A stretch of 64,000 nt of DNA from an uncultured archaeon (GTDB lineage: Archaea > Nanobdellota > Nanobdellia > Pacearchaeales > GW2011-AR1), in contig CAKZRD010000019.1 in assembly GCA_937143345.1 (NCBI GenBank), positions 9,116 through 73,115 of the forward strand, written 5' to 3'. How positions within the stretch are numbered: position 1 is the first letter of the stretch; each line of letters begins with the position of its first letter. Below, one piece after another: positions 1-64,000 of the stretch. The position numbers were made by a program, and so were the translations under genes. The notes under the pieces were generated by a model. That model searched no databases, was not told the origin of the DNA, and worked only from the letters and a program-made list of their open reading frames with translations.

Positions 1-78
1 GACCATAAAAACCTAGTTTTATTTCTTTTTTTATTTTAAAAAAATTGAAAAACTTTTCTTTTATTTTTGATATTAAAC

Positions 79-2706
79 TCATTTTTTATTTAAAATTTTT
101 TTAATTTTTTCTATCGAAATTAATTCGAATTGGCTGGTAACTCCTTCTCTTTCAGCTTTTTTTGCTGCATATTCTGCTTGCTCTCTTGACCAATAACCTT
201 GCTTAACTAGTTTATCCATCGCTTCTTCCCTACTTAAACCTTTCTCTTTGTATGACTTAAAAAAAGAGATAAGATTCAATAAATCTTTAGAGGATTTAAA
301 CAAAGATTTTTCATATCTTTCTTTTAGTTTAATATTAACTATTAAATAAGCAATTATAAAAAAAACAAAAATTATCAAAAGAATAATTATCACTAAAAGA
401 ACTGGTTTGCAATCTCTTCTACAGTTTTTATAGTTCTCACCTAAATTTTTTTCACATAGTTTATTAAAATTACAAACTCCTAATTCCTTAACAGATAAAT
501 GAACCTTTGAAAGATCTTTTGGAAAAACCAATATACTAGGATCTGTTGTTCCGTTTAAGATAAAAGAAAACCTAGATTCTGTGCCTTTATTTAATAAAAA
601 TTTTTTAAATCCTTGAATAGACTCTCCTTGTGAAGAGGAATATAAAATATTTTGAGAAGAGATTAATAAGAAAGAATCTTCTAAAGGTAAAATATTAGTG
701 TCTAAAATTAAAAAAGATGCAAGTGTTTTATTAAAGTTGTCTTTTATATTTACAACTTGAATTCTTTTTTTAGAGTTATTATCTAAGTTTTTCACGCTCC
801 AATAGGATATATACTTTTTGTAATCCTCTTCTGAAGAAGAAACGTTCTCGCTCAAAGAAACTCTAAGAATATCGGAAGAGATTTGTTCTGGTAAAAGAAA
901 AAAAGGTTCTTCTTTTTTTATTATGGAAAAATCTGTCGGAACGGCAATATTAAATATCTTTTCTGCAGTAAAAAGAATTTCTTCATCTAATGTTTTTGTT
1001 TCGAGGTCTCTTTCTAAACTAATTAGATCATTTTCAATTTTCTTTAAATTAAAAGAATCAATTATTTTATCAGAAATAGTTTTTGTAAGTTTTTCTTCTA
1101 ACTTATTATTAAAATTTGAATTAAACTCTTTCTTAAGAAGCAATAAATCTTTGCTTATATTCTTTGGCAAGAAGGTTTCTATTAGAAATTTCTTTCTAGT
1201 TAATTCTTTTTCTCTTTCTTTTATAGATACCTCTACCTCATATAAAGAAATATTTCTAAAAATGTAATTAACATTTGAGGTGTTTGTTGTTTTTATTATG
1301 CCATCATTAGAAAAATTCCAAACAAAAATAAAAGAACCATTTCTAAGAAAATACTCTAAATTTAAAGTCACATTTACTAAAGAAGGAACTTTTTTTGGGT
1401 ATAAATCTAATATTATTGGAACAGAAGAAACATTTATTCTTCTTGAAAAAAGAGGAATTTTTTCAGAATCTTTTACTAAGAAAAAAGTAATATTTCTTAT
1501 TCCACTCTCATTAACTATAAAATCAGCCAAGGATAAATTTACGTTTCCTCTAAAAGAAACTTTTGGATTTTGAATTGTGAGGTTCCTCACTTTTGTAGAA
1601 AAAGAATTTCCTTGAATAGAAGAATATCTTGTTTTTATTTCAGAAATTTCCAAAGTTTGGTTTATACCTGAAAAAATTATAGGGATAAAACACCCACTAG
1701 AACAGTTATTTCGATAAAATTTGTTTAAATAAGAATTAACTGCGTTTATTGACTCTGGTGTTATGTCTTTAGAAAATATGTTTATCTCACCTGAAACTGA
1801 AACATGCTTTGGTTTTATTAAAAAAATAGAATAATCACCTGACGATGAACTAAAAGAACGAAAATAACCACAAGAGTTTTGATTTTCTTGAAATCCTAAA
1901 TAAATATTTGTTGAAGAATTTGAGTTTATACAGACAAAATAATGGTCTTGGATAATCTTATTTTGAAAAGAAAGATCACAAAAATTTCTTTCAGAAGAAA
2001 TGAAGTTACAAGAACCCAACAAATTTCTTCTAGAATCTAAAAGAGACATTATCAAATGTTTATTCTCGTTATTATTTAAAAAATTTGCTCCTAAAAGAAC
2101 TTTAGAAGTTTCTGAGTTAATAAAAATTTTCTCACAATATTTATCCTCGCCAATTATCTTATTATAAGAAAAAGGTTTCGAAGTATTAAAACAACCATAG
2201 TTTGGTATATTCAAAAAATTATTTGTTTGATTTTTAAATTTCCAAGCTTCTTTGTTTATAAGATTTATTTGAAGTGGAGAATAGTCAGATTCTGGAAAAA
2301 AAGTTTTTAATTTTATATCTAAACCTTCAAATCTTAAAAAACTGCTATCTGTTATTTCTAATCCTATTAGATATTGGTTTTTTTCAACTATCCTAATCCT
2401 TGCAGAAGAAAAAAATTGTGAGGAAGATGGGGATAAAATTCTTTCACAACCAAAAGATTCGCAAGAAAGAGGGTTTCCGTTAATCCTTAAAAGATCTCTT
2501 AACAATATCTTATGACCTTCGCTTGATTCCAAATAATAATCAGGTGTTAAATCAGTAAAATTAAGATAAAAAGAAAAATTCAACTTTTCTCCGATAGAAT
2601 AATTTTCCTGCCACGAAATCAAAGAAGTATTTACATTAGAAGAGCTCGAAAAAGCAGGACTAAAAAAAATAAATAAGAATAAGACATAAAATATTCCATT
2701 CTTCAT
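79..2706 (-). CDS. Large secreted/surface-anchored protein (S-layer or adhesin-like): N-terminal signal peptide, C-terminal TM helix and short charged cytoplasmic tail
   Basis: 875 aa ORF. N-terminal hydrophobic signal (MKNGIFYVLFLFIFFSPAFSSSS). Dozens of N-x-S/T sequons. C-terminal hydrophobic stretch PVLLVIIILLIIFVFFIIAYLIV followed by a K/E-rich tail. No recognisable catalytic motif. Confidence 0.5.
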   Translation of the reverse strand: MKNGIFYVLFLFIFFSPAFSSSSNVNTSLISWQENYSIGEKLNFSFYLNFTDLTPDYYLESSEGHKILLRDLLRINGNPLSCESFGCERILSPSSSQFFSSARIRIVEKNQYLIGLEITDSSFLRFEGLDIKLKTFFPESDYSPLQINLINKEAWKFKNQTNNFLNIPNYGCFNTSKPFSYNKIIGEDKYCEKIFINSETSKVLLGANFLNNNENKHLIMSLLDSRRNLLGSCNFISSERNFCDLSFQNKIIQDHYFVCINSNSSTNIYLGFQENQNSCGYFRSFSSSSGDYSIFLIKPKHVSVSGEINIFSKDITPESINAVNSYLNKFYRNNCSSGCFIPIIFSGINQTLEISEIKTRYSSIQGNSFSTKVRNLTIQNPKVSFRGNVNLSLADFIVNESGIRNITFFLVKDSEKIPLFSRRINVSSVPIILDLYPKKVPSLVNVTLNLEYFLRNGSFIFVWNFSNDGIIKTTNTSNVNYIFRNISLYEVEVSIKEREKELTRKKFLIETFLPKNISKDLLLLKKEFNSNFNNKLEEKLTKTISDKIIDSFNLKKIENDLISLERDLETKTLDEEILFTAEKIFNIAVPTDFSIIKKEEPFFLLPEQISSDILRVSLSENVSSSEEDYKKYISYWSVKNLDNNSKKRIQVVNIKDNFNKTLASFLILDTNILPLEDSFLLISSQNILYSSSQGESIQGFKKFLLNKGTESRFSFILNGTTDPSILVFPKDLSKVHLSVKELGVCNFNKLCEKNLGENYKNCRRDCKPVLLVIIILLIIFVFFIIAYLIVNIKLKERYEKSLFKSSKDLLNLISFFKSYKEKGLSREEAMDKLVKQGYWSREQAEYAAKKAEREGVTSQFELISIEKIKKILNKK

Positions 2707-2741
2707 AAAAAATTAAGAAAAAATAAGTTTATAAATATTTT

Positions 2742-2927
2742 CTAATTTTTTTGTAGTTTTTTTTCTAAACTGGAAATCTTTTCTAAAAGAGAAGCGTGGT
2801 TAAAAGAAAGGTGCTGGATTTTTTTATTTAAATCCTGAATAGAATCATTTAAACGAAGAATATCTTTTTTGACATAATGAAAACTTAATGAAATTTTTCT
2901 ATCGAGTTCTTTTAAATTCTTAACCAT
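2742..2927 (-). CDS. Small coiled-coil hypothetical protein
   Basis: 61 aa ORF with heptad-like K/L/E-rich sequence. Clean intergenic placement, but no recognisable motif. Confidence 0.2.
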   Translation of the reverse strand: MVKNLKELDRKISLSFHYVKKDILRLNDSIQDLNKKIQHLSFNHASLLEKISSLEKKLQKN

Positions 2928-3030
2928 AAAGAAAAGAAGATAAAAGTGTTTATAACTTTCTATTTGTTATAACTTTAAAATTACTACAAATAAACAAAAA
3001 GAATAAAAGGAAAACTAAAATATAATAATT

Positions 3031-4224
3031 ATGAGAAAATATGAACTTATTTCTCCTTCAGGTGATTTTGCAAGCTTAAGAGCTGCTATTGATGCTGGGG
3101 CAGATGCTATTTATTTTGGATTAAAAGAGTTTTCTATGAGGGCTTTTGCAAAAAATTTTTCTTTAAAAGATATTGAAAAAATAAATAAAATTTGCAAAGA
3201 GAAAAATATTAAAAAATATATAACCTTAAATACAATTATTTATGAAGATGAAATAAAAAAAATAGAAAAAATATTAAAAAAAATCAAAAATTTTATAGAT
3301 GCTGTTATCTGTTGGGATTTCGCTGTTATAGAGTTATGTAAAAAATTAAAAATCCCTTTTCATATATCAACACAGGCTTCTATTTCAAATTCGTTTTCGG
3401 CGAATTTTTACAAAAAGTTAGGTGCCGAAAGAATAGTCGTTGCAAGAGAATTAAGTTTAGAAAAAATAAAGAAAATATCAAAAAATATTGATGTAGAGGC
3501 CTTTTGTCATGGTGCTATGTGTGTTTCTATTTCTGGAAGATGTTTTACAAGCCAATTTCTTTTTAATAAAAGCGCTAATAGAGGAGAGTGTTTGCAACCG
3601 TGTAGAAGAAAATATCGAATTATCGACGAAGAAAATAATGAATTAGTCTTAGAGAATAATAGAGTTATGTCAGCAAAAGATTTATGTACTCTGCCTTTTA
3701 TTGAAAAAATGAAGAAATCAGGAATAAAAGCTTTTAAAATTGAAGGAAGAAATCGTTCTCCAGAGTATGTTTATGTTACAACAAAAATTTATAGAAAAGC
3801 ATTAGATAAAAAATTAACAGAAAAAGAAATTGAAAGTGGTTTAAAAGAATTGAAAAAAGTTTATAATAGAGGTTTTTCTTCTGGTTTTTATTTAGGATTA
3901 CCAAGTGTTAATGATTTTTCTTCTTCTGATTCTGGGGAACAAAAAGAAATGAAAGAATATGTTGGGAGAATTGAAAAATATTGGTCAAAAATAGAAGTCG
4001 CTGGTGTAAAAATCCATAAAACAGGTTTGAAAAAGAATGATAAAATTTATGTAATTGGAAAAAAAACAGGTGTTAAAAAACTAAAAATTGAAAAAATTGA
4101 AAAAGATAAAAAAGAAGTTTTAAAAGCGGAAAAAGGAGATTTTATTTGGATAAAAATACCTAATGCAAAAAAAGGTGACGAAGTTTATGTTATAAAAAAG
4201 AAAATTTTTAACAGAAATTTATAA
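3031..4224 (+). CDS. Peptidase U32 family protein (collagenase-like, RlhA/YegQ type)
   Basis: U32 signature E-x-F-x-H-G-A-x-C-x4-G-x-C seen as EAFCHGAMCVSISGRCFTS. 397 aa fits the family. Confidence 0.8.
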   Translation: MRKYELISPSGDFASLRAAIDAGADAIYFGLKEFSMRAFAKNFSLKDIEKINKICKEKNIKKYITLNTIIYEDEIKKIEKILKKIKNFIDAVICWDFAVIELCKKLKIPFHISTQASISNSFSANFYKKLGAERIVVARELSLEKIKKISKNIDVEAFCHGAMCVSISGRCFTSQFLFNKSANRGECLQPCRRKYRIIDEENNELVLENNRVMSAKDLCTLPFIEKMKKSGIKAFKIEGRNRSPEYVYVTTKIYRKALDKKLTEKEIESGLKELKKVYNRGFSSGFYLGLPSVNDFSSSDSGEQKEMKEYVGRIEKYWSKIEVAGVKIHKTGLKKNDKIYVIGKKTGVKKLKIEKIEKDKKEVLKAEKGDFIWIKIPNAKKGDEVYVIKKKIFNRNL

Positions 4225-4440
4225 GATTAATCTTTCTTATTATGTTTTGATAATCTTTAGAAAAAATGATTTGGCGTTTTTAGTTTGGATAAAATTAAAA
4301 CATAGGAACTTTAATAGTTTACTAAAATATTAAATACAAATATAATATTTAACAAAAACTTAGAAATTTTTGTTTTTTAGTTCATCTTTGTCGCAAAATA
4401 AATATGTAAAAGTAATTAAAATAGCGTTTATTTATAAAAT

Positions 4441-5244
4441 TCAAACTTTCTTAAAGTTATTCCAAGCTAATTCAAACAAATCTTCCAATGATTTTGCAAA
4501 AAATTCTGTATTTAACCAAATACCAACATCATAAGAAGGATGAACTTTTTCATCGTCCAAAACCATAAACATAACTTCTTTTGAATCTATTATCATAAAT
4601 CTTGCTCTAAAATTACCACAATCCCTAACTTCTACTACTGATTGTAAATCCTTTGCTATTTTTTTATTGTGTTCTGTTATTGGAGCTGCGACTCTTATTT
4701 TTACTCCTCTTTTTTTAGCTTTTTCTAAAGAAGGAATTAATACTTCTACTTTTTTTACGAGTCCTTCGGCAGTTGTTACGAAAGTTATTGTTTCTTCAGC
4801 ACTTCGAATCATCATATCTAAATGGTTGTAAAGATTCTGACTCCCTTTTATAGAACCTGAAAGATCTGTAGGTTCAACATATTTAACTCCTTCTTCAAAA
4901 AGAGAGTTAAGTTCATCCAAAATATCTTCTTTTTTAAGCGATTCTAATCTCTTGGATTTTTCTTTTGCCTCTAAAACAAGATTTTTCTTTACTCTTTCAA
5001 TAACTTCTTCGGGTTTTAAAGCAACAAACTTTATAGGCTTCCCTACCTTCATAATAACAAAGCCTTTCTTCTCTAAACTTTCTAGAATATCATAAGTTCT
5101 TGAACGAGGAACATCGCTAATTGAAGATAACTCGCCAGCAGTAGATTGTCTTCGAGAAAGCAAAGAAACCCAAACTTTTGTCTCATATAAATTTAAATCA
5201 AAAATTTTTCTTAGACGATTTAAAAATTCTTCTTTAACTATCAT
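4441..5244 (-). CDS. TrmB-family archaeal transcriptional regulator
   Basis: N-terminal winged-HTH of TrmB type (LYETKVWVSLLSRRQSTAGELSSISDVPRSRTYDILESLEKKGFV). About 267 aa with a C-terminal sensor-like part. Confidence 0.7.
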   Translation of the reverse strand: MIVKEEFLNRLRKIFDLNLYETKVWVSLLSRRQSTAGELSSISDVPRSRTYDILESLEKKGFVIMKVGKPIKFVALKPEEVIERVKKNLVLEAKEKSKRLESLKKEDILDELNSLFEEGVKYVEPTDLSGSIKGSQNLYNHLDMMIRSAEETITFVTTAEGLVKKVEVLIPSLEKAKKRGVKIRVAAPITEHNKKIAKDLQSVVEVRDCGNFRARFMIIDSKEVMFMVLDDEKVHPSYDVGIWLNTEFFAKSLEDLFELAWNNFKKV

Positions 5245-5304
5245 AAATTTTTTAGTATAGGAAAGTATTTAAATCTTTCTTTTATTTTTCTCGGATAAGA
5301 GTAA

Positions 5305-8133
5305 TTAATTTTTTAAAGAAAAACCTACCTTGAAAGAACCTTCTTCGAATTTTCCTTCGAATAAAAATGGAATATCTTTTCTTTCATTAAAATAGATATT
5401 TTTTGCACCTATTCTCTGCTTTTCTTTTAAAAAAAAATCTTCGACAATTTTCTTGTTTTTTCCTTCTATAAATAACGAAACGTCTATCCTATCTTTTCTG
5501 ACTAGGCCTTTTTCTTTTCTTAAGGATTGAATTATTCTTGCGATCTCGTTTGAAAAACCTTCTGCTTTTAATTCTTCTGTTATATTTGTATCTAAAAGAA
5601 TTTTTTTATCTTTTGATTTTTTAAAATGCACTTTTTTAACATTGACCTCTCTTCTTAAAACCTCTAAAAGTTCCTCCGAGAAATCGAAACCTTCTAAACT
5701 TAAAGAAGAAAGAACTTGTTTTAATGGAATTTTTGATTTATCTCTTTCTCTTAAAACTTGAGAAGAAATTTCCCTTAATTGGGACATTTTTTCTTCTAAT
5801 TCTTTATCTATTTTTTCTTCTTCGTAAGAAGGCCAATCTTCTAAATGCACGGATTTTCCTTTCTCAATTTCTTTAAATATAATTTCAGCAGAAAAAGGCA
5901 TAATTGGTGCTATAAACTTAGCAAAATTTTCTAGAACAAAGAAAAGAGTTGTCTTCGCATCTTCATCTCCCTCGTTAAATCTTTCTCTACTCCTCCTTAT
6001 ATACCAATTAGATAAATTCTCAATAAAATCAAAAATTTTTTTACAAAGGCTTATGCTATCATAATTTTCATAATCTTTAGTTCCCTCTTTAATCAAATTA
6101 TTAAGCTTTGAAATAATCCACCTATCTAAAACTTTTTTTGAGTTTAATTTTTTTAATTTAATCTCTTTATAAAGAGAATAGAAATTTAATGAATTCATTA
6201 AAGGAAGAATAATTTTTTTATATGTTTCTTCTAATTCTTTATCTGAAAAATTAAAATCCTCTGCATTCATTAGTTTGCTTCCAAGTAAATAAAATCTAAA
6301 ACTATCAGCACCATATTTCTCTATGAGAATATTTGGATCTGTAAAATTTTCTTTTGATTTCGACATTTTTTCACCGTCTTCTGCTAGAATAGTTCCTGTA
6401 GTTACTACATTTTCAAAAGGAATATCATCGAAAAGAATTGCTGAAAGAACAAGCATATAATAAAACCACGCTCTAACTTGCCCAATATATTCTGCTACAA
6501 ATTGGGCTGGAAAATTTTTTTCAAAAAACTCTTTGTTCTCAAAAGGATAATGAAACTGCGCGAAAGTCATACTACCGCTTTCGAACCAGCAATCTAAAAC
6601 TTCTGGAATTCTCTTATATTCTTTTCCATCTTTAACCAAAATTATTTCGTCTAAAAAATCCTTATGCAAATCTATTTTTTCCGGAAGATTTTTTGCGTAT
6701 TTTTTTAATTCTTTAATTGAACCTATAACCAAAATATCGTCTTCTTTTGATTTCCAAACAGGAATTGCTGTTGCCCAATATCTGTTCCTTGAAATATTCC
6801 AATCTGGTGCATTTTCTATAGAATAACGAGCCCTACCTTCTCTTAAAAAAGAAGGGTGATAATTTAGTTTTGAATTTAGTTCTAATAATCTTTTTTTAAT
6901 TTTTTGAATGTCTACAAAAAATGAAGGCACCTCCTTATAAATAAGCTTTGTTTCGCAACGATAACAAAAAGGATAATCGTGTGAAATTTTTTTGATCGAA
7001 ACGATTTTGTTTTGCTGCTTTAAAAAATCTATTATTTCTTTATTAGAATTATGAACAAACATTCCTGCAAAGTCAATAACTTCTTTTTTAAAATTACCTT
7101 TTTCATCTACCGGATCAACAATAGGAATTTTGTATTTTTTACAAACTTCGTAGTCTTCTTCTCCGTATGCTGGAGCTATGTGAACTATACCTGTACCTTC
7201 CTCAGAACTAACAAAATCTCCTAATAAAACCTTAAAAGAATTTTGATTTTCCCTGAAGTAAGGAAAGAGAGGGTCATATTCTTCTCCTTCTAATTCCTTT
7301 CCCAAAAATTCTTTTTTTATTTTGTATTCTTCTTCATCTTTATAATATCTATTTAACAAATCTTTTAATAAAACATAATTTTCATTTTCTTTTTTGTCAT
7401 AAATAAGAACGTATTTCAAATCCCTATGAACTGCTAAAGCTAAATTTGATGGCAATGTCCAAGGCGTTGTTGTCCAAGCCAAAAAATAGAAATCTTTATT
7501 TTTCGATTTAAATTTTAATACTACGCTATCATCCGTTATTTTTTTATAAGTATTATCCATTGCAATTTCTGCTTTCGCTAGAGGGGTTGAACAACGTGGG
7601 CAATATAACAAAATCCTTTCTCCTTCGTAAATAAAACCTTTTTCCCAAAGTTGCTTGAAAGCCCACCAAACACTCTCTATATATTCATTATCCATTGTCT
7701 TATAACAATTTTTCATATCTACCCATCTCCCTACCCTCCTAATAGTTTTTTCCCATTCTTTCATATACTCTAAAACCTTGCTTCTACAAAAATTATTGAA
7801 TTTTTTTATTCCTATTTTTTTTTCAATTTCGTCTTTTGAATTTATTTCAAGATATTTTTCAACGATATTTTCTATTGGAAGGCCATGACAATCCCACCCC
7901 CAAACTCTCCGAACAAAACGACCTTTCATTGTCCAAAACCTTCCATAAAAATCTTTTGTTATACTGCCTAAAAGATGGCCGTGGTGTGGAAGACCTGTAG
8001 CGAAAGGTGGTCCGTCATAAAAGATGTAAGGTTTAAAATTCCTCGTTTTTTCTAAAGATTTTTCAAAAGTTTTGTCTTTATCCCAAAATTCCAAGATCTC
8101 TAATTCTTTTTCGTTTATCGTTTTTTTACTCAT
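5305..8133 (-). CDS. ileS: Isoleucyl-tRNA synthetase
   Basis: Class I HIGH region PPFATGLPHHGHLL, KMSKS motif (GEKMSKSKEN) and W-x-ISR-x-RYWG-like WNISRNRYWA. 942 aa. Confidence 0.92.
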   Translation of the reverse strand: MSKKTINEKELEILEFWDKDKTFEKSLEKTRNFKPYIFYDGPPFATGLPHHGHLLGSITKDFYGRFWTMKGRFVRRVWGWDCHGLPIENIVEKYLEINSKDEIEKKIGIKKFNNFCRSKVLEYMKEWEKTIRRVGRWVDMKNCYKTMDNEYIESVWWAFKQLWEKGFIYEGERILLYCPRCSTPLAKAEIAMDNTYKKITDDSVVLKFKSKNKDFYFLAWTTTPWTLPSNLALAVHRDLKYVLIYDKKENENYVLLKDLLNRYYKDEEEYKIKKEFLGKELEGEEYDPLFPYFRENQNSFKVLLGDFVSSEEGTGIVHIAPAYGEEDYEVCKKYKIPIVDPVDEKGNFKKEVIDFAGMFVHNSNKEIIDFLKQQNKIVSIKKISHDYPFCYRCETKLIYKEVPSFFVDIQKIKKRLLELNSKLNYHPSFLREGRARYSIENAPDWNISRNRYWATAIPVWKSKEDDILVIGSIKELKKYAKNLPEKIDLHKDFLDEIILVKDGKEYKRIPEVLDCWFESGSMTFAQFHYPFENKEFFEKNFPAQFVAEYIGQVRAWFYYMLVLSAILFDDIPFENVVTTGTILAEDGEKMSKSKENFTDPNILIEKYGADSFRFYLLGSKLMNAEDFNFSDKELEETYKKIILPLMNSLNFYSLYKEIKLKKLNSKKVLDRWIISKLNNLIKEGTKDYENYDSISLCKKIFDFIENLSNWYIRRSRERFNEGDEDAKTTLFFVLENFAKFIAPIMPFSAEIIFKEIEKGKSVHLEDWPSYEEEKIDKELEEKMSQLREISSQVLRERDKSKIPLKQVLSSLSLEGFDFSEELLEVLRREVNVKKVHFKKSKDKKILLDTNITEELKAEGFSNEIARIIQSLRKEKGLVRKDRIDVSLFIEGKNKKIVEDFFLKEKQRIGAKNIYFNERKDIPFLFEGKFEEGSFKVGFSLKN

Positions 8134-8209
8134 GGAAATAAGTAAGAAAAATGTTTTTTAACTTTTTCTATAAGAAACATTAATAAATACTAAAAACTAT
8201 ATAGATAAA

Positions 8210-9055
8210 ATGGGTGATAAAATTTCTTTTAGTGAAAGAATCTTTTTTAATTTTGCCGATAAGCATGAAGAAACTTTTCGTTCTTTAAAAGAAGATCTCG
8301 CAAAAGCAAATATGCAAATTCTTTATCAGAACTATGTTTCTATGGCTATTTTTTATACTTTTGTCTCTTTTTTTATTTCTTTGGCTCTTTCGATATTTTT
8401 TTATTTTTTTAGCAAAAATCTTTTATCCTTTCTTATTCTCTTTTTTCCTTTTATTGTAAGTGTTCTCTTTTTTGTTGGACCTTCCAGTAAAGCAAAATCA
8501 AACTCCGAAAAAATAAACGAAGAGTTACCCTTTGCAGTTATTTATATGGCTGCAATATCTCAGTCCAATATTGAACCTATAAGAATGTTTAGACTAATAG
8601 CAAACTCTAAAGAGTATCCAATATTATCTTTTGAAATAAAAAAAATTTTAAACCAAATAGACTTTTTCGGTTACACTCTTGTAAACTCGTTGAGAGACGC
8701 GGCATTAAAAACAAACAACGAAAAACTTCGTGAATTATTTTCTGGAATAGCCATAAACATAGTTGGAGGTGGTTCTCTTAAAAACTTTCTTGAAAAAAAA
8801 GCGGAAAATTTACTTATAGAATATAGATTAGAAAGACAAAAATATAATAATTTAGCAGCAACCTTTTTAGATGTTTATATAAGTGTTTTGATAGTTGCTC
8901 CGTTAATATTAATAACTGTTTTAGTAATAATGAGTATAAGCGGATTTAAAATAAATGTTTCACTAAACACTCTTATTTTTATATTTGTGGCTGTATTATT
9001 TATTTTAAATTTGTTATTCTTGTTGTTATTAGAAATAAAACAACCAAAAACATAA
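8210..9055 (+). CDS. TadB/TadC (FlaJ/PilC)-like polytopic membrane protein, single T2SSF domain, first of a pair
   Basis: T2SSF-like core (EELPFAVIYMAAISQS...GYTLVNSLRDAAL...GGSL) flanked by TM helices. Confidence 0.65.
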   Translation: MGDKISFSERIFFNFADKHEETFRSLKEDLAKANMQILYQNYVSMAIFYTFVSFFISLALSIFFYFFSKNLLSFLILFFPFIVSVLFFVGPSSKAKSNSEKINEELPFAVIYMAAISQSNIEPIRMFRLIANSKEYPILSFEIKKILNQIDFFGYTLVNSLRDAALKTNNEKLRELFSGIAINIVGGGSLKNFLEKKAENLLIEYRLERQKYNNLAATFLDVYISVLIVAPLILITVLVIMSISGFKINVSLNTLIFIFVAVLFILNLLFLLLLEIKQPKT

Positions 9056-9056
9056 A

Positions 9057-9866
9057 ATGAAAAAAAGTTTAATTTTTTTATTTATTGGATTTATTGGAAT
9101 AATAATTTCTTTTTTAAGATTGGAAGGAGATATAAAAAATTTTGTGATTGTTATTTGTATTTTTTTTAGTTTTTTTCCATATATAATTGAAAATAATTTA
9201 ATACAAAAAAGAGAAAGAGAAAAAGAAGAAAAATTTCTTGAATTTATTCGCGATATATTAGAGAATGTTAAAACTGGCACTCCTATAAATAAAGCAATAT
9301 TAAATGTCCAAAACAGAGATTATGGTGCTTTAAGTTCCCATATAAAAAAATTAGCCAACCAAATATCTTTGGGTTTTCCTCTTAGTAACGCCTTAGAAAA
9401 TTTTGCAAATGAAGTAAAAAATGATCTTGTTTTTAAAACAATAGATCTTATATCTGAATCTAATAGGTCTGGTGGGGAGATTTCAAGCATTCTCTCTACT
9501 GTAGCAGATTCAATAAATCAAACGCAAATAATAAAAAAAGAAAGAAAAAGTTCTGTAGTAAATTTGCAAGTTCAAGGCTATATAATTTTTATAATTTTTA
9601 TTGTAATAGTGATCATTCTCCAGTTTTTTTTAATACCTAAATTAATATCAATAGGTAAAGAAGATGGTAATTATTTAGGTATTAGTCCTGAAAACAAAAT
9701 AGACTTTTCAAGAATAATGACAATAATTCTCGTTATAGAATCCTTTTTTTCTGGATTAGTAATAGGAAAAATTGCTGAAGGAAAAATTTCTTATGGCATA
9801 AAACACTCTTTTATCTTAGTCTCTATCTCACTAATATCTTTTTTTGCAGCAAAAATAATATTTTAA
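9057..9866 (+). CDS. TadB/TadC (FlaJ/PilC)-like membrane protein, second T2SSF domain
   Basis: Second T2SSF-like core (GTPINKAILNV...GFPLSNALENFANEV...ESNRSGGEISSIL) plus TM helices. Starts 1 nt after the previous stop. Confidence 0.65.
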   Translation: MKKSLIFLFIGFIGIIISFLRLEGDIKNFVIVICIFFSFFPYIIENNLIQKREREKEEKFLEFIRDILENVKTGTPINKAILNVQNRDYGALSSHIKKLANQISLGFPLSNALENFANEVKNDLVFKTIDLISESNRSGGEISSILSTVADSINQTQIIKKERKSSVVNLQVQGYIIFIIFIVIVIILQFFLIPKLISIGKEDGNYLGISPENKIDFSRIMTIILVIESFFSGLVIGKIAEGKISYGIKHSFILVSISLISFFAAKIIF

Positions 9867-9904
9867 AACAAAAGATATAAAAAAAGAAAAATTTTAATAA
9901 TATT

Positions 9905-10495
9905 ATGAAAAGAGGATTTTCTCATATAGAAATTGTTTTTGCCTTTGGAATATTTATTGGAGTAGTCGTTTTTGTTTTTTATTTTTTGAATCCTATCACA
10001 AAATCTAAGAAAGAGATATCCGAGAGTCATCTTGTTTATTTAAAAAATAATTTTTTTCAAATGGCAAGCACAAATGTTACGATTATTTTCTTGAATTCTT
10101 CCCAACCATGCTCCCCTATCATCTTAACAAACGGTACTTATGAAGATTTAGGACAAAATAAATATTATATTTTTCTTTCTGATGAGATAATTTCTAATTT
10201 GAACTCTTGTGAATCTCTTGGAATAAATTTTAATGTGGGGAGTATAAGAAAGAAGAAAATCTTGTCTAATGCTTCTTTAGAAAGAATAAAAGAAACCTAT
10301 TATAACAATTATAAAGAACTTCTAAAGAATTTGTCTATGGATAGTTCTTTTAATTTTGAAGTTTTGTCTGAAGGATATGAATTAAAAAAGAACTTTTCTA
10401 GTGAAAAAACTATTATCTCTATGGTTTTCAGAAGTGATGTCATTTATTCCAACGGAACAATAGAAAAAAAAGATTTTACATTTAAAATATGGTAA
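9905..10495 (+). CDS. Type IV pilin-like protein with class III signal peptide
   Basis: N-terminus MKRG-FSHIEIVFAFGIFIGVVVFVF: K/R-G followed by a hydrophobic helix with Glu at +5, as in prepilins. Sits in a Tad-like locus. Confidence 0.55.
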   Translation: MKRGFSHIEIVFAFGIFIGVVVFVFYFLNPITKSKKEISESHLVYLKNNFFQMASTNVTIIFLNSSQPCSPIILTNGTYEDLGQNKYYIFLSDEIISNLNSCESLGINFNVGSIRKKKILSNASLERIKETYYNNYKELLKNLSMDSSFNFEVLSEGYELKKNFSSEKTIISMVFRSDVIYSNGTIEKKDFTFKIW

Positions 10496-10896
10496 ATAAA
10501 AGAGGGTGGATTAGAATAGTTGAGGCTCTTATAGCAGTCTTAATGATATTAGGAGCAATAATCTTTATTATAGATACGAATAATAAAAAGAATTACTCTG
10601 AAAAAGAAAATTATATTAACGATTTACAAAAAAATGTTCTTGATGAAATCTCAAACAATCTTGAATTACGAAATTTTGCACTGAGTAAAAATGAAAGTGA
10701 AATAAAAAAAAGAATTAGTGGATATTTTCCCGATTTTTATGAATTTGATGTTAGGGTATGCAACTTAACTGAAGATTATTGCCTTCTTCAAATATACCCG
10801 AACAAAAATATTTATGTTGCCGATAAGATAATCAGCGGAACATTAGAAGTTTATTCTCCGGTTAAAGTAAGAATTTTTTTATGGGAAAAGAAATAA
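10489..10896 (+). CDS. Type IV pilin-like protein with class III signal peptide
   Basis: N-terminus MVNKRG-WIRIVEALIAVLMILGAIIFII. Small (135 aa) and adjacent to the other pilin. Confidence 0.5.
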   Translation: MVNKRGWIRIVEALIAVLMILGAIIFIIDTNNKKNYSEKENYINDLQKNVLDEISNNLELRNFALSKNESEIKKRISGYFPDFYEFDVRVCNLTEDYCLLQIYPNKNIYVADKIISGTLEVYSPVKVRIFLWEKK

Positions 10897-10920
10897 AAGC
10901 CTCTTTATTTTTTTATAGAT

Positions 10921-12231
10921 ATGGTATTTGAAGTAATAATCGGAAGAAAAGAAAATGAAAAAAAAATTTTTGGAAAAAAAGGGTTAGCTTACTTAGGTAA
11001 AAGTTATGTAAAAATGGAAGATTATACCTCTCTTTCTAATAATGTTTTTTTGGATATAGCAAAGAGCCATATAATCCTAATTTCTGGGAAAAGAGGTTCT
11101 GGAAAGTCATACACTCTAGGAGTATTGGCAGAATCTATCTCTGAGAAAGAAAAAGAAGATGGATTAAATATTTCATCTTTAATCTTTGATACGATGGGGA
11201 TTTTTTGGACAATGAAGTTTAGAAATTTTAAAGACAGGGATTTATTAGCTGAATGGGGACTTGAATCGAAAAATGTCCCAATAAATATTTATGCTCCTTC
11301 TGGTTATTTTGAAGAATATAACAAAAAGGGAATTCCAGTAGATAAAGAACTTAAAATAAAAATTTCAGAGATAACAAAAGAAGAGTGGATTGAACTTTTT
11401 AACTTAGATTATACAAAACAAGAAGCTGTTCTTATCTCTAATGTAATTTCTTTTCTTGAAGAAAAAAAATCATTAGTTTTTAATGATATTTTTAAAGAAA
11501 TAGAAAAAAATCCTTCTTTTAATAAAGAAATAAAAAACTCTGTTATAGCTCTTTTCAATATGGCTAAATCTTGGGGTATTTTCGACGAAAAAGAAGGAAC
11601 TCCAATAAAAGAAATTGTTAAAAGGGGGCAAACAACAGTTATTGATTTATCAATGTATCCTTCAATAAGTCAATTTAATATAAGGGGGCTTGTTATTGGA
11701 CTTATTTGTAAAAAATTATTTAAGGAAAGAATGATTTCTAGAAAAGAAGAAGAAGTTTTTTCTGTTCAGAGAGCAGGTTTTTCTGAATTTACAACCACCA
11801 GTGTGAAAGATAGTCCATTGGTTTGGGTTTTTATTGACGAAGCTCATGAATTTTTGCCTAAGGAAGGAAAAACTCCTGCAACAGATTCTTTAATTCAACT
11901 ATTAAGAGAAGGAAGGCAACCAGGAATTTCACTCGTTTTAGCAACACAACAGCCTGGAAAAATTCATACTGACGCAATGACTCAATCAGATATTGTTATT
12001 TCTCATTTGCTAACAGCAGAACAAGATATAAAAGCACTGAACGAAATCATGCAGAGTTATGTTTATGAAGGAATAAAGAAAAAAATGAATGAACTTCCAA
12101 AATTAAATGGTTCTGCAATAGTACTTGATGATAACTCTGAGAGAATTTATTCAATAAAAGTTAGGCCTCGTTATACTTTTCACGGCGGAGAAACTCCTAG
12201 TGCAATACAAAATTACACTAACCTTTTATAA
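10921..12231 (+). CDS. HerA/FtsK/VirB4-superfamily P-loop ATPase (DUF87/AAA_10-like)
   Basis: Walker A SGKRGSGKSYTLG, Walker B VWVFIDEAHEF, and LLREGRQPGISLVLATQQP typical of HerA/FtsK-type ATPases. Not a PilB/FlaI signature. Confidence 0.65.
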   Translation: MVFEVIIGRKENEKKIFGKKGLAYLGKSYVKMEDYTSLSNNVFLDIAKSHIILISGKRGSGKSYTLGVLAESISEKEKEDGLNISSLIFDTMGIFWTMKFRNFKDRDLLAEWGLESKNVPINIYAPSGYFEEYNKKGIPVDKELKIKISEITKEEWIELFNLDYTKQEAVLISNVISFLEEKKSLVFNDIFKEIEKNPSFNKEIKNSVIALFNMAKSWGIFDEKEGTPIKEIVKRGQTTVIDLSMYPSISQFNIRGLVIGLICKKLFKERMISRKEEEVFSVQRAGFSEFTTTSVKDSPLVWVFIDEAHEFLPKEGKTPATDSLIQLLREGRQPGISLVLATQQPGKIHTDAMTQSDIVISHLLTAEQDIKALNEIMQSYVYEGIKKKMNELPKLNGSAIVLDDNSERIYSIKVRPRYTFHGGETPSAIQNYTNLL

Positions 12232-13624
12232 CACTAAGTGGCCTTAATTTTGCGACAAGATTTCCTATACCTACTTCATTAGAAACCCTAGCAACTTCAT
12301 CAATATTTTTATATGCTTGTGGAGCTTCGTCTAAAATCGCTTTTTTTGAGATTGTTTTTAATTTAATATCTCTATCTGAAAGAATTTTTTCTATATCTTC
12401 AATTGAAAGATTTTTGGTTGCTGATAATCTTGAAAGAGTTCTTCCTGCACCATGTGCTGTGCTACCAAATGAAATTTCTTCTGCTTTTTTTGTCCCAACT
12501 AAAATATAACTTGAAGTTCCCATACTTCCTGGCAAGATAATCGGTTGTCCGACTTCTCGATAATCTTCTGGAAGTTCTTTTCTTCCAGGACCAAAAGAGC
12601 GAGTAGCACCTTTTCTCGTAACTAAAACTTTTTTCAATTTTCCGTCGATTATATGTTCTTCGAATTTTGCTATGTTATGGCAAATATCATAAACAACTTC
12701 TAAATTAAAATTCAAAAAAGCTTTTTCAAAAACCTTTCTTAATTTATGTGTTATCAATTGCTTGTTTGAGAAAGCAAAATTAGCTGCGCATGCCATTGCC
12801 GAAAAATACTTTTTACCCAAATCCGAGTTTATCGGAGCAAAAACCAATTCTCTGTCATATTCAGGCCAACCATATTTATCTTCCATTAATTTTATGTAAT
12901 CTGAAGCAACTTGATGACCTAAGCCCCTGCTCCCACAATGAATCATAATTAATATTTTATCCTTTTCTATACCAAAAACTCTCGCAATTTTTTCGTCGAA
13001 AATTTTTTCAACTTCTTGAAACTCTAAAAAGTGATTCCCTGCTCCGAGTGTTGCCAATTGATTTATTCCTCGCATTTTAGCCCTTTGACTTACAAAAGAC
13101 GGATTAGCTCCATACATACAACCTTCTTCCTCAGTATTTTTAATATCCTCTTTTTTAGCAAAACCTTTTTCTAAACACCATTTAGCACCTTTTTCTAAAA
13201 TCTCTTCAAGTTCTTTTTTTGAAATTTTAAAATTTCCCTCTTCTCCGACTCCGGAAGGTATCTCGTCAAAGACTAAATTCAATAAAAAATCTCTTTTTTT
13301 CAAAAACTCTTCTTTTTTTATGCTTGTCCTTAAAAGGCGTACAGAGCAGTTTATATCATAGCCAACCCCACCAGGTAATATAACGCCTTTATCCAAATCA
13401 AATGCAGCAACACCCCCAATAGGAAAACCATAACCTTGATGCGCATCAGGTAATGCTATAGCTTTTTTTAAAATTCCAGGAAGTTTTGCAACATTTTTTA
13501 TTTGTTCTAACGTCTTGTCTTTTTTCATATTCTCAAGAAGAATTTCAGAAGAAAAAACTAAACAAGGAACATTCATCTCTCCTTCTTTCTCTATTTGCCA
13601 AACGTTTTCTGAAATTTTTTTCAT
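12218..13624 (-). CDS. rtcB: RNA-splicing ligase RtcB
   Basis: GYDINCSVR, GAGNHFLEF and HCGSRGLGHQ motifs. 468 aa. Confidence 0.92.
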   Translation of the reverse strand: MKKISENVWQIEKEGEMNVPCLVFSSEILLENMKKDKTLEQIKNVAKLPGILKKAIALPDAHQGYGFPIGGVAAFDLDKGVILPGGVGYDINCSVRLLRTSIKKEEFLKKRDFLLNLVFDEIPSGVGEEGNFKISKKELEEILEKGAKWCLEKGFAKKEDIKNTEEEGCMYGANPSFVSQRAKMRGINQLATLGAGNHFLEFQEVEKIFDEKIARVFGIEKDKILIMIHCGSRGLGHQVASDYIKLMEDKYGWPEYDRELVFAPINSDLGKKYFSAMACAANFAFSNKQLITHKLRKVFEKAFLNFNLEVVYDICHNIAKFEEHIIDGKLKKVLVTRKGATRSFGPGRKELPEDYREVGQPIILPGSMGTSSYILVGTKKAEEISFGSTAHGAGRTLSRLSATKNLSIEDIEKILSDRDIKLKTISKKAILDEAPQAYKNIDEVARVSNEVGIGNLVAKLRPLSVIKG

Positions 13625-14034
13625 ACGTCTAAAACAACTTTTGTTCCAAATTTATTTTTAATTTTCTCAATTTTCATCTCACTGAAAGTAATAGCTTTCA
13701 CAGGGTTTGAAATCTTATATTCTTTTATATTGTCTCCTATAACCTCTGCCTCAAGAGAAAACTCTTTATTTTTTTCTTTTATTGATATCTTTTCTATATT
13801 AGCAAAAATAAAAAATTTTGCTTCGAAAAGAAAAAGAAGTTCTTCTAAAAAAGAATAGAGCAAATCCTCTAGTGTTTTTTCTTTTAATTTTATTTTTTTA
13901 GAAGTGATTTTTTTAATTTTCTTTTTAGTTATTGATTCCTTTAATGCCATGGCGGAATAGAAAAAAAGTTCTTCAAATGTTTTTCCTTCAACAAAAAAAC
14001 TTATATCTGCTGTATGTGAAAGAAATTTATACAT
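13621..14034 (-). CDS. Archease (RtcB cofactor)
   Basis: N-terminal F-x-HTADI (MYKFLSHTADISFFVEG). 137 aa. 4-nt overlap immediately upstream of rtcB, the canonical operon. Confidence 0.8.
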   Translation of the reverse strand: MYKFLSHTADISFFVEGKTFEELFFYSAMALKESITKKKIKKITSKKIKLKEKTLEDLLYSFLEELLFLFEAKFFIFANIEKISIKEKNKEFSLEAEVIGDNIKEYKISNPVKAITFSEMKIEKIKNKFGTKVVLDV

Positions 14035-14047
14035 TATAAAAAAGAGT

Positions 14048-14740
14048 TTATTTAGTTAAAAAAACTTTCTTTTCTTCTTGGCAAGAATAAATTACCTCTT
14101 CAAAAACCAAATCAACTATAGACAGGTTTGTTTTTTCTATTTTAACCATATCAAAAGGATGGGAAATAACTTGTGCTAAAAAACATCCCCTACCTGGAAT
14201 TTCTTTTTCAACATAAACAATAAATCTATCTTTCTTTTTTTCAATTCTCTTTATTTCTAAAGAATAGCCTGCTGTTGGCTTTTCTTCATCAAAAACAACT
14301 ACCATTGAATTATTATCGAAACTAAAATTCCCTTCAAAAACTTCGTTGAAAGAATATTTATCATTTAAAATATTCGCGCTTCTATCTTTTACTATTGGAT
14401 TTTTTAAATGGAAAAAAACTCTCTCAAATTTTACTTCCTCTCTAATTTCTTCAGTAAAAACTTTGCCTTCTTTTGTAAAACATTTTCTTGGAAAAGAATT
14501 TTCTATTATATTTCCTTCATTTAAACAATCTTCGAAAGAACTTATTTTTTGTTTTTTTGGAATAGAAATCACTAAAAAGATTAATAGTAAAATTACTATC
14601 AGACCAGAAATAAAATAAATTTTATTTTTTTTCAAAAAATTTTCTCTAATCTCTTTTTTTTGCTTCGCTTTCATTTTTTTTAGAAGAATTCTATCTTTAA
14701 AAAGTTTCATTTTAGAACCTTGCCTGTTTCTATAAACCAA
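14048..14740 (-). CDS. Membrane-anchored hypothetical protein, possible PrcB_C-like domain
   Basis: Basic N-terminus plus one TM. C-terminal VVFDEEKPTAGYSLEIKRIE...VISHPFDMVKI resembles the PrcB C-terminal fold motif. Weak. Confidence 0.3.
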   Translation of the reverse strand: MVYRNRQGSKMKLFKDRILLKKMKAKQKKEIRENFLKKNKIYFISGLIVILLLIFLVISIPKKQKISSFEDCLNEGNIIENSFPRKCFTKEGKVFTEEIREEVKFERVFFHLKNPIVKDRSANILNDKYSFNEVFEGNFSFDNNSMVVVFDEEKPTAGYSLEIKRIEKKKDRFIVYVEKEIPGRGCFLAQVISHPFDMVKIEKTNLSIVDLVFEEVIYSCQEEKKVFLTK

Positions 14741-15321
14741 AGATAAAGATCTAGTTCAGCCAAACTCAAATTTGTTTTTTTAGCTAATGAAAAAAGAACC
14801 TCTTCTATTTGAAGATAAACTTTTTTAGTAATTGTCTTTGGTCTTTTTATTAATCCTTTTTTGACAAGCAAATCGACTATGTGAAAGTCTACAATAGCAA
14901 CATTTTTGTAACCAATGTTTCTTAAAAAGTGACTTGCTTCTTTCATTCCAAAACCTTTTATTTTTTTAAATAGTTCTTCTCTAACTTCTTTTTTATTTTT
15001 TAAAATATCAAAAATTTCTTTTTTTTGTTTTCTTGCATAACAAATAAATTCTGCTCTTTGTGACCAAAATCTATGACCTTCTTTTTTTAGTTTATTAGCT
15101 AAAACTTTTTTAGATGAAAGAAAAAAATCCTTTTCTAATTTTTTTTGGATTTTGATTGATTTTTCTGCCTGAAAATTTGCAGTAAGAATACAAAAGCATA
15201 ATTCTGAAAAAATTTTATGATTGCTTTTTCTGTTATTTTCAAACTCTTTGATCCTTCTAGAAATAATATTAGAAATAGGTTGTTTTTTTAGAGATTCTAT
15301 TTTCTTAATTAAGGATTGCAT
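14707..15321 (-). CDS. ogg: Ogg2-type 8-oxoguanine DNA glycosylase/AP lyase (HhH-GPD)
   Basis: Strong similarity to the archaeal Ogg2 pattern: ELCFCILTANF, KEASHFLRNIGYKNVAIVDFHI and LAELDLYLWF. 204 aa. Confidence 0.8.
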   Translation of the reverse strand: MQSLIKKIESLKKQPISNIISRRIKEFENNRKSNHKIFSELCFCILTANFQAEKSIKIQKKLEKDFFLSSKKVLANKLKKEGHRFWSQRAEFICYARKQKKEIFDILKNKKEVREELFKKIKGFGMKEASHFLRNIGYKNVAIVDFHIVDLLVKKGLIKRPKTITKKVYLQIEEVLFSLAKKTNLSLAELDLYLWFIETGKVLK

Positions 15322-15466
15322 GAATAAACTAATTTATTTAAAGTTATAAAGTTTTGCAAAAAATCTTTAGTCTATCCACTAGAAAAAATCAAAAAGATTT
15401 GCAAACTATCTAAAAACTATATCTACAAACTAAGAGTTAAAAATATAAGTAAAGTTGCTTGATTTT

Positions 15467-15832
15467 TTATTCCTTTTTTTCCGTACTCTTCCATAAGCCA
15501 TGCAAATTGCAATAAGCTCTTGCTGAAATTGGCTCGAAAGAAAATTCCGCTATTGGTTTTTGTTGTGGTTTTAAAAAAACCTTAGAAACCTCTTTTCCAT
15601 CTTCTGCTTCTATCCACTCAATATAATGCTCCTCAGTCATAGGATGTTCTACAGAGCTTACTTTTACCTTATTGTTCTCTATAACTGGAACATGTTTTTC
15701 AATAGCCCCATCTTTTTTTGTCTCTGAAACTTCCTCCATTGGCTTTCCGCAACAAACAAGAATTCCCCCACCAGAACGAAGCAACTCAACAATATTTCCA
15801 CAAAGTTGGCATTTAAAAATTTTGTTTGCCAT
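15467..15832 (-). CDS. dfx: Desulfoferrodoxin (2Fe superoxide reductase)
   Basis: N-terminal desulforedoxin-like CxxC...CC (CQLCGN...VCCGKPM). SOR-domain His ligands (EKHVPV, EHYIEWI) and C-N-x-H (CNLH). Confidence 0.85.
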   Translation of the reverse strand: MANKIFKCQLCGNIVELLRSGGGILVCCGKPMEEVSETKKDGAIEKHVPVIENNKVKVSSVEHPMTEEHYIEWIEAEDGKEVSKVFLKPQQKPIAEFSFEPISARAYCNLHGLWKSTEKKE

Positions 15833-16401
15833 TAATATTCTTCACATTTAACTCTATAAAAAGCTTTCGAATGGTCACAAGAAGGGCATTTTTCTGGCGG
15901 TTCTTTTCCCTTATAAACATAACCACACTCCATACAAACCCACTCAACTACTTTTTCTTTCTTAAAAAGAGTGCCTTTTTCTAATTGCTCTAAAAGTTTT
16001 TTATATCTTTCTTCGTGATGTTCTTCTGATTTTTTAATTGCTCTTAGACGATTAGCAATTTCCTGAAAACCTTCTTTTTCTGCAATATCTGCAAATTTTG
16101 GATACATTTTTGTCCATTCATAGTTTTCTCCATTTATAGCAGATCGCAAATTCTCAAGAGTATTTCCTAAAACTAAAGGAGATTCGATATCCTCGATTTT
16201 TAAAGAATTACTTTTTTTTAATTTTTGAACTTCCTCAAAAATCCTTTTTGCGTGCTCTTTTTCTTGGTCAGCTGTTTCTTGAAAAACATCTGCTATAACT
16301 TCATAACCTTCTTTTCTTGCTATTGATGCATAAAAAGTATAACGATTTCTCGCCTGGCTTTCGCCTATAAATGCCTTCATTAAATTTTTTAAAGTTTCCA
16401 T
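15832..16401 (-). CDS. rbr: Rubrerythrin
   Basis: Ferritin-like di-iron E-x-x-H motifs (ESQARNRY...[15 protein letters not shown]). C-terminal rubredoxin-like CxxC...CxxC (CMECGY...CPSCDH). 1-nt overlap with dfx. Confidence 0.88.
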
Positions 16402-16447
16402 AAATATAGTATTAATGCTTTTTTTTTAAATCTTTCTATAGAATGGC

Positions 16448-16539
16448 TCTGTCCGGAATGGTGTTTTTAGAAAATTATTTGTGGGTCTTTAGGCTATAAT
16501 GAAGTAATAGATATCTAAAATATACTAACTCCGGACAGA
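16448..16539. promoter_or_regulatory. Perfect 10-bp inverted repeat pair (TCTGTCCGGA ... TCCGGACAGA) in the divergent rbr-dfx / ppsA intergenic region
   Basis: GC-rich 10-mers at 16448..16457 and 16530..16539, separated by 72 bp, in an otherwise extremely AT-rich spacer between divergently transcribed operons. Confidence 0.3.
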
Positions 16540-16587
16540 ACCTAAAGAATAAGAAAAGCTTATAAAATAAAGAAAACAGAAAAATCT

Positions 16588-18831
16588 ATGAAAAGAGGAG
16601 AGAATATAAAATGGCTTTCTGAACTTTCTAAAAAAGATATTCCTATTTCTGGAGGTAAGGGAGCAAATCTTGGTGAAATGTATAATGCAGGATTTCCTGT
16701 TCCTCCCGCCTTTGTTGTAACCACAAACGCTTTTCATTATTTTATTGAGAAAACAAAATTAAAAGAAGAAATAAACAATATATTATCTAAAATAGATTTA
16801 GAAGATACCAAATTATTGGCGGAAAAATCGGAAGAAATAAAAAATTTAATTTGTTCTGCAAAAATGCCTGAAGATTTAGAACAGGAAGTATTGGAAGCGT
16901 ACGAAAATTTTAATGTCGATTTAAATGAAATAAAAAATTCTCCTAACGCTTTAGTAATAATGAAAACTGCAAGAGAACCTTCTTTTGTTTCCGTCAGATC
17001 TTCTGCAACAGCTGAAGATTTAGGAGATTCATCATTCGCTGGACAACAAGAAAGTTATATAAATGTAAAAGGAAAAAAAGAATTAATCGAAAAAGTTAAA
17101 GCTGTTTTTGCTTCTATTTTTACTGCTCGTTCAATTTATTATAGAATAAAAAGGGGTTTTGATGCTTTTATAGGCATTGCGGTCATTGTTCAAAAAATGA
17201 TTAATTCGGATAAATCCGGAGTAATTTTCTCCGTTGATCCTGTTAAACAAGAAAATATTCTAATCGAGGCTGTTTGGGGGCAAGGTGAAGGAATTGTTTC
17301 TGGAAAAATTAAACCTGATGGATATATTGTTTCGAAAGATTTTGAAATCTTAGGAGAAAAGATAAGTGACAAAAAAATTGCTATCGTTAGAGATTCTTCT
17401 GGACTAACAAAAACAGTTCAATTGACAGAAGAAAAATCAAAACAAAAAGTTTTGAAAACATTTGAAATAAAACAATTAGCAGAATATGCTGTGAAACTTG
17501 AAAAGCACTACGGAAAGCCACAAGATATAGAGTTTGCTATAGAAAATGGGGAGATATTTATTCTCCAAACAAGACCAATAACAACTCTTGGAAAAAAAAT
17601 TGAGCAAGAGGAATTAGAAGGTCAATTAATTTTGGAAGGATTGGGTGCTAGTCCTGGAATAGCTTCAGGGGTTGTAAAAATAATAAGGGATTTTGATGAT
17701 TTAGACAAAATAAAGAAAGGAGATGTTTTAGTCACTGCAATGACAAATCCTGATATGGTTGTTTCTATGCAAAAAGCATCGGCAATCGTTACAGACGAGG
17801 GAGGAATTACTTCACACGCTGCTATAGTTTCTAGAGAGATGGGGATACCTTGTGTTGTTGGAACAGGAAATGCTACAAATAAACTAGAAGATGGGACTAA
17901 TATAACTGTTGATGGTTTTAAAGGAAAGGTTTATCTTGGCATAGCAGAAAACAAAAAAGTTGAAATTTTTCCTATAGTAGAAACAAAAACAAAAATTAAG
18001 GTTATTGTTGATTTGCCAGAGTTTGCTGAAAGGGGAGCAAAAACAAAAGCTAATGGTATAGGATTAGTTAGATTAGAAGGGATTATTGCTTCTTCAGGAA
18101 AACATCCTTTATTCTTTGAACAGAAAGACAATTTAGATGAATACAAAAAAATAATCAAGGAAGGTTTAGAAAAAATAGCTAACTGTTTTATAGGAAAAGA
18201 GATTTGGGTTAGAACTTCAGATATAAGGAGTGATGAATATTCTAATTTAGAAGGAGCTCCGAAACACATAGAAAAAAATCCTATGCTTGGAAATCACGGG
18301 ATAAGGTTTTCTCTAAAACATCGAGGAATTTTTGAAGCAGAATTAAAAGCAATAAAAGAATTAGCAGAAAAAGGGCATAAATTTGGAGTTATGTTCCCTC
18401 AAATAATTTCCCCTTTAGAAGTCAAAGAAGCAAAAAAAATAATGGAAAAATTAGAAATGCTTGGAAAAGTTAAAATTGGTGTGATGATAGAAACTCCTGC
18501 TGCCGCTATTTTAATTAAAGATTTATGTAATGAAGGAATTGATTTTGTCTCTTTTGGAACAAATGACTTAACCCAATATACTTTAGCAATAGACAGAGGA
18601 AATGAAGAAGTGCAATATCTCTATAATGAAGAAGATTGGGCTATAAAAAAACTCATTTCGAGAGTAATAAGGGAGTGTAAATCTCATAAAGTTGAAACAT
18701 CTATTTGTGGGCAAGCGGGAAGCAGAAAAGAAATAGTTAAATTTTTAATCGAACAGGGAATCGATTCTATCTCTGTTAATGCGGATGTTGCGAGAGAAAT
18801 TTCTGAATTTGTTAAAAGTTTAGAAAATTAA
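16588..18831 (+). CDS. ppsA: Phosphoenolpyruvate synthase (pyruvate, water dikinase)
   Basis: ATP-grasp N-terminus (GGKGANLGEM), phosphohistidine domain GGITSHAAIVSREMGIPCVVG, C-terminal PEP-utilising TIM barrel. 747 aa. Confidence 0.9.
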   Translation: MKRGENIKWLSELSKKDIPISGGKGANLGEMYNAGFPVPPAFVVTTNAFHYFIEKTKLKEEINNILSKIDLEDTKLLAEKSEEIKNLICSAKMPEDLEQEVLEAYENFNVDLNEIKNSPNALVIMKTAREPSFVSVRSSATAEDLGDSSFAGQQESYINVKGKKELIEKVKAVFASIFTARSIYYRIKRGFDAFIGIAVIVQKMINSDKSGVIFSVDPVKQENILIEAVWGQGEGIVSGKIKPDGYIVSKDFEILGEKISDKKIAIVRDSSGLTKTVQLTEEKSKQKVLKTFEIKQLAEYAVKLEKHYGKPQDIEFAIENGEIFILQTRPITTLGKKIEQEELEGQLILEGLGASPGIASGVVKIIRDFDDLDKIKKGDVLVTAMTNPDMVVSMQKASAIVTDEGGITSHAAIVSREMGIPCVVGTGNATNKLEDGTNITVDGFKGKVYLGIAENKKVEIFPIVETKTKIKVIVDLPEFAERGAKTKANGIGLVRLEGIIASSGKHPLFFEQKDNLDEYKKIIKEGLEKIANCFIGKEIWVRTSDIRSDEYSNLEGAPKHIEKNPMLGNHGIRFSLKHRGIFEAELKAIKELAEKGHKFGVMFPQIISPLEVKEAKKIMEKLEMLGKVKIGVMIETPAAAILIKDLCNEGIDFVSFGTNDLTQYTLAIDRGNEEVQYLYNEEDWAIKKLISRVIRECKSHKVETSICGQAGSRKEIVKFLIEQGIDSISVNADVAREISEFVKSLEN

Positions 18832-18871
18832 AAATAGAAAAGTTTAAAAGACTTAAAAAAGATTTTATTAA

Positions 18872-19324
18872 ATGACATATATAGATAGAATTCTTGTTAC
18901 AGAAGATGATGCATTATTAAGAAGAATTTTTGAATCGATTGCTCGTTTGTCAGAAATTGAAATAGATATGGTAGAGTCGGCTGAGCGCGCTTTAGACACC
19001 ATTAAAAAAAGGTCTTCAGAAAATTTATCATATCCTGTGATTTTAACAGATATTGTAATGCCTGGAATGAAGGGCTTAACTCTCATAAATAAAATATGGG
19101 AATTTGTTGATAGTGGTCAAATTCTCCAACCAGAAATTTATGTTATGAGTGGGGCATGCTGCAATTATGATCGAGAAATTTCTTTAATAATTAGGGAAGG
19201 TAAAATAAAAGGTTTCTATGAAAAACCTTTTGATACCAAAAAAATTTTTGAAGAGTTAAACGAAATTAAAATGTTAGTTTTTGAAGGAAGATTAGCTCAA
19301 TATAGAACAGCTAGCTCTCGATGA
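18872..19324 (+). CDS. Stand-alone response-regulator receiver (CheY-like) protein
   Basis: ILVTEDDALLRR..., phospho-acceptor context VILTDIVMPGMKGL, and conserved Lys region (EKPFD). Confidence 0.7.
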   Translation: MTYIDRILVTEDDALLRRIFESIARLSEIEIDMVESAERALDTIKKRSSENLSYPVILTDIVMPGMKGLTLINKIWEFVDSGQILQPEIYVMSGACCNYDREISLIIREGKIKGFYEKPFDTKKIFEELNEIKMLVFEGRLAQYRTASSR

Positions 19325-20388
19325 ACAAACTGGTTTTTTCTTTTTTCTATTATCGGAAATTTTATTTCTTTAAATGAGAGAAGAGAGAGTCCTGTCAAAT
19401 CCAAAATCTCTTTAATATTAAGTGAAAGATTTTCAAATGCTGGGAAAGTTATAATAATTCTTGAATTTTCTTTCTTTTTTTCTTTAAACTTTTTTAAAAA
19501 AGGAACAATTTTCCTTTCGAAAGAAAATAAAAAATCCTTTTTTTCATCGTTTGAGAGTTTTCTTTTTATTAAATCTCCGAGCGGAGCTTCTGTGACAATT
19601 CCGTCAAAATCTATGTTATCTAAAAAAAAAGAATTTTTTCTTTCTATTTTGTAATTTGAGTTTAAATCAAAATTTTTGCTTAACCATTCTAAATTTTTTT
19701 GTGCGCCTTCTATTGCTTTTTTGTCTATATCAAAACCTATCGCAGGAATATTTTTTAATAAAGATTCAATTAAAATACAACCAACACCACAAAAAGGGTC
19801 AAAAAGGATATTTCCCTTTTTTAAACCAGAAAGATTTATCATAATCTTTGAAAGACGAGGAGAAATTGAAAACTCCTCTCTTCTTACTGGCTTTCTCATA
19901 TCGATAAACTCGTCTATTTTTGAGTCATAGGTTTGCTCAACTAAACCGAGAAAAAATTTGTTTCTTTTTAAAGCAAAAATTTCAAAATCTGCGTTAGAAA
20001 AAAAGAATTCTTCACCTTCTTGCAAAAGTATTCGGTTTCTTGCTCTTTTTATAAATGCTTTTTTTCTTTCTTTCTTAAATTTAGAAATAAAAATATTTTC
20101 GTCGATATTTCCTATAATTGAATAACTGAATTTATCTGAAGGAACAACCTCTTCTTTTTCTAAATATTCTAAAAAATCCTGCTTTTTAGAAAAAATTTTA
20201 AGTTTTCCTAACTTTATAATTCCGCCGAATTCTTGAATGTTGAAATTAAATTCTTCTTTTAATCTTATAGTTAGAAAATTTCTTTCAAAAAAAATCTCTT
20301 CGAATTCTATTCTCCTTGTTTCTAAATAAAGAAATATTTCTGCTTTTGACAAAAAAGGGTTTCTACCTAAAATAAAAAAATATTCCAT
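19297..20388 (-). CDS. THUMP-domain RNA methyltransferase, Trm11/Trm14-like tRNA (guanine-N2) family
   Basis: SAM-binding motif I FDPFCGVGCILIE in the middle of a 363 aa protein with an N-terminal ferredoxin-like/THUMP-like region. Motif IV is atypical (TEAPLG). Confidence 0.45.
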   Translation of the reverse strand: MEYFFILGRNPFLSKAEIFLYLETRRIEFEEIFFERNFLTIRLKEEFNFNIQEFGGIIKLGKLKIFSKKQDFLEYLEKEEVVPSDKFSYSIIGNIDENIFISKFKKERKKAFIKRARNRILLQEGEEFFFSNADFEIFALKRNKFFLGLVEQTYDSKIDEFIDMRKPVRREEFSISPRLSKIMINLSGLKKGNILFDPFCGVGCILIESLLKNIPAIGFDIDKKAIEGAQKNLEWLSKNFDLNSNYKIERKNSFFLDNIDFDGIVTEAPLGDLIKRKLSNDEKKDFLFSFERKIVPFLKKFKEKKKENSRIIITFPAFENLSLNIKEILDLTGLSLLSFKEIKFPIIEKRKNQFVHRELAVLY

Positions 20389-20552
20389 AAAAAAAGAAAA
20401 GAAAAGTATTTTATAAAGCTAATTCATTCTTATTTTACCTATTTAAAAGAAACTTTTTTATTTTTAGTGATTAAATAAGTTATGGAAAGTATTAGTAGAA
20501 AAAACCTATTTTATAAAAATTGAATAAATAAATTTCCTATAAATTTTTTAAA

Positions 20553-21131
20553 TTATATCTTTATTTTATAAACAAAAACTTTATCGTATGGGATATAAAG
20601 AGAACAAGTTTCTTTTATTGAAAGATTCTCCATTAATCTCCTAAAAAGACGGATAGAATTTCCGTGAGCTGAAATTGCAACATTTAATTTTTTTTCTTTT
20701 AATAAATTTTTTAAATCACTTATAAAATTTTTAACTCTTTTTTCTACATCGACAAAACTCTCTCCGTTCGGTGGTCTCGCATTCCATCCTCTATGCCACT
20801 CGTCGTATTTTTTAACTCCGAATTTTTTAACAATTTCCCAATGAGTTTTTCCAACTAAATCTCCATAACTTCTTTCTATCATTCTATTGTCTTCAATTAT
20901 CTCTTTACATTCTTGATGGTATTTCAAAACTTCTTTTAAAGTATCTTTACTCCTTGATAAAGAAGTACAAAAAGCTAATCCAATTTTTTCTTTTTTTAAT
21001 CTTTCTGCAACAATTTTTGCATCATCTGTCCCGGTTTTTGTTAATTTGGCGTCAAAAAAACCTGTAAATTTGCTGTCCCTATTAAAATCTGTTTGACCAT
21101 GACGAAAGACAAATATTTTAACTTCTTTCAT
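20553..21131 (-). CDS. Histidine phosphatase superfamily protein (phosphoglycerate mutase-like)
   Basis: RHG motif (IFVFRHGQTDFN) and downstream catalytic His (ISAHGNSIR). Confidence 0.7.
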   Translation of the reverse strand: MKEVKIFVFRHGQTDFNRDSKFTGFFDAKLTKTGTDDAKIVAERLKKEKIGLAFCTSLSRSKDTLKEVLKYHQECKEIIEDNRMIERSYGDLVGKTHWEIVKKFGVKKYDEWHRGWNARPPNGESFVDVEKRVKNFISDLKNLLKEKKLNVAISAHGNSIRLFRRLMENLSIKETCSLYIPYDKVFVYKIKI

Positions 21132-21191
21132 AAAAAAAAGAATATAAAAGAATATAAAAAGCTTTTTATATAAGAAGAGGATTGAAAATAT

Positions 21192-21479
21192 ATGATAAAC
21201 TGGATTTTAATAATAATTGCTTTTTTAATAGTGCTTTCTTTTTTGAAAGTTGAACATTTTACAAGAATTTTTATTTTTATTTTATTATTATCTTTATTTT
21301 TATTTTTATTTTTTTCTTTTAATAAAATGATTAAAAGAGGCGAAATTTCTTTTGATTCTCCTCGTTCAACTTTAAATGCGTTTATAACTTATGGAAGATA
21401 CATTGAAAACGAGACAAAAAATATATTCAATACAACAAAAAAAGGAATAAATTTTGTTGGTGATGTTATAAGAGGTTAG
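21192..21479 (+). CDS. Small hypothetical membrane protein
   Basis: 95 aa with two predicted TM helices. No motif. Confidence 0.25.
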   Translation: MINWILIIIAFLIVLSFLKVEHFTRIFIFILLLSLFLFLFFSFNKMIKRGEISFDSPRSTLNAFITYGRYIENETKNIFNTTKKGINFVGDVIRG

Positions 21480-22003
21480 GATTTTATTTTCATTCCGATA
21501 GATATTTTGCCAAGTTCGCAAAAATTATAAACATATTCTTGGCTGTCTTTTATTTTCTTACAAATAGAAACATAGGAAGAGTATTCCATTTGTTGGGTTT
21601 GTTCTGGATTTTCATAAACCTTATAATAATTACATCCTAAAGAAGGGCATTCTTTCAATGTTGAAAAATTTCCTCCTATCTTAAAAATCCTTATCGAAGA
21701 TATAGGCCAAAATTCTGAATAAAGTTGATTTATTTCTTCTATCTTCATCACAAAAATTTTATCTTCATCAATACAAAAAGAGCTTCTTTCAGAACAAGAG
21801 AACTCCGGCAATTGGGAAAAAGATTCTAAAATGTTTAAAACTTGTTCTCTTTCTCTTTCTTGCGCGCTTGTCCTCATTTCTCCTAAAAAAACCTGTAAAA
21901 GAAAAAGCCCGACTAATGTAAAAAAGAAAAAAACTGCTAATATCATAAATGCCATTTGTTGAATTCTCATCTGAGATTTTTTCATTCCGACCATAGTTTG
22001 CAT
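21476..22003 (-). CDS. Small pilin-like/hypothetical protein with N-terminal hydrophobic helix
   Basis: MKKSQ-MRIQQMAFMILAVFFFF: a K/R-rich head then a hydrophobic helix. Last gene of the large minus-strand module. Confidence 0.35.
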   Translation of the reverse strand: MQTMVGMKKSQMRIQQMAFMILAVFFFFTLVGLFLLQVFLGEMRTSAQEREREQVLNILESFSQLPEFSCSERSSFCIDEDKIFVMKIEEINQLYSEFWPISSIRIFKIGGNFSTLKECPSLGCNYYKVYENPEQTQQMEYSSYVSICKKIKDSQEYVYNFCELGKISIGMKIKS

Positions 22004-22929
22004 TGTGTTCTCTCCTCCAATTCTTTTAATAGTTTAGAGATAGAATAAATTTCATCTATGTTTTTTGAATTAAAACATACATTTCTTAGTTCAATTAAAG
22101 TATCTTCTAAATTCGTAGGGCAATTTCTTGAAGACATTCTTTCTGATTTTTCTTTATAAATTAAAGAAAGAACTCCTGCTTTGTAAAGAATTCTTTTTAA
22201 GTTGCATTCATAAATTTCTTTATCTGAAAAAATTGCCGGATACAAAAAGTTTCCGACATAATCAATCCTTTCTCCTTCTTTTATGACAAAACCTTTTTCA
22301 TATTTGTCATCACACCATGATTCTATGCAATCACTTATTATTGTAATATCGCATTTGGTACCATAATTAAAACAAACCTTTATTGAATTTTTAGTACAAT
22401 TATCTTCTCCGAAAATTGCTTTATCTCCTAAAACTGAAATATGTGTTTTGAAAGAAGGAAGGTCCTCATAACCTTCAAGAAAACAAAACTCTCTCGAATC
22501 AATAATTAAAACATCTGTTACTTTGAAGCCGAAATTTATCGGAATGGAAAAAAAATAAAACTTTTTAGAAGGTTCTTTTGAAAAATAAATATATTTGTCC
22601 TTTATCGTTATTTCCTCTCCCAATATATTAAAATCCTCGTTTAAACCTCTTATTTGTTTTGCTGAAAGTTTTTGATAGCCGAAATTTGACGAATCACAGA
22701 AAGAGTCAAAAACAATCTCTCTTTTTGAAGATAATACTCCTTTTGAAGAAGATACGAAACCTGCTTGCATTGGGTCTAAAAAAACAGAAACTTGTTTTGT
22801 TAATTCTGTATCTTGATAAAATTTTATTGTTGTTCCTGTTCTTACTGCAGCATAAATCATTAAAACGAGAATTGCACTTCCTGCTAAAATTGCAAAAAGC
22901 CAAACAAAATTAAAATCTCCTTTTTTCAT
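21982..22929 (-). CDS. Pilin-like protein (class III signal peptide-like N-terminus)
   Basis: MKKG-DFNFVWLFAILAGSAILVLMIYAAV. 315 aa with a Cys-containing globular part. Confidence 0.4.
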   Translation of the reverse strand: MKKGDFNFVWLFAILAGSAILVLMIYAAVRTGTTIKFYQDTELTKQVSVFLDPMQAGFVSSSKGVLSSKREIVFDSFCDSSNFGYQKLSAKQIRGLNEDFNILGEEITIKDKYIYFSKEPSKKFYFFSIPINFGFKVTDVLIIDSREFCFLEGYEDLPSFKTHISVLGDKAIFGEDNCTKNSIKVCFNYGTKCDITIISDCIESWCDDKYEKGFVIKEGERIDYVGNFLYPAIFSDKEIYECNLKRILYKAGVLSLIYKEKSERMSSRNCPTNLEDTLIELRNVCFNSKNIDEIYSISKLLKELEERTQCKLWSE

Positions 22930-22958
22930 AAAGCTTAAAACAAAATATCTTATTTAAA

Positions 22959-23456
22959 TTATTCTATGATTACAAATTTATCATAAATTCTTTTTGTAAA
23001 CTTTAAGTTTTCTTCTGCATAAACGCAATAAGGGTTCTTTGATTTAATTATTTCATCTATTTTAATGCGATTTATTTTTTTATAAGGGATATTACAAGCA
23101 GAATTGTATGGTATCAAAAAAACATTAGCATCTTCAAATTCAAAATCTGCAATTTCTTCATAATCTTCTCTATTTGTTATTGTTGAAGATAAATTCGCAA
23201 AACAAACTTTTTCTATTTCTGAAGGAAGATTTATTTTAAACTCTTTATTCTCAACAGAAGAAGCATAAAAAACCTTATCAACTTCCCTTTGCAAAGAATC
23301 ATAAAAATTGCCTATTTGAGTGCATTTGCTTATTTTAAAAAATTGTCTTATTCCGAAAAAAGTAGCTCCTATAAAAATAATTATGAGGAAAATCGCGAAT
23401 ATAACTCCAAAGGACATACCCATCGGGCCTTCTTGTCCTTTTTTGTTTTTTTCCAT
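22959..23456 (-). CDS. Pilin-like protein (class III signal peptide-like N-terminus)
   Basis: MEKNKKG-QEGPMGMSFGVIFAIFLIIIFIGA. 165 aa. Confidence 0.4.
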   Translation of the reverse strand: MEKNKKGQEGPMGMSFGVIFAIFLIIIFIGATFFGIRQFFKISKCTQIGNFYDSLQREVDKVFYASSVENKEFKINLPSEIEKVCFANLSSTITNREDYEEIADFEFEDANVFLIPYNSACNIPYKKINRIKIDEIIKSKNPYCVYAEENLKFTKRIYDKFVIIE

Positions 23457-23566
23457 TTTTATGAAAAGAACTAAGAGTTTAAAAGAGTTTTTATCCTTCG
23501 GTGTAAGTTTTTTATAAAGAAATTATCTTCACTTCAAAAGGTCTCATTTGCTGATTGAAATTTAAC

Positions 23567-26500
23567 TTAAAATAAGAAGTTTTTCCTCGGTCTAACTATT
23601 AAAGAACAACCTATTGGCTCATTTCTAAATTCGTCTCTGCATTTTATATAATAGGTTTTTTCATTATCCCAAGCAGTAACATGGACAGGAGAATTTGAGT
23701 ATGGCATCAACGTTCCTTCCTCGAATAAATAATCACAACTTTCTGTTGAATAAACACAATCAGATCTTCTGAATGTGACTATTTTTAAATAATCATCTTC
23801 ATGATAAGCTCTTGCAATAACAGGGGAAAAGGTATCTATTTCAAGTTCAAATTGTGCTTCCGCTTCCGCCAAATTTCCTCCTCCGTCAATGCATTTAATA
23901 TAATATTTATGAACTCCGCTGAAAAGATCTAATCTTTGCTTGCTTACTCCATCTGCTTTGTTTGTGTCAAAGAAAGGAACAAAACTCTTTTGCTCTCCTG
24001 TAAAAGAATAGAAACAAGTAGCTTTGTTGTTGTCGCAACCGAAGAGAGTTTCAACAGTTAAATTAACTGGCATCGGAGAAATTCCTCCATATATCGTTAT
24101 GTTGTTTGGAGAAATTGACTTAATTTTTAAATGGTTTGAACCACGAACTTTATAATTGAATGAATTTGCCATTGTATTTCTTTCTTTTTCTGGCATTCCG
24201 GGATTGTCTTTGCATTTTATGTAGTAATCTGTGCCGTCTCTTTTTACTCCTGTCAGATTCGCCCTGCAAGTATATAATAACAATGAATTTATTTCAAAAA
24301 CATGTTGTGTGCAAGACATATTGTAAGTCATTTGTTCAAAAGTTCTGTCATTAAAATCCCATTTACATTCTGCAGGCTCATCTGTGTAAAACTCAACTAA
24401 TGAGTGATTTTGATCAGCTGTGACACAACTTCCGCTTTCAACAGAAACTGCTTTGATTTGTGGTGGTGTATTGTCTGGCTCATCATCTACACAAAACCTA
24501 ACAGAATAAGGAACAGTGTTTAGATTTCCTTTTGCATCTCTACACATTAAATAAAGAGTCATTTCTTTTCCCATTTCCAAAGTTAAAGAAGAATTTTTAA
24601 GATCTTTTGCTCTTGGAACATGAAGAATTTCTGTGAAATTTTTTCTGTAAGTGTTGTCTCCTCCCATAAAAGAAAGCATTTCTTCAAAAGAATTTTTCTT
24701 TTCTAAATCTATTTTGCATTGTGCTGGTTCGTTTGTTGTTACGCCAAATTGTATTGGTGAGAATGCTTTAATACATGCATTTAGTCCTTCTGTTCTTATT
24801 ATTTTAAAGCCAGGTCCTGGAGGAGAAGTCCTGACATCTGTGTATGTATAACCTTCTGTTAAAACTTCTTTCCATGGAGTAATTACTGGTGGGGAAACCT
24901 CTCTTGTGCTGTTATCAACACAAATTCCTCCTTTTTCTCCTTGACTAATAAAAGCACATGTTTGACCTAGAGATTTACAACGATATTCTGAACAAGGCAA
25001 TTGGTCGTGATTACACAACTCACAATCCTCTCCTCCGTGTGGCGCTTGCCAAGGAAGACATTTAAACTCTACTCGCTCTTCGAACTTTTCTGTTTTTTCA
25101 TAATTCTTAACATAATGATACCAGGCCACACCGACACCTATAGCTATTGGAACAAATTTTTCATAGAAACCTGCCCCTAATTTTTCACCAAAACTAAAAA
25201 ATTTATTTTTTGCTGCCAATTGAGCTAAACTTTTTTCTTCATTGGCAGATCCAAACCATTTAGCAGTCATAATTCCCCTCATAGTATTAAAAGAGGTAAC
25301 TCCGAAAAAAATTGCTTTTTTTATTGTCTCAACTTGCCCTTCATCTGTTCCAGCCATTTGTGCAACAAACCCTGCGAATTCTGAAACTACTTTTCCCCAT
25401 AAAAGACCTTCTGCTAAATGATAAACTGGCCAAAAAAAACTTTGGTTCTGGGTTATATTCCATCCCAATCCTGGAATTCTTCTTGGGGGATGATCGCCGG
25501 GAGGAAGGGTGGGTTCTACTTCTCTTCCGCCTACGCTACTCACCGCAGTTGGTGCTCCTGATGGTCCACTATTATGTACAAGCACTCCCTCGGCAAAAAA
25601 CCACTTTCCGCCCAAATCCAAATCATAAACATCTATTGGCTCATCTAAGACAACTTTCTCAATACTCTCAATAAAAACCTTCTCAGAATTTATTCCTTGT
25701 AAATAATCTCCGACAACCGCGTTCCCGATAGGTTGCCATTTTCCATTCAACAAAACCTCGTGATTAGGAGTAATCTCTAAAATTTTATTAACAATCAAAT
25801 ACTCGGATTTCCAAGAAACAATAACATCTCGAACAATTTCTTTAGTCAATTTCCCTGTTTCAAAATCATAAGATAAAACTTCTTCTCCTGGTTTTATGGA
25901 GGAGATGGGTTTTGTTGATAAATCTGCGAGTGAAATACTACTACTTAAACAAGTTCCTGGCGACTTAACTTCCTGAGTTTTACCACCCAAAATATCCTTT
26001 AAATAACTAGTGTCTTGAACAAGATTACCTTCCACCAAACTAAAAACCTTATTTGGATTTCCATCGTCTCCAAGAGAGTATAATGCAATAATTTTCTTGT
26101 CACTCCCTATAGAAATCCTATTAATTCCCTGAGAAACTGCCTGTCTATATAAATCGTCCGAAAGCAAATCTAAAAAATTAGCTTCCTGAATAGTATATTC
26201 TGTCGCATTAACCATCCACATCCCACCAATCAAATAAGCAAAGCTAACAACTCCAAGAACCAACATTCCAATCTGCATAAAGCCCAATCCTTTTTTATTA
26301 ATCATTTCCCCTAGTCTCTCTCTCTCGAGATTTAAATTTAGTTCTTCAAGCATTTCATCAGTTAAATATGTTCCATCGGATAGATAAGGAAGAGAGATTT
26401 GAGTTTTGGGGGAAAGACAATTATCTTTTAATCTTTCAGTTCGTGGAATCTTTGAAGAACCATCTATCGATAAAGATTCATAACTAAAAGCTTTTCTATT

Positions 26501-26725
26501 AATATCTACCAAATCTGCTGATTCATAAAAATCAAAAAGCCCTGTTTGTTGATTATAAAATGCTAAATAAACCTTATCTCCAATAATTACATCACCATGA
26601 TAACTTAACATCGATTCTTTTTCATTCGTACTCCCAATTCTAATAAACCAAACCATCGCAACAACAGACAAAACCAACATTAAAACAGAACTTACAGAAA
26701 AAATCTTCGCTATTTTGGTTTTCAT
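23567..26725 (-). CDS. Giant polytopic Cys-rich surface protein with an embedded Hint (intein-like) domain
   Basis: 1052 aa with an N-terminal TM and additional hydrophobic segments. The Hint domain begins CLSSSISLADL and ends VLVHN|S. The C-terminal part is clearly paralogous to the C-terminal half of the 1360 aa protein (shared ...PCSEYRCKSLG...TPWKEVLTEGY... and repeated YYI[KR]C.D..GN modules). Confidence 0.6.
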   Translation of the reverse strand: MKTKIAKIFSVSSVLMLVLSVVAMVWFIRIGSTNEKESMLSYHGDVIIGDKVYLAFYNQQTGLFDFYESADLVDINRKAFSYESLSIDGSSKIPRTERLKDNCLSPKTQISLPYLSDGTYLTDEMLEELNLNLERERLGEMINKKGLGFMQIGMLVLGVVSFAYLIGGMWMVNATEYTIQEANFLDLLSDDLYRQAVSQGINRISIGSDKKIIALYSLGDDGNPNKVFSLVEGNLVQDTSYLKDILGGKTQEVKSPGTCLSSSISLADLSTKPISSIKPGEEVLSYDFETGKLTKEIVRDVIVSWKSEYLIVNKILEITPNHEVLLNGKWQPIGNAVVGDYLQGINSEKVFIESIEKVVLDEPIDVYDLDLGGKWFFAEGVLVHNSGPSGAPTAVSSVGGREVEPTLPPGDHPPRRIPGLGWNITQNQSFFWPVYHLAEGLLWGKVVSEFAGFVAQMAGTDEGQVETIKKAIFFGVTSFNTMRGIMTAKWFGSANEEKSLAQLAAKNKFFSFGEKLGAGFYEKFVPIAIGVGVAWYHYVKNYEKTEKFEERVEFKCLPWQAPHGGEDCELCNHDQLPCSEYRCKSLGQTCAFISQGEKGGICVDNSTREVSPPVITPWKEVLTEGYTYTDVRTSPPGPGFKIIRTEGLNACIKAFSPIQFGVTTNEPAQCKIDLEKKNSFEEMLSFMGGDNTYRKNFTEILHVPRAKDLKNSSLTLEMGKEMTLYLMCRDAKGNLNTVPYSVRFCVDDEPDNTPPQIKAVSVESGSCVTADQNHSLVEFYTDEPAECKWDFNDRTFEQMTYNMSCTQHVFEINSLLLYTCRANLTGVKRDGTDYYIKCKDNPGMPEKERNTMANSFNYKVRGSNHLKIKSISPNNITIYGGISPMPVNLTVETLFGCDNNKATCFYSFTGEQKSFVPFFDTNKADGVSKQRLDLFSGVHKYYIKCIDGGGNLAEAEAQFELEIDTFSPVIARAYHEDDYLKIVTFRRSDCVYSTESCDYLFEEGTLMPYSNSPVHVTAWDNEKTYYIKCRDEFRNEPIGCSLIVRPRKNFLF

Positions 26726-26901
26726 TTCTTCACCTCTTTAATTATTTGTTTTAATAAAGGAACTTTTTTAATTAACAACCGTGATTTATGAAAATTCGCC
26801 ATCTGATAATAAAATAAATCCTTATTCATATTAAACCTTAGAGCTTGTTTTTTTATTTTTTAATAGTAGAATAATTATTTCGAATGTTATGTTCTTTCTA
26901 G

Positions 26902-29211
26902 TCATCTTTTCTCCTCTACAATAAATTTAATTCCTGTTCCATAATCTCCGAGTGAAAGCCCTTTTTTTGAACTCCCGCCAGAAACAATTCGTTCTGGAAG
27001 ATCTTTTCCAGAAATTTTTTCCCATAGTTTTTGAGAGAAAGATTTTTCTTCTTTTATTTTTTCGTATTTAATTTCTTGAGGAAAACTTAATTTTTCAACT
27101 TTGACCTCTTCCCCATCCCTAGCAATGATTAAATCACCTTTTTTTAATTCCTCTATTTGTTTTAAAGAATATTTTTCTTCGTTTTTTAGCAGAACAAAAC
27201 TTCCTTTATTTATTTCTATTTTATCATTGATTAAAATTTTGTTTTTATTTTCCTTTATAACGAAAGCTGTTCCTCTTTTAGCGTGGCCTTGGTTTATTCC
27301 ACCTAATAAACTAAATGAAGAATTTTTATATTTCCAAGAATATCCATCGTCGGTATATTTGTCATTTATATTTACATTTGCCCCGCAATCTCCGATAGAT
27401 GTACAAATCGCATTTACTTTTTTAGCCCAATCTGCTTTAGGTATAAGCGAATATTCTTTTGAATTTCCAGAGGGTGCTTTTCCGCCTTCCCATTCTAAAC
27501 ACTCGCTTTCAATCTCTATTCCGCTTTCATTAATCATCTTGAAATTATACTCTTTATCTCCAAAAGGTCCAGCTAAACTTTCGTATTTTTCAGTTCTTAA
27601 TATTGTCACCTTACAAACAGCACTTGCTATCTCGCAATTCCCTTGTCCAAGCCAAAATTTATTACCTGGGGGGATTAAAGGAACACAAATTCCTCCCTCG
27701 TCTTCCTCGCTTTTATTGAATTTTGTAACTTTGTTTAAAATATCATAATCAAATTCCCAAATTCCTTTTCCGCTTGAAACAAAAGGTGCTAAAGCATTTG
27801 TTGTTATAACTTTTCCTGCCGACATGGAACCGAAAGCACTGGATGCTTGTTGTGCTAAACCTATTCCTTGCATTGCGTTATCAAAACCTGATTGTTTGCT
27901 TGTTGGATTTTGAAATTGCGAAAAAGAATTTGAAAAAGAAGATTGCTGTTTATTCCAATTTAATCCCTCTACATCATCAATCCAAATACAATCTCTTACA
28001 TCTATATTTTCACAATCTCTCTTTCTCCATTGCTGAACACAATCTTGCCATCTATTTACTCTACAGGCAGCAGTTGAAAATTCTCCAGAAGAAGTTTGGA
28101 TTCCTGAATGTATGCAAATTTGGTTTCTAAAATCAGCACAAGGGTCACTAACGACTTCCCCGTCTATACAAATTTGTCTAAAATGCCTTGAACCAGCTTT
28201 TTCATAGCCCTTTCCTGGCTCTATATCATAAACACACCAGCTCTCACCATTTATTCTTGTTTTTCCACTCATGTCTTTACAGGTTGTTCTTTTACAAATA
28301 AATTCTCCTTCTTTCCCTAGATTTGTTTTCTTCCCATCTTTGCTTGAACAAATACTTCCTAAAAGATAATCACAATTTCCGCAAGAAGTACTTCCGTCAT
28401 TACGAGGACAAATAGTATCTGGGTCTGCAACTCTACCTTTATTCCAGGACTTATCTTTGTTTGAAGAATAAACATTCTCCCTGTTCCCGCAAGAGTCAAA
28501 CCAATAAACTTTTCCTTTGTAGCAACCAACATAATTTTGTCTGGCACATTCTGTATTTAATTCTTCAGCAGAACAAAGAACATTTTTATAAAATTTTTTT
28601 CCTGTTTCTTGCTCTAAAATTGATTTGTTTACATTTAAAGCGATAACTCCATCTCTTGCTCCGCAATCTTTTCTCGTCGTAAATTTACACTCATTAACTC
28701 CTGTTCCTGTATAGGTAACACAAGCCCCCATATCTTGCCCGTTGGCTAAAAAAATACATTCTGATTCGTCAGTTACAGATGTCTTAAACTCCATCGTTAT
28801 TCCAAAGTATGTTGAAAGTTTTTTACATCTTGCTAAAGTAACTAAAGCAGCTTGGTCTGAAATTAAACAACAACCTAGACGACAAGTTGGAAGTTCTGAA
28901 GCAGATTTCTCACTCCAAGTTCCGTTTCTTTCTTGACAGATTTTTTGTGGAACATTTTCCATACAAATTCCTTCCTTTGTGTCATAACAAGTTCCCGTTT
29001 TACAGAAAGAGGTCTGCGCACAAGAAGAAGGAGCTATTCTGAAAGAAGAATCACATTCATTTTCTTGCGCGTTTAAACAAAATCCTCCACTTTTTGTTTT
29101 CTCGCAACAAAAGGAAGGAACAGAAATTATTGCAGAAGAAAAACTAATAAAAAAAAATAAAAATAATAAAAATATTGTTTTATTCATGGATATTCTCCTG
29201 CTGCTGGCCAA
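26902..29211 (-). CDS. Secreted Cys-rich protein
   Basis: 769 aa with a signal peptide. Paralogous to the N-terminal half of the 1360 aa protein: shared CCxxTKxGxxC, GCC motifs, CGNCDY..GSICS, GESWCVYD, GSRHF. Confidence 0.6.
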   Translation of the reverse strand: MASSRRISMNKTIFLLFLFFFISFSSAIISVPSFCCEKTKSGGFCLNAQENECDSSFRIAPSSCAQTSFCKTGTCYDTKEGICMENVPQKICQERNGTWSEKSASELPTCRLGCCLISDQAALVTLARCKKLSTYFGITMEFKTSVTDESECIFLANGQDMGACVTYTGTGVNECKFTTRKDCGARDGVIALNVNKSILEQETGKKFYKNVLCSAEELNTECARQNYVGCYKGKVYWFDSCGNRENVYSSNKDKSWNKGRVADPDTICPRNDGSTSCGNCDYLLGSICSSKDGKKTNLGKEGEFICKRTTCKDMSGKTRINGESWCVYDIEPGKGYEKAGSRHFRQICIDGEVVSDPCADFRNQICIHSGIQTSSGEFSTAACRVNRWQDCVQQWRKRDCENIDVRDCIWIDDVEGLNWNKQQSSFSNSFSQFQNPTSKQSGFDNAMQGIGLAQQASSAFGSMSAGKVITTNALAPFVSSGKGIWEFDYDILNKVTKFNKSEEDEGGICVPLIPPGNKFWLGQGNCEIASAVCKVTILRTEKYESLAGPFGDKEYNFKMINESGIEIESECLEWEGGKAPSGNSKEYSLIPKADWAKKVNAICTSIGDCGANVNINDKYTDDGYSWKYKNSSFSLLGGINQGHAKRGTAFVIKENKNKILINDKIEINKGSFVLLKNEEKYSLKQIEELKKGDLIIARDGEEVKVEKLSFPQEIKYEKIKEEKSFSQKLWEKISGKDLPERIVSGGSSKKGLSLGDYGTGIKFIVEEKR

Positions 29212-29951
29212 GGATAGCTCCTCACAGCGAAGTTAAATTTAATTTTCTCATTTTTTTCTATGACTGAATAAACCTTAACTTCATTATCTGTTCTTGTCTT
29301 TAAAATTTTTATGTTTGGATAAAAAAACATTTGTTGCATTTGTTCGCTATCTCCGTAATATGTTTCAAATTGAATTAAAGACGTTGCTATCATCAAAACT
29401 TCGTAAAGATTTGTTTTGAAATTATAACTTAAGTTTTTAATTGAGGAAGAAGATTCTCCGTGTGAAATTTTTGCTGGAGCGTTTATCTTAATTTTGATTT
29501 CTTTAGGTTCTATTGATACAGAATAAGAAATTTCTCCTTCTTCAACATCTATTCCTCTTCTTTTTAACTCACTTATAGATTTTTTATAACATTTTTCAAA
29601 ATCTTCTTTAATTAATTCTTTCAGTGATTCTTCAAACCTATCTTTTAAAAAAGGTTCTTGATTAACGCAAGGTGTTAGATATTCGTTTGTGTAACATAAG
29701 AAAGTATAATTTTCTCCTTTATAAAAATGAACAAATTTTGGCTCTAAAAATCCTGCTGTTTGAGCAAGAGATTTTATTTTTTTAGAAAGGCTATCATCTA
29801 GACAGCTCTCAAAACTTCTACTAAAACCAAGCGGTAAAGTTAAACCTCTTATAAATTCTGGTTTAAAATAATAAAAAAGAAAAAAAATGCTGAAAATGAA
29901 GATTAACCCAAGTATTATAAATAAAGTAACTTGTCCCCTTTTATTCTCCAT
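29184..29951 (-). CDS. Small membrane-anchored protein with class III (pilin-like) signal peptide; paralog of 34065..34829
   Basis: MENKRG-QVTLFIILGLIFIF has Gln at +1 after K-R-G. 255 aa. Similar length, N-terminal motif and position to its paralog. Confidence 0.45.
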   Translation of the reverse strand: MENKRGQVTLFIILGLIFIFSIFFLFYYFKPEFIRGLTLPLGFSRSFESCLDDSLSKKIKSLAQTAGFLEPKFVHFYKGENYTFLCYTNEYLTPCVNQEPFLKDRFEESLKELIKEDFEKCYKKSISELKRRGIDVEEGEISYSVSIEPKEIKIKINAPAKISHGESSSSIKNLSYNFKTNLYEVLMIATSLIQFETYYGDSEQMQQMFFYPNIKILKTRTDNEVKVYSVIEKNEKIKFNFAVRSYPWPAAGEYP

Positions 29952-29985
29952 TTTTTTAAAAAGAAAATTAGGTTTATAAATTCTT

Positions 29986-32900
29986 TTATAAATTAATAGG
30001 TTTAATTATTGCTGAGCATTGATTTAAAATGTTTAGTTTTTTGTCTCTGCATCTTATATAATAAGTTTCATAAGGATATGCTGTAAAGTTATGTGATCTT
30101 GATAAGTATTTTATTTCACTCGGAAGTTCATAGTTACAAAGAGTTGTTTTGTTTGTATTATAAAAGCATTCTGCTTCCTCGTCTGTTTCTAAAGAAAGTT
30201 TTCCATCTTTGTATAAAGCTCTTTGTATTAAAGGAGGAGTTTCATCAAAGAATACTGAAAAGTTAAAAGTTTCTTCTGCAATATTTCTTGCTTCGTCTTC
30301 ACATTTTACATTGATTGAATAATTACCTTGTGGAAACGTGAGTAATTGATTATGTTCTGTTTTACCTGTTTCAAAGAAATTTATGAACGAAGAAGAAAAT
30401 CCGGGGACATTGTAAGAGCAAAATGCGTTTCCTATGCATCCGAAAGTTCTAACAGAAAGAGTGAAATTTTTTTCCTCTATTAAATTTTTTCTATTTAACA
30501 AAGAAATATTTAATCCATCTTTACAAACATTTAAAACATATTCTTTGCTTACAAAATTAATATTTCTTTTATAATATTCTGTTTCTTCTTTTAAATTTGG
30601 TTGGTCATTACATCTAAAATAAAAAGTGTTTTTCCCTTCTGTTAAATTATCAATCTTTGTAAAACAAGTCCATTCTCCGAGGAAAACGCTTTCTTGTGAA
30701 GTTAAACAAGTCATATTGTTAGACATATCATAGAAACCTTCATTTCCGCTAACTACATCATACTCTTTAACAAAACGGCATTCTGCTGGCTCGTTAAGAT
30801 AAAGAATTACGGATGTTGAATTTGTTCCTTTTTTCAAATAAATCCCATTTGGAGGATTAAATCTTCTTAATTCAGCAGGAGTTAGGTCTGGACCTTGTTT
30901 AACTTTAACTTGAACGACAAATTCTGCTTCATTAACTTGACCTGCAAAATTTAAACATCTTATATAATATTCATTTTCTTCTCCGATTGTTAAACCAAGA
31001 GTATTTTTAGATGCGTTTTTGTCTTTTAAAAAACCGGAAAGTGTTATTTTGTGAGTTAATCCATCAGATTTTCCTGTTTCTGGATTAATATCTGAAATCA
31101 TCTCGAATTTCATTTCATCATAGCTTTTTGTGTGTTCATAATCAATCCTACAAGTTGCTGGTTTGTCAGTTTTTATTCCGAAAGTTAAATCTCCCCAAGC
31201 TTCTATTCCTTCGCCGTTTTTTCCAGCAATTCTAAATCCACTATCTCTTACATTTATATAAGAGTAACCTTCTGTTAAAACTTCTTTCCAAGGAGTTATT
31301 TTTGCTTTCCATATCTCGCTTATAGAATAACAATATCCTGGTTCTCCTTTCTCAATAAAGTAATGACAATTGCTTCCCAGTGATTTACATCTGTATTCAG
31401 AGCAAGGTCGGACGTCGTCGTTGCAAATATCGCAGTTTCCATTTTTTGGTGGTTGCCATGCTTCGCATGAGAAAGACATTATGTAATATTCGTATTCATC
31501 AAAACTATCGTCAAAACAATTTTTATACACTGAAGTAGAGATAGCAGCAACGACGGCTACAGCACAGACAGGATTTATAAAACCAGTCGCCCCACAAATG
31601 GTGCCAGTCAACTTAAGAATAACAACGGTTGCTGAGACAAAAACAGTAGACATTGCGGCCATCAAACCCTCGATAAACTTCCTTTCTAGTCCAGGACTCC
31701 AATTTTGATTCTTAGCAATAAGCTTTCCAAGCTGATATCCAACATAAGACCCAATTATTGCTGTGGCTGCCAAGGTTAAACCAGCTTTTAAATTCATCAG
31801 CCAGTTTGGATTTGTAACAGTCGTACTAACTTTTCTAGTTAAACCTAAATATTTCTGAAGCCCATCTAAAAAGGTAGATCCTGTCTCAAAAAAAGGAACA
31901 GTGCTAGTAGTTGTGACGGAAGTTGTTGTTAGGGCCTTCCAACCACCCATCGCCAATCCTGCCATAGTTAATGGCCCAGCAAAATTAACAATTTCCTGCA
32001 AAGAACTAGAAGAGCTTCCAACACTCACGCCCTTAGAGAGTTCATTTAAATCTATAGTTGTCTTATTTATATCACCAGCAGTCCAGGCACTATCTGCAAT
32101 ATCCGCAGACAAACCGGAGGAGATAGATTTGAGATCATTTAATTTTTTAAAAGAAGCAATGGGTTTTTTAAAAGAAGCAATGTAATCTCCTGGAAGAGTA
32201 TAATTACTAATTGAAATATTCCTATTCTCCCCCTTCCTGTCTATCTTGATTCTTTGAACAGAGAAGCCCGGAAAATCTTCATTGACTTCTCCAATTATAT
32301 TTGAAGAAACACCACAACTTCCCAACGCCCTACATCGCTCATTCATTGCAGACATGAGATTAGGTAGATCTTTTGTCTTTATATTAACATTTGCTCCATC
32401 GATATTGCACTCCCAATTTGCTTCATCTTCCCATGGATCGCAGTCTACATCTTCTGGATTTATTAGTTCTGAGATCCCATAAGAATAAGCACAGAGTGTA
32501 GTACTTATCAATCCCTTCAATTGAAGATTGGTCTCATCGACCATCTGGCATTTTCTTTTTACACTAGATATGCAAGTAAAACTCCCCAAACTACAAATTG
32601 CATTTGTTTCTTCATTGCTTCCACCATAATTTGCTGTGGAGAATTGTTTTTGTTTTTGAGAAGGATTATAGGAATCTGAACCTCTTCCTACAATTTTAGT
32701 ATTGGTATTCCAAAATTGAAAACCTGGAGTAAATCTTGGAACACAATGAGCTAAAAGTTTATTTTGGTCTTTTCCTAAATCATCTATTGCACCTTGTTCT
32801 GCATTTGTTTTTTCTGGATCAAAACCTGCAAGAAATTTACCGTCACTTCTTTTTAATTTATCTTCACCATAAAATTCGTTAAACATAATGCATTGTGGGT

Positions 32901-34068
32901 TTTCTTCGCATTTCTTTTCAACTTCAGAATAAGACTCAGCATCATTTGCATTGAGACAACTTCTCCAATCGTTTATTAAGCATTTTGCCTCAGTGTAACC
33001 TGAATCAGTATTTTGAACACAGATTTCTTGCATGAAATCAGCACACCCCTCTATAGAAATTTGACCCTCGAAACAACGAGCAATAAAATGTCTAGAACCT
33101 ACCGGAGCAATTCCTTCTAACGGATTAAAGTCATAAACACACCAGCTTTCCCCGTGCTTTTTGTTGTTGCAATGCAAGCTTTTGCAAACATAATCTCCTA
33201 ACGAAGGTTTTTGCGTTTTTCCTTTCTCGTATTTTGCACAAATACTTCCTCTAACATAATCGCAATTTCCACACGACGGACTTTCAGGAGAACAAGATTC
33301 TTCTGGAGGAATTGGTTTTTCCCAATAGGTTTGATTGTTTGCTTTGGAAGAATCATAAATGTTTGCTACATTACCACAGGAATCAAGAAAATAAACTTGA
33401 TCTCTATCTTCGACACATGTTGTTTTATTAGTTGGTTTACATATTGTGTTTAATTCTTTTGATGTACATAAATAACCTGGTTTAAAATCTCCTGTTTTAC
33501 AATTTTTTTTTGAAGTATAAACGCAGTTTTTTTCTCCTGAAAAATCCCCTGAATCTGAAAGACACGCTCCTAACTCTTCTAAACCGATATATTTTTCACA
33601 ACTTTCCCCACTCGAAAAAGGAATAAATTTTTTTTCAAAATTATATTTATTCGAAAGAAGAGTACACTCTCTCGAATTAACTAAAGAAACTTGGTTTCCA
33701 AGGATACAACAACCTAATTGACATTGTGGAATGTTGCATGAAATATCATCGCTCCAATTCCCTCCATTTTCTAAACATTTTTGTTTTGGCGACCTTAAAG
33801 AGCAAGTTCCTGTAGAAGAAGAATAACAACAACCAAGTTTGCATTCACCTACTGAAGAGCATTTTGTGGCAAATAGGTTTTCCTTACACAAATCTGCTTG
33901 AAAAAAAGGAATATCTTGGCAAATGGCTCCTTCTTTTGTTTCTCTACAGCAGCCTTTGAATGAGTCGGTTTGTGCGGAAACTAATTCTCTTTCTGAAATT
34001 AAATAGGCAAAACTAAATATTGCTAAAATCAATATTAAAATTTCTAAAAAAGCAATTTTTTTTTTCAT
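29986..34068 (-). CDS. Giant (1360 aa) Cys-rich surface/membrane protein, fused version of the 769 aa + 1052 aa pair
   Basis: Signal peptide. N-terminal Cys-rich region paralogous to the 769 aa protein. Central multi-TM hydrophobic region. C-terminal repeated beta-rich modules ending YYIRC.D..N, paralogous to the 1052 aa protein. No Hint domain. Confidence 0.6.
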   Translation of the reverse strand: MKKKIAFLEILILILAIFSFAYLISERELVSAQTDSFKGCCRETKEGAICQDIPFFQADLCKENLFATKCSSVGECKLGCCYSSSTGTCSLRSPKQKCLENGGNWSDDISCNIPQCQLGCCILGNQVSLVNSRECTLLSNKYNFEKKFIPFSSGESCEKYIGLEELGACLSDSGDFSGEKNCVYTSKKNCKTGDFKPGYLCTSKELNTICKPTNKTTCVEDRDQVYFLDSCGNVANIYDSSKANNQTYWEKPIPPEESCSPESPSCGNCDYVRGSICAKYEKGKTQKPSLGDYVCKSLHCNNKKHGESWCVYDFNPLEGIAPVGSRHFIARCFEGQISIEGCADFMQEICVQNTDSGYTEAKCLINDWRSCLNANDAESYSEVEKKCEENPQCIMFNEFYGEDKLKRSDGKFLAGFDPEKTNAEQGAIDDLGKDQNKLLAHCVPRFTPGFQFWNTNTKIVGRGSDSYNPSQKQKQFSTANYGGSNEETNAICSLGSFTCISSVKRKCQMVDETNLQLKGLISTTLCAYSYGISELINPEDVDCDPWEDEANWECNIDGANVNIKTKDLPNLMSAMNERCRALGSCGVSSNIIGEVNEDFPGFSVQRIKIDRKGENRNISISNYTLPGDYIASFKKPIASFKKLNDLKSISSGLSADIADSAWTAGDINKTTIDLNELSKGVSVGSSSSSLQEIVNFAGPLTMAGLAMGGWKALTTTSVTTTSTVPFFETGSTFLDGLQKYLGLTRKVSTTVTNPNWLMNLKAGLTLAATAIIGSYVGYQLGKLIAKNQNWSPGLERKFIEGLMAAMSTVFVSATVVILKLTGTICGATGFINPVCAVAVVAAISTSVYKNCFDDSFDEYEYYIMSFSCEAWQPPKNGNCDICNDDVRPCSEYRCKSLGSNCHYFIEKGEPGYCYSISEIWKAKITPWKEVLTEGYSYINVRDSGFRIAGKNGEGIEAWGDLTFGIKTDKPATCRIDYEHTKSYDEMKFEMISDINPETGKSDGLTHKITLSGFLKDKNASKNTLGLTIGEENEYYIRCLNFAGQVNEAEFVVQVKVKQGPDLTPAELRRFNPPNGIYLKKGTNSTSVILYLNEPAECRFVKEYDVVSGNEGFYDMSNNMTCLTSQESVFLGEWTCFTKIDNLTEGKNTFYFRCNDQPNLKEETEYYKRNINFVSKEYVLNVCKDGLNISLLNRKNLIEEKNFTLSVRTFGCIGNAFCSYNVPGFSSSFINFFETGKTEHNQLLTFPQGNYSINVKCEDEARNIAEETFNFSVFFDETPPLIQRALYKDGKLSLETDEEAECFYNTNKTTLCNYELPSEIKYLSRSHNFTAYPYETYYIRCRDKKLNILNQCSAIIKPINL

Positions 34069-34829
34069 ATTCCTGCTGGCATCACACAGGTACGAATTGC
34101 AAATTTAATTTCTTTATTGTCTAAGGACTTTAAAGTATAAACTTTTGTTTGATCACCACCCCTAAATCTTTCAATTTTAACATTTCTGTTGAGAGCTTGC
34201 CATATCATAAAATCGAATTCACAAAATGAGCTTTCGTAATTATTTATTGCTTCAGCAGTTCTTAATAAATAAGGAAGAGAAGATTTAACTTTCCCATTTA
34301 AAGAAGAAACAGAAAAAGAAGTTTCTCCTTTAGATATTTTTATTTCTGATTTTAAGTTATAAGAAATTTGTTGTTCCTCGAATATTAATTCAAACAAAAA
34401 AGAATCGTATTCAAAAGAATATCCTTTATTTTCATAATCTTCTTTTAAAATTAAAATTGCCCTTGATAAATCTCTAGAAATTTTATTCTCCATTTTTTTT
34501 CTTATAGATTCAATAAAAAGCGGGGATTGTTGAACGCAAGGAAAATAAAATTCTGTCGAATAACAAGAAAAGGGAACTTTTTCTTCCTTGTATAAATAAA
34601 AAATCTTAAACTCTTCTAAAAATCTTTTTTCCTTAAAGAAGTCTTCTTCATTTTGTTTTATAGAGTTTTCAATACTTCTTTTTATTAATAAATTGGGATC
34701 AGAAGAAGGTCTTTTAAAAAAAGAAATATCTTTGTTAAACAAAAAAAGAAAAAGAATTAAACCAGAAATTAAAACACCTGAAACAATAAAAATTGAAATT
34801 TGTGCTCTTTTTTTAAAAAAAAATTTCAT
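34065..34829 (-). CDS. Small membrane-anchored protein with class III (pilin-like) signal peptide; paralog of 29184..29951
   Basis: MKFFFKKRA-QISIFIVSGVLISGLILFLFLF. 254 aa. 4-nt overlap with the downstream giant gene. Confidence 0.45.
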   Translation of the reverse strand: MKFFFKKRAQISIFIVSGVLISGLILFLFLFNKDISFFKRPSSDPNLLIKRSIENSIKQNEEDFFKEKRFLEEFKIFYLYKEEKVPFSCYSTEFYFPCVQQSPLFIESIRKKMENKISRDLSRAILILKEDYENKGYSFEYDSFLFELIFEEQQISYNLKSEIKISKGETSFSVSSLNGKVKSSLPYLLRTAEAINNYESSFCEFDFMIWQALNRNVKIERFRGGDQTKVYTLKSLDNKEIKFAIRTCVMPAGI

Positions 34830-34849
34830 AAAAAAATCAAGAAAAATTA

Positions 34850-35449
34850 CTATTTAAAACTATCCTTAAAATATCTTTTTATTAAATAATAAGGAAGGCC
34901 AAAAAGGACTATTCCCGGAACAATGGCTATACCTAGTCCTGGAGCAAGAGTAGACACTCCTATAGTCGATAATGTTCCAACTCCAACGCTCTCTAAAAAA
35001 GTATTTGCTTTTTTAATTTTTTTCTCGACATTTTTTTCCAAAGCATCTATCTGAGCAACGATTTTTCCTGCTCTGAAAATTTTTATTTTTTTTTCTTCTT
35101 GAGAAACTAAAATACAAAAGCTGTCTTTAATTAAAGAAGCAGAATAAGCTGCGGCGTGTCTTGTTCCATAACCTGTAAAAACTTTTTTTGATTCTATTTT
35201 CGCTCCGTAATCTAAAACATTCCCTTCTTTATTAATAACAACTGCCCCATCGATAATAGCTAAAGAAAGGAGAATTTTCTTTGCTCCAGGACTAAAAATA
35301 GAAAAAGATTCAAATTTTTGTTTTAACAATCTTTTATATTTACAATTGTCAGAAATAACAAATAATGCTCCTTCCCCTTTTCTCGCAACCTCAATACCGA
35401 CTGAAATTAGGACTTCCTCAATTTTTTTTAAAAGATTTTCTTTTTTCAT
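34850..35449 (-). CDS. Diadenylate cyclase (DAC/DisA_N domain) with C-terminal hydrophobic anchor
   Basis: DAC motifs IDGAVVINKEGNV and GYGTRHAAAYSAS, then CILVSQEEKKIKIF. The C-terminal 40 aa are hydrophobic (GVGTLSTIGVSTLAPGLGIAIVPGIVLFGLPYYLI). Confidence 0.8.
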   Translation of the reverse strand: MKKENLLKKIEEVLISVGIEVARKGEGALFVISDNCKYKRLLKQKFESFSIFSPGAKKILLSLAIIDGAVVINKEGNVLDYGAKIESKKVFTGYGTRHAAAYSASLIKDSFCILVSQEEKKIKIFRAGKIVAQIDALEKNVEKKIKKANTFLESVGVGTLSTIGVSTLAPGLGIAIVPGIVLFGLPYYLIKRYFKDSFK

Positions 35450-35481
35450 TAATTTAATAATAAAAAACTTTATTTAAAAAA

Positions 35482-36201
35482 TTAATCGTTGTCTACTCTC
35501 GGAGCAAGAATAAATGAAATCCCCAATCTATCTCCTGCAAAAATAAGTTTTAATGGATAATTATCTGAAAACATTATTTTTATTTTGTCAGAAATTTTAG
35601 AAGATTTTATAAATTTCATTAAATATTCTAAAGAGTATTTTGCTTTTGCTTCCCCTTTAAATTTGTATTCTTCAGAAAACTCGACTTTAACTGAACTTAA
35701 ACTTCCTTTTGCTTCAATTTTAAAAAGTCCTTCTTTTGAAATAAAAGAACAAGAATCTGCAACAACATAACAGTCCTCTATCGTCTTAGAAAATTCTTGA
35801 GAAGAAATTTCTCCTTCTGTTGAAAATTCTAAATTCGGTTCTTTTTTTTCTTCGATATCATTATCAATTAAAGAAAGATTAAATATCCTCTTCGAAGAGT
35901 CTTCGGACGAAATTTTTAAAATATTTTCTTCTTGTTCAAAGTCGATGGTTGGGGAATTGTAAGCTCTTTTCAAAATTCTTTTAAAATCTTCAAGGTTTAT
36001 TGAAAGCTCCTCGTTTTCCACCTCATAAAATGAAAAACTCTCTTTTGGCATTTTGAAAATAACCATTGCCACATTTGCAGGGTCAACAGCAACTAAAAAC
36101 AAACCATCTTCTAAAAATTTTAATTTTACTTCTACAACAAGTTCAGAAATTATGTTTATTGCATCAATAAAATTTTTTGGATTTTCTAGTCTAACTTTCA
36201 T
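35482..36201 (-). CDS. pcn: DNA polymerase sliding clamp PCNA
   Basis: 239 aa in two-domain PCNA layout. N-terminal MKVRLENPKNFIDAINIISELVVEVKLKF is characteristic of archaeal PCNA. Acidic C-terminus. Confidence 0.85.
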   Translation of the reverse strand: MKVRLENPKNFIDAINIISELVVEVKLKFLEDGLFLVAVDPANVAMVIFKMPKESFSFYEVENEELSINLEDFKRILKRAYNSPTIDFEQEENILKISSEDSSKRIFNLSLIDNDIEEKKEPNLEFSTEGEISSQEFSKTIEDCYVVADSCSFISKEGLFKIEAKGSLSSVKVEFSEEYKFKGEAKAKYSLEYLMKFIKSSKISDKIKIMFSDNYPLKLIFAGDRLGISFILAPRVDND

Positions 36202-36279
36202 AAAATAAAAATAAACTTTCTATTTATAAATATTGTTATAAAAAGGAACCTATTTAAATAAAAGAAGAAATATTTTTTT

Positions 36280-37761
36280 ATGGAAAAAGAAAGCAAAATA
36301 AAATTAGTTTATTTAGGTTATTATTCAAGAAAAGAAATAAAAAAAACAATATTTGAGTTTTGTAAAAAAAGAGAAACGATACCTAAGTATTATGATTTTT
36401 TTGGAAAAAGACCTGACAGATTAGAATATGAAGATGATGTTTATAATCTTGCAAAAAAAGGAGCTACTAGTTTTCATTGCTCTCAGGAACTTTGGGGAAA
36501 TCCACTTAATATAAAAACGGAAAAAAATTTAAATGAATTGAGGGAAGGTTGGGATTTTTTAATAGATATAGATTCAAAATATTTTGATTATGCGAAAATT
36601 TCTGCTAAAATAATAATAAATGCTTTGAAATTTCATGGAATAAGAAATTTTGGGATCAAATTTTCAGGATCCAAGGGCTTTCATATAATCATTCCTTGGA
36701 AAGCATTCCCCGAGGAATACGATGGAGTAAAAACAAAAAACATGTTTCCTGAATGGCCAAGAATAATTGCAAAATATCTTCAAGAAGAATTTATTAAAAA
36801 GAACTTAGAAAGTTATATTGAAAAAAATGCAAAAGAAGATTCTCCTAAGGAAATTTTTTACCTTCCAACTAATGAAAAAGCACTTGAAGGTTTTTTTTAC
36901 GAATTTGTTTGTGAAAAATGTAAAACAAAGATTACTTCTTTCTTCGATAAAAAAACAAAAAAAAGAGTTTTTAAATGTTCTGTATGCAAAGGTTTAATTA
37001 AAAAAATTAAAGAAGAAAAAATTTATTTTTCTCCAGACAAAAAATTCAATTCTATAAAGAATAAAGAAATGTTTAAAGAAAAGATTAATAATCAAAAAGA
37101 TCTTAATTGTGTTGATTTGGTTTTGGTTGCACCAAGGCATTTGTTTAGAACACCTTATTCTCTTCACGAAAAAACCTCTCTTTGCTCCTGTGTTTTAGAA
37201 GAAAAAGATTTGGAAAATTTCTCACCTAACGACGCGAAACCAGAGAATATAAAAATAAAAAATTTTTATCCTATAGCGAAAGAAGAAGAAGCAAAGAAGC
37301 TTTTGATAAATGCTCTTGACTGGGAAAAAAGAAAAGAAAAAAAAGATTATACTTTAAAAGAAAAAAAAGAGATTGATTTAAGTGGAATAAAAATTGATGA
37401 GAGTTATTTTCCTCCGACGATATTAAAAATTCTTCAGGGGATAAAAGAAGATGGGAGAAAAAGAGCTTTAACTATACTACTTTCTTTCTTTGTTTCTTTA
37501 AATTTGTCTAAAGAGTATATAGAAGAAAAAATTAATGAATGGAATAAAAAAAACTATCAACCGTTAAAAGAAGGTTATATTAACTCGCAGATAAGTTGGT
37601 TTTTAAAAAATAAAAGATTACCACCGAACTATGATAGGTCAATTTACAAGGAATTAGGGGTTTTAGAAGAAACGGAAGGTTTTAAAAATCCAATTAATTA
37701 TACTATAAGTAAAATATTAAAAAAAGAGTTACAAATAAAGAATAATAAAAAAATAAAATGA
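36280..37761 (+). CDS. priS: DNA primase catalytic subunit PriS with C-terminal helical extension (PriL-CTD/PriCT-like)
   Basis: Catalytic Asp motif WDFLIDIDSKY. SGSKGFHIIIPW (the SGxRGFH signature). Zn knuckle CEKCK...CSVCKG. The C-terminal ~150 aa (ILQGIKEDGRKRALTILLSFFVSLNLSKEYIEEKINEWNKKN) resembles a primase C-terminal helical domain without an Fe-S Cys cluster. Confidence 0.75.
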   Translation: MEKESKIKLVYLGYYSRKEIKKTIFEFCKKRETIPKYYDFFGKRPDRLEYEDDVYNLAKKGATSFHCSQELWGNPLNIKTEKNLNELREGWDFLIDIDSKYFDYAKISAKIIINALKFHGIRNFGIKFSGSKGFHIIIPWKAFPEEYDGVKTKNMFPEWPRIIAKYLQEEFIKKNLESYIEKNAKEDSPKEIFYLPTNEKALEGFFYEFVCEKCKTKITSFFDKKTKKRVFKCSVCKGLIKKIKEEKIYFSPDKKFNSIKNKEMFKEKINNQKDLNCVDLVLVAPRHLFRTPYSLHEKTSLCSCVLEEKDLENFSPNDAKPENIKIKNFYPIAKEEEAKKLLINALDWEKRKEKKDYTLKEKKEIDLSGIKIDESYFPPTILKILQGIKEDGRKRALTILLSFFVSLNLSKEYIEEKINEWNKKNYQPLKEGYINSQISWFLKNKRLPPNYDRSIYKELGVLEETEGFKNPINYTISKILKKELQIKNNKKIK

Positions 37762-39653
37762 ATAAAAAAAAGAAATTAATATTTTTTTTATATTTAATTT
37801 TATTTAATTCTTTTTTTGTTTTCGCACAAAATAATTCAAGCACAAATCAAACACAACAAGTAAATAATAGTTCATTAAACGTTGTGAATAAGACAAAAGT
37901 CGAACTTGCATTTCAGTGTCTTGAAACTGAATTGAAAGAAGATTGTTCTGGTGCTAGAACTGTTGAACAGCTTGCTTTTGCAATCTTAGCTACTCCGAAA
38001 GAATCTATTTTAAAAGAGTGTATAAAAAAACTTGAATCAAAAGAAAAAAGCGAGGGTTGTTTTGGAGATTCTTCTTGCTCCATTAAAGATAGTGCTCTAG
38101 CTATACTTGCATTAAATCATGTTAGAAAAAATACGACAAAATATGAAAAGTGGCTTTTATCAAAAAATTTAAGTTCGAGTGAAGTAGAGTGGATAGTCCA
38201 ACAAGATTCTGATGGAGAAACTTCTTGTACTTTGAAATATGGTGGAAATGATTATCAGTTTATTGCTAGGGAAAATAAAAAGCTAACTGGTAATTTTGGT
38301 TCTTGTTTTAGTTTAACAAATAACAACTATTGGTTGAAAGTAAATGAAGAGTGTTTTAACAAAGAAATAAAAATGGGTTGTAACAAGAAGTTTTATGTAT
38401 CTCTTTCTTATAGAACTCCTGGTTCACAAAAAGTAAATATACTTTCAAATACAAAAGAAGGTGCTCAAAATAGCGAAGTAACTTTTTCCATTGATTCTAA
38501 ATGTTTTGGAATTAGTAGTTGTAATTATGAAGAAACTGTATGGGCAGTTTTAGCTTTAAAGAAAGTGGGACATGATATAAAACCATATATACCTTATATA
38601 GTGTCCTCTGAAGAAACAAAAAAACCTTATTTTCCTGAAATTTTTTCTTATATTGTTCTAGAATATGATTCTCTTTATGGAGCAAAGATAATGAAAATGC
38701 AAACAGAATCAAAATATTTTGAAGCTGAAAACAGTGCTTATGGAAGATTTTATGACAGTGCTTTAGTTCTTTTAGCTTTAGGAGACAGAAATCAACAACA
38801 AATAAAAAACGCTAAAGATTGGGTATGGTTTTCACAAGAAAATAATGGTTGCTGGAACTCAAAAAATTTAAGAGACACTTCAATTTTACTTTGGGCATTA
38901 GAAAGAAAAGTTTCTCCATCTTTAGATTCACAAGAAGTTATAAGAACGACTAAGTGTAGTGAAAGTATTAGTGGAGCAACATGTATAAAAGAATTAGATT
39001 GTCTTAACTCTGGGGGAAGTGTTTTGAGAAATTATGATTGTAGTTATAGCTCTATTTCTTTTTCTGTTTGTTGTAACATAACTCCCACGCTAAAAAGATG
39101 TTCGGAACTTGGTGGGAATGTTTGTTCTACGGATGAAAAATGTGAAGGGATTGTAAGAAATTCTTCTGATAGAATGTGTTGCATTGGTGAATGTAAAAAA
39201 ATAGAAGAAGAAAAGAAACAAGATGAATGTTCTTTAGAAAAAGGGATTTGCAGAAATTCGTGCAGAACAAATGAAGAAAAAACAGAAAGCGCATGTTCTG
39301 ATAGAGGCAAAGTTTGTTGTGTAAAAAAAGAAACACCTAAAAAGAGCCTTCTATGGCTGTGGGTTTTATTAGGAATATTGGTTGTTTTTGCTATAATTGG
39401 AATTTTAATGAAAGATAAAATAAAAGTTATGATTTATAAGAATAAACAAAGTAAAAATGAATCTGAAAAACCTTTTAATACAGGATTGGGGCCATCTAAG
39501 CCCGGATTTCCTCCTATTGCTATGAACAAACCTTTGATAAATAAACCATTAGTACAACCAAGACCTTTAATGGGACAATTACCTTCAAAACCGAAAACAG
39601 ATAGTTCTCAAAGACCAGATGTTTTTAACAAGTTAAAAGAGATGTCAAAATAA
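37758..39653 (+). CDS. Secreted protein with alpha/alpha-toroid-like repeats, Cys-rich stalk, C-terminal TM anchor and Pro-rich tail
   Basis: Signal peptide. Repeated LA.LAL/W motifs (LAFAILATP, ALAILALNHV, WAVLALKKVGH, ALVLLALGD, ILLWALERK) reminiscent of prenyltransferase/terpene-cyclase-like repeats. C-terminal CCIGECKK ... CCVKK then TM. Fold assignment is weak. Confidence 0.45.
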   Translation: MNKKKKLIFFLYLILFNSFFVFAQNNSSTNQTQQVNNSSLNVVNKTKVELAFQCLETELKEDCSGARTVEQLAFAILATPKESILKECIKKLESKEKSEGCFGDSSCSIKDSALAILALNHVRKNTTKYEKWLLSKNLSSSEVEWIVQQDSDGETSCTLKYGGNDYQFIARENKKLTGNFGSCFSLTNNNYWLKVNEECFNKEIKMGCNKKFYVSLSYRTPGSQKVNILSNTKEGAQNSEVTFSIDSKCFGISSCNYEETVWAVLALKKVGHDIKPYIPYIVSSEETKKPYFPEIFSYIVLEYDSLYGAKIMKMQTESKYFEAENSAYGRFYDSALVLLALGDRNQQQIKNAKDWVWFSQENNGCWNSKNLRDTSILLWALERKVSPSLDSQEVIRTTKCSESISGATCIKELDCLNSGGSVLRNYDCSYSSISFSVCCNITPTLKRCSELGGNVCSTDEKCEGIVRNSSDRMCCIGECKKIEEEKKQDECSLEKGICRNSCRTNEEKTESACSDRGKVCCVKKETPKKSLLWLWVLLGILVVFAIIGILMKDKIKVMIYKNKQSKNESEKPFNTGLGPSKPGFPPIAMNKPLINKPLVQPRPLMGQLPSKPKTDSSQRPDVFNKLKEMSK

Positions 39654-39687
39654 AAATATTTATTAATCTTAAAAATTCTTTCTTTTT

Positions 39688-40929
39688 ATGAAAAAACAGA
39701 TAATTTTTTTTATAGCATTATTTTTCTATTTCTATTCTGTTTATTCTTTTGATTTAAAAAGCTTGAATGGAGAAGTTTATGCAGGAGAAACTTTTATAGC
39801 TGAATTTGAAGCTGATTTAAAAAGCAATTTAAAAAAAGAAGATCTAAAAGTTTATGAAGAAAGAAGAGAAGTTTATTTTGAAAAAGGAATTTTTTCTTAT
39901 AAAAATAAAACTTTTATTTATGTAGTTTTTCCAAAAAAAGGAAATTTTTCTATTCAAACTGATAATCTTTTGTATTATGAAAACGGTACTTTAATGGAAA
40001 AAAAAATAAATAAAATTATAAATGTTGAAGGGAACAAAACTGAAATTCTTCAAATAAGTCCTGGAGTTGTTATAGGAAATAATTTAAGTTTCTCATTGTC
40101 GAATAAAGGAAATAAAATTATTAAAGGAAAATTCCAAAACCAAACATTTGAATTGAATGAAGGAGAATCAAAGAATTTTTTTATTAAACCTGAAAAAGAA
40201 TTTTTTTACTTAAACATAGAAAGTTATAAAAGTTTTAAAATTCCCGTAGTTTACTTTCCATTAGAAAATGAAACAAAAAATAATGAAAACAAAACAAATA
40301 ATAAAACAATTAATGAATCAATAAAAGAACCAATAAAAAATAAGACGGAAATTAAAAAAGTAGAAATAAATGAAAGCTTAATAGAAAAATTTTTTGAAGT
40401 AAACAAAACAGAGGTTGTTTCCTTTTATGTTAAAAATTTAGTTAATGAAAAAATTAATCTCTTATTAAAATGTAAAATAAAAAACTTAAACTTTTCTAAG
40501 GATTATAACTTGTCTCCATTTGAAGAAAGAGATATTTTTTTGTTTTATAGTCCGAATGAAACAGGGAATTATGAAGAGAACTTAACAATTTTTTACGAAA
40601 ATGAAAGTTTGAATATTACATTAAAATTCTTTGTTATAACAAAAGAGAGTTTAAAAATAAAAGAAAGAATAGGAGATAATGAAAAAAAATTAACATCTTG
40701 CCAAGAAATAAATGGCACTCCGTGTTCTCAATCTGGCTTTACTTGTAAAAATGGAAATAATGTTCCTTTCGTCGGTATAGGTTTTTGTTGTATTGGGGGA
40801 GAATGCGTAAAAATAGAGGAAGTAAATGAAAAAAAAAACATATCAAATTATGTTGTCGGAGTTGTTTCTTTTATTATTTTAATAATCATAGTTTATCTCA
40901 TAATCAAGAAATATAAAAAAGTTAAGTAA
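39688..40929 (+). CDS. Secreted protein with C-terminal Cys-rich stalk (CCIGGECVK) and TM anchor
   Basis: Signal peptide, many N-x-S/T sequons, C-terminal GIGFCCIGGECVK motif shared with the preceding gene, then a TM. Confidence 0.45.
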   Translation: MKKQIIFFIALFFYFYSVYSFDLKSLNGEVYAGETFIAEFEADLKSNLKKEDLKVYEERREVYFEKGIFSYKNKTFIYVVFPKKGNFSIQTDNLLYYENGTLMEKKINKIINVEGNKTEILQISPGVVIGNNLSFSLSNKGNKIIKGKFQNQTFELNEGESKNFFIKPEKEFFYLNIESYKSFKIPVVYFPLENETKNNENKTNNKTINESIKEPIKNKTEIKKVEINESLIEKFFEVNKTEVVSFYVKNLVNEKINLLLKCKIKNLNFSKDYNLSPFEERDIFLFYSPNETGNYEENLTIFYENESLNITLKFFVITKESLKIKERIGDNEKKLTSCQEINGTPCSQSGFTCKNGNNVPFVGIGFCCIGGECVKIEEVNEKKNISNYVVGVVSFIILIIIVYLIIKKYKKVK

Positions 40930-40948
40930 ATTTTTTAAGTTAAAAATT

Positions 40949-41389
40949 TCAAATTTCAGAACTTCCGAGTTTTGTTAGAGCCTGTTTTATCTCCTCTAAT
41001 TCTTTATCAAGTGAACTTAGTTTAGAGCTTTTTATATTTTCAGTAGGCAAAGAAGAATCTTCTAAAGAAATTTCTCTTTCGATTGTTATCCTTTGAGTCA
41101 TTCTTGTTTTTCTCATTTCAGACTTATTTTGAATTACTGGAAAATCGCCTTCTAAATTATTCGTTTGACTATATGAAAAGTTAAGCAATCTTCTAAGTTC
41201 GTTTATAAGTTTGTCTTTTTCTGTTTTTAACTCATTTATTCTTTCAGTTATTTTTATACAATTTATAATTAACAAAGCAGTTTTTAAAATAAGAATTTTA
41301 TTCCTTTTATATCTCGGAAGAGAAATAGGCAAATAAATAGGATCATCAAACTTTTTAGAAAAAGTTCTCTTATTTTGTTTTGCCATCAT
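40949..41389 (-). CDS. Hypothetical coiled-coil protein
   Basis: 146 aa, K/E/L-rich heptads, no motif. Confidence 0.3.
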   Translation of the reverse strand: MMAKQNKRTFSKKFDDPIYLPISLPRYKRNKILILKTALLIINCIKITERINELKTEKDKLINELRRLLNFSYSQTNNLEGDFPVIQNKSEMRKTRMTQRITIEREISLEDSSLPTENIKSSKLSSLDKELEEIKQALTKLGSSEI

Positions 41390-41757
41390 ATTTTATTAAA
41401 AATATCTTCGTCTATTTTTGCTAAATTCTCTCTTATTTTTTTCATTTCTTCTTTCCAAGCTGCAATTTCTTCTCCTTCTTTCAAATCTATTTCATGTATT
41501 TTTTCTAGAACATGGTCCATTTCTTTTAACCTCTTAGTAATTAGTCTTAAATTATCTCTAAACTCATTAAATTTGTCTATTCTAACAAAAAAAGGAGCTT
41601 TGTCAGGTGTTCCTTCTAGTTCTTTTAAAACGGGGGGAATTTCTCTTTCTGGGAAGGAACCTAATTGAACCTGATTTTGAGAAATTGGCGGGTTTATTTG
41701 TGGTAATTGAGACAACAGTTGTTCCTCTTTTTTCCCAAATAAATTAAATAAACCCAT
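41386..41757 (-). CDS. Hypothetical coiled-coil protein
   Basis: 123 aa. 4-nt overlap with the downstream ORF suggests an operon. No motif. Confidence 0.3.
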   Translation of the reverse strand: MGLFNLFGKKEEQLLSQLPQINPPISQNQVQLGSFPEREIPPVLKELEGTPDKAPFFVRIDKFNEFRDNLRLITKRLKEMDHVLEKIHEIDLKEGEEIAAWKEEMKKIRENLAKIDEDIFNKI

Positions 41758-41860
41758 AATGGTTTAATGAAAAAATTGTTTAAAAAGATTTGTATAAACT
41801 ATAAAGTTAATCCTATTTATTCAAAGAAAAATATATAAAAATGCTTTTTTTAAAAAAAAA

Positions 41861-43054
41861 ATGAAAAAATATGTTATTTTTGCTTTAAAAAGTTTAAAAC
41901 AAAGAGGAATAAGGAGTTGGCTTACTTTAATTGGTATTATTATTGGTGTTTCGTTAGTTGTTTCTCTTTTTCTTCTTGGTGATGGGTTGGGGTTGGCGAT
42001 TTCCTCACAATTCGGAATTTCTTCTACTGAAATAATTTCAGTTACTGCTGGAGGATTAAATGCCTTTGGCCCCCCAGGAACACTTGTTTCAAATCCTTTA
42101 ACAGAAAAAGATTTAGAGGAAATTGAAAAAACTTCTGGAGTAAAAAAAGCTATAAAAAGGTATATAAGAAGTGCTGAATTAGAATATAGAGAAAAAAGGG
42201 ATAGGATTTTTTTAACAAATATTCCTGAAAAAGAAAATGATTTTTTGTATGAACTCCTCGACTTAAAAATAGAAAGAGGGAAATTTATTTCTGGAGATGA
42301 AAGTGGGAAGGCAATGATAGGTTATAATTTATTTAAAAATAAAAATCTTGATGTTGGAAACAAAATAAAAATAAATAATCAAAGTTTTGAGATTGCGGGT
42401 GTTTTAAAAAGAAAAGGAAGCTTTATATTAGACGGCATAATTTTTATTTCTGAAAAAGATTTAGAAAAAATCTCTGAAGACAGAAATATAAATGTTATAG
42501 CAATAAAACCATATTCTTCTGACGAAATTGATAAAGTAAAAGAAAATATAGAAAAAACACTAAGAAAGATAAGAAATGTAAAAGAAGGAAAAGAAGATTT
42601 TCAAGTATCCACTCCTAAAGCTACTTTGTCTAATATAAACAATATTTTATTTGGAGTTAAAATTTTTGTTGTAATAATCGCTTCAATCTCTATTATCGTT
42701 GGCGTTATAGGAATTACAAACACTATGACTACTTCTGTTTTAGAAAGAAGAAAAGATATCGGAATAATGAAGGCAGTTGGTGCAAAAAATTCTCAAATTT
42801 TTCTTTTGTTTTTTGTTGAATCCGGTCTCTTTAGTTTTTTCGGAGGATTGGTTGGAATAATTTTAGGAGTTGGGTTTGCACATATTGGAACAATCTCAAT
42901 CGGTAAATTTCTAAATGTAGAAATTCCACTAAAGATTGATTTTCTTTTCTTAATTTTTTCATTGATTGGAAGTTTTCTAATAGGTGCTTTTGCCGGCACA
43001 AATCCTGCGTTGAACGCTTCTAAATTAAAACCAATAGAAACCCTAAGAGAATAA
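41861..43054 (+). CDS. ABC transporter permease, MacB/FtsX-like
   Basis: N-terminal TM, large periplasmic-type domain, then a C-terminal 3-TM FtsX-like block (ITNTMTTSVLERRKDIGIMKAVGA). Confidence 0.75.
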   Translation: MKKYVIFALKSLKQRGIRSWLTLIGIIIGVSLVVSLFLLGDGLGLAISSQFGISSTEIISVTAGGLNAFGPPGTLVSNPLTEKDLEEIEKTSGVKKAIKRYIRSAELEYREKRDRIFLTNIPEKENDFLYELLDLKIERGKFISGDESGKAMIGYNLFKNKNLDVGNKIKINNQSFEIAGVLKRKGSFILDGIIFISEKDLEKISEDRNINVIAIKPYSSDEIDKVKENIEKTLRKIRNVKEGKEDFQVSTPKATLSNINNILFGVKIFVVIIASISIIVGVIGITNTMTTSVLERRKDIGIMKAVGAKNSQIFLLFFVESGLFSFFGGLVGIILGVGFAHIGTISIGKFLNVEIPLKIDFLFLIFSLIGSFLIGAFAGTNPALNASKLKPIETLRE

Positions 43055-43062
43055 TAAAAAAC

Positions 43063-44343
43063 TAAGGGATTAATCTATCTCTGTCCCTTGAAAACATTGT
43101 AGCTTCCTTAATATTATCCAAACCACATATTATTTGAGTAATTCTCTCTAAGCCTATTGCCCAACCAGAATGAGGTGGAGCACCAAATCTAAAACTATCA
43201 ATATAATTTTCAAAGTTCTTAGGATTCATCACTTTAGCCTTTTAATCTTGCGATAAGCAATTCTGGCAAATGAATTCTCTGCTAACCTGAAGAAATCTCT
43301 ACTACCACGCAATATAAACTATCAAAACCCTCGCTTACTTTTGCTTTAGGATCTTCTCCTTTTGGCATTATGTAAAAAGGTTTAAGACTTGACGGCCATG
43401 AATGAACAAAAACTAAATCCCCTGGATACATCTCACATAATTTTTTTCTTGTTCTGGAGTAAAATCTTCTCCAACTTTTCCCCTAACTTTTTTATTCCTT
43501 CTTCATAAGTCAAATAAATTCCTTTTGGGACTTTTAATTTAACTCCAAGAATTTCAAGTTCTTTTTTACAATTCTCAAGTATTTTAGTAACAATAAATTT
43601 TATGCATCCTTCTTGCTCTTGCATAATTTGCATTTGGTTTGTAAAAGCAGCTTCTACATCAGGCATTCTTATCTCATTAATGTGCCTTGTTGTATTATGT
43701 TTTTCTGCTCTCCATGCAGGTCCAATGTAAATGTCTTTTCCATAGAACAAGCAAGCATCTGCTTGTAAAGTTGAGGAGATTGAGCCATAAAAGCTTTTTT
43801 CTCAAAATACTTTACTTCAAATAATTCTATTCCACCCTCGCTTGCAGCAGAAATCATGTAAGGCTGTTGAATTTCAATATAACCTTTTTCATAAAAATAT
43901 TTCCTGAAACTATTTGCTATCTCTGTCTGTATTTTAAAAATAGCCTGAACTCTTTCCCTATGAAAATCTAAAAACTTATAATCCAATCTCTTAGGCATTT
44001 CTGTTTTTGAAAAATCAGAAACATCGATAGGAAGTTTTTCCTCAGCCGAATTTACAAGCTCAATTTTTTCCAAGCCAATTTCTTTTCCTCCGGGAGCCTG
44101 CTTAGAATCTTTAATTATTCCTTCAATATAAACAACAATTTCCCTATTAAGTTTTCCAATTTTCTCAAACTCTGCTTCAGGAGTTTCTCCCATAAAAACA
44201 ACACATTGCATTTTTCCTATTAAATCTCTTAAAACCAAAAACCTAACTTTTCCTAAGGCCCTGGTATCATTCACCCAGACAGCTAGTTTTACCTTCTCTC
44301 CTGCTTTTTTCTTAAATGCTTCTGAAACTTTTATTCTTTCCAT
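43063..44343 (-). pseudogene. aspS: Aspartyl-tRNA synthetase (class IIb), disrupted by at least four frame changes and an in-frame TAG
   Basis: The N-terminal OB anticodon-binding domain and motif 1 are in one frame (..FRKYFYEKGYIEIQQPYMISAASEGGIELF..AQSPQLYKQML). Motif 2 (GPAWRAEKHNTTRHINE) and the following segments (GEDFTPEQEK, then KLCEMYPGDLVFVHSWP..KPFY) lie in shifted frames. ..EISSG is followed by an in-frame TAG before QRIH. Motif 3 ([18 protein letters not shown]...[10 protein letters not shown]) needs a further shift. Most shifts map to G or A homopolymers. Confidence 0.55.
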
Positions 44344-44987
44344 GTTTTATACTTCTTTTTAACTTGTAAGCTAAGGATTTCCATTTAAAAATTGAATATG
44401 CTCCAAGAAGACCATTCCGCGAACAGTAAGATCGAAGTCCAGGTACCTATAGCCATCATCATCAAACCCATATAAGCTCCCGCACCCAAACCCTTCTTTT
44501 CCTTAACAATTCTCGCGGCTTCTGTTTCAACCTCACTCAAGCCTATTTTTTCAACACCCAATGCTTGCTCGGGTTTCGCGCCTTTAACAACTTGCTCAAG
44601 AACATGTTTACATCACTCTCTACAATCTTTTTATCGCTAATAGCTTTCAAAACTTCTTCAAAAACATCCATATCAAGTTTTTCTTCTACCTTTTCAAGCT
44701 AAATTAGTATCTCTAAATTTTTTCGTAAATAATTTATTTTTCTTTCTCTACCCCCTTGTTTCGTGGTCCTATCGACTTAACTTCTCTCTCGCTACTTCAT
44801 GAATTTTCATAGAAAAAATCCAATCAGGAAATCCAATCAAGACATTATTTCTCAGCACACCCCGACATCTACAAAGCAATTTTCTTGTATCAAGCTGTTG
44901 ACGAATTTTCAAACCAACCCTTTTTTCTACTTTCTTAAATTTAACTATGATTATACTTAAGAAAGAAATTAATAAAACAGCGATGCT

Positions 44988-46268
44988 TTAATCCATAGAA
45001 CTTTTACAATGAAGGCCGGGTAAACTACAAACTTCATTAATAATTTCTCTGGTCTGATTCTCATCCAGCGGTACATGTAACACTGATGAATGGGTTTGAT
45101 ATGGTCGGATTTCTCCAGAATTAGTTTTTCCATTATCTTTATGCAGATTAAAATCCAAACATCTGTTTATTTGTTGATCTTTGGCATATTTGATAAAACT
45201 AAGTCTTCTTTGTCTGAATCTTTCTCTATTAGCTATATCTAAAGCTTCTCCACGATAAAAAAAATCAGCTAACGCTGCATCTATTCCTGCATAAACTAAT
45301 CCCATAAAAACCCCAAAATGCTTTCTGTTTGGTCCTTCCGGATCTATAAACCAACTTCCTGCACCTAAAAAAAACGGCATATCTCTCCTATCTAAAACTC
45401 TTCTTTGAGATTCTCTCATAATTGAAGGGTAAACTTTTGCCGATACCCCGAGTAAAGAAGAGTTAGTATCTTCAGAAACAATTTTAGGAATAGGATATAA
45501 AAACGTATACAAATTAGATATTGTCTGACGCTCTCGAAGATATTGTGAATATTTTACATTATTATCTAACTTTCTCCCATTTTCATCGATTATTAAAAAA
45601 GCATGCGGAACAAGAGACTCTGACAAACCTGATTTTTCTATATAAGAGTACATCGCTAAGGAACTAAAAGCTTTAAGAATTTCATTGCAAGCTCTTCCAG
45701 AGATAACAGTATCAATTATAGAAAAAGAATCTATTCGGGGAAAAGCTTCATACATTTCAGCTATCCGACCCCTATCTTCGATTCTCCTTAAAATAATGTC
45801 TGTAAAGGATCTAAAAAAGGGATCGTAACTTCTGCCTCGAGAATCTTTAAATAAAGAAGCAGTAACTCCAGCCCAATACTGCCTTGTTTTTTTTACAAAT
45901 TCATCATTATTAAGGGTGGGATCAAACTTCTTAACATTTAAATCCGCAGTAAACGGAATCAGTAATACTCTAGTCTCTGCATCATGCAAATTTGTATTGG
46001 GATAAATTGTTTCAGGCAACAATGGTGTTAATATTGGTTGAACTGCAACATTCTCAGAAAATCTAGCTGCCTCCGAACTAATTCCTCTGAGTTTGTCCAT
46101 AGCATAAAGTGTACCTAAAAAAAATGGCAGCGAGCCCCTACTTGGAATAACTAAAGTGTTAAAATATCCTTTCTTGTATCTAGTCTCTGCTAAGTCTATA
46201 GCAAGATTCACGCAAGCTTGTGAATATGCAAACATATTCTGCTCGCTAAAAACTTCATCTAAAGACAT
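44988..46268 (-). CDS. Hypothetical protein with N-terminal phosphoribosyltransferase (PRTase)-like domain; function unknown
   Basis: 426 aa. PRPP-binding-loop-like FSIIDTVISGRACNEIL (phi4-D-T-phi-phi-S-G) and upstream LVIPSRGSLPFFLGTLYAM. Arg-rich composition unlike neighbouring genes. Sits in a GC-elevated island. Confidence 0.4.
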   Translation of the reverse strand: MSLDEVFSEQNMFAYSQACVNLAIDLAETRYKKGYFNTLVIPSRGSLPFFLGTLYAMDKLRGISSEAARFSENVAVQPILTPLLPETIYPNTNLHDAETRVLLIPFTADLNVKKFDPTLNNDEFVKKTRQYWAGVTASLFKDSRGRSYDPFFRSFTDIILRRIEDRGRIAEMYEAFPRIDSFSIIDTVISGRACNEILKAFSSLAMYSYIEKSGLSESLVPHAFLIIDENGRKLDNNVKYSQYLRERQTISNLYTFLYPIPKIVSEDTNSSLLGVSAKVYPSIMRESQRRVLDRRDMPFFLGAGSWFIDPEGPNRKHFGVFMGLVYAGIDAALADFFYRGEALDIANRERFRQRRLSFIKYAKDQQINRCLDFNLHKDNGKTNSGEIRPYQTHSSVLHVPLDENQTREIINEVCSLPGLHCKSSMD

Positions 46269-46734
46269 AAGGCGTAACTCCTCTTTCAGTTCCTACATTT
46301 AAATCTAAAATGGATTCAACCGTGGATCTGAATTTTCCAACTTCAAAACATTCCTTCCTGATAACACAGACAACATTACCATAGTTTCTCCAGTTAGCAG
46401 GGGGATTTTGAGCAAGAAATAAACATTTTGCATCTGGATAAAGAGTCCTTATTACCTCTAGTATCTGCCTCCAAGAAGTATCGTCTGGTGAATTGTTTAC
46501 TCTAAGAGGTAAATGTCTGTCACAAATATAAAGATGAGCAAAAGGATACTCTCTTTCGCGAAAAGAAGTCATATCTCCTATGGGTACCATTAGTTCTACA
46601 CCTAAAGACAAAGCTAAAGCAGATTCTACTTTTTTCTGCCAATACACACTATCTTCTATATGTAATACTTTTTTCATTTTAACTCCAAAAAACAAAAGAA
46701 TGAATTTACCTGCTTCGTGATATCTTTTATCCAA
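46255..46734 (-). CDS. Hypothetical protein, possibly a divergent CheY-like receiver fold
   Basis: The probable true start is MKKVLHIEDSVYWQ. LYICDRHLP and CLFLAQNP resemble REC strands 3/4. Weak. 14-nt overlap with the downstream PRTase-like gene. Confidence 0.3.
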   Translation of the reverse strand: MDKRYHEAGKFILLFFGVKMKKVLHIEDSVYWQKKVESALALSLGVELMVPIGDMTSFREREYPFAHLYICDRHLPLRVNNSPDDTSWRQILEVIRTLYPDAKCLFLAQNPPANWRNYGNVVCVIRKECFEVGKFRSTVESILDLNVGTERGVTPYVFR

Positions 46735-46916
46735 GATTTATCTAAAAGACTTGGAGCAACTATTGCAACAGAATCAGCACTCTCATTAACAGTGGTTAAA
46801 CAAACTTGAAATAGTGCTCTACCAAAATCCCAAGAAGAGGTAAGATTTAGACTATTTGCTTCAAATCTCTCTTCTAATTCAGACCTAATAAATATTCTAT
46901 CAAACATTATATCCAT
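46674..46916 (-). CDS. Small hypothetical protein, first listed ORF of the island operon
   Basis: 80 aa, no motif. An ATG-less ORF fragment lies directly upstream on the same strand. Confidence 0.2.
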   Translation of the reverse strand: MDIMFDRIFIRSELEERFEANSLNLTSSWDFGRALFQVCLTTVNESADSVAIVAPSLLDKSWIKDITKQVNSFFCFLELK

Positions 46917-47279
46917 AAAAAGAACTGCCTTTTAAATCTTTCTATTTTGTTGTTTCTTAATAGAAGTGACAAAAGACAATAGTTATAAACTCTTTTTCCT
47001 CTTAAAATTTATAGGGGATAATTATTACAGAAAAATAGGGAGAGTATTGAGCCAGTGTTCCAACGCTTATAACTTTTATCTGAAGTAAATATCTTTCTGT
47101 ATGAACACTATCAACCCTCAAAAGATTAGCAAATCCATAATTACCAATATTAGAATGAATGCAAGGTTCGACAGACAAATTTCCTTTCCGAAGAATTTCT
47201 TTAAAAATGCAATATTTGAGATTATAAACTTGCTCAAAAACTGAATGACTTATCCTCTTTTAAACTTAATTATAATAAT

Positions 47280-48542
47280 ATGCCGGAAACCAACAACTAT
47301 TTAAGCTTTTTTCTTATTGAGAATATGAAGAAAATGATAAAAAAAGAGAATATAAAATACGTTTTAAGGAATCTAAAAAGGAGAAAAACAAGAACTTTTT
47401 TAACTTCTCTTTCTATTCTAATAGGTGTTGCGACTATATTTATTTTTATTAGTTTTGGGGCAGGACTTTACGAATATATAAATGAATTAACCTCTGGTTC
47501 TTCTGTAAATAAGATTATTATTCAACCAAAAGGTTTTGGTACTGTTGGTTTATTTGATAAAAAGATTCAATTAACAGAAAAAGATGTGAAGATTACGGAA
47601 AATATTCCTGGAGTAAAAAGGGTTAGCCCATTATACTTCGGTGTTGCAGAAGTATCTCAAGAAAAAGAAAGGATTTATTCGTTTATACTCGGTTATGATG
47701 CTGAAAAACCCTTAATCTTTGAAGTATCGAACATCGGTTTAGAAAAGGGAAGATTTCTTCAAAAAGGAGAAAAAAACAAAGTTCTTTTGGGATACAACTA
47801 TATGGTAGAAAATAAAATTTTTCCGAAAAAATACGATATAAATCAAAAAATAAAAATAAATAATGAAGAAATGCAAATTGTTGGCTTTATTCGAGAAATA
47901 GGAAACCCTCAAGACGATGCACAAATATATATAACAAAGGAATACTTTGAAGAAGTTTATCCAGAAACAACTAGTTATAGTTGGATTATAGCAGAAGGAG
48001 ATATAAAAGAAATTGATTCTATAGTAGAAAAAATTGAAAATAGATTAAGAAATGAAAAAAACCAAAAAAAAGGAGAAGAAACTTTTTTTGTGCAAACCTT
48101 CGACGATTTGATAAAAACATATCTTTCTGTTTTAAATATAATTATTGGTTTTGTAATATTAATTGCTTTAGTTTCTGTTATTGTTTCTGCAATAAACACT
48201 TCTAATACGATGATAACTTCTGTTTTAGAAAGATATAAAGAAATAGGGGTAATGAAAGCAACTGGTGCAAAAAACACTGAAATTTTATCTATTTTTGTTT
48301 TTGAATCATCTTTAATAGGGTTTATCGCAGGAATTTGCGGGGTTTTGCTTGGTGCTTTTTTAAGTTTCTTAGGAGAAAAAATTCTAACCAACCTGGGTTG
48401 GAGCTTTCTAAAGCCGTTTTTTTCTCTTTGGCTCTTTGTTGGTTGTATTTTATTTGCGACTTTAACTGGGGCCATATCTGGAGCGTTACCTGCGATTCGC
48501 GCCTCGAGAATTAATGTAGTTAATGCTCTGAAATATGAATAA
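47280..48542 (+). CDS. ABC transporter permease, MacB/FtsX-like; paralog of 41861..43054
   Basis: Same architecture. Conserved block NTMITSVLERYKEIGVMKATGAKN. Confidence 0.75.
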   Translation: MPETNNYLSFFLIENMKKMIKKENIKYVLRNLKRRKTRTFLTSLSILIGVATIFIFISFGAGLYEYINELTSGSSVNKIIIQPKGFGTVGLFDKKIQLTEKDVKITENIPGVKRVSPLYFGVAEVSQEKERIYSFILGYDAEKPLIFEVSNIGLEKGRFLQKGEKNKVLLGYNYMVENKIFPKKYDINQKIKINNEEMQIVGFIREIGNPQDDAQIYITKEYFEEVYPETTSYSWIIAEGDIKEIDSIVEKIENRLRNEKNQKKGEETFFVQTFDDLIKTYLSVLNIIIGFVILIALVSVIVSAINTSNTMITSVLERYKEIGVMKATGAKNTEILSIFVFESSLIGFIAGICGVLLGAFLSFLGEKILTNLGWSFLKPFFSLWLFVGCILFATLTGAISGALPAIRASRINVVNALKYE

Positions 48543-48648
48543 AGTTTTAAAAATCTTAAAGAGATCATTTTTAATTTAAAAAACCACACAATAATTTTTA
48601 AATCATTTTTTATCCTGAGAGAAATAAATGATAAATAAATTTTTTCTA

Positions 48649-49485
48649 CTAAAAAATTTTCTTTTTTCTTTTCTTTTTGTAAATCAAGAAAGAAATAATA
48701 AGAACAAAAGAAATTGCTAAGATTATATAAGTATTATATGATTTTCCATTTTTCTTTGTGTGTTCAAAAAAAGAAGGGTTAAAAATTATTTCTTTCTCCA
48801 CGCTCCTTCTTTCTCCGATTTTATCGATGTAACTGACTATCATTTTTATCTTTCCATCAAAAGGAATTGCTGTAAAGTCTGTCGAAGTGTAGTCTCTTGA
48901 ATCTAAATCTCCAACAATGTTTTTATTTCCTCCGAGAATTTTTATATTTTCTTGTTGAGGAACTTCCAAAATTAAAGAATAAACATCTTTTTTTCCAAGA
49001 TTTATTATCTCTAATGTTAATCTTTTTGTTGAATAATCATAATTTTTTACGATAACATCAAAATCTGCTTTGACTTCTTCTATTTTTATCGAAAAATTTT
49101 TAACAATTTTAAAATCTGTTTGTCCTTTTGTTGAATATGAAATCTCTATTTCACTATCTCCATCTATTGCATCTTTATCTATCCTCACTTTATAAGGAAC
49201 AATCCAATTTGAGCTAAAACCTCTTGAAAAAGTACCTGAATTCATTTTTTTTATAGACACAAATTCTGGCTCAAAAATCAAAGGATAATTTCTTAAAAGT
49301 TCCAAAGTTATTTCTCCGCAAGAAGGTGAACTTATCTCAGAAACAACAAAAACAAGCTTAACATAATCTCCAGGAACAGCAGGGTAAGGGTCTTGGTTTA
49401 ATAAGGAAATTTTTGGATTACATTCTGATGCTGTACTAAATATAATTGCAAAAACTAGAATAGCAAAAAACAAAATTTTTCTCAT
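48649..49485 (-). CDS. Secreted surface protein with C-terminal TM and poly-Lys tail (CARDB/DUF11-like beta-rich)
   Basis: Signal peptide, beta-strand-rich sequence, C-terminal TM + KKKRKKK. Confidence 0.4.
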   Translation of the reverse strand: MRKILFFAILVFAIIFSTASECNPKISLLNQDPYPAVPGDYVKLVFVVSEISSPSCGEITLELLRNYPLIFEPEFVSIKKMNSGTFSRGFSSNWIVPYKVRIDKDAIDGDSEIEISYSTKGQTDFKIVKNFSIKIEEVKADFDVIVKNYDYSTKRLTLEIINLGKKDVYSLILEVPQQENIKILGGNKNIVGDLDSRDYTSTDFTAIPFDGKIKMIVSYIDKIGERRSVEKEIIFNPSFFEHTKKNGKSYNTYIILAISFVLIISFLIYKKKRKKKIF

Positions 49486-49755
49486 ATAAGGTTAAAAAAA
49501 AGGCAATTTATAAACTTTATTAAATCTTTATGTTTGTTTCTTTTATCTCTTTTGAGTGCTGGTCAAACTCACCTTTAATAAGACAATCAAAACATATTTT
49601 AAAAGTCCCATCTTTTTCTTTTACTCTACCAGTTCCCTTACATTTTGGACAATTCTTGTTAACCATATTTTTTCATAAAAAAACTCGATTAAAAAGGTTT
49701 TCTATGTTTTAATATAAACCAACAAATTTAAAAATGGGTTATTTTTTTATTTTTC

Positions 49756-49980
49756 ATGGCTAAAAAATGTATTTATTGTTTAAAAGAAATAGAAGAAGAG
49801 TTTGTAGTTGATATCTGTGAAAAGTGTATGTATAGGGTGTGGGGACCTAAAATGTCTGAAGCAATAATTTCCTCAATGACAAAAGAAAAAGAAAAAGGAA
49901 ATTTGGAATTAGGTGTAGTTAGCGAAGAAGCAAAAGAACTTTTAAAGACTGATTCTTTTAAACCAAAATTAAATAATTAA
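49756..49980 (+). CDS. Small zinc-ribbon protein
   Basis: CIYC...CEKC pair in a 74 aa ORF. Confidence 0.35.
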
Positions 49981-50014
49981 AAACCTTTTTAAATCGAAAA
50001 AAACAAGTTCTAAA

Positions 50015-50269
50015 ATGACAAAAAGAAAACAAAGCATTAGAAAAAAAGGGAAGATTTCACTTAGTGAATACTTTAAAAAATTAAATATGGGGGAAGTTGT
50101 CTCAATAAAAAAAGAAGCAAATATAAATTCTTCTTTCCCTAATAGAATTAGCAGTAATTTAGGAAAAATAGTTGGTAAAAGAGGGGCATATTTTCTTGTT
50201 GAAATAGGGAGCGGAAAAAAATCAAAAGAGTTCTTAATACATCCAATTAATTTAAGGAGAACAAAATGA
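50015..50269 (+). CDS. rpl21e: Ribosomal protein L21e
   Basis: RKKGKISLSEYFKKLNMGEVVSIK...GKRGAYFLVEI matches the L21e pattern (kkG.iplS.yl..f..Gd.V.I ... G.tG.V). Conserved position before rpoF/COG1491. Confidence 0.65.
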   Translation: MTKRKQSIRKKGKISLSEYFKKLNMGEVVSIKKEANINSSFPNRISSNLGKIVGKRGAYFLVEIGSGKKSKEFLIHPINLRRTK

Positions 50270-50574
50270 TAAAAGAAAAAATACCAATAACCATCGCAGA
50301 AACTATTGAGATAAGTGGGGAGAAAGAAAAATCAAAAAAATTAAAGAGTTTCATGAAAGAATTTAAAGATTTTACAATTTTAGACAAAAAGAAATCAGAT
50401 GAGCTAAAAAATAAACTAGACTCTTTGAACATATACAAATTAAATGAAGAAGCGATCGTAAGTCTAATTAATTTCATACCTAAAGATGCGCAAGATGTAA
50501 TGAAGATATTGCCAGAAATTTCACTAAATCTGGAAGAAATAAACAAAATATTGGGTGTTTTTAAGGAGGTTTAA
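50266..50574 (+). CDS. rpoF: Probable RNA polymerase subunit F (Rpb4-like)
   Basis: Size (102 aa), HRDC-like C-terminus (KLNEEAIVSLINFIPKDAQDVMKILPEISLNLEEINKIL), and the conserved L21e-RpoF-COG1491 gene order in archaea. Confidence 0.4.
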   Translation: MIKEKIPITIAETIEISGEKEKSKKLKSFMKEFKDFTILDKKKSDELKNKLDSLNIYKLNEEAIVSLINFIPKDAQDVMKILPEISLNLEEINKILGVFKEV

Positions 50575-51111
50575 ATGGAAAAAGAAGAGTACGCAATCGT
50601 TCTTGATTTCCTTCCTTACGGTTACCCTTTAGAAAAAATTCATTTCCCTATTGTTCAGGCAATAGGAAAAAAAAATCTTGTTTTGTTACATTTAGTTCCT
50701 AGAAAAAATGTTCATTTTGAACCGAAAGAAATTGTTTATATTGGCGAAGAGAAAAGAGACAAAATTCATTTCATAAAAGGAAGATTACATAGAGAAAAAT
50801 TAACTGAAAATGCAAAACTTCTTCTTCCCGAGATCATCCAAAATTATATTAAAGAAAATGAAAAAGAAATTCTGGATTTTATAAATAAATCGGAAGCAAT
50901 AAATAAAAGACTTCATCCATTAGAACTTTTACCGGGTTTTGGTAACAAACATTGTCAAGATATTCTTAAAGAGAGAGAAATTAAACCTTTTGAATCTTTA
51001 GATGAGATAAATAAAAGAATTCCGCATATCCAAGATTTGAGAAATGCTATAGAAAAAAGAATATTCCAAGAATTAACTCATATGGAGAGATACAATCTGT
51101 TTACAAAATGA
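50575..51111 (+). CDS. COG1491/DUF655 predicted nucleic-acid-binding protein
   Basis: EEYAIVLDFLPYG...IVQAIGKK...VLLHLVPRK...IVYIGEEKRDKI ... LELLPGFGNKHCQDILKERE..PFESLDEI matches the conserved archaeal DUF655 pattern. Confidence 0.6.
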   Translation: MEKEEYAIVLDFLPYGYPLEKIHFPIVQAIGKKNLVLLHLVPRKNVHFEPKEIVYIGEEKRDKIHFIKGRLHREKLTENAKLLLPEIIQNYIKENEKEILDFINKSEAINKRLHPLELLPGFGNKHCQDILKEREIKPFESLDEINKRIPHIQDLRNAIEKRIFQELTHMERYNLFTK

Positions 51112-51566
51112 AAGAAGAACAATCTTTTAAGTCCTTGGTGAGAATAGCAGGCACAGACATAGATACAAACGCAAGAGTTTACAAAGGATTGACTTCTATA
51201 AAAGGAATTTCCTGGGCAGTCTCTAATGCAATATGCAAAAAACTTACTATTGAAAAAAATAAAAAAGTTAGAGATTTAACAGAGGAAGAAATAAAAAAGA
51301 TAGAAGAGAGTTTAACAAATTTAGATATTCCTAATTTTTTAAAGAATAGAAAAAGAGATTTCGAAGAAGGTGATGATAAACACTTAATAGGGACAAACCT
51401 TGCATTAAAAACTGAATTTGATATAAAAAGAATGAAAAAAATAAAGAGCTATAAGGGTATTAGGCATCAGTTGGACCAGCCAGTAAGAGGACAAAGAACA
51501 AAATCGCATTTCAGAAAGAATAAAAATAAGAGTGGCGGAGGGGTTAAAAAGAAAAAAGCTGAATAA
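51108..51566 (+). CDS. rps13: Ribosomal protein S13 (uS13)
   Basis: VRIAGTDIDTNARVYKGLTSIKGIS and a basic C-terminus. Confidence 0.9.
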   Translation: MKEEQSFKSLVRIAGTDIDTNARVYKGLTSIKGISWAVSNAICKKLTIEKNKKVRDLTEEEIKKIEESLTNLDIPNFLKNRKRDFEEGDDKHLIGTNLALKTEFDIKRMKKIKSYKGIRHQLDQPVRGQRTKSHFRKNKNKSGGGVKKKKAE

Positions 51567-52027
51567 TGGGAATAAAAAGAAAAGACAACAAATATAGAAA
51601 ACCTAAAAAACCTTTTGATGGAAAAAGAATTCAAGAAGAAAAACAGATTTTGAATAAATTTGGATTAAAAAATAAAAAAGAAATTTGGAAAGCAGAATTT
51701 CAAATCAATATTTTAAAAGCAAAGGCTAAACAAATTATGAATTCTGACGAAGAAAAAAAGAAAAACTTTGTTGAAAAATTAAAAAGAAAGTGCTTTGACA
51801 TAAATAATGTTTTAGATGTCCTCGACTTAACAAAAGAAAATTGGCTCGAGAGGAGATTACAAACTTTTGTTTTAAAGAAAGGTTTGGCAAAAACAATTAA
51901 AGAGGCTAGACAGTTAATTACACATAAAAAAATAATTGTTGGAAAAAGAATTGTAAATATTCCTTCCTACTTTGTCACAAAAGATGAAGAAAATAAAATT
52001 AAATTGAAAGAAGAAAAAAATGGTTAA
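51566..52027 (+). CDS. rps4: Ribosomal protein S4 (uS4)
   Basis: S4 RNA-binding domain RRLQTFVLKKGLAKTIKEARQLITHKKIIVGKRIVNIPSYFV. Confidence 0.9.
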   Translation: MGIKRKDNKYRKPKKPFDGKRIQEEKQILNKFGLKNKKEIWKAEFQINILKAKAKQIMNSDEEKKKNFVEKLKRKCFDINNVLDVLDLTKENWLERRLQTFVLKKGLAKTIKEARQLITHKKIIVGKRIVNIPSYFVTKDEENKIKLKEEKNG

Positions 52028-52403
52028 AGAAGAAAAAGCAATGATTGTTTATATTTATTGTACTCAGAATAATACTCACGTACAGGTTACCGATATGGCT
52101 GGAAATACTATTGCTAGAATAACTGGTGGATTAATAACAAAACATGACCGTCTTAAGGCAGATCCTACTGTGGCAATGTTCATAACAAAAAGAATAAAAG
52201 AACTAATAAAAGATTACGAAGTAAATTCCCTATATGTAAGAATAAGAGGAAAAACTGGGGAAAGTGGGCCCACACAAGCTGGAAATATGGTAATAAAAAC
52301 TTTAGCAAAAGAAGGATTTAACATTCTTTCAATAAGTAATTTTACGAGGGTTCCTCGTGGCGGACCTAAAAAGAAAGGGGGTAGAAGGGGTAGAAGAGTT
52401 TAA
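52020..52403 (+). CDS. rps11: Ribosomal protein S11 (uS11)
   Basis: HVQVTDMAGNTI...SLYVRIRGKTGESGPTQAGNMVIKTLAKEGFNILSISNFTRVPRGGPKKKGGRRGRRV. Confidence 0.9.
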   Translation: MVKEEKAMIVYIYCTQNNTHVQVTDMAGNTIARITGGLITKHDRLKADPTVAMFITKRIKELIKDYEVNSLYVRIRGKTGESGPTQAGNMVIKTLAKEGFNILSISNFTRVPRGGPKKKGGRRGRRV

Positions 52404-52427
52404 AAATGCTTTCTTCAATTTAAAAAA

Positions 52428-53132
52428 ATGGAAAAAGTTTTCAAATCTCCTGAAAAAGAAGTTTTATTATTAGATAATAGCACAACATTAGCAAATGCCT
52501 TAAGAAGGGCTATTTATGAAGTTAAAACTCTTGCTGTAACTGAAGTTGAATTTTTCAAGAACGATTCTGTTTTATATGATGAGATACTTGCTCATAGGAT
52601 TGGATTAATTCCATTAAAAAATGAAAAAATAAAAGAAGGTTCTTTTATAGAATTACCATTAAAATTCGAAGCAAAAAATGATGGGGATGAAATTGTTTCC
52701 CAGGATTTAGGAAAACAGGTTGCAATAGATAATTTACCTATTGTGAGATTAAATAAAGGACAAAAAATAGAGTTTATAGCAAGAGCAAAAATTGGCACGG
52801 GAAAAGAACATTCAAGACATCTTCCTGGATTAATCTATTATTATCATTTAAATAAGGTTTCATTAAAAAAGGAAGCAAAAAAACATTTAGAATTGGCTGA
52901 AAGATTTCCGAGAGTTTTTGAGGTAAAAAATGAAGAAGTTGAAATTAAAAATGAATGGGCTTGCAATTTTGATGAAGAAGATGTTGATGTTAAAGGTGTT
53001 GAAATAAAACCTACAGAAAAAATTGTTTTTATTGTTGAGAGTTTTGGTATGATGCCTCTGGAAGAAATTATAGAGTCTTGCGTGAAAATTTTAGAAAAAA
53101 ATCTCGAAGAAGTGAAAAAGGAACTTTCTTAA
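52428..53132 (+). CDS. rpoD: DNA-directed RNA polymerase subunit D (Rpb3-like)
   Basis: ANALRRAIYEVKTLAVTEVEFFKNDSVLYDEILAHRIGLIPLK. Canonical position after S13-S4-S11. Confidence 0.85.
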   Translation: MEKVFKSPEKEVLLLDNSTTLANALRRAIYEVKTLAVTEVEFFKNDSVLYDEILAHRIGLIPLKNEKIKEGSFIELPLKFEAKNDGDEIVSQDLGKQVAIDNLPIVRLNKGQKIEFIARAKIGTGKEHSRHLPGLIYYYHLNKVSLKKEAKKHLELAERFPRVFEVKNEEVEIKNEWACNFDEEDVDVKGVEIKPTEKIVFIVESFGMMPLEEIIESCVKILEKNLEEVKKELS

Positions 53133-53299
53133 AAATTTATTAAAAAAGTTAAGATAATAAACTAAAAGAATATCGGAATTTAAAAAATTTATAATCTCTC
53201 TTATTCGAAATTAAATCTTAAACAGCTAATTAATCTTGTAATCATCTAAAACAATTATACAAAATCTTTTTAATTGGGAAAATGTTTATTTAATAGTTT

Positions 53300-53382
53300 G
53301 CGGAGATGCCGGAGTGGTCAAACGGGTCGCGCTAAGGACGCGATGGCTTTTGCCTGCAGGGGTTCGAATCCTCTTCTCCGCA
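53300..53382 (+). tRNA. tRNA-Leu (type II, long variable arm); anticodon loop reads CUAAGGA (anticodon AAG by manual fold)
   Basis: Acceptor GCGGAGA/UCUCCGC + A73. Anticodon stem UCGCG/CGCGA. Variable arm GGC-UUUU-GCC. T-arm AGGGG-UUCGAAU-CCUCU. No encoded CCA. Confidence 0.75.
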
Positions 53383-53421
53383 TTAGAAACTTTTTTAATC
53401 TTTTTTTATTTTAGAATTTTA
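53383..53421 (+). terminator. T-rich tract between the two tRNAs (archaeal oligo-T termination signal)
   Basis: cttttttaatctttttttatttt immediately 3' of tRNA-Leu. Confidence 0.3.
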
Positions 53422-53496
53422 GCCCTGGTAGCTCAGTTTGGATAGAGCATCGCACTCCTAATGCGAGGGTCGGAGGTTCAAATCCTCCCCCGGGCG
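53422..53496 (+). tRNA. tRNA-Arg (anticodon CCU)
   Basis: D-arm GCUC/GAGC. Anticodon stem UCGCA/UGCGA with loop CUCCUAA. T-arm GGAGG-UUCAAAU-CCUCC. One U-C mismatch in the acceptor stem under my fold. Confidence 0.8.
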
Positions 53497-53533
53497 TTTG
53501 TAATCTAGAAAAATAATTAAATTTCGTATAAAC

Positions 53534-54979
53534 TTAATTAAATTTTTTAAATAAAATTTCGCTTTTTTTTATTTTTTTAATTTCTAATGGAACGTTGATT
53601 TTTTCAAAAGTATTTTCTCCGACTTCAAAATTAAAATCTTTTGCAACTTTTTCCATAGAAAATGGCATGAAGGGCCAAAGAAGAATTCCTATTATTTTTA
53701 TTGAGTCGGCGACATTATAAAGTAATTTTTTGTCTCTTGTTTCCCAAAGTTTATTTTTTTGTATAAATTCATTACAAAAATCAACAAAAGAAAATATTTC
53801 ATTTAAAACTTTATCAACTTCAAAATTCTCAAATAAAATTTTTATTTTTTCTAAATCGATTTTTTTCTTCAACGAATTTTCGCACATTTCCATTTGATTT
53901 TTTTCAATTAAATTAGAAATTCTAGAGAAAAGATTTCCTAACTTATTTGCTAATTCATTATTGTGTCTTTTAATCAATTCTTTCTCTGAAAAATCTCCAT
54001 CTTTTCCTTCTGCAAATGGGAATTGTCTCGCAATAAAATACCTTACACTATCGCACCCATATTTTTCAACAAGAGTTTTTGGAGAAATTACATTTCCTAA
54101 ACTTTTGCTTATTTTCTGTCCATTGAAAGAAAGAAAACCGTGAACAAAAATATGTTTGGGCAATTCAAATCCTGCAGATTTTAAAAAGGCCGGCCAATAA
54201 ACTCCGTGAAACCAGCCATTATCTTTTCCTAAAAGATGAACATCTGCGGGCCAAAACTCTTTATTTTTTCCAGCACCGGTTATATAATTAAACAGGGCGT
54301 CGAACCAAACATAAATAACATGTTTTTTATTCCCTGGAAATTGAATTCCCCAATCAAAGCTTGTCCTTGAAATGCTTAAATCCTTAAGTCCTTCTTTAAC
54401 TCTTGAAAAAAGTTCGTTTCTTCTTTCTTCTGGCAAAATAAATTTTGGATTTTTTTCATAAAGTTCTAAAAGAAAATCCCTGTATTTACTCAGTCTAAAA
54501 AAATAACTTTCTTCCTTTATAATCTCAGGTTCTTTGTTGTGGTAAGGACATTTTCCATCAATTAAATCTTTTTCTGTTAAATAATTTTCACAACCAACAC
54601 AATAATACCCCTCATATTCTCCGAGGTAGATATCATTATTTTTTTTACATTTCTCAATTACATTCTGAACAAGTTTTTCATGATCTCCGTCAGTAGTTCT
54701 TATAAACCGATTATAATTTATATTCAAAATTTTCCATGCTTCTTTAAATTTTTCAGATTTTTCATCAACAAATTTTCTTGGGCTTTCTCCGTTTTTTTCA
54801 GCTTCTCTTTGAATTTTTTTTCCATGCTCATCTAATCCTGTTAAAAACCAAACTTTCTCTCCTAAAACCCTATGCCATCTTGCCAAAATATCTGCTATAA
54901 TTTTTTGATAAGCATGGCCTAAGTGCGGATCAGCATTTGGATAATCTATTGCAGTTGTAACATAAAATTTTTTTGCCAT
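53534..54979 (-). CDS. metG: Methionyl-tRNA synthetase (short form lacking C-terminal appended domain)
   Basis: HIGH region DPHLGHAYQ, Zn knuckle CVGCENY...CPYH, KMSKS variant GQKISKSLGN. 481 aa. Confidence 0.9.
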   Translation of the reverse strand: MAKKFYVTTAIDYPNADPHLGHAYQKIIADILARWHRVLGEKVWFLTGLDEHGKKIQREAEKNGESPRKFVDEKSEKFKEAWKILNINYNRFIRTTDGDHEKLVQNVIEKCKKNNDIYLGEYEGYYCVGCENYLTEKDLIDGKCPYHNKEPEIIKEESYFFRLSKYRDFLLELYEKNPKFILPEERRNELFSRVKEGLKDLSISRTSFDWGIQFPGNKKHVIYVWFDALFNYITGAGKNKEFWPADVHLLGKDNGWFHGVYWPAFLKSAGFELPKHIFVHGFLSFNGQKISKSLGNVISPKTLVEKYGCDSVRYFIARQFPFAEGKDGDFSEKELIKRHNNELANKLGNLFSRISNLIEKNQMEMCENSLKKKIDLEKIKILFENFEVDKVLNEIFSFVDFCNEFIQKNKLWETRDKKLLYNVADSIKIIGILLWPFMPFSMEKVAKDFNFEVGENTFEKINVPLEIKKIKKSEILFKKFN

Positions 54980-55215
54980 ACTTTTTTTAGTTTAAGAAAG
55001 TATAAAAATCTTATCTATCCATAATTTTTAGGTATTCAAATAAAATTTTTCTGTTTTTGGAGTGGAGCGGAAAATTATTATTGAAATCTGATGCTTAATT
55101 TTGAAATTTGCGAAAACATTTAAGAAAAAAATAAAAATTTATGTTTTAAAAATCTAAAACCGACTTAGTTAAAATAAAAAAACAAATTTATAAACTTTGT
55201 TTTTTCAAGAAGATT

Positions 55216-55800
55216 ATGCGAGAATTTATTTATTATTCGAAATCTGCTGTGACATCTGGAACTTTTATAAAAGAAGATTTAATGCAAGCCGGGAGAATGG
55301 ATATTGCGATAAACGTTGTTATCTCTTGTTTTTTTCTTTCTCATGATATAAGGAAAGACGTTAGGCTTCACTTAGTTTTCGAAGGGAGGCCGAATCCACC
55401 AGTCCATATAAAAATAGAATACGACAAAAATTTACCAATTTCGAAGAAAGATGTTGCAGGTTTAATCAAGAGAATTTTGTTTAAATGTCCTCGTGAAAAA
55501 GGAAAAGTAGTTAATGTTTTTCCAGGCTGTTTTGTAGAAAAAAAATCATTAAATGAACTTATAGAAGAACTCGACTTGCAAGGAAAAAACATTTTTTTAT
55601 TAGATAAGAACGGGGAAGATATAAGAAATATTAATCTTAAAGGAAATGAAGTTTTTCTCATAGGAGACCACGAAGGATTTCCTCATGAAAAAAAGCCTCT
55701 CTTGAAAAGAATAGACAAAATCTCTGTTTCCCTTAAAACTCTTTTTGCTTCGCATGTTGTTGTTTTGATACATAATGAAATAGACAGACAAAGTATTTAG
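55216..55800 (+). CDS. SPOUT-class RNA methyltransferase, TrmY (tRNA pseudouridine54 N1-MTase)-like
   Basis: 194 aa. N-terminus MREFIYYS resembles archaeal TrmY/DUF358 proteins. Trefoil-knot-like C-terminal half (VFLIGDHEGFP). Assignment from memory of the family pattern. Confidence 0.4.
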   Translation: MREFIYYSKSAVTSGTFIKEDLMQAGRMDIAINVVISCFFLSHDIRKDVRLHLVFEGRPNPPVHIKIEYDKNLPISKKDVAGLIKRILFKCPREKGKVVNVFPGCFVEKKSLNELIEELDLQGKNIFLLDKNGEDIRNINLKGNEVFLIGDHEGFPHEKKPLLKRIDKISVSLKTLFASHVVVLIHNEIDRQSI

Positions 55801-55835
55801 AAAAATATATAAAACAATTTTGCATTTATTTTAAT

Positions 55836-56114
55836 ATGAAAATAGCTTGTAAAATTATTGTTTCTGGAACAGTACAGAATGTCTTTTATAGAAGGTTTAT
55901 TAAAGAAAAAGCAGATAATTTGGGTTTATGCGGTTTTGTTAGAAATCTTCAAAATGGAGACGTTGAAATTTTCGTCGAGGGAGATAAAAACAAAATCAAA
56001 GAATTGATTGAAGAAGCAAAAAAAGAACCAAAATACTCTCTTGTTAAAAATGTCACAATAGAAGAAAAAAAATGGGTAGGTGAATCTAAAGAATTTAAAA
56101 TTTTGAGTTTCTAA
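55836..56114 (+). CDS. acyP: Acylphosphatase
   Basis: VSGTVQNVFYRRFI (V-x-G-x-V-Q-G-V-x-F-R) and GFVRNLQNGDVEIFVEG (G-W-V-R-N-x-x-D-G-S-V-E). Confidence 0.8.
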   Translation: MKIACKIIVSGTVQNVFYRRFIKEKADNLGLCGFVRNLQNGDVEIFVEGDKNKIKELIEEAKKEPKYSLVKNVTIEEKKWVGESKEFKILSF

Positions 56115-56146
56115 ATATTTTTAAAGCCTATTTTCTAAAGTTAATT

Positions 56147-57610
56147 ATGGGAAGAGAAGAAGAAGTTGTAAAAATAAGAATTGAAAAAATAGAAAGAATG
56201 AAAAAAGAAGGCTTTTTGCCTTATGATTATCGTTTTGATACTACGAGTAATATTATTCAAATAAGAGAAAAATTTTCTGAATTGAAAGAAGAAGAAACAA
56301 AAGAAAAAGTTTCTATCTCTGGAAGATTGATGAATATTCGTTCTCTTGGAAAACTTTCTTTTCTAAAAATACAAGATTACTCTTCGACAATTCAGGGAGT
56401 AATACAAGAAGGAAAGACTCCTAAAGAAAAAATAGAATATTTTAAAAAATTTGTAGATAGCGGCGATATAATTGGAATTATGGGAAAAGTTTTTAGGACA
56501 AAAACAGGTGAGCTTTCTGTTCTCATAGAAGACATAAGAATTCTCTCTAAATGCATTTTGCCGATTCCGGAAGAATTTTATGGTTTAAAAGACAAAGAAG
56601 AAAGATATAGAAAAAGATATCTTGATTTATTAATAAACGAAAAATCTCGAAGAATTTTCCAAATAAGAGCAAAAGTTATGGAAGCAATAAGAGAATTTAT
56701 GAAAGTTAAAGGTTTTATTGAAGTTGAAACTCCTTTATTGCAACCAATTTATGGCGGTGCTGCAGCAAAACCTTTCAAAACTCATTGTGATGCTTTTGAT
56801 AGTAATGTTTTTCTTTCCATTGCGCCAGAACTTTATTTAAAAAAAGCAATGGTTGGGGGATTGGGGAGTGTTTATGAAATAACGAAAAAGTTTAGAAACG
56901 AAGGAGTAGACAAAAACCACAATCCAGAACATATGACAATAGAATGGTATCAAGAAAATGCCGACTATAATGATGGAATGAAATTGTTCAGAGAGTTTTT
57001 ACTTTTTATATCTGAAAAAGTATTCGGTAAAACGACTATTGAATACAAGGGACATAAAATTGATTTAACTAAATGGGAAACGCTTTCTCTTGAAGACGCA
57101 ATAAAAAAATATCTTAATATTGACATCTCAAAAATAAAAACCGATGAAGAAGCAAAAAAAATTGCAAAAGAAAATGGTTTAGATGAAAGCAAGATAACAA
57201 AAATAAATCTGCCAGATGAATTAATGAAAATTTTTAGAGAAAAATTAATACAGCCCACTTTTTTAATAGATTACCCGATAGAACTTGCTCCTCTTGCAAA
57301 ACCTTCCAAGAAAGATCCTAAAAAAGCAGAAATTTTTCAGCCATTTATTGGTGGTTTAGAGGTTGGGAGAGCTTATTCTGAATTGAGTGATCCTTTCATT
57401 CAAGAAGCTTCCTTTGATGAACAAGAAAAAGAAAGAGAGAAAGGAAACGAAGAGGCAATGCCGACAGACAGAGATTTTATAACAGCTCTAAAATACGGTC
57501 TTCCTCCGGCTTGCGGGGTTGGAGTAGGAATAGAAAGATTAATGATGTTATTTACAGATTCTGAAACAATAAGGGATGTAATAATGTTTCCTTTTATGAA
57601 ACCTGAATAA
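56147..57610 (+). CDS. lysS: Lysyl-tRNA synthetase, class II
   Basis: N-terminal OB fold. Motif 2 FRNEGVDKNHNPEHMTIEWY. Motif 3 region GVGIERLMM. 487 aa. Confidence 0.88.
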   Translation: MGREEEVVKIRIEKIERMKKEGFLPYDYRFDTTSNIIQIREKFSELKEEETKEKVSISGRLMNIRSLGKLSFLKIQDYSSTIQGVIQEGKTPKEKIEYFKKFVDSGDIIGIMGKVFRTKTGELSVLIEDIRILSKCILPIPEEFYGLKDKEERYRKRYLDLLINEKSRRIFQIRAKVMEAIREFMKVKGFIEVETPLLQPIYGGAAAKPFKTHCDAFDSNVFLSIAPELYLKKAMVGGLGSVYEITKKFRNEGVDKNHNPEHMTIEWYQENADYNDGMKLFREFLLFISEKVFGKTTIEYKGHKIDLTKWETLSLEDAIKKYLNIDISKIKTDEEAKKIAKENGLDESKITKINLPDELMKIFREKLIQPTFLIDYPIELAPLAKPSKKDPKKAEIFQPFIGGLEVGRAYSELSDPFIQEASFDEQEKEREKGNEEAMPTDRDFITALKYGLPPACGVGVGIERLMMLFTDSETIRDVIMFPFMKPE

Positions 57611-57781
57611 TTATCTAAAATGTCATTAATAAATAAATCAAAAGTTAAAGAAATCTCGGAGTTACAAATATCGGAAGAATTTTTAGAAAAACTTGAAAAA
57701 GAAGTTGAAGATTTGATAAAAAAAGCAGAAAAGAGAGCAAAAGAAAATTCAAGAAGAACATTATTAGGAAGAGATTTGTGA

Positions 57782-58243
57782 TTATCTTTTCTTTTTCTTT
57801 GTTTTTTTGTTTTCTTTTTTCTCAACAATTTCTTTTTTTGACCCAATATTTTTTGACAATTCTTTTATTCTTGCATGTGCTAACCTTAAAATATCTTCGT
57901 AATAATGTATTTTTCCACATATATTATTTAGAAATTCGTTTATTTCAAATACTTCTAATTTTAAAGAAGAAGGCTCCGTTATTTCTATTGAAGAAGGAAG
58001 CATTGCCAATATAATTAAAATTAAATCGGACATTGTTTTAGCATAAAATTCTATTTCAGCAAAAACAGAAAAAAATTGTTCTTTTTCTGGCAAGGGTTTT
58101 GGATCGGCAAATTTTTTTGATATGATTTCAATTCCTTTAAAAGAATCCATTCTTGAAACATGTGTCTTTAAAGTTTCTAAAAGATATTCTGGAGGAGTTC
58201 CAGCCAATTGCACAATTATTGTTGCTTTTATTCTTTCTGCCAT
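57782..58243 (-). CDS. Hypothetical protein (last gene of the hjc/ComEA-like cluster)
   Basis: 153 aa with a poly-Lys C-terminus. 1-nt overlap with the upstream ComEA-like gene. Confidence 0.3.
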   Translation of the reverse strand: MAERIKATIIVQLAGTPPEYLLETLKTHVSRMDSFKGIEIISKKFADPKPLPEKEQFFSVFAEIEFYAKTMSDLILIILAMLPSSIEITEPSSLKLEVFEINEFLNNICGKIHYYEDILRLAHARIKELSKNIGSKKEIVEKKENKKTKKKKR

Positions 58244-59106
58244 TATTTTCTCAATAAAAGGAAAAGAATAATAACGAGTAAAATGCTGAAAAAATAAATC
58301 CCGTATTTTCTGATTTTTTCTGTTTTTGACTCATAAACAACTTTCCCAGTGATTAGTTTATTTTCTTTCTCATCTAAACCCAAGTTTATAACTTTTTCCT
58401 TTTGTTCATTCGTTGTTTTTTCTTCACTTTCCTCGTTAAATTTATTTTCTTCTTTTTTATTTAGAACAATTCCTTCACTTTTTTCTTTAATTTCTTCTTT
58501 ACAAAAATTTTCTTCTACATAAGCTAAATTTTGCTCTTTGATTTTTTGTAACGAACTTTCTCCGATGCCTTTAACTTTTAAGAGTTCATCAATAGAACAA
58601 AAAGGACGAGAATTAATTATTTCCTGAGCTATTTTATCTCCTGCCCCTATTATTCTTTTTAATTCCGAAATTGTTGCAGTGTTTATGTTAACTTTTTTTG
58701 ATAGCTCGTTATTGACATTTTGGTTAGATATCATTTCTTCACTATTTTTTTCTTCATTATTAGAGGTTGTTTGTTCTCCTTTATTAATCGTATTCTGATT
58801 GTTTTCGTTGCTATCAACACTCTTCGAAGAAACGCATGCTAGTCCTTGTTCTTTAATTTTTTGAAGAGTTTTTTCACCTATTCCTTTAACCTTAATTAAC
58901 TCATCAACTGAATTAAAGGGGCGAGAATCAATTATTCTTTGGGCATATGTTGGACCGATACCATTTAATTTTTGAAGTTCTATAAGAGAAGCAGAATTTA
59001 TATTTATTTGTCCCTCAGAACAATCTCCTAAAACAGATTCGACTAATAAAACTAAAATAAAAAACTTCAAAAGATTAGTTAAAAAACTGCGAAAATCTTT
59101 TACCAT
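58243..59106 (-). CDS. ComEA-like DNA-binding protein: two tandem helix-hairpin-helix modules, signal peptide, C-terminal TM anchor
   Basis: Two repeats of INSASLIELQKLNGIGPTYAQRIIDSRPFNSVDELIKVKGIGEKTLQKIKEQ / NINTATISELKRIIGAGDKIAQEIINSRPFCSIDELLKVKGIGESSLQKIKEQ, the ComEA HhH signature. N-terminal hydrophobic signal. C-terminal YFFSILLVIILFLLL. Confidence 0.7.
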   Translation of the reverse strand: MVKDFRSFLTNLLKFFILVLLVESVLGDCSEGQININSASLIELQKLNGIGPTYAQRIIDSRPFNSVDELIKVKGIGEKTLQKIKEQGLACVSSKSVDSNENNQNTINKGEQTTSNNEEKNSEEMISNQNVNNELSKKVNINTATISELKRIIGAGDKIAQEIINSRPFCSIDELLKVKGIGESSLQKIKEQNLAYVEENFCKEEIKEKSEGIVLNKKEENKFNEESEEKTTNEQKEKVINLGLDEKENKLITGKVVYESKTEKIRKYGIYFFSILLVIILFLLLRK

Positions 59107-59464
59107 TTTTTTTCAAATCAGATAATTCAATAACAAAATTTTTCCCGCTATCTTTTAATTCTTTTGGTGAAATAAAGAACCAACCTTCCCTATTAAATCT
59201 TAAAGCGATTACGGGAGTTAAACCAAAAATCTCCGAGAATATCAAAAAATTTTCTATTTGTTCTTTTGAAATATATTTAAAAGTGGAACTTGTTGATTTG
59301 ACTTCTACCGCATATTTTTTTCCAATTTTTCCTACGAGAAGATCACAATCTGCTTTTTCCATTACGCCACTTCCAGCCACACGGACAGCTCTAAAATTTT
59401 CGTCTAAAAACATCTTAAAAAGTTCTCTTTCTGCTTTGCTTCCTTTTGTTTTGTTTTTCGGCAT
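59075..59464 (-). CDS. hjc: Holliday junction resolvase Hjc
   Basis: GSKAERELFKMFLDENFRAVRVAGSG...DLLVGKIGKKYAVEVKST...WFF matches the Hjc nuclease-fold catalytic pattern (E...D...E-V-K). 129 aa. Confidence 0.8.
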   Translation of the reverse strand: MPKNKTKGSKAERELFKMFLDENFRAVRVAGSGVMEKADCDLLVGKIGKKYAVEVKSTSSTFKYISKEQIENFLIFSEIFGLTPVIALRFNREGWFFISPKELKDSGKNFVIELSDLKKNGKRFSQFFN

Positions 59465-59465
59465 C

Positions 59466-60161
59466 TTATTTTTTCCTTTTTTCTACTTTTTCAATTTTTC
59501 CGTCTTTGATCCAACAGATTCTTTCAGCATATTTTAATGCAACACTCATATCATGAGTCACGACGACGATTGTTTTTCCATTCTTGTGAAGTTTTTCCAA
59601 AAAATCTAAAACAATTTGACCTGTTTTTGAATCTAAATTTCCTGTTGGTTCGTCTGCCAAAATAACTTCTGGATCATTGACTAATGATCTAGCTATCGCA
59701 ATTCTTTGTTGTTCTCCTCCGGAAAGCTGTTTTGGATAATGGTTTTGTCTCCCTTCTAATTGAACTAACTTTAATAATTCTAATGCTTTTTTTTCTTGTT
59801 CTTCCTCGGAAAAAGTCTGAAAACTCATTGGGAGGATAATATTTTCTTTTGCTGTTAAGGAAGGAATTAAATTAAACTGTTGGAATATAAAACCTATTTT
59901 TCTTCCCCTTATCTGAGCAAGTTCTGACTCTCCTAAATGAGAAATATTGTATTCGTCTAAGAAAATTCTCCCTTTTGTTGGGGTATCTAAACAACCAATA
60001 AGGTTCATCATCGTTGATTTTCCACTTCCGGAAGGTCCTAACACTACTAAAAACTCTGACTCCTTAACAGAAAGATTAATACCTGAAAGAGCATAAACCT
60101 TATTTTCTCCCATCTCATAAATTTTATAAACATCTTCAAGTCTTATTATCTCTCTTTTCAT
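59466..60161 (-). CDS. ABC transporter ATP-binding protein (MacB/LolD-type)
   Basis: Walker A GPSGSGKST, signature LSGGEQQRIAIARSL, Walker B ILADEPTGNLD, H-loop VTHD. Confidence 0.88.
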   Translation of the reverse strand: MKREIIRLEDVYKIYEMGENKVYALSGINLSVKESEFLVVLGPSGSGKSTMMNLIGCLDTPTKGRIFLDEYNISHLGESELAQIRGRKIGFIFQQFNLIPSLTAKENIILPMSFQTFSEEEQEKKALELLKLVQLEGRQNHYPKQLSGGEQQRIAIARSLVNDPEVILADEPTGNLDSKTGQIVLDFLEKLHKNGKTIVVVTHDMSVALKYAERICWIKDGKIEKVEKRKK

Positions 60162-60211
60162 TTAAAAAAGAATAACAAAACATTTAAAAATCTTCTTTTT
60201 ATCAAAATTTT

Positions 60212-60409
60212 ATGATTATTCCGATTAGATGTTTTTCTTGTGGAAAACCGATAGGCCACTTATGGAAAAAATTTAAAGAAAGAACTTCAAAAGGTGAAGA
60301 TACAAAAAAAGTTTTAGATGAAATCGGTTTAGAAAGATATTGTTGTAGGGCGGTTTTTTTAGGTCATGAGGACTATATAGATCTTATAAACAAATTCAAA
60401 AAATATTGA
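60212..60409 (+). CDS. rpoN: DNA-directed RNA polymerase subunit N (Rpb10-like)
   Basis: MIIPIRCFSCGKPIGHLW...YCCRAVF zinc bundle. 65 aa. Confidence 0.88.
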   Translation: MIIPIRCFSCGKPIGHLWKKFKERTSKGEDTKKVLDEIGLERYCCRAVFLGHEDYIDLINKFKKY

Positions 60410-60454
60410 TTTAAATAAAGATTTTAGGAAAAATAGTTTTATATTTTATAAAAA

Positions 60455-60572
60455 GGATGAGACAACTTTGTGCCTTCCCGCTTATTCAGCAGTACAAACA
60501 CAAACGTCCGAAGCTTAACTTCTGTGTTCGGAAAGGGAACAGGTGTTACCAACGGACTATGGTCGTCTCAAA
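60455..60572 (-). rRNA. rrf: 5S ribosomal RNA (orphan, not linked to 16S/23S)
   Basis: The reverse complement reads UUGAGACGACCAUAGUCCGUUGGUAACACCUGUUCCCUUUCCGAACACAGAAGUUAAGC...GUUGUCUCAUCC. It has the universal CCGAACAC..GAAGUUAAGC loop C/helix III region, a helix I closing 5'-UGAGACGAC/GUUGUCUCA-3', and a following T-run. Confidence 0.85.
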
Positions 60573-60970
60573 ATTTTTATTCTTTTTAACTTTTTAAATC
60601 TTTTTATATCTGTATTAAAAAGAAAATTAAGAAAAAATACATTTCTTAAAGATTTTTTAAGCAATTTATCATTCCTAGAATAATTTAAAAAACTATATTA
60701 TTGAATCTGTCCTTTACAAAAATTTCTGTGTTTATTCCAGTTCCTGCCCCACATCTAAAATTCTACTATTTTTTGAGAGATACTTTTTTAAAAATCTGCT
60801 GCTTTTAGTAATCCTTAATTATATCTACGAACGATTGGGGATTAGCTCGCTATACGTCTTTTAGAAAATAAGCTGTTGAGAAACATTCTGGATTTACTTA
60901 AACATAAAATTAGTTCGACAGAAATTTATACTATTGCTGCGAATAGAGACACAGAAAGATTAAAATATTT

Positions 60971-62455
60971 TTAGTTTCTTTCTACACTTTCTGCTATCTT
61001 CTCTACTTCAATTATTGCTGGTTTGTTTTTTGTGAAAAAATCTATTGATTCTTTTAGTTCTTTATGTGTTTTAGCATATTCTTCTATTGAAATTCCTTTT
61101 TGATATGCTTCACATGCCTGAACTAAAGCAGTAGCGCCTACTCTAGTACCCTTTGGATGTGCATGTACTCCTGCCCCCATGGTTGTAATAAAATCAACAT
61201 TCCCCATAACTTCGATAAAAGGTTTAAGTTTAGTAGGGTTTAATCCGCCTGAAATAATTGGGCAACATTTTTTTATCCCTCTCCAAGAATCATCTTCTAA
61301 AATAATGTGGTGTGCTAAATCTTCATGAACTAATTTGATTAAATCTTTATCTTCCTCTGGAATTTTTGTCCATTCTTGTTCAAAAAAGTGCCCTTTTGAT
61401 TTAAAATATTGTATTCCATGGGCTGCGACGATATCTTCTTCTGGAGAACCTTTCATTTTTCCAACACCTGCTGTTCCTGTGTGAATTCCCGAAACTCCTG
61501 CTAAACGCGCGAATTTCGAAAGAACCAAAACAGAAAAACCAATCGGATTTTCAGGCCTAGTATAACCTCCGTGCCCTGCTCTATGAAAATGAATAAAAAC
61601 ATCGGGATATCTTCTTCTCAAAGTTTGGACAGCAGTCCAACCAGCAGTAATTCCATCAATTAAAAAAGCGTAACTTCCTTTCTCAAAACCTGCATTCCTT
61701 ATTAACTCACAACGCCTTATCATTTCGTCGAAATCGGCAGCAGAAACATTAAAAGAATGAACTTTTTTCTTTCGTGTTTCCCTAACTGCTTTGTCCATTG
61801 CCTTCTTTACATATTGGACCATTTTATCATAAGGACAAAAGTCCTGGTCTGCTTGCGGTTCATCGTTTTTAACAAAGTCCCCGCCGCCCGCCCAAAAATC
61901 ATAACAAACTTCAGCATATTCCGAAGCTGTTAAACCCATTTTTGGTTTTATTATTGTTCCTAAAATTGGCCTTCCATAAACATTAAGATATTTTCTCATA
62001 TCGTCTAAAGTGTATGAAGGTCCGTCATATTGTTCTAGCATTGCTGAAGGAAACCAAACATCCAAAAGTTTTAATGCTGACACTTCTTTTATTCCAAGAA
62101 TATTTCCTACAATAAAAGTTAAAATATTCTGAACATTGCCTTTTCTATCAAATAATCTCCACGGATATGCAATCCAAACAAGATTTCTTTCTAGATCCAT
62201 TTGATAAACTAATGCATTCATTTCTCTAGAAAAAGAAGTTTCTGTGTTTACTTTAAAATTTGTTCCCGTCGATGACTCTGCTGCTACTTCGGCAGCTGCT
62301 TGTAAAATGTTTAATTTTCCCCCAGGAACTAAACGAAAAACAGCTAAAAGATATTCCCCATTACGAGGATTTTTCAAATTTAAATTTACATATGCTTCTT
62401 GGTGAGGATTCAAACTTTTAACAAGTTCTTTAATCCGGGAATTTTCTTTTTTCAT
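60971..62455 (-). CDS. rbcL: Ribulose-1,5-bisphosphate carboxylase large subunit, archaeal form III (or II/III)
   Basis: GTIIKPKMGLTASEYAEV. Active-site Lys region GGGDFVKNDEPQ. HRAGHGGYT; GVSGIHTGTAGVGKM; GGLNP. 494 aa. Confidence 0.9.
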   Translation of the reverse strand: MKKENSRIKELVKSLNPHQEAYVNLNLKNPRNGEYLLAVFRLVPGGKLNILQAAAEVAAESSTGTNFKVNTETSFSREMNALVYQMDLERNLVWIAYPWRLFDRKGNVQNILTFIVGNILGIKEVSALKLLDVWFPSAMLEQYDGPSYTLDDMRKYLNVYGRPILGTIIKPKMGLTASEYAEVCYDFWAGGGDFVKNDEPQADQDFCPYDKMVQYVKKAMDKAVRETRKKKVHSFNVSAADFDEMIRRCELIRNAGFEKGSYAFLIDGITAGWTAVQTLRRRYPDVFIHFHRAGHGGYTRPENPIGFSVLVLSKFARLAGVSGIHTGTAGVGKMKGSPEEDIVAAHGIQYFKSKGHFFEQEWTKIPEEDKDLIKLVHEDLAHHIILEDDSWRGIKKCCPIISGGLNPTKLKPFIEVMGNVDFITTMGAGVHAHPKGTRVGATALVQACEAYQKGISIEEYAKTHKELKESIDFFTKNKPAIIEVEKIAESVERN

Positions 62456-62848
62456 AGCCTCTTTTTGTTTAAATTATTAGATTTCTATTTAAAAAAATTT
62501 TTAGATTTTATAAATTTTTCGTTCGGTGTTTTATAATCTTATTAAAATTTATCTTTTTTTTAGTTTTTTTAAGAATTTTTCCAAAAAGAACTTAACAAAT
62601 TTAAGTTTTATTTTTTTTTTAAATCTTATCCTTAAACTAAATCCTAATTGTCACACTTTCTGACCAAAACAACGACTACTCTCTCTTTATGATTTTTTGT
62701 ATATGTTTCTATTTGGTTCTGAAATCCTTCATTAAATTTTGGTTAATATTTTATTCTCAAACATATATTCTTGAAGTTATTATTTATTAATCAGAGACAT
62801 ATAAAAATCTATAAGTACATTCAAAAACAAATTCTTTATTACATTTTA

Positions 62849-64000
62849 TTAAACCTTTTCAACTTCCCATCTTTCTTTTTTATCTCGAACTTCCCAACCG
62901 AGAGATTTTAACTTTTCTCTTAATTCATCGGATTTTTTCCAATCTTTTTTTTCTCTTGCTTTTTGCCTTTCTTCCAATAATTCTTTTATTTCTTTTGGCA
63001 TTTCTGTTTCTTCTTTTTCCAATAAGTTTAGGGCTAAAACTTCGTCCATCTTTTTTATTGTTTTATATTTGCCTACTGCCTTTTCATCTCTAACTAACTC
63101 CCACAAAACAGAGAGAGCTTTTGGAGTATTTAAATCGTCGTTTATTGCTTTTTGAAATTCTTTTAAATATTTTTCATTTATTTTATCATCATTGATTATT
63201 TTGGAACAAATTTTTTTTAATTTTTTGAAAGAGGTTTGCGCATTTTCTAAAATTTCTAAAGAAAAATCCAACGGCTTTCTATAAATAGCTGTTAAAACAT
63301 AATATCTATAAGACAAGGGAAGAAATCCTTTTTCTTCGAGTTCGGAAAGAGTAAAAAGACCTCCTTTTGATTTCGAAACTTTTTCTCCTTTGAAAGTTAA
63401 AAAATTCTCGTGTAACCAATATCTAACAAATTTTTTTCCTGTTGCTGCCTCGCTTTGGGCAATTTCATTTGTGTGATGGACTGGGATGTGATCTACTCCT
63501 CCCGTATGTATATCTATTGTTTCTCCCAAATATTTCATCGCCATCGCAGAACATTCTATATGCCAACCTGGAAAACCAATTCCCCAAGGAGAATCCCACT
63601 CTTGTTGTCTTTTATCCTCTGGTTTTGAAAATTTCCAAAGAGCGAAATCTGTCTTGTTTATTTTTTCCCTCATCGAAACTCTTATTCCGGCATGTAATCC
63701 TTCGAAATCGATCTTTGCAAGATTTCCGTAATTTTTGAATTTTGAGGTATTAAAATAAATTCCGTCTGAAGTTTTGTATGTAAAACCTTTTTCTTCTAAT
63801 TTTTTTATTAGTTCTATTTGTTCTTTTATGTGCTCTGTCGCCCAACTCCAAACAAAAGGTTCTTTGATATTTAGTTTTTTCAAGTCCTGATGAAATAAAT
63901 TAAAATAATAATGAGAGATTTCTCTAGCAGTCTTTCTTTCTCTTTTTACTGCAATCTCTATTTTGTCTTCTCCGCTCTCATCTGCTCCGAAAGCATCACT
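62849..64000 (-). CDS. cysS: Cysteinyl-tRNA synthetase, 5'-truncated by the window edge
   Basis: WHIECSAM Zn-site motif and KMSKS variant KVSKSKGG. The in-frame translation continues without a stop to position 64000, so the N-terminus with HIGH lies outside the window. Confidence 0.85.
   Translation of the reverse strand, partial: SDAFGADESGEDKIEIAVKRERKTAREISHYYFNLFHQDLKKLNIKEPFVWSWATEHIKEQIELIKKLEEKGFTYKTSDGIYFNTSKFKNYGNLAKIDFEGLHAGIRVSMREKINKTDFALWKFSKPEDKRQQEWDSPWGIGFPGWHIECSAMAMKYLGETIDIHTGGVDHIPVHHTNEIAQSEAATGKKFVRYWLHENFLTFKGEKVSKSKGGLFTLSELEEKGFLPLSYRYYVLTAIYRKPLDFSLEILENAQTSFKKLKKICSKIINDDKINEKYLKEFQKAINDDLNTPKALSVLWELVRDEKAVGKYKTIKKMDEVLALNLLEKEETEMPKEIKELLEERQKAREKKDWKKSDELREKLKSLGWEVRDKKERWEVEKV

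Follow-up and report, generated by a model that had tools for sequence, protein, structure and literature searches.

Eight co-oriented ORFs (g1 to g8) lie on the minus strand between positions 21476 and 34829 of the window, the 64,000-nucleotide stretch of DNA analysed here. Their coordinates agree with those of the sequence-only reading, which also holds in describing pilin-like small proteins tightly packed with giant Cys-rich membrane or surface proteins. Dozens of Pacearchaeota and Woesearchaeota genomes share one gene order (partner, fused giant, partner, N-half, C-half, g6, g7, and g8). This recurrence, together with at least 485 species-representative stretches that encode a relative, is compatible with neither chimerism nor chance. 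The G+C content of the DNA at the locus is 25–36%, in which ORFs of 769–1360 codons are not explicable by chance (we estimate ~0.08 stops per random codon). Assembly chimerism, which absence of the module from related genomes had been expected to indicate, is also excluded by the identical locus on contigs from independent samples (NCBI GCA_036733025.1, JGI 3300010288, and JGI 3300025104), and the module was found in hundreds of related genomes. The eight genes are one real, conserved operon, which encodes two giant Cys-rich units and five pilin-type small proteins.

The N-terminal half of g2 is 32% identical to g4 (E = 1e-55) and its C-terminal half is 32% identical to the C-terminal half of g5 (E = 1e-63), indicating two paralogous units, one fused (unit A, g2) and one split (unit B, g4 plus g5). 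Judged from these alignments, the two units are ancient paralogues. The earlier picture of tandemly duplicated, parallel giants gives way to one fused unit and one anciently split unit.

The fused giant g2 (29986..34068, 1360 aa), defined by its ORF and by homologue alignments, consists of a signal/anchor helix, a Cys-rich N-domain (approximately residues 35–650; 32119..33966), a linker with a Gly/Ala-rich hydrophobic region (approximately residues 695–848; 31525..31986), a juxtamembrane Cys module (31324..31473), and four putative Ig-like beta-sandwich repeats (29989..31311), all on the minus strand. Three CC-containing beta-beta-alpha-beta modules of ~40 aa open the N-domain and are followed by a beta-rich core. 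On the basis of hydrophobicity and of the TM counts in the family, among which four is the commonest, the Gly/Ala-rich region most likely forms four membrane segments. The juxtamembrane module is marked by near-invariant alignment columns (C-x2-W-x2-P...C-x2-C-N...P-C-S-E-Y-R-C-K-S-L-G...C), and the Ig-like repeats were assigned from a motif present in each ([DN]EPAxC ... YYIxCxD..GN) and from Big_13 matches at or near the cutoff in homologues. In Pfam, g2 itself matched Big_3_3 only (E = 0.075); two homologues passed the Big_13 cutoff of 27 (P0094, 34.3 bits; P0062, 27.8 bits), in the last third of the model only, and other g2 homologues scored just under it. The motifs CCxxTKxGxxC, CGNCDY, and GESWCVYD, which the sequence-only reading had singled out, are all present in both g2 and g4.

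In unit B, the secreted N-half g4 (26902..29211, minus strand; 769 aa from TTG, or 761 aa from the ATG at 29187, which is the start in the public annotation) was defined by its ORF and its homology to g2. Its Cys-rich N-domain follows a signal peptide and leads into a charged C-terminal tail, and a membrane anchor is lacking; a hydrophobic segment beyond residue 60 was found in none of 66 split N-halves. These N-halves form an orthologous group, sharing 51% identity between genomes but 39% with the fused paralogue encoded alongside them. As an old orthologous group that is never anchored, the N-halves of unit B would need a docking partner. The C-terminal 'junction' domain of g4 (26905..27294, minus strand; ~130 aa, 31% K+E) is found elsewhere as a separate ORF (L005, L007) or at the N-terminus of the C-half (L060). 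The membrane C-half g5 (23567..26725, minus strand, 1052 aa), likewise defined by its ORF and homology to g2, contains one or more N-terminal hydrophobic segments, a hypervariable linker carrying a Hint domain, a Gly-rich TM region, the Cys module, and four Ig-like repeats. The internal multi-TM segments previously ascribed to the giants are present in g2 and g5 only, g4 having just a signal peptide.

The Hint (mini-intein-like) domain of g5 (residues 259–386, 127 aa plus a +1 Ser; 25568..25951, minus strand) is absent from the sequence-only reading and was identified by Pfam Hint matches and motifs. The matches of g5 itself are sub-threshold (Intein_splicing, E = 1.4e-3; PT-HINT, 3.4e-3; Vint, 5.5e-3), and those of the L082 orthologue exceed the Pfam thresholds (PT-HINT, 31.9 with a cutoff of 27.7; Vint, 29 with a cutoff of 27). 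Cys1, TPNH, VYDLDL...FAEG, and VHN|S are present in g5, and the catalytic motifs C...TPNH...VHN|S are kept in all three Hint-bearing lineages. The domain is sporadic (5 of 84 loci) and occurs in none of the top 120 g2 homologues. This distribution and its position in a hypervariable, length-variable linker rule out a classical intein and indicate a BIL-like domain. A split intein formed by g4 and g5 is likewise not supported (hhalign probability of 18% between the g4 tail family and the Hint family; no Pfam match for g4). As in the BIL/Hint domains of bacterial variable surface proteins, Cys1, TxxH, HN, and the +1 Ser are found, and the domain is sporadic among orthologues and occupies a hypervariable stretch within an exported protein; unlike them, it resides in an archaeon.

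Both large domains of the giants look exported. They contain 4–8% Cys (5.1–5.3% for g2 and g4) and differ in composition from cytoplasmic proteins of the same genome, the Ig-like C-half has a median Cys–Cys spacing of 53 residues and 1.54 sequons per 100 aa, and the commonest number of TM segments in the giants is even, all of which points to an extracellular location. Under the positive-inside rule, the topology of the giants is ambiguous. No structural relative of the Cys-rich head was detected, either solved or viral, and the ectodomain showed no fold similarity to fusexin/HAP2 class II fusogens. A confident match of the giants to S-layer or enzyme families, named earlier as the result that would speak against an uncharacterised surface system, was not found. 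Homology to the C-terminal beta-propeller or N-terminal vWA domain of PilY1 is absent from g2 and g4/g5, and g2 and g5 carry TM segments.

Each giant unit is preceded by a partner gene, g1 (34065..34829, minus strand, 254 aa) for unit A and g3 (29184..29951, minus strand, 255 aa) for unit B, and the partner-to-giant junctions show a 4-nt overlap, as between the g1 stop and the g2 start. The earlier description of these ~255-aa partners as paralogues is confirmed by 27% identity between g1 and g3 (E = 1e-19). From family alignment, g1 has the N-terminus KKRA|QISIFIV and a globular alpha/beta domain with four Cys, and g3 has the N-terminus NKRG|QVTLFIILG and a predicted model with an N-terminal helix of ~60 residues and an alpha/beta head. 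The family N-terminus is [KR][GAS]Q[VIL][TS][IL]F[IV]I, in which Q(+1) and F(+5) are invariant; assembling pilins have Glu at +5 instead of this Phe.

The remaining three small proteins, also on the minus strand, are g6 (22959..23456, 165 aa; family N-terminus [KR]GQ...SFGMIFSIILI), g7 (21982..22929, 315 aa with 11 Cys; family N-terminus KKGFEFSFAWLFAIIAGA), and g8 (21476..22003, 175 aa, or 169 aa from an internal ATG; family N-terminus [KR][GA]QLKIQQMAFMLLAV). Alignments and N-terminal surveys thus raise the number of class III signal-like proteins from the three noted earlier to five: g1, g3, g6, g7, and g8 all have a short positive N-terminus that ends in Gly/Ala/Ser, with a conserved [KR][GA]-Q/F sequence, and then a hydrophobic helix of ~20 residues. 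The five families are related to one another in this helix only, as pilins are: g6 and g7 have the N-terminal helix alone in common (hhalign, 96%), and that of g8 resembles the helix of g1/g3 (hhalign, 88%). None of the five reaches the threshold of the Pfam/NCBIfam pilin models (Class_IIIsignal/DUF361, N_methyl, PilX_N, etc.), the match of g8 to PilX_N being sub-threshold (E = 0.04; 14.3 bits with a cutoff of 25.5) and the other four giving no match.

The homologue and locus matches agree with the earlier view of the source as a reduced archaeon and place it with Pacearchaeota-like DPANN archaea. The best 80 relatives are all Pacearchaeota, Woesearchaeota, or Nanoarchaeota MAGs, and every one of 518 g2 homologues is annotated as 'hypothetical'. 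In a survey of 84 loci, a member of the partner family adjoins the N-domain gene in 81, the g6, g7, and g8 families are present in 35, 35, and 32, respectively, and a PCNA gene is adjacent to the module in 44. The juxtamembrane Cys module is the most conserved segment of the giant (mean pairwise identity, 58%), the N-domain core averages 51%, and the linker/TM region is the most variable (23%); in the head, the Cys framework does not vary between the two orders. These sequence data suggest that the operon is probably specific to Pacearchaeota and Woesearchaeota and builds a multi-subunit cell-surface complex. A set of 51 protein families specific to these two groups, mostly of unknown function, has been described as 'Module 98' by Castelle et al. 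2021 (PMC8204110). Its phyletic pattern is the same as that of the operon's families, which may well be among its members; unlike the present analysis, that study gives no gene-cluster architecture or structure (PMC8204110).

A TFF locus with two platform (T2SSF) genes and two canonical pilin-like ORFs lies at 8210–9866 of the window, ~11 kb from the module, and DPANN archaea have been reported to carry 'system 1' TFF loci of this kind (bioRxiv 10.64898/2026.04.22.720090). A pilus ATPase gene is likewise encoded ~11 kb from the module in the window. Among those ORFs of the window that were scanned, none encodes a peptidase A24. In the other surveyed loci, no pilus ATPase, platform, or prepilin peptidase gene is linked to the module, and genes homologous to the T2SSF and ATPase genes of the window are absent within 10 kb of it. 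In Methanococcus, the separation of pilin genes from the ATPase/platform locus is normal (PMC3875500). Of the components of the arCOG01314-associated putative archaeal secretion system (Makarova et al. 2015), the DUF4350 membrane protein, the MoxR-type AAA+ ATPase, and the vWA protein are all absent from the module and its conserved neighbours. The window also encodes a form III RuBisCO, a ComEA-like HhH protein, and, at 79–2706, a large secreted protein whose family was not recognised.

We favour, at somewhat less than even odds, a complex on the cell surface that is anchored by prepilin-type proteins and has its analogue in minor-pilin/PilY1 modules. In such a complex, unit A would be the single chain g2 and unit B a secreted head (g4) plus a membrane-rooted body (g5), with g1 translationally coupled to the former, g3 to the latter, and the trio g6–g8, which closes the operon, common to both. 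The giants would leave the cytoplasm through Sec and stay rooted in the membrane through bundled Gly-rich helices, with the disulfide-rich head and the stalk, made of four Ig-like domains, exposed outside the cell. All five small proteins would be processed by a class III signal peptidase that cleaves behind [KR][GA], after which their N-terminal helices may assemble in the membrane into a short stem or platform, much as minor pilins and pseudopilins initiate and cap type IV filaments and carry PilY1, a non-pilin adhesin. This platform could dock the anchorless N-half and array the heads on the surface, where their ligand may be a conserved one, borne by a partner cell or by a surface.

The operon resembles the bacterial type IVa minor-pilin/PilY1 operons (fimU-pilVWXY1E) and the T2SS GspH-I-J-K tip in combining several prepilin-type proteins alike only in the N-terminal helix with a co-encoded Sec-exported non-pilin protein of >1000 aa, at a distance from the ATPase/platform genes. 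Those subunits of the module that lack the +5 Glu are similar in this to tip subunits, GspK among them. Unlike those systems, the module is archaeal, shows no homology, in sequence or in fold, to PilY1 or minor pilins, lacks a major pilin, and encodes giants that are duplicated or split and have TM segments; with such segments the giants, unlike PilY1, cannot ride a long filament, which counts against our preferred reading. The lack of a linked motor or peptidase, the lack of a pilin-model match, the +5 Phe, and the ambiguous topology also count against it. In the Sulfolobus bindosome, class III signal peptides anchor and organise surface sugar-binding proteins that form no filament, as we propose for the module, although the latter has no substrate-binding-protein domains and no linked Bas-type ATPase or membrane protein. 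The EppA-processed pilins of Methanococcus maripaludis (Epd; DUF361) share with the small proteins a short signal ending in Gly/Ala and a Gln at +1, the hallmark of such pilins, and many pilin-like genes scattered away from an ATPase and two-platform locus (PMC3875500; 8210–9866 in the window); they differ in their conserved +5 Glu, which is an invariant Phe in g1/g3, and the module's small proteins are much larger (165–315 aa), contain Cys, and do not match the Pfam class III signal model.

The module might instead form the main S-layer-type lattice, with Ig-stalk C-halves, disulfide-rich caps, a hetero-oligomer of the two units, and the small proteins as anchors or assembly factors. We regard this as a serious rival, though a less likely one; near-universal presence and strong conservation in two orders and the housekeeping neighbourhood (the adjacent PCNA gene) would suit it. 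Several solved archaeal S-layer proteins are built as arrays of Ig-like domains, which the C-half, with its raised sequon density, resembles, and two large exported, membrane-anchored proteins with tandem Ig-like repeats and many sequons loosely recall SlaA/SlaB. However, none of the eight proteins matches an S-layer family in Pfam/NCBIfam, and the Cys-rich head, the internal multi-TM anchoring, and the five prepilin-type partners, which have no role in any known S-layer, set the module apart. S-layer proteins normally evolve fast, and 5% invariant Cys with 40–58% identity across orders would be atypical. The large secreted protein at 79–2706 and the separately annotated S-layer genes in Woesearchaeota transcriptomes (PMC11606122) also speak against a lattice role.

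The same conservation bears on a host-specific attachment or membrane-fusion apparatus, in line with the host-interaction role suggested in the sequence-only reading, in which the Cys-rich heads would serve to recognise one particular host cell and might also fuse with it. The DPANN lifestyle, the large exported Cys-rich ectodomains, and the hypervariable C-half linker, which at times carries a Hint domain, a feature also of variable surface proteins in bacteria, fit this idea, yet we consider it improbable: adhesins that set host specificity usually evolve fast under diversifying selection, whereas the ectodomains are strongly conserved, the heads being among the best-conserved parts and not the most variable, and an almost invariant head contrasts with hosts that are presumably diverse in both Pacearchaeota and Woesearchaeota. 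A conduit for uptake or exchange, with a Gly-zipper-like TM bundle as channel and a pseudopilus-like piston importing DNA, nucleotides, lipids, or other host-derived material that cells so reduced are unable to make, is very improbable, because the 2–4 TM segments per chain are poorly conserved (the opposite of a conserved channel), no ATPase is linked, and no similarity to ComEC, secretins, or any transporter was found, despite Gly-rich TM helices with a weak Gly-zipper match in one homologue, five pseudopilin-like proteins without a major pilin, the ComEA-like protein, and a salvage-reliant organism with form III RuBisCO (Castelle et al. 2021; PMC8204110).

Beyond the prepilin-anchored complex that we prefer, it is conceivable, if on balance doubtful, that the operon encodes an undescribed envelope machine that defines Pacearchaeota and Woesearchaeota, in which disulfide-rich heads on Ig-like stalks, organised by five prepilin-derived subunits that have ceased to form a filament, would need no dedicated pilus motor and would serve either as the cell wall or as the organelle of contact and exchange by which these metabolically minimal cells depend on their partners. 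These archaea are among the most widespread uncultivated ones, and the operon bears on the question of how such small cells, which depend on others in their metabolism, form an envelope and make contact with other cells. It is among the few large, lineage-wide, and clearly co-functional gene sets in their 'dark matter', and ~13 kb of a genome of <1 Mb is spent on it. The analysis offers several handles: predicted processing after [KR][GA] that would leave an N-terminal Gln, the predicted subunit pairs g1–g2 and g3–g4, and confident models usable for antibody work or cryo-ET fitting. If prepilin-type subunits do organise giant proteins that form no filament, the known archaeal range of the type IV filament superfamily would widen.

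The module consists of eight minus-strand genes (g1–g8) that occupy positions 21476–34829, as the sequence-only reading had described, in a window whose G+C content is 25–36%. These genes are g1 (34065–34829, 254 aa), g2 (29986–34068, 1360 aa), g3 (29184–29951, 255 aa), g4 (26902–29211; 769 aa from a TTG and 761 aa from the ATG chosen as start in the public annotation), g5 (23567–26725, 1052 aa), g6 (22959–23456, 165 aa), g7 (21982–22929, 315 aa), and g8 (21476–22003, 175 aa). The junctions between them are tight: g1 and g2 overlap by 4 nt, as do g3 and g4 if g4 begins at its ATG, and g7 and g8 also overlap. The small proteins g1 and g3, both of ~255 aa, are indeed paralogous (27% identity, E 1e-19). 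The same locus recurs, in identical form, on independently sampled contigs (one from NCBI GCA_036733025.1, the others from two JGI metagenomes), and the module is therefore not an assembly artefact. A scan for sigma-70 promoters and terminators yielded nothing above shuffled expectation, the sigma-70 consensus being uninformative for an archaeon.

The giant proteins g2, g4, and g5 had been read as three parallel duplicates; sequence matches reveal instead that g4 and g5 together correspond to g2. Residues 40–372 of g2 align with residues 35–392 of g4 (32% identity, E 1e-55) and residues 827–1357 of g2 with residues 517–1046 of g5 (32% identity, E 1e-63), so that g4 plus g5 represent the split counterpart of g2. 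The module thus contains a fused unit (partner protein g1 and giant g2) and a split unit (partner g3, N-half g4, and C-half g5). The g2 protein begins with a hydrophobic helix followed by VSA/Q and continues with a Cys-rich domain of ~600 aa (the head), a variable Ser/Thr-rich linker with Gly/Ala-rich hydrophobic segments, a compact Cys module (C-x2-W-x2-P...CxxCN...PCSEYRCKSLG...C), and four ~100-aa C-terminal repeats that all contain [DN]EPAxC ... YYIxCxD..GN. Cys content is 5.1–5.3% in g2 and g4, and the Cys motifs first quoted occur in both. In some homologues, the C-terminal repeats lie at or near the Pfam Big_13 threshold via the motif Y-x-I-x-C-x-D-x-A-G-N, and the conserved Cys pair within one repeat has a median spacing of 53 residues, which would fit an Ig-type cross-sheet disulfide. 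No known family had been recognized in the Cys-rich domains, and none of the eight proteins reaches a Pfam or NCBIfam threshold. Neither g2 nor the profiles of two family alignments matched any PDB sequence, and the core proteins of the module are without a detectable sequence or structural relative among the solved and viral structures compared.

The N-terminal extension of g5 (26303–26725, minus strand; residues 1–141), which comprises one additional TM helix and ~115 aa, is missing in the orthologue at one related locus (L004) and is a separate 143-aa ORF at another (L082), and the public record annotates a 35-aa ORF between g4 and g5. Either the g5 gene boundary is evolutionarily fluid or the real start is internal. 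The small C-terminal tail of g4 (26905–27294, minus strand) is a highly charged 'junction' domain, ELKxxKxxELKxGDxIIDxDGxEI, whose placement shifts among genomes: it may end the N-half, begin the C-half, or stand alone as an ORF with its own signal; elsewhere, it was located at 21525–21914 in locus L005, 17198–17608 in L007, and 8076–10802 in L060. By eye, this tail looked like the N-terminal fragment of an intein-type (Hint) domain, but a split intein joining g4 and g5 was rejected (hhalign 18%, no Pfam match).

A mini-intein-like Hint domain is encoded within g5 (25568–25951, minus strand; residues 259–386, 127 aa). All canonical splicing residues are present (Cys1, TPNH, and VHN followed by Ser), together with VYDLDL..FAEG; the Pfam Hint matches are weak in g5 and above thresholds in the L082 orthologue. 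A classical intein, to which these motifs would point, was rejected, because the domain is inserted in the hypervariable linker of a membrane/surface protein and occurs in only 5 of the 84 orthologous loci surveyed. It behaves rather like a bacterial intein-like (BIL) insertion within a variable surface protein, to our knowledge an unusual feature in an archaeon. When the variable linkers of a further nine C-halves were examined, Hint was the only recognizable domain.

In total, 518 g2 homologues were detected, nearly all of them full-length (1200–1430 aa); all are annotated as 'hypothetical' and derive from MAGs of Pacearchaeota, Nanoarchaeota, or an unclassified 'archaeon'. Absence of the module from relatives, which the sequence-only reading would have taken as a sign of assembly chimerism, was looked for; a scan of one genome per species instead identified at least 485 stretches encoding a relative, the best 80 of which are all from Pacearchaeota, Woesearchaeota, or Nanoarchaeota MAGs. 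ORFs were called in 84 related loci and then classified with phmmer. A g1/g3-family gene adjoins the N-domain gene in 81 of the 84, and the complete order (partner, fused giant, partner, N-half, C-half, g6, g7, and g8) is found in at least 25 loci among those extending far enough. A few genomes carry a fused second unit (L027, L030, L035, and L073) or three units (L005, L013, L014, L022, L033, and L063). Split N-halves share a mean identity of 51% across genomes vs 39% with the fused paralogue of the same genome, and in 102 of 111 cases the nearest sequence at a different locus is of the same class; this orthologous grouping indicates that the split is ancient and maintained and not a pseudogene. 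The module is a conserved set of exported and membrane proteins whose genes are inherited together and translationally coupled, and it is specific to two DPANN orders.

The partner-family profile retrieved 8,321 clusters (50% identity) from a set of 1.8 billion representative proteins, and 4,670 of these clusters reached E≤1e-10. This family could be the DPANN-specific cls.004306 (NEQ255) of Makarova et al. (2019), an attractive candidate in view of its description as a 'secreted protein next to Ig-like S-layer-like proteins'. No published description of the module was found in the literature. According to Castelle et al. (2021; PMC8204110), 'Module 98' comprises 51 families specific to Pacearchaeota and Woesearchaeota, mostly without an assigned function. 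The putative secretion system of Makarova (2015; arCOG01314/MoxR/vWA) consists of a different gene set and was rejected.

Charge-based (positive-inside) topology analysis was ambiguous, and topology was judged instead from composition, sequon density, and counts of hydrophobic segments. N-domain and C-half do not differ in composition (K+E about 14%, S+T+N+G about 31%, net acidic), whereas cytoplasmic proteins of the same genome contain 22 and 20%, respectively. In the C-half, sequons number 1.54 per 100 aa vs 0.41 in the cytoplasmic proteins, and the commonest numbers of hydrophobic segments between the domains, four in fused giants and two in split C-halves, are both even. On these grounds, we favour an arrangement in which N-domain and C-half would both lie outside the cell. 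An anchor is present in none of 66 split N-halves, and g4-type heads must therefore be held non-covalently, for which the adjacent, translationally coupled partner would be the obvious candidate. Family-wide, sequons are strongly depleted in the Cys-rich head (g2 region 32119–33966; observed/expected 0.47) and slightly enriched in the Ig-like repeats (g2 region 29989–31311; 1.17), a contrast suggestive of a head free of glycans on a stalk that bears them.

Class III-type N-termini are conserved in all five small families (g1, g3, g6, g7, and g8); such signals had been noted before, but in three proteins. The N-terminal consensus is [KR][GAS]-Q-[VIL]-[TS]-[IL]-F-[IV]-I in the g1/g3 family, with invariant Q(+1) and F(+5), [KR]GQ...SFGMIFSIILI in g6, KKGFEFSFAWLFAIIAGA in g7, and [KR][GA]QLKIQQMAFMLLAV in g8. 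In profile–profile comparisons, only the N-terminal helix is common to the small families (g6–g7, 96% probability; g1/g3–g8, 88%), and likeness restricted to this helix is usual among pilins. A Gly-ending signal with Gln at +1 is the signature of EppA-processed Methanococcus pilins, the genes for which are scattered, apart from the locus with the ATPase and two platform genes (PMC3875500). Several points count against pilin membership: Phe takes the place of Glu at +5, the small proteins matched no curated pilin model, and no clear pilin head fold was found in them; moreover, no prepilin peptidase gene was found among the window ORFs scanned, and in none of the other loci is pilus machinery linked to the module. 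The window itself contains a type IV filament-like locus (8210–12231, plus strand) with two T2SSF platform genes (8210–9055 and 9057–9866), two small ORFs whose class III signals are canonical (MKRG/FSHIEIV, 9905–10495; MVNKRG/WIRIVEAL, 10489–10896), and an HerA-like ATPase gene (10921–12231) matching HerA/DUF87/Zot/TrwB, not T2SSE-type ATPases. Two-platform 'system 1' loci have been reported in DPANN (survey, bioRxiv 10.64898/2026.04.22.720090).

In 44 of the 84 loci, the module has a co-oriented PCNA gene (35482–36201, minus strand) directly upstream; that a replication gene should remain so stably linked, in two orders, to an operon for surface proteins was unexpected. A divergent primase-like gene (36280–37761, plus strand) is present in 40. 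Between PCNA and g1 is a gene for a protein with a diadenylate-cyclase (DAC) domain and a hydrophobic C-terminus (34850–35449, minus strand), found there in only five, closely related loci. Two exported proteins of unassigned family follow on the plus strand in this conserved neighbourhood, both without homology to the module proteins: p631 (37758–39653), conserved in 22 loci, combines a signal peptide with prenyltransferase/terpene-cyclase-like repeats (weak SQHop_cyclase_C match), a segment rich in Cys (30 residues), a TM helix, and a tail rich in Pro, and p413 (39688–40929) starts with a signal peptide and ends in a TM anchor. Another large exported protein (79–2706, minus strand; 875 aa) carries a signal peptide, matches nothing in Pfam, and is a possible S-layer candidate. 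A ComEA-like protein with tandem helix-hairpin-helix (HHH_3) domains (58243–59106, minus strand) is a possible receptor for DNA outside the cell; in L004, a gene resembling it is found ~8 kb upstream of the module. The window also carries an apparently broken gene for a class II aminoacyl-tRNA synthetase (43054–44343, minus strand): a 224-aa N-terminal fragment, which covers the anticodon-binding domain and the beginning of the catalytic domain, precedes pieces that the public annotation lists as 77, 49, and 55 aa; an intact paralogue lies at 56147–57610. The RuBisCO large-subunit gene (60971–62455, minus strand) fits the nucleotide-salvage metabolism of Pacearchaeota outlined in PMC8204110.

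The original observation is confirmed, and its interpretation as a duplicated, pilin-associated surface apparatus for attachment or host interaction is partly supported. By analogy, the closest functional counterpart would be the minor-pilin/PilY1 (or GspH-K) module of type IV filament systems, from which this module departs in several defining features and with which homology is not demonstrated. An S-layer-like role is a serious rival, and there is a substantial chance, if well below even, of an altogether new kind of envelope machine. Less probable are an uptake conduit and an adhesin or fusogen specific to a host, since the linker/TM region is the least conserved part of the giants (23%) and the heads are highly conserved; conservation peaks in the head core (51%) and in the juxtamembrane Cys module (58%). 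No similarity to viral fusogens or fusexins was detected. The module is best described as a type IV filament-related surface assembly, in which its proteins would form a single surface complex and prepilin-type subunits would anchor and organize two paralogous giant glycoproteins.

Follow-up and report, generated by a model that had tools for sequence, protein, structure and literature searches.

Inteins are commonly portrayed as selfish elements lodged in conserved housekeeping proteins, and bacterial intein-like (BIL) domains as modules for autoprocessing in the variable secreted proteins of bacteria. A gene in an archaeal contig raises the question of where a Hint-like domain belongs that carries the terminal residues of an intein and lies in a surface protein. 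The window (the whole 64,000-nucleotide stretch of DNA analyzed here) encodes one such domain, the sequence of which appears to combine intein chemistry and a patchy, exchanged distribution with a BIL-like home in an archaeal surface protein. The explanation favored here, with moderate confidence, is a rare Hint-fold module for autoprocessing, exchanged horizontally, that has the chemistry of a mini-intein and sits where a BIL would, in a hypervariable stalk. The finding extends a well-known superfamily.

The Host Gene and the Giant Surface Protein System

The host gene and its neighbors in the system, together with the regions of the host protein (aa, amino acids) that flank the Hint domain and its linker, are as follows:

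23567..26725, minus strand: host gene, an open reading frame (ORF) for a 1052-aa protein (P0001), the C-part subunit of a split giant surface protein
26902..29211, minus strand: upstream 769-aa gene, the N-part subunit, from homology and synteny
29986..34068, minus strand: unsplit 1360-aa paralog, without a Hint domain
26300..26725, minus strand: N-terminal extension, aa 1–142, fused in frame in the window and in P0008
26204..26305, minus strand: internal signal-peptide-like segment, aa 141–174 (MINKKG...SFAYLIGGMWMVNA), from alignment and hydropathy
25952..26197, minus strand: hypervariable N-flank, aa 177–258, the would-be N-extein
25073..25459, minus strand: amphipathic or hydrophobic region, aa 423–551 (GHLxEGLxWA...), kept in Hint-bearing and Hint-less orthologs
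23570..25072, minus strand: conserved Cys-rich C-domain, probably Ig-like, aa 552–1052

The host gene has orthologs and is part of a conserved operon in Pacearchaeota-type DPANN archaea, and the titled records of the loci are MAGs of Pacearchaeota, Woesearchaeota, Nanoarchaeota or an unclassified archaeon, which makes the host archaeal and not bacterial. The 769-aa protein aligns with residues 40–372 of the 1360-aa paralog (32% identity, E = 6e-56), and residues 552–1046 of the host protein align with residues 864–1357 of the same paralog (33% identity, E = 7e-63). No family was found in an NCBIfam scan of the three large proteins, a Pfam scan of the small operon proteins gave nothing significant, and no pilus ATPase adjoins the operon.

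A first-pass annotation of this DNA had described the host as a non-conserved surface protein, a description that suits the stalk and not the C-terminal 500 aa, a relative of which is encoded in at least 504 species genomes according to a search with the C-domain only. The stalk ranges from ~170 to ~950 aa among orthologs, and the N-flank, with a mean pairwise identity of 5–10% among carriers of the Hint domain, is unalignable across orthologs. A weak hydropathy scan flagged no membrane-spanning segment in aa 423–551.

The signal-peptide-like segment is the N-terminus in seven of nine orthologs, and this N-terminal pattern is also found in Hint-less orthologs. The pattern suggests signal cleavage after VNA, VSA or VSG and, by extension, a probable extracellular location of the Hint domain; the topology of the fused long form in the window could differ from that of the shorter orthologs. 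In the loci L002 and L003, the N-terminal extension is encoded by a separate small upstream ORF. The ATG at 26725 of the window gene is preceded, at a distance of 5 nt, by a strong GAGGTGA ribosome-binding site.

A Single Complete Hint Domain

The domain and its candidate catalytic residues are located as follows:

25571..25951, minus strand: Hint domain, aa 259–385, 127 aa (CLSSSISLADL...GVLVHN)
25949..25951, minus strand: Cys259 (position 1)
25760..25771, minus strand: block B TPNH, aa 319–322
25571..25630, minus strand: block F/G VYDLDLGGKWFFAEGVLVHN (...VYDLDLGG..GVLVHN), aa 366–385
25571..25576, minus strand: His384-Asn385
25568..25570, minus strand: Ser386 (+1), candidate C-extein nucleophile

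The first-pass annotation had proposed a 127-aa domain running from Cys-Leu to GVLVHN and followed by Ser, and this was found at aa 259–385 with Ser386 directly after it. An alignment of intein blocks extends the resemblance beyond the terminal residues, with TPNH in block B and a recognizable block F/G, so that the window copy keeps the class-1 set of Cys259, Thr319-Pro-Asn-His322, the block-F Asp, His384-Asn385 and Ser386. The F-block His of distant relatives is replaced in the window family (GGKW). Neither a homing endonuclease nor a relic of one was found, there being no insert between blocks B and F in the 127 aa; mini-inteins do not need one.

In Pfam, the window protein matches three Hint-clan models, all below threshold: Intein_splicing (E = 0.0014; 18.9 bits against a gathering score of 35.8), PT-HINT (E = 0.0034; 18.1 against 27.7) and Vint (E = 0.0055; 16.9 against 27). 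Its link to the clan is therefore transitive, through a profile of the aligned domain and orthologous copies that retrieves 46,359 representative proteins; the profile matches that were tested score from E = 1e-13 to 1e-47 on PT-HINT or Hint models, and PT-HINT is the best Pfam model for eight of ten tested relatives. Two orthologs are named “Hint domain-containing protein” by NCBI automated annotation.

An AF2 model of the domain has a pLDDT of 75, with 73–95 in the core blocks. The top Foldseek matches of the model are BIL2 of Tetrahymena BUBL1 (6TMM/6Y75; E = 1e-8) and the BIL of Clostridium thermocellum (2LWY; E = 3e-7), followed by ~40 mini-intein chains and Hedgehog Hog; all 45 PDB chains at E ≤ 1e-3 are inteins, BILs or Hog. 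The modeled structure and its matches confirm the Hint fold, a pseudo-two-fold symmetric, horseshoe-like beta structure, as the predicted fold of aa 259–385.

A profile search sees one Hint in the window, in agreement with the annotated absence of the domain from the 1360-aa paralog; no second copy was found within the 64 kb, and only this one is complete. The first-pass annotation had proposed to see whether precise removal of the domain restores collinearity with this paralog, but the paralog aligns only at aa 552–1046 of the host protein and shows nothing similar to the Hint region. In Hint-less orthologs the stalk is unalignable too, so no alignable intein-free allele marks a precise insertion point.

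The GC-Rich Linker and the Origin of the Domain

The Hint domain is followed directly by the linker:

25460..25570, minus strand: Pro/Gly/Ala/Arg-rich linker, aa 386–422 (37 residues, 111 nt)

The coding DNA for the C-terminal part of the domain and for this linker had been annotated as conspicuously GC-rich. The linker, with a GC content of 0.57, does lie within the GC-richest stretch of the 64-kb window (window GC 0.29), where, apart from a tRNA-Leu gene, no other stretch reaches 0.5. The Hint body, in contrast, has the GC content of its gene (0.346 vs 0.351), with a rise to 0.47 confined to its last ~17 codons. In the linker, GC1/GC2/GC3 is 0.68/0.73/0.30 vs 0.44/0.37/0.24 in the gene, and the amino acid composition combined with the codon usage of the gene predicts a GC content of 0.54, close to the 0.57 observed. 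Because GC is raised at codon positions 1 and 2 only, the excess follows from the many Pro, Gly, Ala and Arg residues of the linker, and the GC-rich DNA does not indicate a recent foreign origin.

A recently acquired foreign element marked by this DNA is thus extremely improbable, even though the linker adjoins the Hint: the Hint itself matches its gene in GC, linkers rich in Pro, Ser, Thr, Ala and Gly are present in Hint-less orthologs as well, and the window Hint has diverged by ~30% from every other copy. Of the annotated “recently acquired mobile Hint element,” the character of an add-on, apparently exchanged between hosts, stands, and the recency does not, because the Hint is diverged (66–71% identical to the Hints of other carriers), has native GC3 and is common to lineages with host domains only 36–75% identical. 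An ORF on the plus strand that overlaps the linker (25312..25674) was taken as spurious, being antisense to a conserved gene.

Distribution and Probable Exchange Between Lineages

A full-protein search returned only Hint-bearing orthologs, which gave the impression of an ancient, fixed domain; such a search is biased to carriers because the Hint supplies conserved words, and the C-domain-only search overturned the impression. Among the 80 best species-level orthologs, drawn from the at least 504 species genomes with a relative, two carry the Hint, which is absent from 71 of the 73 that have a complete N-end. The known carriers, ~10 in number, are scattered over four or five distinct branches in the tree of the host protein. 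They form groups A–D, and groups A–C are each nested with Hint-less relatives at 96–100% bootstrap; monophyly of all carriers was recovered in 0 of 100 bootstrap replicates (the trees are neighbor-joining only). A metagenome scan added one carrier, L090, identical to lineage B (L060); the other metagenome Hints reach at most 47% identity over short segments and at most 40% over the full domain.

Identity between the Hints is flat, at 62–87%, while the C-domains of their hosts span 36–75%, and the two are not significantly correlated (Spearman 0.22). Outside the orthologs, no Hint exceeds 43% identity. At synonymous third positions of distant pairs, the Hints agree in excess of a null model of gene-wide codon usage (z = 4.4, 3.5, 3.3 and 3.2, with ~80 sites per pair), whereas the C-domains are saturated (z ~0); for the window's own Hint the per-pair excess is weak (z = 1.3–2.2).

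The alternative that the Hint is ancestral to the gene family and descended vertically, without horizontal movement, is unlikely. The range of stalk lengths implies that deletions are tolerated, so a patchy distribution could come from many losses in a plastic region, and a constraint plateau of ~70%, set by ~60 invariant positions in the Hint, could account in part for the flat identity; no endonuclease or mobility gene accompanies the domain. Vertical descent, however, would require that the domain was lost many times independently and kept in only four or five places, and it does not account for a Hint identity that fails to follow host identity or for Hint synonymous sites that are unsaturated in distant hosts with saturated C-domains. 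Descent of all copies from one Hint lineage, as an accessory without part in the ancestral protein, is the best explanation and a probable one. The search for viral copies gave three viral Hints only, at 28–30% identity, and hence no viral vector for the spread.

Exchange of the Hint between orthologous genes of diverged lineages was presumably by recombination, because a homing endonuclease is absent. There is no conserved extein junction either, the flanks being 5–20% identical among carriers; without endonuclease and junction, classical homing is unavailable and an “empty site” cannot be defined.

Catalytic Residues and Proposed Chemistry

Residues were counted in the nine Hint-bearing proteins from the full-protein homolog search or, where stated, in eight non-redundant carriers. 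Cys1 is present in seven of the nine, and TPNH and HN in all nine. The two exceptions are P0003, with Ile at both 1 and +1, and P0008, with Tyr at 1; the rest of both domains is kept, and their lost nucleophiles fit either recent decay or a non-catalytic role. Ser+1 occurs in seven of the eight non-redundant carriers, and L060 likewise has Ser at +1. In the wider sequence family, C1, TxxH and HN are present and +1 is mostly Lys or Ala; since, moreover, Ser makes up only 12% of the next 25 residues, Ser+1 looks selected. Conservation has sharp limits: mean identity across carriers is ~10% in the 30 aa before Cys1 and 70% inside the domain (57–93% per 10-aa block), and from residue 389 on it is 13–22% per 10-aa block.

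In the favored reading as an exchanged module with intein chemistry, Cys259 would form a thioester with Thr258 after export and folding, with Thr319 and His322 of block B assisting. Ser386 would take the acyl group from the Cys259 thioester, and Asn385 would then cyclize with the help of His384, releasing the ~14-kDa Hint. The variable N-segment would be left joined to the Pro/Gly-rich linker, which amounts to protein splicing; N- or C-terminal cleavage, the behavior of A-type BILs, would be a likely by-product or alternative. The closest structures are those of BILs, in which cleavage dominates.

A host-serving module of the BIL type, which would cleave one or both junctions or pass a thioester-linked N-fragment elsewhere, and would not splice, is possible but doubtful, and it is equally tentative that the variable N-terminal segment would then be released or re-attached in the maturation of the surface complex. 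Such a module is suggested by the closest structures and sequence relatives, which are BIL domains, and by a wider family that keeps C1, TxxH and HN with mostly Lys or Ala at +1; A-type BILs mainly cleave (PMC4031507), and Tetrahymena BIL2 moves its N-flank onto lysines of other proteins (PMC8616854). The strong conservation of the Hint in an indel-tolerant region suggests selection for function, and HN persists without exception, also in copies that have lost Cys1 or Ser+1. Cleavage alone, however, needs no Ser+1, which is conserved here beyond composition; the orthologs without the module imply that the complex does not require it, and conservation is lacking in the N-fragment, the piece to be released or transferred.

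A Hint fold without catalytic activity, retained in the stalk for a structural or binding role, is quite improbable. P0003 and P0008 do keep the domain without its nucleophiles, and the replaced F-block His would agree with a loss of activity, but the window copy, like most carriers, retains Cys1, TPNH, the block-F Asp, His-Asn and Ser+1, and the P0003 Hint is 87% identical to the intact Hint of P0002, so that its inactivation looks recent.

Comparison With Known Hint Systems

A-type BILs (2LWY; 6TMM/6Y75) are the best fold match of the window Hint, with which they share the N-terminal Cys, TxxH and His-Asn, a position within non-conserved, variable parts of secreted or surface proteins, a domain more conserved than its flanks, and a sequence neighborhood of multi-Hint, PKD- and pilin-like proteins. 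The window domain differs from them in its Ser+1, its archaeal (DPANN) host and its single, non-tandem copy, and the solved BILs are only 23–24% identical to it. Placement in variable regions of host proteins has been described for BILs (PMC5874633), and A-type BILs, which keep His-Asn, are described without a +1 nucleophile (PMC4031507), a description that fits the wider sequence family but not the window Hint and its closest carriers.

Class-1 mini-inteins (1MI8, the Ssp DnaB mini-intein; 4E2U, the Pho RadA mini-intein; and 6QAZ, gp41-1) resemble the domain in the set of Cys1, TxxH, Asp(F), His-Asn and Ser+1, in its 127 aa and sharp bounds, and in occurring only sporadically among orthologs, with indications of horizontal spread. 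Unlike them, it lies in a hypervariable linker, whereas their sites are conserved and functional ones in housekeeping proteins, and it has no alignable intein-free allele, endonuclease relic or F-block His. The first-pass annotation was right to call the site atypical for archaeal inteins, as it is a poorly conserved part of a surface protein.

Hedgehog/Hog domains (1AT0, 6TYY) share the fold (E ~2e-4), the setting in an extracellular pathway and the N-junction Cys thioester; Hog, however, has a sterol-recognition region and lacks the C-terminal Asn step, whereas the window domain has His-Asn and Ser+1 and no such region. PT-HINT sits just upstream of a C-terminal toxin, which it releases. The PT-HINT domain of polymorphic toxins (PF07591) likewise occurs in secreted multidomain proteins, and it is one of the weak Pfam matches of the window protein; here, in contrast, the Hint lies toward the N-terminus, ahead of the linker, the amphipathic region and a conserved 500-aa structural C-domain. 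No toxin-domain or immunity family was found in the window proteins scanned.

If active, the domain would be among the smallest natural self-excising Hints (127 aa), encoded by a low-GC genome, and a possible scaffold for protein engineering, and episymbiotic archaea would remodel a cell-surface protein after export. The carriers, the non-carriers and the two carriers without nucleophiles form a comparative series for the question of whether such a domain is selfish or useful.

An Upstream N-Intein-Like Motif and a Hint-Like Fragment

Two further segments of the system resemble parts of a Hint domain:

26327..26419, minus strand: block-A mimic, a short N-intein-like motif, aa 103–133 of the host protein, CLSPKTQISLPYLSDGTYLTDEMLEELNLNL
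27082..27246, minus strand: Hint-like 55-aa fragment in the tail of the 769-aa protein, aa 656–710

The motif, C-L-x-[PS]-x-T-x-I-x-x-P-Y-L-x-x-G-x-Y-L-x-D-E-x-L-x-x-L-N, is conserved in the window, L002, L003 and L005, and the motif part of its HMM matches in Hint-bearing loci only. It duplicates block A and the next ~20 residues, and so resembles the first ~30 residues of the Hint. A recent DNA duplication was rejected as its source, only 14–19 of 33 nt being identical between the motif and block A of the Hint. In an AF2 model of aa 95–391 (mean pLDDT 58), both the motif and the first strand of the Hint are below 50, and the model gave no docking of the two.

The fragment aligns with block B and the hairpins that follow it, with NKGS in place of TPNH. 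It scores E = 0.011 on the Hint HMM (0.0094 for an ortholog), and hhalign pairs it with the Hint over 51 columns (probability 94%, E = 1.3e-7). The tail of the 769-aa protein is present in Hint-less loci too.

Engineered IN pieces of the Ssp DnaX and DnaB inteins have 11–12 aa, and short IN peptides can act in trans, even with partners from other inteins (PMC3443213). As in split inteins with a short N-fragment, the motif occupies the place of an N-intein, in that it ends, or once ended, a separate small protein; unlike in those, the downstream Hint is complete and leaves no vacant slot. That the motif serves as a natural short N-fragment partner, competing with or replacing the first strand of the Hint, is very unlikely. 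If it did, the body of the protein could be ligated to alternative N-segments, or a thioester handed between chains, as a protein-level form of alternative splicing or ligation at the surface of an episymbiotic archaeon; with the fragment in the tail of the 769-aa protein as a further partner, pieces of a Hint would join the split halves of the giant protein. In P0008, which has lost Cys1 of its Hint to Tyr, the Cys of the upstream motif is kept. The small protein that the motif ends is membrane-anchored and encoded directly upstream; in the window it is fused in frame.

Identification and position of the Hint domain

The host open reading frame contains a segment that begins with Cys-Leu (CLSSSISLADL) and ends with GVLVHN, directly followed by Ser386 at the +1 position, as the first-pass annotation had described for about 127 residues.

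23567..26725, minus strand: host ORF, 1052 aa (ORF call)
25571..25951, minus strand: Hint domain, aa 259–385, exactly 127 residues (translation)

Alignment to the intein blocks, which that annotation had proposed as a check, made all four discernible beyond the terminal residues, with block A at Cys259-Leu, block B at Thr319-Pro-Asn-His322, and block F/G as VYDLDLGGKWFFAEGVLVHN (aa 366–385). Three independent Pfam matches to the Hint clan fell below threshold (Intein_splicing, E 0.0014; PT-HINT, 0.0034; Vint, 0.0055), and a PDB sequence search returned mostly Hint-fold chains with weak E-values, including BIL2, a VWA-Vint protein, the C. thermocellum BIL, and the RadA, RecA and NrdJ-1 inteins. 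An AlphaFold2 model of the domain based on 11 sequences (mean pLDDT 75; core blocks 73–95) was compared with the PDB using Foldseek, which ranked Tetrahymena BUBL1 BIL2 first (6TMM/6Y75; E 1e-8), followed by the C. thermocellum bacterial intein-like domain (2LWY; 3e-7) and then by approximately 40 mini-intein chains and Hedgehog Hog. A Hint profile search with a cut-off of E≤1e-3 matched 46,359 representative proteins, of which 703 passed E≤1e-30; ten relatives tested on curated Hint-clan models scored E 1e-13 to 1e-47, frequently with several Hints in tandem and PKD or pilin-like parts in the same protein. Because the motifs, the links to the Hint clan via profile relatives and the modelled fold agree, the assignment of aa 259–385 as a Hint domain is secure. 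The profile search found a single Hint across the window; the 1360-aa paralog is without one, as had been correctly described.

Organization of the host gene and its operon

The 769-aa protein encoded upstream (26902..29211, minus strand) aligns with aa 40–372 of the paralog, and aa 552–1046 of the 1052-aa protein align with its aa 864–1357. Since both match separate parts of one paralog, the 769/1052-aa pair corresponds, judged by alignment, to the giant protein split in two, with the Hint located in a portion of the C-half without a counterpart in the paralog. In 11 of 73 species (loci L016, L021, L027, L041, L044–L048, L062 and L072), the second giant paralog has 600–950 aa before the conserved C-terminal domain (C-domain); it is probably unsplit in these species, in which case the split would be a lineage feature and not universal.

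The pair belongs to an operon of secreted or pilin-like proteins (21476..34829, minus strand), the gene order of which is common to six related loci (L001–L006): a ~255-aa protein, a ~1220–1390-aa giant (1360 aa in the window), a second ~255-aa protein, a ~520–775-aa N-part, the Hint-bearing C-part, and finally a trio of small proteins (~165, ~315 and ~170 aa; in the window, 165, 315 and 175 aa). The operon N-termini show a K/R-rich start, a hydrophobic run of ~20 residues and V-S-A or V-N-G type sites, a pattern that appears to resemble Sec signal peptides or pilin-like signals, and both ~255-aa proteins have KRGQ-type class III-like signals. Among the operon proteins scanned against Pfam and NCBIfam, no significant match was obtained except for the Hint. 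The flanking genes encode PCNA, a DAC-domain protein and primase, and no pilus ATPase adjoins the operon.

Distribution among orthologs

A full-length word-index search identified eight clusters (P0002–P0009; about 35–62% identity), two of which are named “Hint domain-containing protein” at NCBI, and in all of which the Hint is the best-conserved part and occupies an equivalent position. This search was biased, as it returned Hint-bearing orthologs alone, and the picture remained misleading until a search was performed with the C-domain only. At least 504 species genomes encode a conserved counterpart of the C-terminal 500 aa of the host; 80 species-level loci (39–75% identity) were retained, with MAG labels of Pacearchaeota, Woesearchaeota, Nanoarchaeota or unclassified archaeon. 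A Hint profile scan of both strands within 6 kb matched two of the 80 (L007, from the P0002 genome, and L060), and the Hint is absent in 71 of the 73 loci with a complete N-end. Between the signal peptide and the “GHLxEGLxWA” region, orthologs lacking the Hint have about 50–400 aa of unrelated sequence; thus, the Hint sits in a hypervariable cassette region of the host, an unusual location for this intein-like accessory module, as had been noted at first pass.

A metagenome scan with Hint-specific patterns detected one further close copy, identical to group B (see below), the remaining Hints showing ≤47% identity over short segments and ≤40% over the full domain; a search for close viral copies found none. 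In the representative library, no Hint outside the orthologous genes exceeds 43% identity, versus 64–70% for the copies within them, so all carriers share one Hint lineage, so far encountered only in this host gene family.

Inheritance and exchange

For the C-domain, a neighbour-joining tree with the paralogs as root (114 sequences, 491 columns, 100 bootstraps) separated the carriers as follows.

Hint carriers and the Hint-less loci that join them in the C-domain tree
Group A: window, P0002/L007, P0003, P0004; joined by Hint-less L009 (96%)
Group B: P0007, L060; joined by Hint-less L008 and L010 (96%)
Group C: P0006; joined by six Hint-less loci (100%)
Group D: P0008, P0009; each nearer Hint-less loci (58–60% identity) than the other (54%)

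Monophyly of all carriers was recovered in 0 of 100 bootstrap replicates. Pairwise identity among the Hints is flat (62–87%, mostly 66–72%), against 36–75% among host C-domains, and the two are not significantly correlated (Spearman 0.22); the window Hint is 71% identical to that of P0008 (host 38%) and 69% to that of P0002 (host 75%). Identity changes abruptly at the borders, from about 10% over the 30 residues before Cys1 to 57–93% per 10-residue block within the domain and 13–22% per block from residue 389. Third-base identity at identical amino acids was then compared with the value that codon usage in each gene would give at saturation. Distant pairs have reached saturation in their C-domains (z −0.5 to 0.8), and several Hint pairs from different groups have not (P0006–P0008, z = 4.4; P0006–P0007, 3.5; P0008–P0009, 3.3; P0007–P0008, 3.2), the window Hint showing a consistent but weak excess with all partners (z 1.3–2.2). 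Unsaturated third bases in polyphyletic carriers favour a scenario in which orthologous genes of already separated lineages exchanged the segment that encodes the Hint; multiple losses in this plastic region possibly contributed to the patchy pattern. As an endonuclease is absent, the vehicle of exchange would be recombination. The proposal of a mobile element is retained as regards patchiness and signs of exchange. Recent acquisition is contradicted, the divergence of the window copy from each of the others being ~30% and its GC3 native.

GC-rich stretch

Only two stretches reach a GC content of ≥0.5 in 111-nt windows (GC of the whole window, 0.29).

25426..25622: linker region
53271..53387: tRNA-Leu(aag) region, with the gene at 53299..53383

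The second adjoins a tRNA-Arg(cct) gene (53422..53496). The 111-nt linker after the Hint (aa 386–422, minus strand) has a GC content of 0.57, against a 64-kb maximum of 0.577 (at 25484) for windows of that length, so the reported GC-rich segment is real; the Hint itself (0.346) does not differ in this manner from the gene (0.351), and only its final ~17 codons reach 0.47. In the linker, GC is 0.68 and 0.73 at codon positions 1 and 2 and 0.30 at position 3 (0.24 gene-wide), and a total of 0.54 is expected from the amino-acid composition if codons are chosen as in the gene as a whole. The excess, being confined to positions 1 and 2, is therefore a composition effect and uninformative on origin; comparable P/S/T/A/G-rich linkers are present in Hint-less orthologs. 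The first-pass observation is confirmed, and its interpretation is half right, being wrong on GC evidence and recency. A 120-aa ORF on the opposite strand (25312..25674, plus), across the linker and the Hint end, is probably a by-product of this stop-poor, GC-rich stretch.

Catalytic residues and proposed action

Among P0001 (the host) to P0009, Cys1 is present in seven of nine proteins and TPNH and His-Asn in all nine. Ser+1 is found in seven of eight non-redundant carriers and also in L060, with Ser accounting for 12% of the next 25 residues. In the wider family (422 Hints), C1, TxxH and HN are about 92–100% conserved where aligned and the +1 residue is chiefly Lys or Ala, which is the A-type BIL pattern as defined previously (PMC4031507, PMC5874633). 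The transesterification step of class-1 splicing offers the simplest explanation for the Ser+1 retained in the carriers, and on this basis self-excision is favoured: a thioester would form at Cys259, the acyl group would pass to Ser386, Asn385 would cyclise, and an O-to-N shift would follow, with cleavage as a frequent alternative or side reaction, as in BILs. By rough estimate, splicing is a substantial possibility as the main outcome, though short of probable; cleavage or transfer is a more doubtful candidate for that role. Nucleophiles have been lost and the remainder of the Hint kept in P0003 (Ile1, Ile+1) and P0008 (Tyr1); P0003 looks recently inactivated, because its Hint is 87% identical to that of P0002. 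Inactivity of the window Hint, which retains Cys1, TPNH, His-Asn and Ser+1, is roughly judged unlikely.

The domain is a member of the well-known Hint superfamily, as automated annotation already flags, and by its motifs, nucleophiles and homologs lacking the Hint it qualifies as a putative class-1 mini-intein. Unlike inteins, it has neither a conserved insertion site nor a precise empty allele, and, unlike mobile inteins, no endonuclease. Its context and nearest relatives are those of BIL domains, but these are described as bacterial and as lacking a +1 nucleophile. It is accordingly a variant within the intein/BIL continuum and a clean member of neither family. A literature search on DPANN surface proteins with Hint or BIL domains found no paper; in full text, “Hint domain” and “DPANN” occurred together only in a paper that appears to concern neighbouring inteins of the haloarchaeal MCM helicase. 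What is new, and open to experimental testing, is that intein chemistry, a BIL-like context and an associated N-fragment-like motif come together in an archaeal episymbiont host.

Upstream N-intein-like motif

Alignment with relatives delimited an N-extension of the host and a motif at its end.

26300..26725, minus strand: N-extension, first 142 aa of the host ORF
26327..26419, minus strand: upstream motif
L002 9573..10004; L003 9480..10004; L005 556..~940: equivalent small ORF

The N-extension is a separate small ORF with a 4-nt overlap with the Hint gene in L002 and L003, and is fused in frame in the window and P0008; it starts with its own signal-like helix and is preceded by a strong GAGGTGA ribosome-binding site. 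The motif (C-L-x-[PS]-x-T-x-I-x-x-P-Y-L-x-x-G-x-Y-L-x-D-E-x-L-x-x-L-N) resembles the first ~30 residues of the Hint, and the motif portion of the N-extension HMM matched Hint-bearing loci only. In P0008, the motif Cys is kept and Cys1 of the Hint is replaced by Tyr. Since engineered short N-intein peptides can work in trans, even across inteins (PMC3443213), action of the motif in trans is by analogy a remote possibility; the downstream Hint is, however, complete, and a low-confidence AlphaFold2 model gave no docking signal. Recent DNA duplication of the Hint start as the source of the motif was rejected on nucleotide comparison.

Hint-like fragment and gap insertions

A 55-aa Hint-like fragment is encoded in the tail of the 769-aa gene.

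26905..27303, minus strand: tail of the 769-aa gene
27082..27246, minus strand: Hint-like fragment

The fragment aligns with block B and the hairpins after it (hhalign probability 94%, E 1.3e-7), with the catalytic TPNH changed to NKGS. The tail is also found in Hint-less loci, sometimes as a separate ORF of ~135–145 aa. The gap between the N- and C-parts, which in the window is 176 nt without an insert (26726..26901), holds nucleotidyltransferase genes in five of the six related loci; four of these five also have HEPN/HepT partners, and one has a ParE gene in addition.

Inserts in the gap between the N- and C-parts
L002: 7710..9591
L003: 8317..9483
L004: 9386..10004
L005: 2..566
L006: 9307..10004

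The gap is a recurrent insertion site, the inserts being labelled toxin-antitoxin. In L002, the insertion gave rise to a second copy of the initial 70 aa of the small upstream ORF.

Follow-up and report, generated by a model that had tools for sequence, protein, structure and literature searches.

The analysed DNA (hereafter the window) is a 64,000-nt stretch of the genome of an uncultured pacearchaeal archaeon. All three open reading frames (ORFs) of interest, encoding proteins of 1360, 769 and 1052 aa, are present on its minus strand, as are the other genes and protein features described below. In the first cassette (A), the gene of a 254-aa protein (34065..34829) precedes that of the 1360-aa protein (29986..34068), and its stop codon overlaps the start codon of the latter (ATGA). 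The N-terminus of the 254-aa protein, KKRA/QISIF within a hydrophobic helix, resembles a class III (pilin-type) signal; an ortholog at locus L001 shares 66% identity. The 1360-aa protein was recognized by BLASTP and the family profile as the fused paralog. It consists of a leader helix (aa 1-35; 33964-34068), a Cys-rich ectodomain with 46 Cys (aa 36-620; 32209-33963), a linker with hydrophobic helices (aa 621-865; 31474-32208), and a Cys-knot-like segment followed by beta-sandwich repeats, with 21 Cys (aa 866-1360; 29989-31473). The Cys-rich ectodomain of ~600 aa had no match in the PDB.

The second cassette (B) begins with the gene of a 255-aa protein (29184..29951), in which KRG/QVTLF is followed by a hydrophobic helix and which has orthologs in L001, L004, L011 and L012. 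This protein is a paralog of the 254-aa protein (27% identity, E 1e-19), so the duplicated unit is a two-gene cassette. The tandem duplication proposed in the original prediction is upheld, with a unit that also takes in the small gene. The next gene encodes the stand-alone N-half of paralog B, 769 aa when read from a TTG codon (26902..29211), with a Sec-type signal peptide (…FSSA/IISVPSFCCEK) and a Cys-rich ectodomain containing 41 Cys. Its true start is probably the ATG at 29187, which overlaps the stop of the 255-aa gene (ATGA) and gives a protein of 761 aa, matching the database gene call P0176. The end of the N-half (aa 672-769 of the 769-aa ORF; 26905..27198) is formed by a tail module, T, composed of a small beta module and the conserved C-terminus GLSLGxYGTGIK. 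Absent from fused family members, this module was found in three placements: at the end of N-halves, at the N-terminus of C-halves, and as a gene of its own.

The N-half gene and the 1052-aa ORF are separated by an AT-rich spacer of 176 nt (26726..26901). Its last ~50 nt resemble the upstream region of a gene, S, found at locus L005, and GAGGTGA is located 5 nt upstream of the ATG at 26725. Judged by comparison with relatives, the 1052-aa ORF itself is composite. Its aa 1-140 (26306..26725), with a hydrophobic helix and a small beta region ahead of the conserved C-terminal motif CLSPKTQISLPYLSDGTYLTDEMLEELN, correspond to the S protein. L004 and L005 encode this protein in a small upstream gene of its own, of 143 or 174 aa (E 1e-14 and 6e-17), while here and in P0150 its reading frame continues into the C-half. 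The conserved C-terminus of the S protein opens with a look-alike of Hint block A. M141 is the ancestral start of the C-half proper (912 aa; 23567..26305), and orthologs start at the same position. From this residue the C-half contains a family-type leader helix (aa 141-181; 26183-26305), identified with a leader profile, then a pre-Hint region, a Hint domain of 127 aa (aa 259-385; 25571..25951), a P/S/T/A-rich linker, a helical and presumed membrane region (25091..25435), and finally a Cys-rich segment with tandem Ig/FN3-like beta-sandwich domains (aa 546-1052; 23570..25090; 23 Cys).

AlphaFold2 (AF2) places helices of the presumed membrane region at aa 432-457, 462-487 and 518-541. They are moderately hydrophobic, with no 19-residue Kyte-Doolittle window reaching 1.6 within aa 431-545. 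The C-half would be anchored in the membrane and located outside; translation from 26725 would add a second helix that flips this topology. Downstream of the C-half are three small genes (165, 315 and 175 aa; 21476..23456), each encoding an N-terminal hydrophobic helix. Their order after the C-half is kept in L002 and L004, as detected by BLASTP, and genes of comparable size occupy this position in L005-L007, L009 and L010.

Pairwise BLASTP confirmed that the 769-aa and 1052-aa proteins are paralogous to the two halves of the 1360-aa protein. Residues 40-372 of the latter align with residues 35-392 of the 769-aa protein (32% identity, E 1e-55), and residues 827-1357 with residues 517-1046 of the 1052-aa protein (32% identity, E 1e-63). 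In the second alignment the motifs PCSEYRCKSLG and ITPWKEVLTEGY are in register, and the motif [YF][YF][IFV][KR]C is present in three copies in each of the two C-halves. When mapped to a family profile made from 70 full-length homologs, the 769-aa protein covers positions 34-633 and the 1052-aa protein positions 725-1302, in colinear order and with zero overlap, so the homology extends far beyond shared Cys spacing. The proposed equality of the split pair with the single protein is correct for the colinear halves and incorrect for the lengths: together the two proteins exceed 1360 aa by 461 aa, because the fused protein has no tail, S element, second leader, pre-Hint domain or Hint domain.

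The Ig/FN3-like array of the C-half was modelled by AF2 with pLDDT >90 from about aa 560 to aa 1045, and Foldseek matched it to receptor and adhesin ectodomains with E-values of 1e-14 to 1e-8. At the level of predicted fold, it is a tandem array of the kind seen in the grappling-hook protein GhpA, the extender repeats of an ice-binding adhesin, and PTP-delta. It differs from these proteins in sharing only 8-14% identity, in having conserved cysteines in each domain, and in its attachment to a helical membrane region, with the Cys-rich ectodomain added in the fused form. The N-half and C-half would be a secreted Cys-rich module and a membrane-anchored Ig-repeat stalk, possibly with an adhesion-type function.

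The search for homologs gave 518 proteins, and the top 120 are, with few exceptions, 1200-1450 aa long. Fused proteins of ~1,300 aa occur in every deep branch of the family, which is specific to DPANN archaea. In addition, N-halves on their own (560-770 aa) number more than 100, and about 45 (47) proteins consist of a C-half only, beginning at profile positions ~690-800, in agreement with the suggestion that the halves are separable modules. The gene order small gene, fused A, small gene, N-half B and, further on, C-half B is repeated in seven other loci (L001 and L004-L009); these seven and L010 all preserve the split itself. The genes of the two halves in L001 share an ATGA overlap, and its C-half begins at the residue corresponding to M141. 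The C-halves of the seven loci with a fused A and a split B are 35-75% identical and originate from different assemblies or samples. As this arrangement is common to seven diverged loci, both the duplication and the split are old, and the idea that the split followed a duplication within this genome had to be abandoned.

Protein genes split in two are known from Nanoarchaeum equitans and other DPANN archaea; in N. equitans they encode informational enzymes, and the pieces are scattered. The present case is similar in that a multi-domain protein of a reduced-genome DPANN archaeon is encoded by two genes broken at a domain boundary. It differs in that the halves are adjacent, the protein is an uncharacterised surface protein, an intact paralog is present, and the break occurs in several layouts. 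Fragmented genes are frequent in metagenome-derived DPANN genomes, and the AT-rich gap between the ORFs might likewise point to a fused gene broken by a nonsense mutation, frameshift or misassembly. We consider the probability of such a pseudogene or artefact negligible. Both halves are long intact ORFs, each equipped with a separate start, ribosome-binding site and export signal; the spacer, in which remnants of coding sequence had been proposed as something to look for, is stopped in all three frames and contains no family sequence; and at least eight loci, drawn from different assemblies or samples, show the same split at 35-81% identity, as do more than 100 database clusters. The artefact reading is effectively refuted.

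The original prediction left the direction of the event, split or fusion, to comparative genomics. In trees of each half, the window proteins belong to a split clade that is itself nested within a set of fused ones, and the Fitch root state is fused; these are uncorrected neighbour-joining (NJ) trees, rooted at the midpoint, without support values or outgroup. Fission is probably the direction: its greater likelihood follows from the fused forms in every deep branch together with the layout shared by seven other loci. The reverse, in which two ancestral genes were fused by insertion of the N-half coding region into a C-half gene, behind the leader and ahead of the membrane helices, is in our opinion unlikely. 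If the tree is left unrooted, a single crossing between split and fused forms could have gone either way, making one fusion formally as parsimonious as one fission, and stand-alone halves are very numerous. Against this, fused proteins make up lineage A, stand at the base of lineage B and include the Woesearchaeota-labelled outliers P0174 and P0175, and fusion would require a precise in-frame intragenic insertion instead of an end-to-end joining. Thirteen fused proteins are scattered inside the split clade, implying repeated fission, gene conversion among the paralogs or an error in the tree; all of them have the order leader, N-half, linker, C-half, with no internal signal remnant. Moreover, seven young N-halves retain the family leader and look like fresh truncations; P0256, for example, shares 75% identity with the N-terminal part of the fused P0227.

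The distribution of leaders bears on the mechanism of the fission. A profile of the C-half N-terminus matches the N-termini of 120 of the 135 fused proteins and of 33 of the 47 C-halves (E down to 1e-14). It matches the 1052-aa ORF internally, at aa 141-181, with E-values of 4e-15 among the family proteins and 2.5e-17 among the window ORFs, and has no match in the other secreted ORFs of the window. A class III signal has a [KR][GA] cleavage site before a hydrophobic helix, often with E/Q at about +5. Among 160 leaders, E/Q is present in 93%, but G/A at position -1 in only about 31%, and the conserved V-S-A after the leader helix fits signal peptidase I instead; Pfam gave no pilin match. N-halves of the window's clade carry a different, Sec-type signal in place of the family leader. 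A C-half with the family leader beside an N-half with another signal indicates that the split was not a simple cut. Rather, leaders on most C-halves and a few young N-halves, together with locus L012, point to duplication followed by degeneration. In L012 the order is leader-C-half, small gene, TA, leader-N-half, which shows complementary loss in two tandem cassettes. For the window's clade, duplication and degeneration need an extra signal-replacement step.

Duplication with complementary degeneration has been proposed as the model of gene fission for the monkey-king genes of Drosophila. As in that model, tandem paralogs would lose complementary parts, and both products keep the original 5′ end, here the leader. 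The differences are that the genes considered here have a prokaryotic operon context, the products are exported, the signal of the N-half was later swapped in the old clade, and the modules T, S and Hint were accreted at the break.

The Hint domain is present in the 1052-aa protein and absent from the 1360-aa protein of this genome, as had been noted for the split copy. It occurs in nine of 295 family members, and since these represent only nine of the 47 split C-halves, its presence does not follow from the split. In the window it has Cys1 (CLSSS), block B (TPNH), the terminal HN and a +1 Ser (aa 386). Among the nine Hints, TPNH and HN are conserved in all, Cys1 in seven and the +1 Ser in eight; the two that have no Cys1 are otherwise intact. 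The window Hint scores 18-19 bits against Pfam, below the gathering thresholds of 27-36 bits (18.1 bits for PT-HINT, PF07591, with a cut-off of 27.7). In a sequence search of the PDB, its best matches were the non-intein Hints 6y75/6tmm (E 2e-10), the Vint domain 8r2c (1e-5) and the BIL domain 2lwy (3e-5), compared with 7e-4 or worse for classical inteins. Library relatives form 2568 clusters, in many of which the domain is C-terminal or present in 2-8 copies, and their partners include N_methyl, TadE, PKD, Big_9 and pilin-like domains; the closest score 61-144 bits against PT-HINT. The domain is a predicted PT-HINT/BIL-type Hint with the complete catalytic set, and its most probable activity is to cleave or splice the precursor of the C-half once this has been exported. 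It resembles BIL and PT-HINT domains in its size, Cys1, TxxH and terminal HN, and in lying within a variable stretch of a protein that is exported. It differs in its sub-threshold Pfam score, in its archaeal host and in being placed near the N-terminus, before membrane helices and an Ig stalk, instead of before a C-terminal toxin.

A selfish mini-intein that excises itself cleanly, with no role in the host or between the halves, is a possible but less probable identity for this domain. The Hint fold, the full set of splicing residues including the +1 Ser, the 127-aa size and the appearance of Intein_splicing among the weak Pfam matches would all suit it. So would the patchy distribution and an identity of ~63-73% whatever the divergence of the hosts, from which the history of the Hint appears decoupled from that of its host and which suggests mobility. 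However, the domain lies in a variable low-complexity loop rather than at a conserved functional site or host motif, its flanks differ in all nine sequences, and in C-halves lacking the Hint the same position is taken by unrelated inserts of 30-400 aa. It contains no homing endonuclease, Cys1 has been lost from two otherwise intact copies, and the closest solved and library relatives are PT-HINT, Vint and BIL domains, often in tandem or C-terminal in secreted proteins. A split-intein-like arrangement, in which the tail of the 769-aa protein would complement the Hint region of the 1052-aa protein and trans-splicing would rejoin the halves, is in our view very improbable. The Hint is located exactly at the fission boundary, and tail T gives weak Hint-like signals: an hhalign match to the block B region (probability 55%, E 1e-4), and local Foldseek matches to mini-inteins over ~60 residues (probability ≤0.96) with non-significant whole-database E-values. 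Yet the Hint of the 1052-aa protein is self-sufficient, with blocks A, B, F and G, and is not divided between two genes, whereas the tail has no nucleophile or TxxH at the aligned positions, showing NKGS where the Hint has TPNH. Furthermore, the tail occurs without a Hint in L008-L010, and a Hint occurs beside tail-less N-halves in L006.

The split is genuine, old and common to many relatives, and probably represents a gene fission, a clear case though with precedents. The scenario that we consider fairly likely involves two tandem surface cassettes of DPANN archaea (Pacearchaeota and relatives), each encoding a ~255-aa protein anchored by its N-terminal helix and a giant envelope protein. The latter would start with a conserved leader helix and the Cys-rich ectodomain; a low-complexity linker and two or three hydrophobic helices would connect these to an Ig-like stalk. 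In cassette A the giant gene would have stayed intact; in cassette B an ancient fission at the linker would have yielded the secreted N-half (769/761 aa) and the membrane-anchored C-half. Tandem duplication followed by complementary loss is the likeliest route, because the family leader is at first retained by both products. The old clade that includes the window would later have exchanged the N-half leader for an ordinary Sec signal. The break point would then have gained and shuffled modules: the tail T, here on the N-half; the small gene S, joined in frame to the C-half to give the 1052-aa ORF; and the Hint, inserted between the C-half leader and the membrane helices. It is conceivable, though quite improbable, that Hint, tail and S together form an extracellular docking or ligation device that re-attaches the N-half to the C-half. 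Such a device would work covalently, through the Hint thioester, or by non-covalent fragment complementation, and the gene fission would be reversed post-translationally.

The region lies in DNA of about 29% G+C and adjoins archaeal replication genes (PCNA and primase small subunit) as well as a gene for a DAC-domain protein; for every protein examined, the top homologs came from Candidatus Pacearchaeota or “Nanoarchaeota” MAGs. Eight genes are arranged head to tail on the minus strand (window 34829 to 21476) and encode proteins of 254, 1360, 255, 769, 1052, 165, 315 and 175 aa. An ATGA overlap joins the 254- and 1360-aa genes, and another joins the 255- and 769-aa genes if the 769-aa ORF begins at its first ATG (29187). 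The N-termini of the five small proteins (175, 315 and 165 aa, window 21476-23456; 255 aa, 29184-29951; 254 aa, 34065-34829) show a short run of basic residues leading into a long hydrophobic helix, e.g. KRG/QVTLF, KKRA/QISIF and KKG/DFNFVW, and as judged from sequence they resemble archaeal class III (pilin-type) signals. Two genes at window 37758-40929, adjoining the primase gene, encode a secreted protein of 631 aa (signal MNKKKKLIFFLYLILFNSFFVFA) and one of 413 aa, both without an above-threshold Pfam match; in a related locus of another assembly, L001 (3007-6292), the corresponding position holds ORFs of similar sizes (655 and 420 aa).

The original prediction held that the 769- and 1052-aa proteins are paralogous to the two halves of the 1360-aa protein. 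This was confirmed by BLASTP, which aligned residues 40-372 of the 1360-aa protein with 35-392 of the 769-aa protein (32% identity, E 1e-55), and 827-1357 with 517-1046 of the 1052-aa protein (32% identity, E 1e-63). On a profile built from 70 full-length homologs the two proteins map to non-overlapping positions, 34-633 and 725-1302, respectively, and the homology is thus colinear and extends beyond shared cysteine spacing. The 254- and 255-aa proteins are likewise paralogous to each other (27% identity, E 1e-19), so the duplicated unit is a two-gene cassette, composed of a small gene and a giant envelope-protein gene.

A search with the 1360-aa protein yielded 518 homologs, the best 120 of which are almost all 1200-1450 aa long and lack Pfam annotation. 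The Pfam search gave nothing above threshold for any of the five cassette proteins, and nothing was found on this surface-protein family in a literature search; the giant envelope-protein family is DPANN-specific and uncharacterised. One full-length member (P0012, 1370 aa) carries the NCBI name “sulfite exporter TauE/SafE family protein”, which is probably spurious and due to the hydrophobic helices. Of the 70 cysteines of the 1360-aa protein, the N-half holds 46, the middle 3 and the C-half 21. In AlphaFold models made from family alignments, the confidence of the N-half exceeds 90 for aa 30-420 and is about 85-90 for aa 500-640, while that of the C-half exceeds 90 across aa 560-1045. The C-half is a row of beta-sandwiches of Ig/FN3-like type, with Foldseek matches to ectodomains of receptors and adhesins (E 1e-14 to 1e-8); for the Cys-rich N-half, modelled on the 769-aa protein, Foldseek returned no significant PDB match (best E 0.68). 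The stretch that separates the halves comprises a linker of low complexity and two to three long helices, the latter clearly hydrophobic in the 1360-aa protein but only moderately so in the 1052-aa ORF.

The split is ancient, widespread and conserved, and the fission pair recognized in the original prediction is both real and clean. The C-half search revealed about 45 proteins (550-1024 aa) whose start at profile positions 690-800 marks them as C-halves only, and the search with the 769-aa protein found over 100 N-halves encoded on their own (560-770 aa). The latter also matched thirteen fused proteins, with 41-46% identity to the 769-aa protein, compared with 32% for its 1360-aa neighbor. Neighbor-joining (NJ) trees of either half contain two deep lineages. 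Lineage A, which holds the 1360-aa protein, is entirely fused except for truncated entries; lineage B has fused basal members and a large inner clade that is mostly split, and the 769-aa protein is placed within an all-split group of 51. Comparison of related loci showed that the order small gene (~255 aa), fused A, small gene (~255 aa), N-half B and, further on, C-half B recurs in seven of them (L001 and L004-L009), with C-halves 35-75% identical to that of the window. The small genes 3′ of the C-half have BLASTP homologs in L002 and L004; in L005-L007 and L009, genes of matching size come after the C-half, again in this order, homology of the trio being shown for L002 and L004 only. The 774- and 918-aa genes of L001 share an ATGA overlap. 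Pseudogenisation and misassembly are excluded as sources of the split by its conservation in other loci. At the contig end of L011 (1-140), the ENA sequence has an Illumina adapter (CAAGCAGAAGACGGCATACGAGAT…GTGACTGGAGTTCAGACGTGTGCTCTT) after poly-T runs, and its 534-aa C-half is therefore truncated by an assembly artefact. The protein P0126 (67% identity to the window C-half) is labelled Candidatus Calescibacterium, a bacterium, a label that suggests mis-binning.

The direction of the event was approached through the N-terminal hydrophobic leader of the giant proteins. A profile of the N-terminal ~45 residues of stand-alone C-halves (consensus KK-x-[IL]-[SA]-x-F-[EQ]-I-x-L-L-I-x-S-I-F-A-F-[SA]-[YF]-[IL]-I … V-S-A) hits the N-terminus in 120 of the 135 fused proteins and in 33 of the 47 C-halves. 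A further, internal hit falls at aa 141-181 of the 1052-aa ORF (E 4e-15 among the collected family proteins, 2.5e-17 among window ORFs), with none in any other secreted ORF of the window; the C-half therefore bears the family's own leader. The strict class III signal pattern is satisfied by a minority of leaders. N-halves of the window clade have a different, shorter Sec-type signal. Seven N-halves of the mixed clade retain the family leader; one of these N-halves, P0256, aligns along its entire length with the N-terminal part of the fused protein P0227 at 75% identity. In L012 a leader-bearing C-half (718 aa) is followed by a 260-aa gene, MNT and HepT genes, and a leader-bearing N-half (631 aa), both halves belonging to lineage B. 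These arrangements are as predicted by tandem duplication followed by complementary loss.

Excision of the ectodomain, with the leader simply staying with the C-half, is weakened by the seven leader-bearing stand-alone N-halves. With the NJ trees rooted at their midpoint, the Fitch root state is fused, and fission appears the likely direction, a reading in which we have good confidence; fusion retains a formal standing as the alternative, as the rooting rests on that midpoint. Fused proteins interspersed in the split clade were considered as re-fusions, and this was rejected, as no remnant of a leader or signal is present inside them; the fused proteins of lineage B have neither an internal leader nor a Hint domain at the junction. 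Fission was probably recurrent within this family.

The spacer between the 769- and 1052-aa genes (window 26726-26901, 176 nt) had been proposed as a place to look for coding remnants, and none were found. It contains stops in all frames and resembles neither the family linkers nor the toxin-antitoxin genes that occupy the same position in related loci; with other loci also compared, the sole match found is of its last ~50 nt to the region upstream of an S-gene copy (see below) in L005. A 35-codon ORF (MNKDLFYYQMANFHKSRLLIKKVPLLKQIIKEVKK; window 26723-26830, minus strand), whose TGA overlaps the ATG of the 1052-aa ORF (ATGA), has no match among the spacer-flanking genes or the loci compared. 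MNT/HepT or ParE toxin-antitoxin genes lie between the halves in five related loci, so the halves need no adjacency. Inter-half sites of MNT/HepT (HEPN) or ParE genes are L004 6710-8591, L005 6317-7483, L006 7386-8004, L007 7307-8004, L009 6029-6981 and L012 4158-4764; the gap is a recurrent insertion site for such pairs in relatives, and the window gap has no such insert. Beside the inserts, L004 and L005 also carry short duplicates of the S-gene 5′ end (70 and 31 aa).

Orthologs of the C-half begin at the equivalent of M141 (MINKKGLGF…) of the 1052-aa ORF. The preceding 140 residues (S) have homologs encoded by genes of their own in L005 (174 aa; 34% identity, E 6e-17, first eight residues the same) and L004 (143 aa; 31%, E 1e-14), in both cases overlapping the beginning of the gene for the Hint-bearing C-half; in P0150, as in the window, S is fused in frame. 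All four copies end with C-L-x-x-x-T-x-I-x-x-P-Y-L-x-[DN]-G-x-Y-L-x-D-E, positions 3-4 being S/T-P in three of them, and the first nine residues of this motif mimic block A of the adjoining Hint domain. An origin of S as a degenerate copy of the 5′ part of the C-half was also considered, for which there was only a weak colinear match to P0125 (E 0.04); S is more aptly treated as a conserved gene in its own right. Translation from 26725 would, from the predicted helices, let the second helix invert the downstream topology; either the M141 start is used or the precursor is processed.

A further module, T (window 26905-27198), forms an extra tail of the 769-aa protein, typical N-halves stopping ~98 residues earlier. 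It is common to four database relatives (P0177, P0178, P0180 and P0190), which are N-half genes of L001, L007 and L008, P0190 being nearly identical to the L005 N-half. T is also found as a stand-alone secreted gene (125-127 aa; E 2e-8 and 3e-9) directly after tail-less N-halves in L006 and L009, and at the N-terminus of C-halves in P0134, P0135, P0141 and P0151 (E 8e-9 to 1e-3) and likewise in L010. Given these three placements and its absence from fused family proteins, T is a boundary module, joined to either side or free. Its Hint-like signals (hhalign probability 55%; local mini-intein fold matches) are weak and tentative. Invariable coupling of T with Hint was rejected, the two being found uncoupled among the loci compared.

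The Hint domain (aa 259-385 of the 1052-aa ORF) has Cys1, TPNH, the terminal HN and a +1 Ser, and occurs in nine of 295 collected family proteins, all of them C-halves. Its flanks are unconserved, a P/S/T/A-rich linker follows, and Hint-less C-halves have unrelated inserts at this position. Apart from two closely related pairs, Hints share 63-73% identity whether their host C-halves share 75% or 35%, so Hint history and host history are decoupled. Among solved structures, the nearest relatives are Hint domains of non-intein type (6y75/6tmm, E 2e-10; a Vint domain; a BIL domain), with weaker matches to classical inteins. Among 1.8 billion representatives searched, 2568 Hint relatives were found, many with 2-8 copies or a C-terminal position. 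All ten of the closest relatives scanned pass Pfam PT-HINT strongly, some adding pilin-like (N_methyl, TadE), PKD or Big_9 domains; the window Hint itself is below Pfam thresholds. On the basis of its non-intein relatives, unconserved flanks and decoupled history, it was filed as a predicted PT-HINT/BIL-type autoprocessing domain, neither a classical nor a split intein. P0301 and P0302, which are among the closest relatives of the window Hint, have two tandem Hints together with a TadE-like domain or a type IV pilin N-terminal methylation motif, so a helix-anchored N-terminus followed by Hint is a layout that recurs beyond the family. Cys1 is lost in two of the nine Hints, P0123 of L007 (Ile, plus Ile at +1) and P0150 of L002 (Tyr); with TPNH and the terminal HN kept and ~70% identity to the others, these are putative degenerate or cleavage-only variants.

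Gene fission is a known type of event and the locus opens no long-standing question; the family, the replicated layouts and the boundary Hint make this a useful, moderate finding. Hundreds of “hypothetical proteins” in Pacearchaeota MAGs can be assigned to N-half, C-half, T, S or Hint modules, and the candidate autoprocessing domain of PT-HINT type in an archaeal surface protein is a cheap experimental target. The observed layouts are compatible with a duplication-degeneration route to prokaryotic gene fission. For the domain boundaries of a giant DPANN envelope protein, the locus offers a natural experiment that is well replicated: it shows that the Cys-rich ectodomain and the Ig-repeat stalk are able to work as separate polypeptides, that the linker ahead of the membrane helices has been repeatedly broken and remodelled, and that the break point has gathered the movable modules T, S and Hint.

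Follow-up and report, generated by a model that had tools for sequence, protein, structure and literature searches.

Adjacent remnants of gatE and aspS in the AT-rich genome of a DPANN archaeon

Aspartyl-tRNA synthetase (AspRS) charges tRNA-Asp and tRNA-Asn and is universally required. In its archaeal-type, non-discriminating form (NF003483 / TIGR00458; class IIb), encoded in MAGs of Woesearchaeota, Pacearchaeota and Nanoarchaeota, an OB-fold anticodon-binding domain is joined to a class II core with motifs 1 to 3, and gatE often lies upstream of the gene. GatE (NF003107 / TIGR00134) belongs to archaeal GatDE, the signature route of archaea to Gln-tRNA-Gln, and GlnRS has long been known to be absent from these organisms (PMC2330236, PMC2943598). 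Two AspRS genes in a single genome have been described in Thermus thermophilus and Deinococcus radiodurans, where the second gene is of a different type and stands beside the amidotransferase route (PMC4206432). Frameshifted genes are also known from AT-rich genomes, in the form of the poly(A)-tract pseudogenes of the Buchnera/Blochmannia type.

Here we analyze a locus in a 64,000-nt stretch of DNA, the whole of which we call the window. Very probably, positions 43062-44984 (minus strand) hold a pair of neighboring true pseudogenes, psi-gatE and psi-aspS, which derive from the decayed native gatE-aspS cluster of a Woesearchaeota/Pacearchaeota-type DPANN archaeon and were presumably made redundant by a copy elsewhere in the genome. 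psi-aspS resembles the archaeal-type AspRS in its full-length homology, in the OB-fold domain and class II core motifs 1-3 and in having gatE upstream. It differs from the functional enzymes in that its frame is broken four times, it contains a stop codon and other residues stand in place of its active-site glycines. We therefore regard it as a relic of this family and not as a functional member. The feature is of an ordinary, known kind, a pseudogene pair, in unusually important genes.

With a G+C content of 29% the window is AT-rich, and its coding density is 91%. Its gene content includes a form II/III RuBisCO, PEP synthase, ribosomal proteins and archaeal replication genes. All the close homologues that we found come from MAGs of Woesearchaeota, Pacearchaeota or Nanoarchaeota, which identifies the organism as a DPANN archaeon. 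Apart from the psi-gatE region, the non-coding gaps correspond to two tRNAs, a 5S rRNA and a promoter region. A search of the locus and the whole window against Rfam gave no hit between 42000 and 50500, and elsewhere returned only the two tRNAs and the 5S rRNA. Regarding other aminoacyl-tRNA synthetases (aaRS), the genes of IleRS, MetRS and class II LysRS are all intact, as a preliminary description of this DNA had stated, and an intact CysRS gene is found in the 8 kb past the window end. The same description held that every gene other than aspS was intact, which is correct for the rest of the window but not for the adjacent gatE. TAG is an ordinary stop codon in the window, where it ends 4 of the 47 long ORFs. 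Since no other gene is interrupted by it either, we rejected a reassignment of TAG to sense.

psi-aspS (43062..44343, minus strand) is the full-length remnant of an archaeal-type non-discriminating AspRS, with OB fold and class II core, and carries four frameshifts and one stop codon. Using three-frame translation of the minus strand, tblastn and an alignment of the DNA with the intact gene of locus L001, an orthologue, we recovered a complete AspRS of 426/427 aa. This was possible only across four frame changes and the TAG, which confirms the decayed aspS gene reported previously. As intact reference we took the gene of P0001 (L001:10001-11281), the best intact homologue, whose protein is 86-88% identical to the repaired psi-aspS protein, and eleven further orthologues were included in the DNA alignment. 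The conceptually repaired 427-aa sequence, and only this one, scored 458.6 bits with the NCBIfam equivalog NF003483 (aspartate--tRNA(Asn) ligase), whose cutoff is 353. The repaired protein also matched PF01336 (1.2e-10) and PF00152 (1.2e-69) in Pfam, so that the OB-fold anticodon-binding domain and the class II core are both recognised by family HMMs.

A functional AspRS is encoded by a single uninterrupted ORF of ~425-450 codons, whereas the psi-aspS coding sequence is spread across three reading frames of the minus strand and appears to gene callers as pieces of 224, 77, 49 and 55 aa. The longest surviving ORF, with 224 aa (675 nt; 43669..44343, minus strand), is homologous to the OB fold and to the N-terminal part of the catalytic domain. 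Its homology to AspRS stops at 43726, and the tail is an out-of-frame read-through. As possible intact alleles we considered the cluster mates of the 55-aa fragment (P0127-P0129) and rejected them; they are proteins of other species with a common conserved C-terminus.

Six lesions, all on the minus strand, were located in psi-aspS. The first, at 43725/43726, is a 1-nt deletion identified by DNA alignment, after which ..SMEKTFTL is continued in another frame by GPAWRAE (motif 2); at this point the window reads ACA-TTGGACCT, compared with ACACTTGGACCT in the alignment. The second is a 1-nt deletion in an A6 tract (43488..43493) that reaches up to A7 in relatives, according to the multi-species DNA alignment. 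Its repair yields KKVRGKVGEDF, which fits the relatives far better than the earlier reading of KKLGEK followed by GEDF. The third lesion (43441..43447) is again a 1-nt deletion, this time in an A7 tract where A8 is expected, and its repair gives EQEKKLCEMY. In the fourth (43297..43311), an in-frame 3-nt insertion (a GTA-GTA repeat) together with G>T changes converts LYGGVE into LYCVVVE. The resulting Gly>Cys (G346C) and Gly>Val (G348V) changes fall within the active-site segment LYGGVEISSGGQR, and the second glycine of the pair is invariant in 120/120 homologues. The fifth lesion is an in-frame TAG (43282..43284) in place of the invariant glycine of EISSG-G-QRIH (G355stop), a residue that is likewise present in 120/120 homologues. 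Going from GGN to TAG requires at least two substitutions, in line with the earlier view of this codon as a substitution. Finally, the sixth lesion (43238..43243) is a 1-nt insertion in either A4 or GG, separating ..IARLK from AKVMNPKNF.

Every one of the shift sites is read in a single frame in the 120 homologues and in the 12 orthologous DNAs. The alignment to L001 and the other orthologues shows that the four frameshifts and the in-frame amber codon announced in the preliminary description are real. It also corrects their positions: two of the four junctions had been placed properly, and the other two were a few codons off, with lesion 1 put after QMLACS and lesion 2 put downstream in a G run. 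As for the sequence contexts, three shifts had been attributed to GG(G) runs and one to an A7/A8 run; the alignment puts two of them in long A tracts and the remaining pair in short runs. The 3-nt insertion and the Gly>Cys and Gly>Val changes of lesion 4 had gone unnoticed, as had the dead gatE.

Directly upstream of psi-aspS, at about 44371..44984 (minus strand), lies psi-gatE, the remnant of a gene for the E subunit of Glu-tRNA(Gln) amidotransferase. In the closest relative, an intact gatE orthologue (L001:8507-9985; 482 bits on NF003107 GatE) is found directly upstream of aspS. The two ends of psi-gatE align to this L001 GatE, and its position relative to aspS is equal. The N-terminal ~90 residues (44703-44984; residues 14-89) contain two in-frame stops and an EIH>KIR change. 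The middle of the gene, residues ~90-390, is deleted (~300 codons, ~900 bp), with the junction at about 44690-44702, while the C-terminal ~100 residues (~391-492) are scattered over three frames. Compared with a functional GatE, which has a full-length GatB_N-type core and a YqeY-like tail in one ORF, psi-gatE has lost ~300 central residues and acquired in-frame stops and frameshifts. Judged by these lesions gatE is dead too, a non-functional remnant. With four frameshifts and a stop codon in aspS, whose active-site glycines are destroyed as well, and with ~300 codons lost from gatE, the pair is predicted to encode no working enzyme and to be only a relic.

We polarised the differences between the window protein and P0001 with 39 outgroups, and found 27 lineage-specific amino-acid changes in the window against 7 in P0001 (binomial p = 8e-4). 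Protein-level evolution of psi-aspS has been about four times faster than that of its sister P0001, and 15 of the 27 window-specific changes lead to residues absent from all 39 outgroups. At near-invariant columns (at least 97% conserved, n=159) the window shows 8 deviations, namely G346C, G348V, G355stop, G22V, S69I, R123K, T172I and P419S, whereas the 120 homologues show a mean of 0.76 and a median of 0. Near-invariant catalytic residues that a functional AspRS conserves, those of the LYGGVEISSGGQR segment and others, are therefore not conserved in psi-aspS. Of the 27 window-specific changes, 15 fall in the unshifted 224-aa N-terminal ORF, among them G22V, S69I, R123K and T172I. Five of the changes in this ORF are at near-invariant positions, and its rate is no lower than that of the C-terminal half. 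At the nucleotide level, we counted 63 lineage-specific changes in the window versus 39, with 21 versus 3 GC>AT changes, and this pattern is the one expected of neutral drift in an AT-rich genome. According to these results, psi-aspS is under relaxed purifying selection in comparison with its functional orthologues.

As noted, long A tracts are the site of two of the four shifts and short runs that of the other two, and the window stems from metagenome assemblies. One might object, then, that the cell has an intact gene and that homopolymer or low-coverage errors, or a mixed-strain consensus, have broken it on paper. We compared the locus with its public versions. Both NCBI DAINBH010000001.1 (GCA_036733025.1) and JGI 3300025104 Ga0209721_1001799 span it with zero gaps relative to the window. 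The JGI contig differs from the window by 7-11 SNPs, none of them within 43060-44980; the differences amount to 1-2 SNPs for the NCBI record and to 1 SNP for the ENA contig, which makes the window yet another consensus. The 224-, 77-, 49- and 55-aa fragment ORFs are found verbatim in NCBI, JGI/IMG and ENA, and some of them also in Logan and GEM. In ENA their carrier is ERZ27245459 contig k141_56636, with 147,480 bp, and the k141 prefix of its name suggests a MEGAHIT short-read assembly. Hence identical lesions are present in the NCBI, JGI, ENA, Logan and GEM versions, which differ by SNPs with zero indels, although some of these public assemblies may share overlapping read sets.

Other observations point in the same direction. 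Neither the ~900-bp deletion in gatE nor the changes of several bases (GGN>TAG, Gly>Cys, Gly>Val) are homopolymer errors, and errors of that sort would not account for the excess of amino-acid changes at conserved sites (27 versus 7 changes in all), which includes the unshifted N-terminal half. Besides, the window contains 277 A/T runs of at least 7 nt, and yet no gene is broken apart from aspS and gatE. Among 5.8 billion clustered proteins we found no intact psi-aspS allele closer than P0001 (86-88% identity). We conclude that the psi-aspS lesions are genuine and reproducible across assemblies, and not sequencing errors. The artefact reading is already largely refuted, and we regard it as highly improbable. 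The preliminary description had left two explanations side by side. Homopolymer error, low coverage or strain heterogeneity is contradicted by the presence of the same lesions in gapless assemblies that differ by SNPs. Genuine pseudogenisation, in turn, gains support from the multi-assembly lesions, the excess substitutions and the ~900-bp gatE deletion.

Real lesions might still be tolerated if they were bypassed during expression. Slippage or programmed frameshifting, combined with read-through of the stop, could yield a full-length AspRS, or else the 224-aa ORF could work as a stand-alone OB-fold tRNA-binding protein. The shifts in the A6 and A7 tracts are 1-nt deletions of a kind known to be rescued by slippage, and polymerase slippage reportedly does so in AT-rich endosymbionts. 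Moreover, the disabling lesions all lie in the C-terminal half and leave an ORF of 675 nt. In its AT-rich genome (29% G+C) and in two frameshifts that are 1-nt losses in A7/A8 tracts, psi-aspS is indeed similar to the poly(A)-tract pseudogenes of the Buchnera/Blochmannia type. In contrast to these, however, it also has lesions that are proof against slippage, that is, the stop, the shifts that lie away from slippery tracts and the changed catalytic residues, all of which make functional rescue implausible. Programmed frameshifting uses a conserved, usually single, slippery site, whereas psi-aspS has four shifts, in both directions, of which lesions 1 and 6 lie outside slippery tracts. In this genome TAG serves as a regular stop, the invariant catalytic glycines of psi-aspS are replaced, and the homologues all have uninterrupted ORFs at these sites. 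Regarding the 224-aa ORF, the 15 changes that it has accumulated, at least as fast as the C-terminal half, indicate that this fragment has not been kept as a functional AspRS domain. Taken together, we consider a rescue by recoding, or a separate role of the fragment, extremely unlikely.

Under the preferred reading, two true pseudogenes, both genes would be drifting without selection at the protein level and would have gained small indels, a large deletion and mostly radical substitutions, two of the small indels probably by slippage in the long A tracts. Decay would have set in once a further copy, at another place in the genome, had assumed the function, which would have rendered the local copy redundant. 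The takeover may have involved a gatE-aspS unit obtained by duplication or horizontal transfer, or else a different AspRS together with another route to Gln-tRNA (GatCAB or GlnRS). Most likely, another functional copy or route does exist elsewhere in the genome, outside the window, given that the products are normally indispensable and that both neighbors died together. The genomes of Thermus thermophilus and Deinococcus radiodurans are a precedent for the situation that makes one copy dispensable. There, both copies are functional and specialised, whereas here one is dead and the second is only presumed.

We screened the available sequence for such a replacement. It contained no further AspRS, AsnRS or gatE, and the only other class IIb enzyme that tblastn detected in the window (56147..57610) is LysRS by NCBIfam. 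Along the ENA contig the analysis extended from 2 kb before the window start to 8 kb past its end, and these 8 kb contained no AspRS either. A scan of the GTDB representatives with the repaired protein returned 18 related loci, none of them from this genome, which is not among the representatives. Five database proteins were also considered as the replacement AspRS and set aside. P0048, P0033, P0050 and P0072 could not be linked to this MAG and trace to other assemblies or samples; nor could P0090, as none of its contigs listed (of 22) comes from the samples of the organism. It is also unlikely that P0001 is a paralogue from the same genome, as its contigs belong to another sample set.

The alternative to a replacement is loss: the only AspRS and GatE genes of this archaeon would both be gone, with none elsewhere, and a host or partner would supply Asp-, Asn- and Gln-tRNA or the enzymes themselves. 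In its favor, DPANN archaea typically depend on a host, the pseudogenes occupy the native locus, and about 72 kb of sequence contain no replacement. These 72 kb, however, are all of the genome that has been covered, and we know of no cellular organism without AspRS. IleRS, MetRS, LysRS and CysRS are intact, which means that the translation apparatus is being maintained. Furthermore, the single-copy core that is universally conserved in Nanobdellota includes aaRS genes (bioRxiv 10.64898/2026.05.13.725050). Weighing these points, we hold loss without replacement to be very improbable.

The death of both genes at their apparent ancestral locus in a compact DPANN genome would instead speak for a recent replacement within the core translation machinery, by displacement or by operon duplication; a handover of the function to a host is a far less likely implication. 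The case would deserve notice only if no replacements existed in the remainder of the genome, and an organism with none anywhere would be the first cellular organism without AspRS. In practical terms, automated pipelines would score this MAG as devoid of AspRS and GatE or as frameshift-ridden, while the assembly is correct at this locus.

It remains to consider whether the copy that decayed was the native one. Directly upstream of psi-gatE there is an intact gene for a conserved DPANN hypothetical protein of 426 aa (44988..46268, minus strand), a homologue of which is found upstream of gatE in locus L023. Farther upstream lies a conserved 74-nt intergenic element with TATA-like boxes (46928..47000, no strand assigned), which shares 80% identity with the element that precedes the gatE-aspS cluster in L001. 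In L001-L006, and likewise in 11 of the 18 related genome loci, gatE is found in the 2 kb upstream of aspS; a twelfth locus has it downstream of aspS, on the opposite strand. With the order gatE then aspS, the 426-aa homologue (L023) and the 74-nt element (L001) all in common with relatives, the locus looks like a native one, in which the ancestral gatE-aspS cluster decayed in situ.

The base composition, on the other hand, leaves room for an acquired extra copy. The G+C content is 33% in psi-aspS, 35% in psi-gatE and 34.5% in the 426-aa ORF, above the window mean of 29% and close to the 35% of L001. The locus could thus be the decayed fragment of a gatE-aspS unit acquired from a related DPANN lineage, with the native functional copy never lost, and the different downstream gene context of P0001, the closest relative, would agree with this. 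However, other conserved genes of the window are likewise above its average G+C, the upstream context common to relatives favors a native position, and the 5.8 billion clustered proteins include no second, closer copy. An acquired fragment would be a variant of our best explanation and not a true alternative to it; when weighed against decay of the native copy, we think it possible but unlikely. Repeats and ends of mobile elements were sought around the psi-aspS/psi-gatE locus and none were found. The locus is flanked by two MacB-type permeases, which are old paralogues with 33% identity.

Comparing the window with public records of the same locus, we found that its sequence differs from every record compared and that all alignments are gap-free: 1-2 SNPs separate it from NCBI DAINBH010000001.1, one from ENA k141_56636, five from JGI 3300010288 and 11 from JGI 3300025104. 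The differing positions are scattered. One of them, 50208 (G in the window, A in the NCBI record), affects ribosomal protein L21e, which has Gly or Glu at the residue concerned. These comparisons point to a low-diversity population that has been sampled several times.

The block formed by the adjoining pseudogenes psi-gatE and psi-aspS is flanked by two MacB/FtsX-type ABC permease genes, both on the plus strand (41861-43054 and 47280-48542), whose products are paralogues with 33% identity to each other. We looked for repeats and mobile-element ends around the block and found none. In a low-coverage contig from a related Pacearchaeota MAG (L028:1992-3397, cov 4.5 according to its name), the gatE matches are split over two frames, possibly owing to an assembly frameshift or to a further decaying gatE.

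Directly upstream of psi-gatE, the minus strand carries an intact 426-aa ORF (44988-46268), and a homologue is also placed upstream of gatE in L023, a locus from a related genome. All 112 homologues come from DPANN-type MAGs, and the motifs PSRG..P and DT..SG.A are invariant. Searches of Pfam, NCBIfam, PADLOC and PDB sequences gave no match. AlphaFold gave a confident model (pLDDT 92), for which Foldseek found no match in the PDB at E<=1e-3, its sole signal being a weak likeness to HGPRT/PRTases.

Between divergent genes, a 74-nt intergenic element (46928-47000) shares 80% identity with L001:7955-8028, in the locus with the closest intact gatE-aspS cluster. Two TATA-like boxes, TTTATAA and TTTAAAA, lie within it, and Rfam gave no match. 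The element is probably an archaeal promoter that is conserved and drives transcription in both directions.

Elsewhere in the window, four very large ORFs lie on the minus strand, encoding 875 aa (79-2706), 1052 aa (23567-26725), 769 aa (26902-29211) and 1360 aa (29986-34068); the first three had no NCBIfam match at 1e-5. A 5S rRNA gene (60457-60570, minus strand; Rfam, 67.3 bits), flanked by rpoN and RuBisCO, stands alone, with no 16S or 23S gene within the window. The RuBisCO gene, of form II/III type (60971-62455, minus strand; 634 bits against NF010002), is intact, as is the gene for a PEP synthase (16588-18831, plus strand); both are nucleotide-salvage and carbon genes typical of DPANN archaea.
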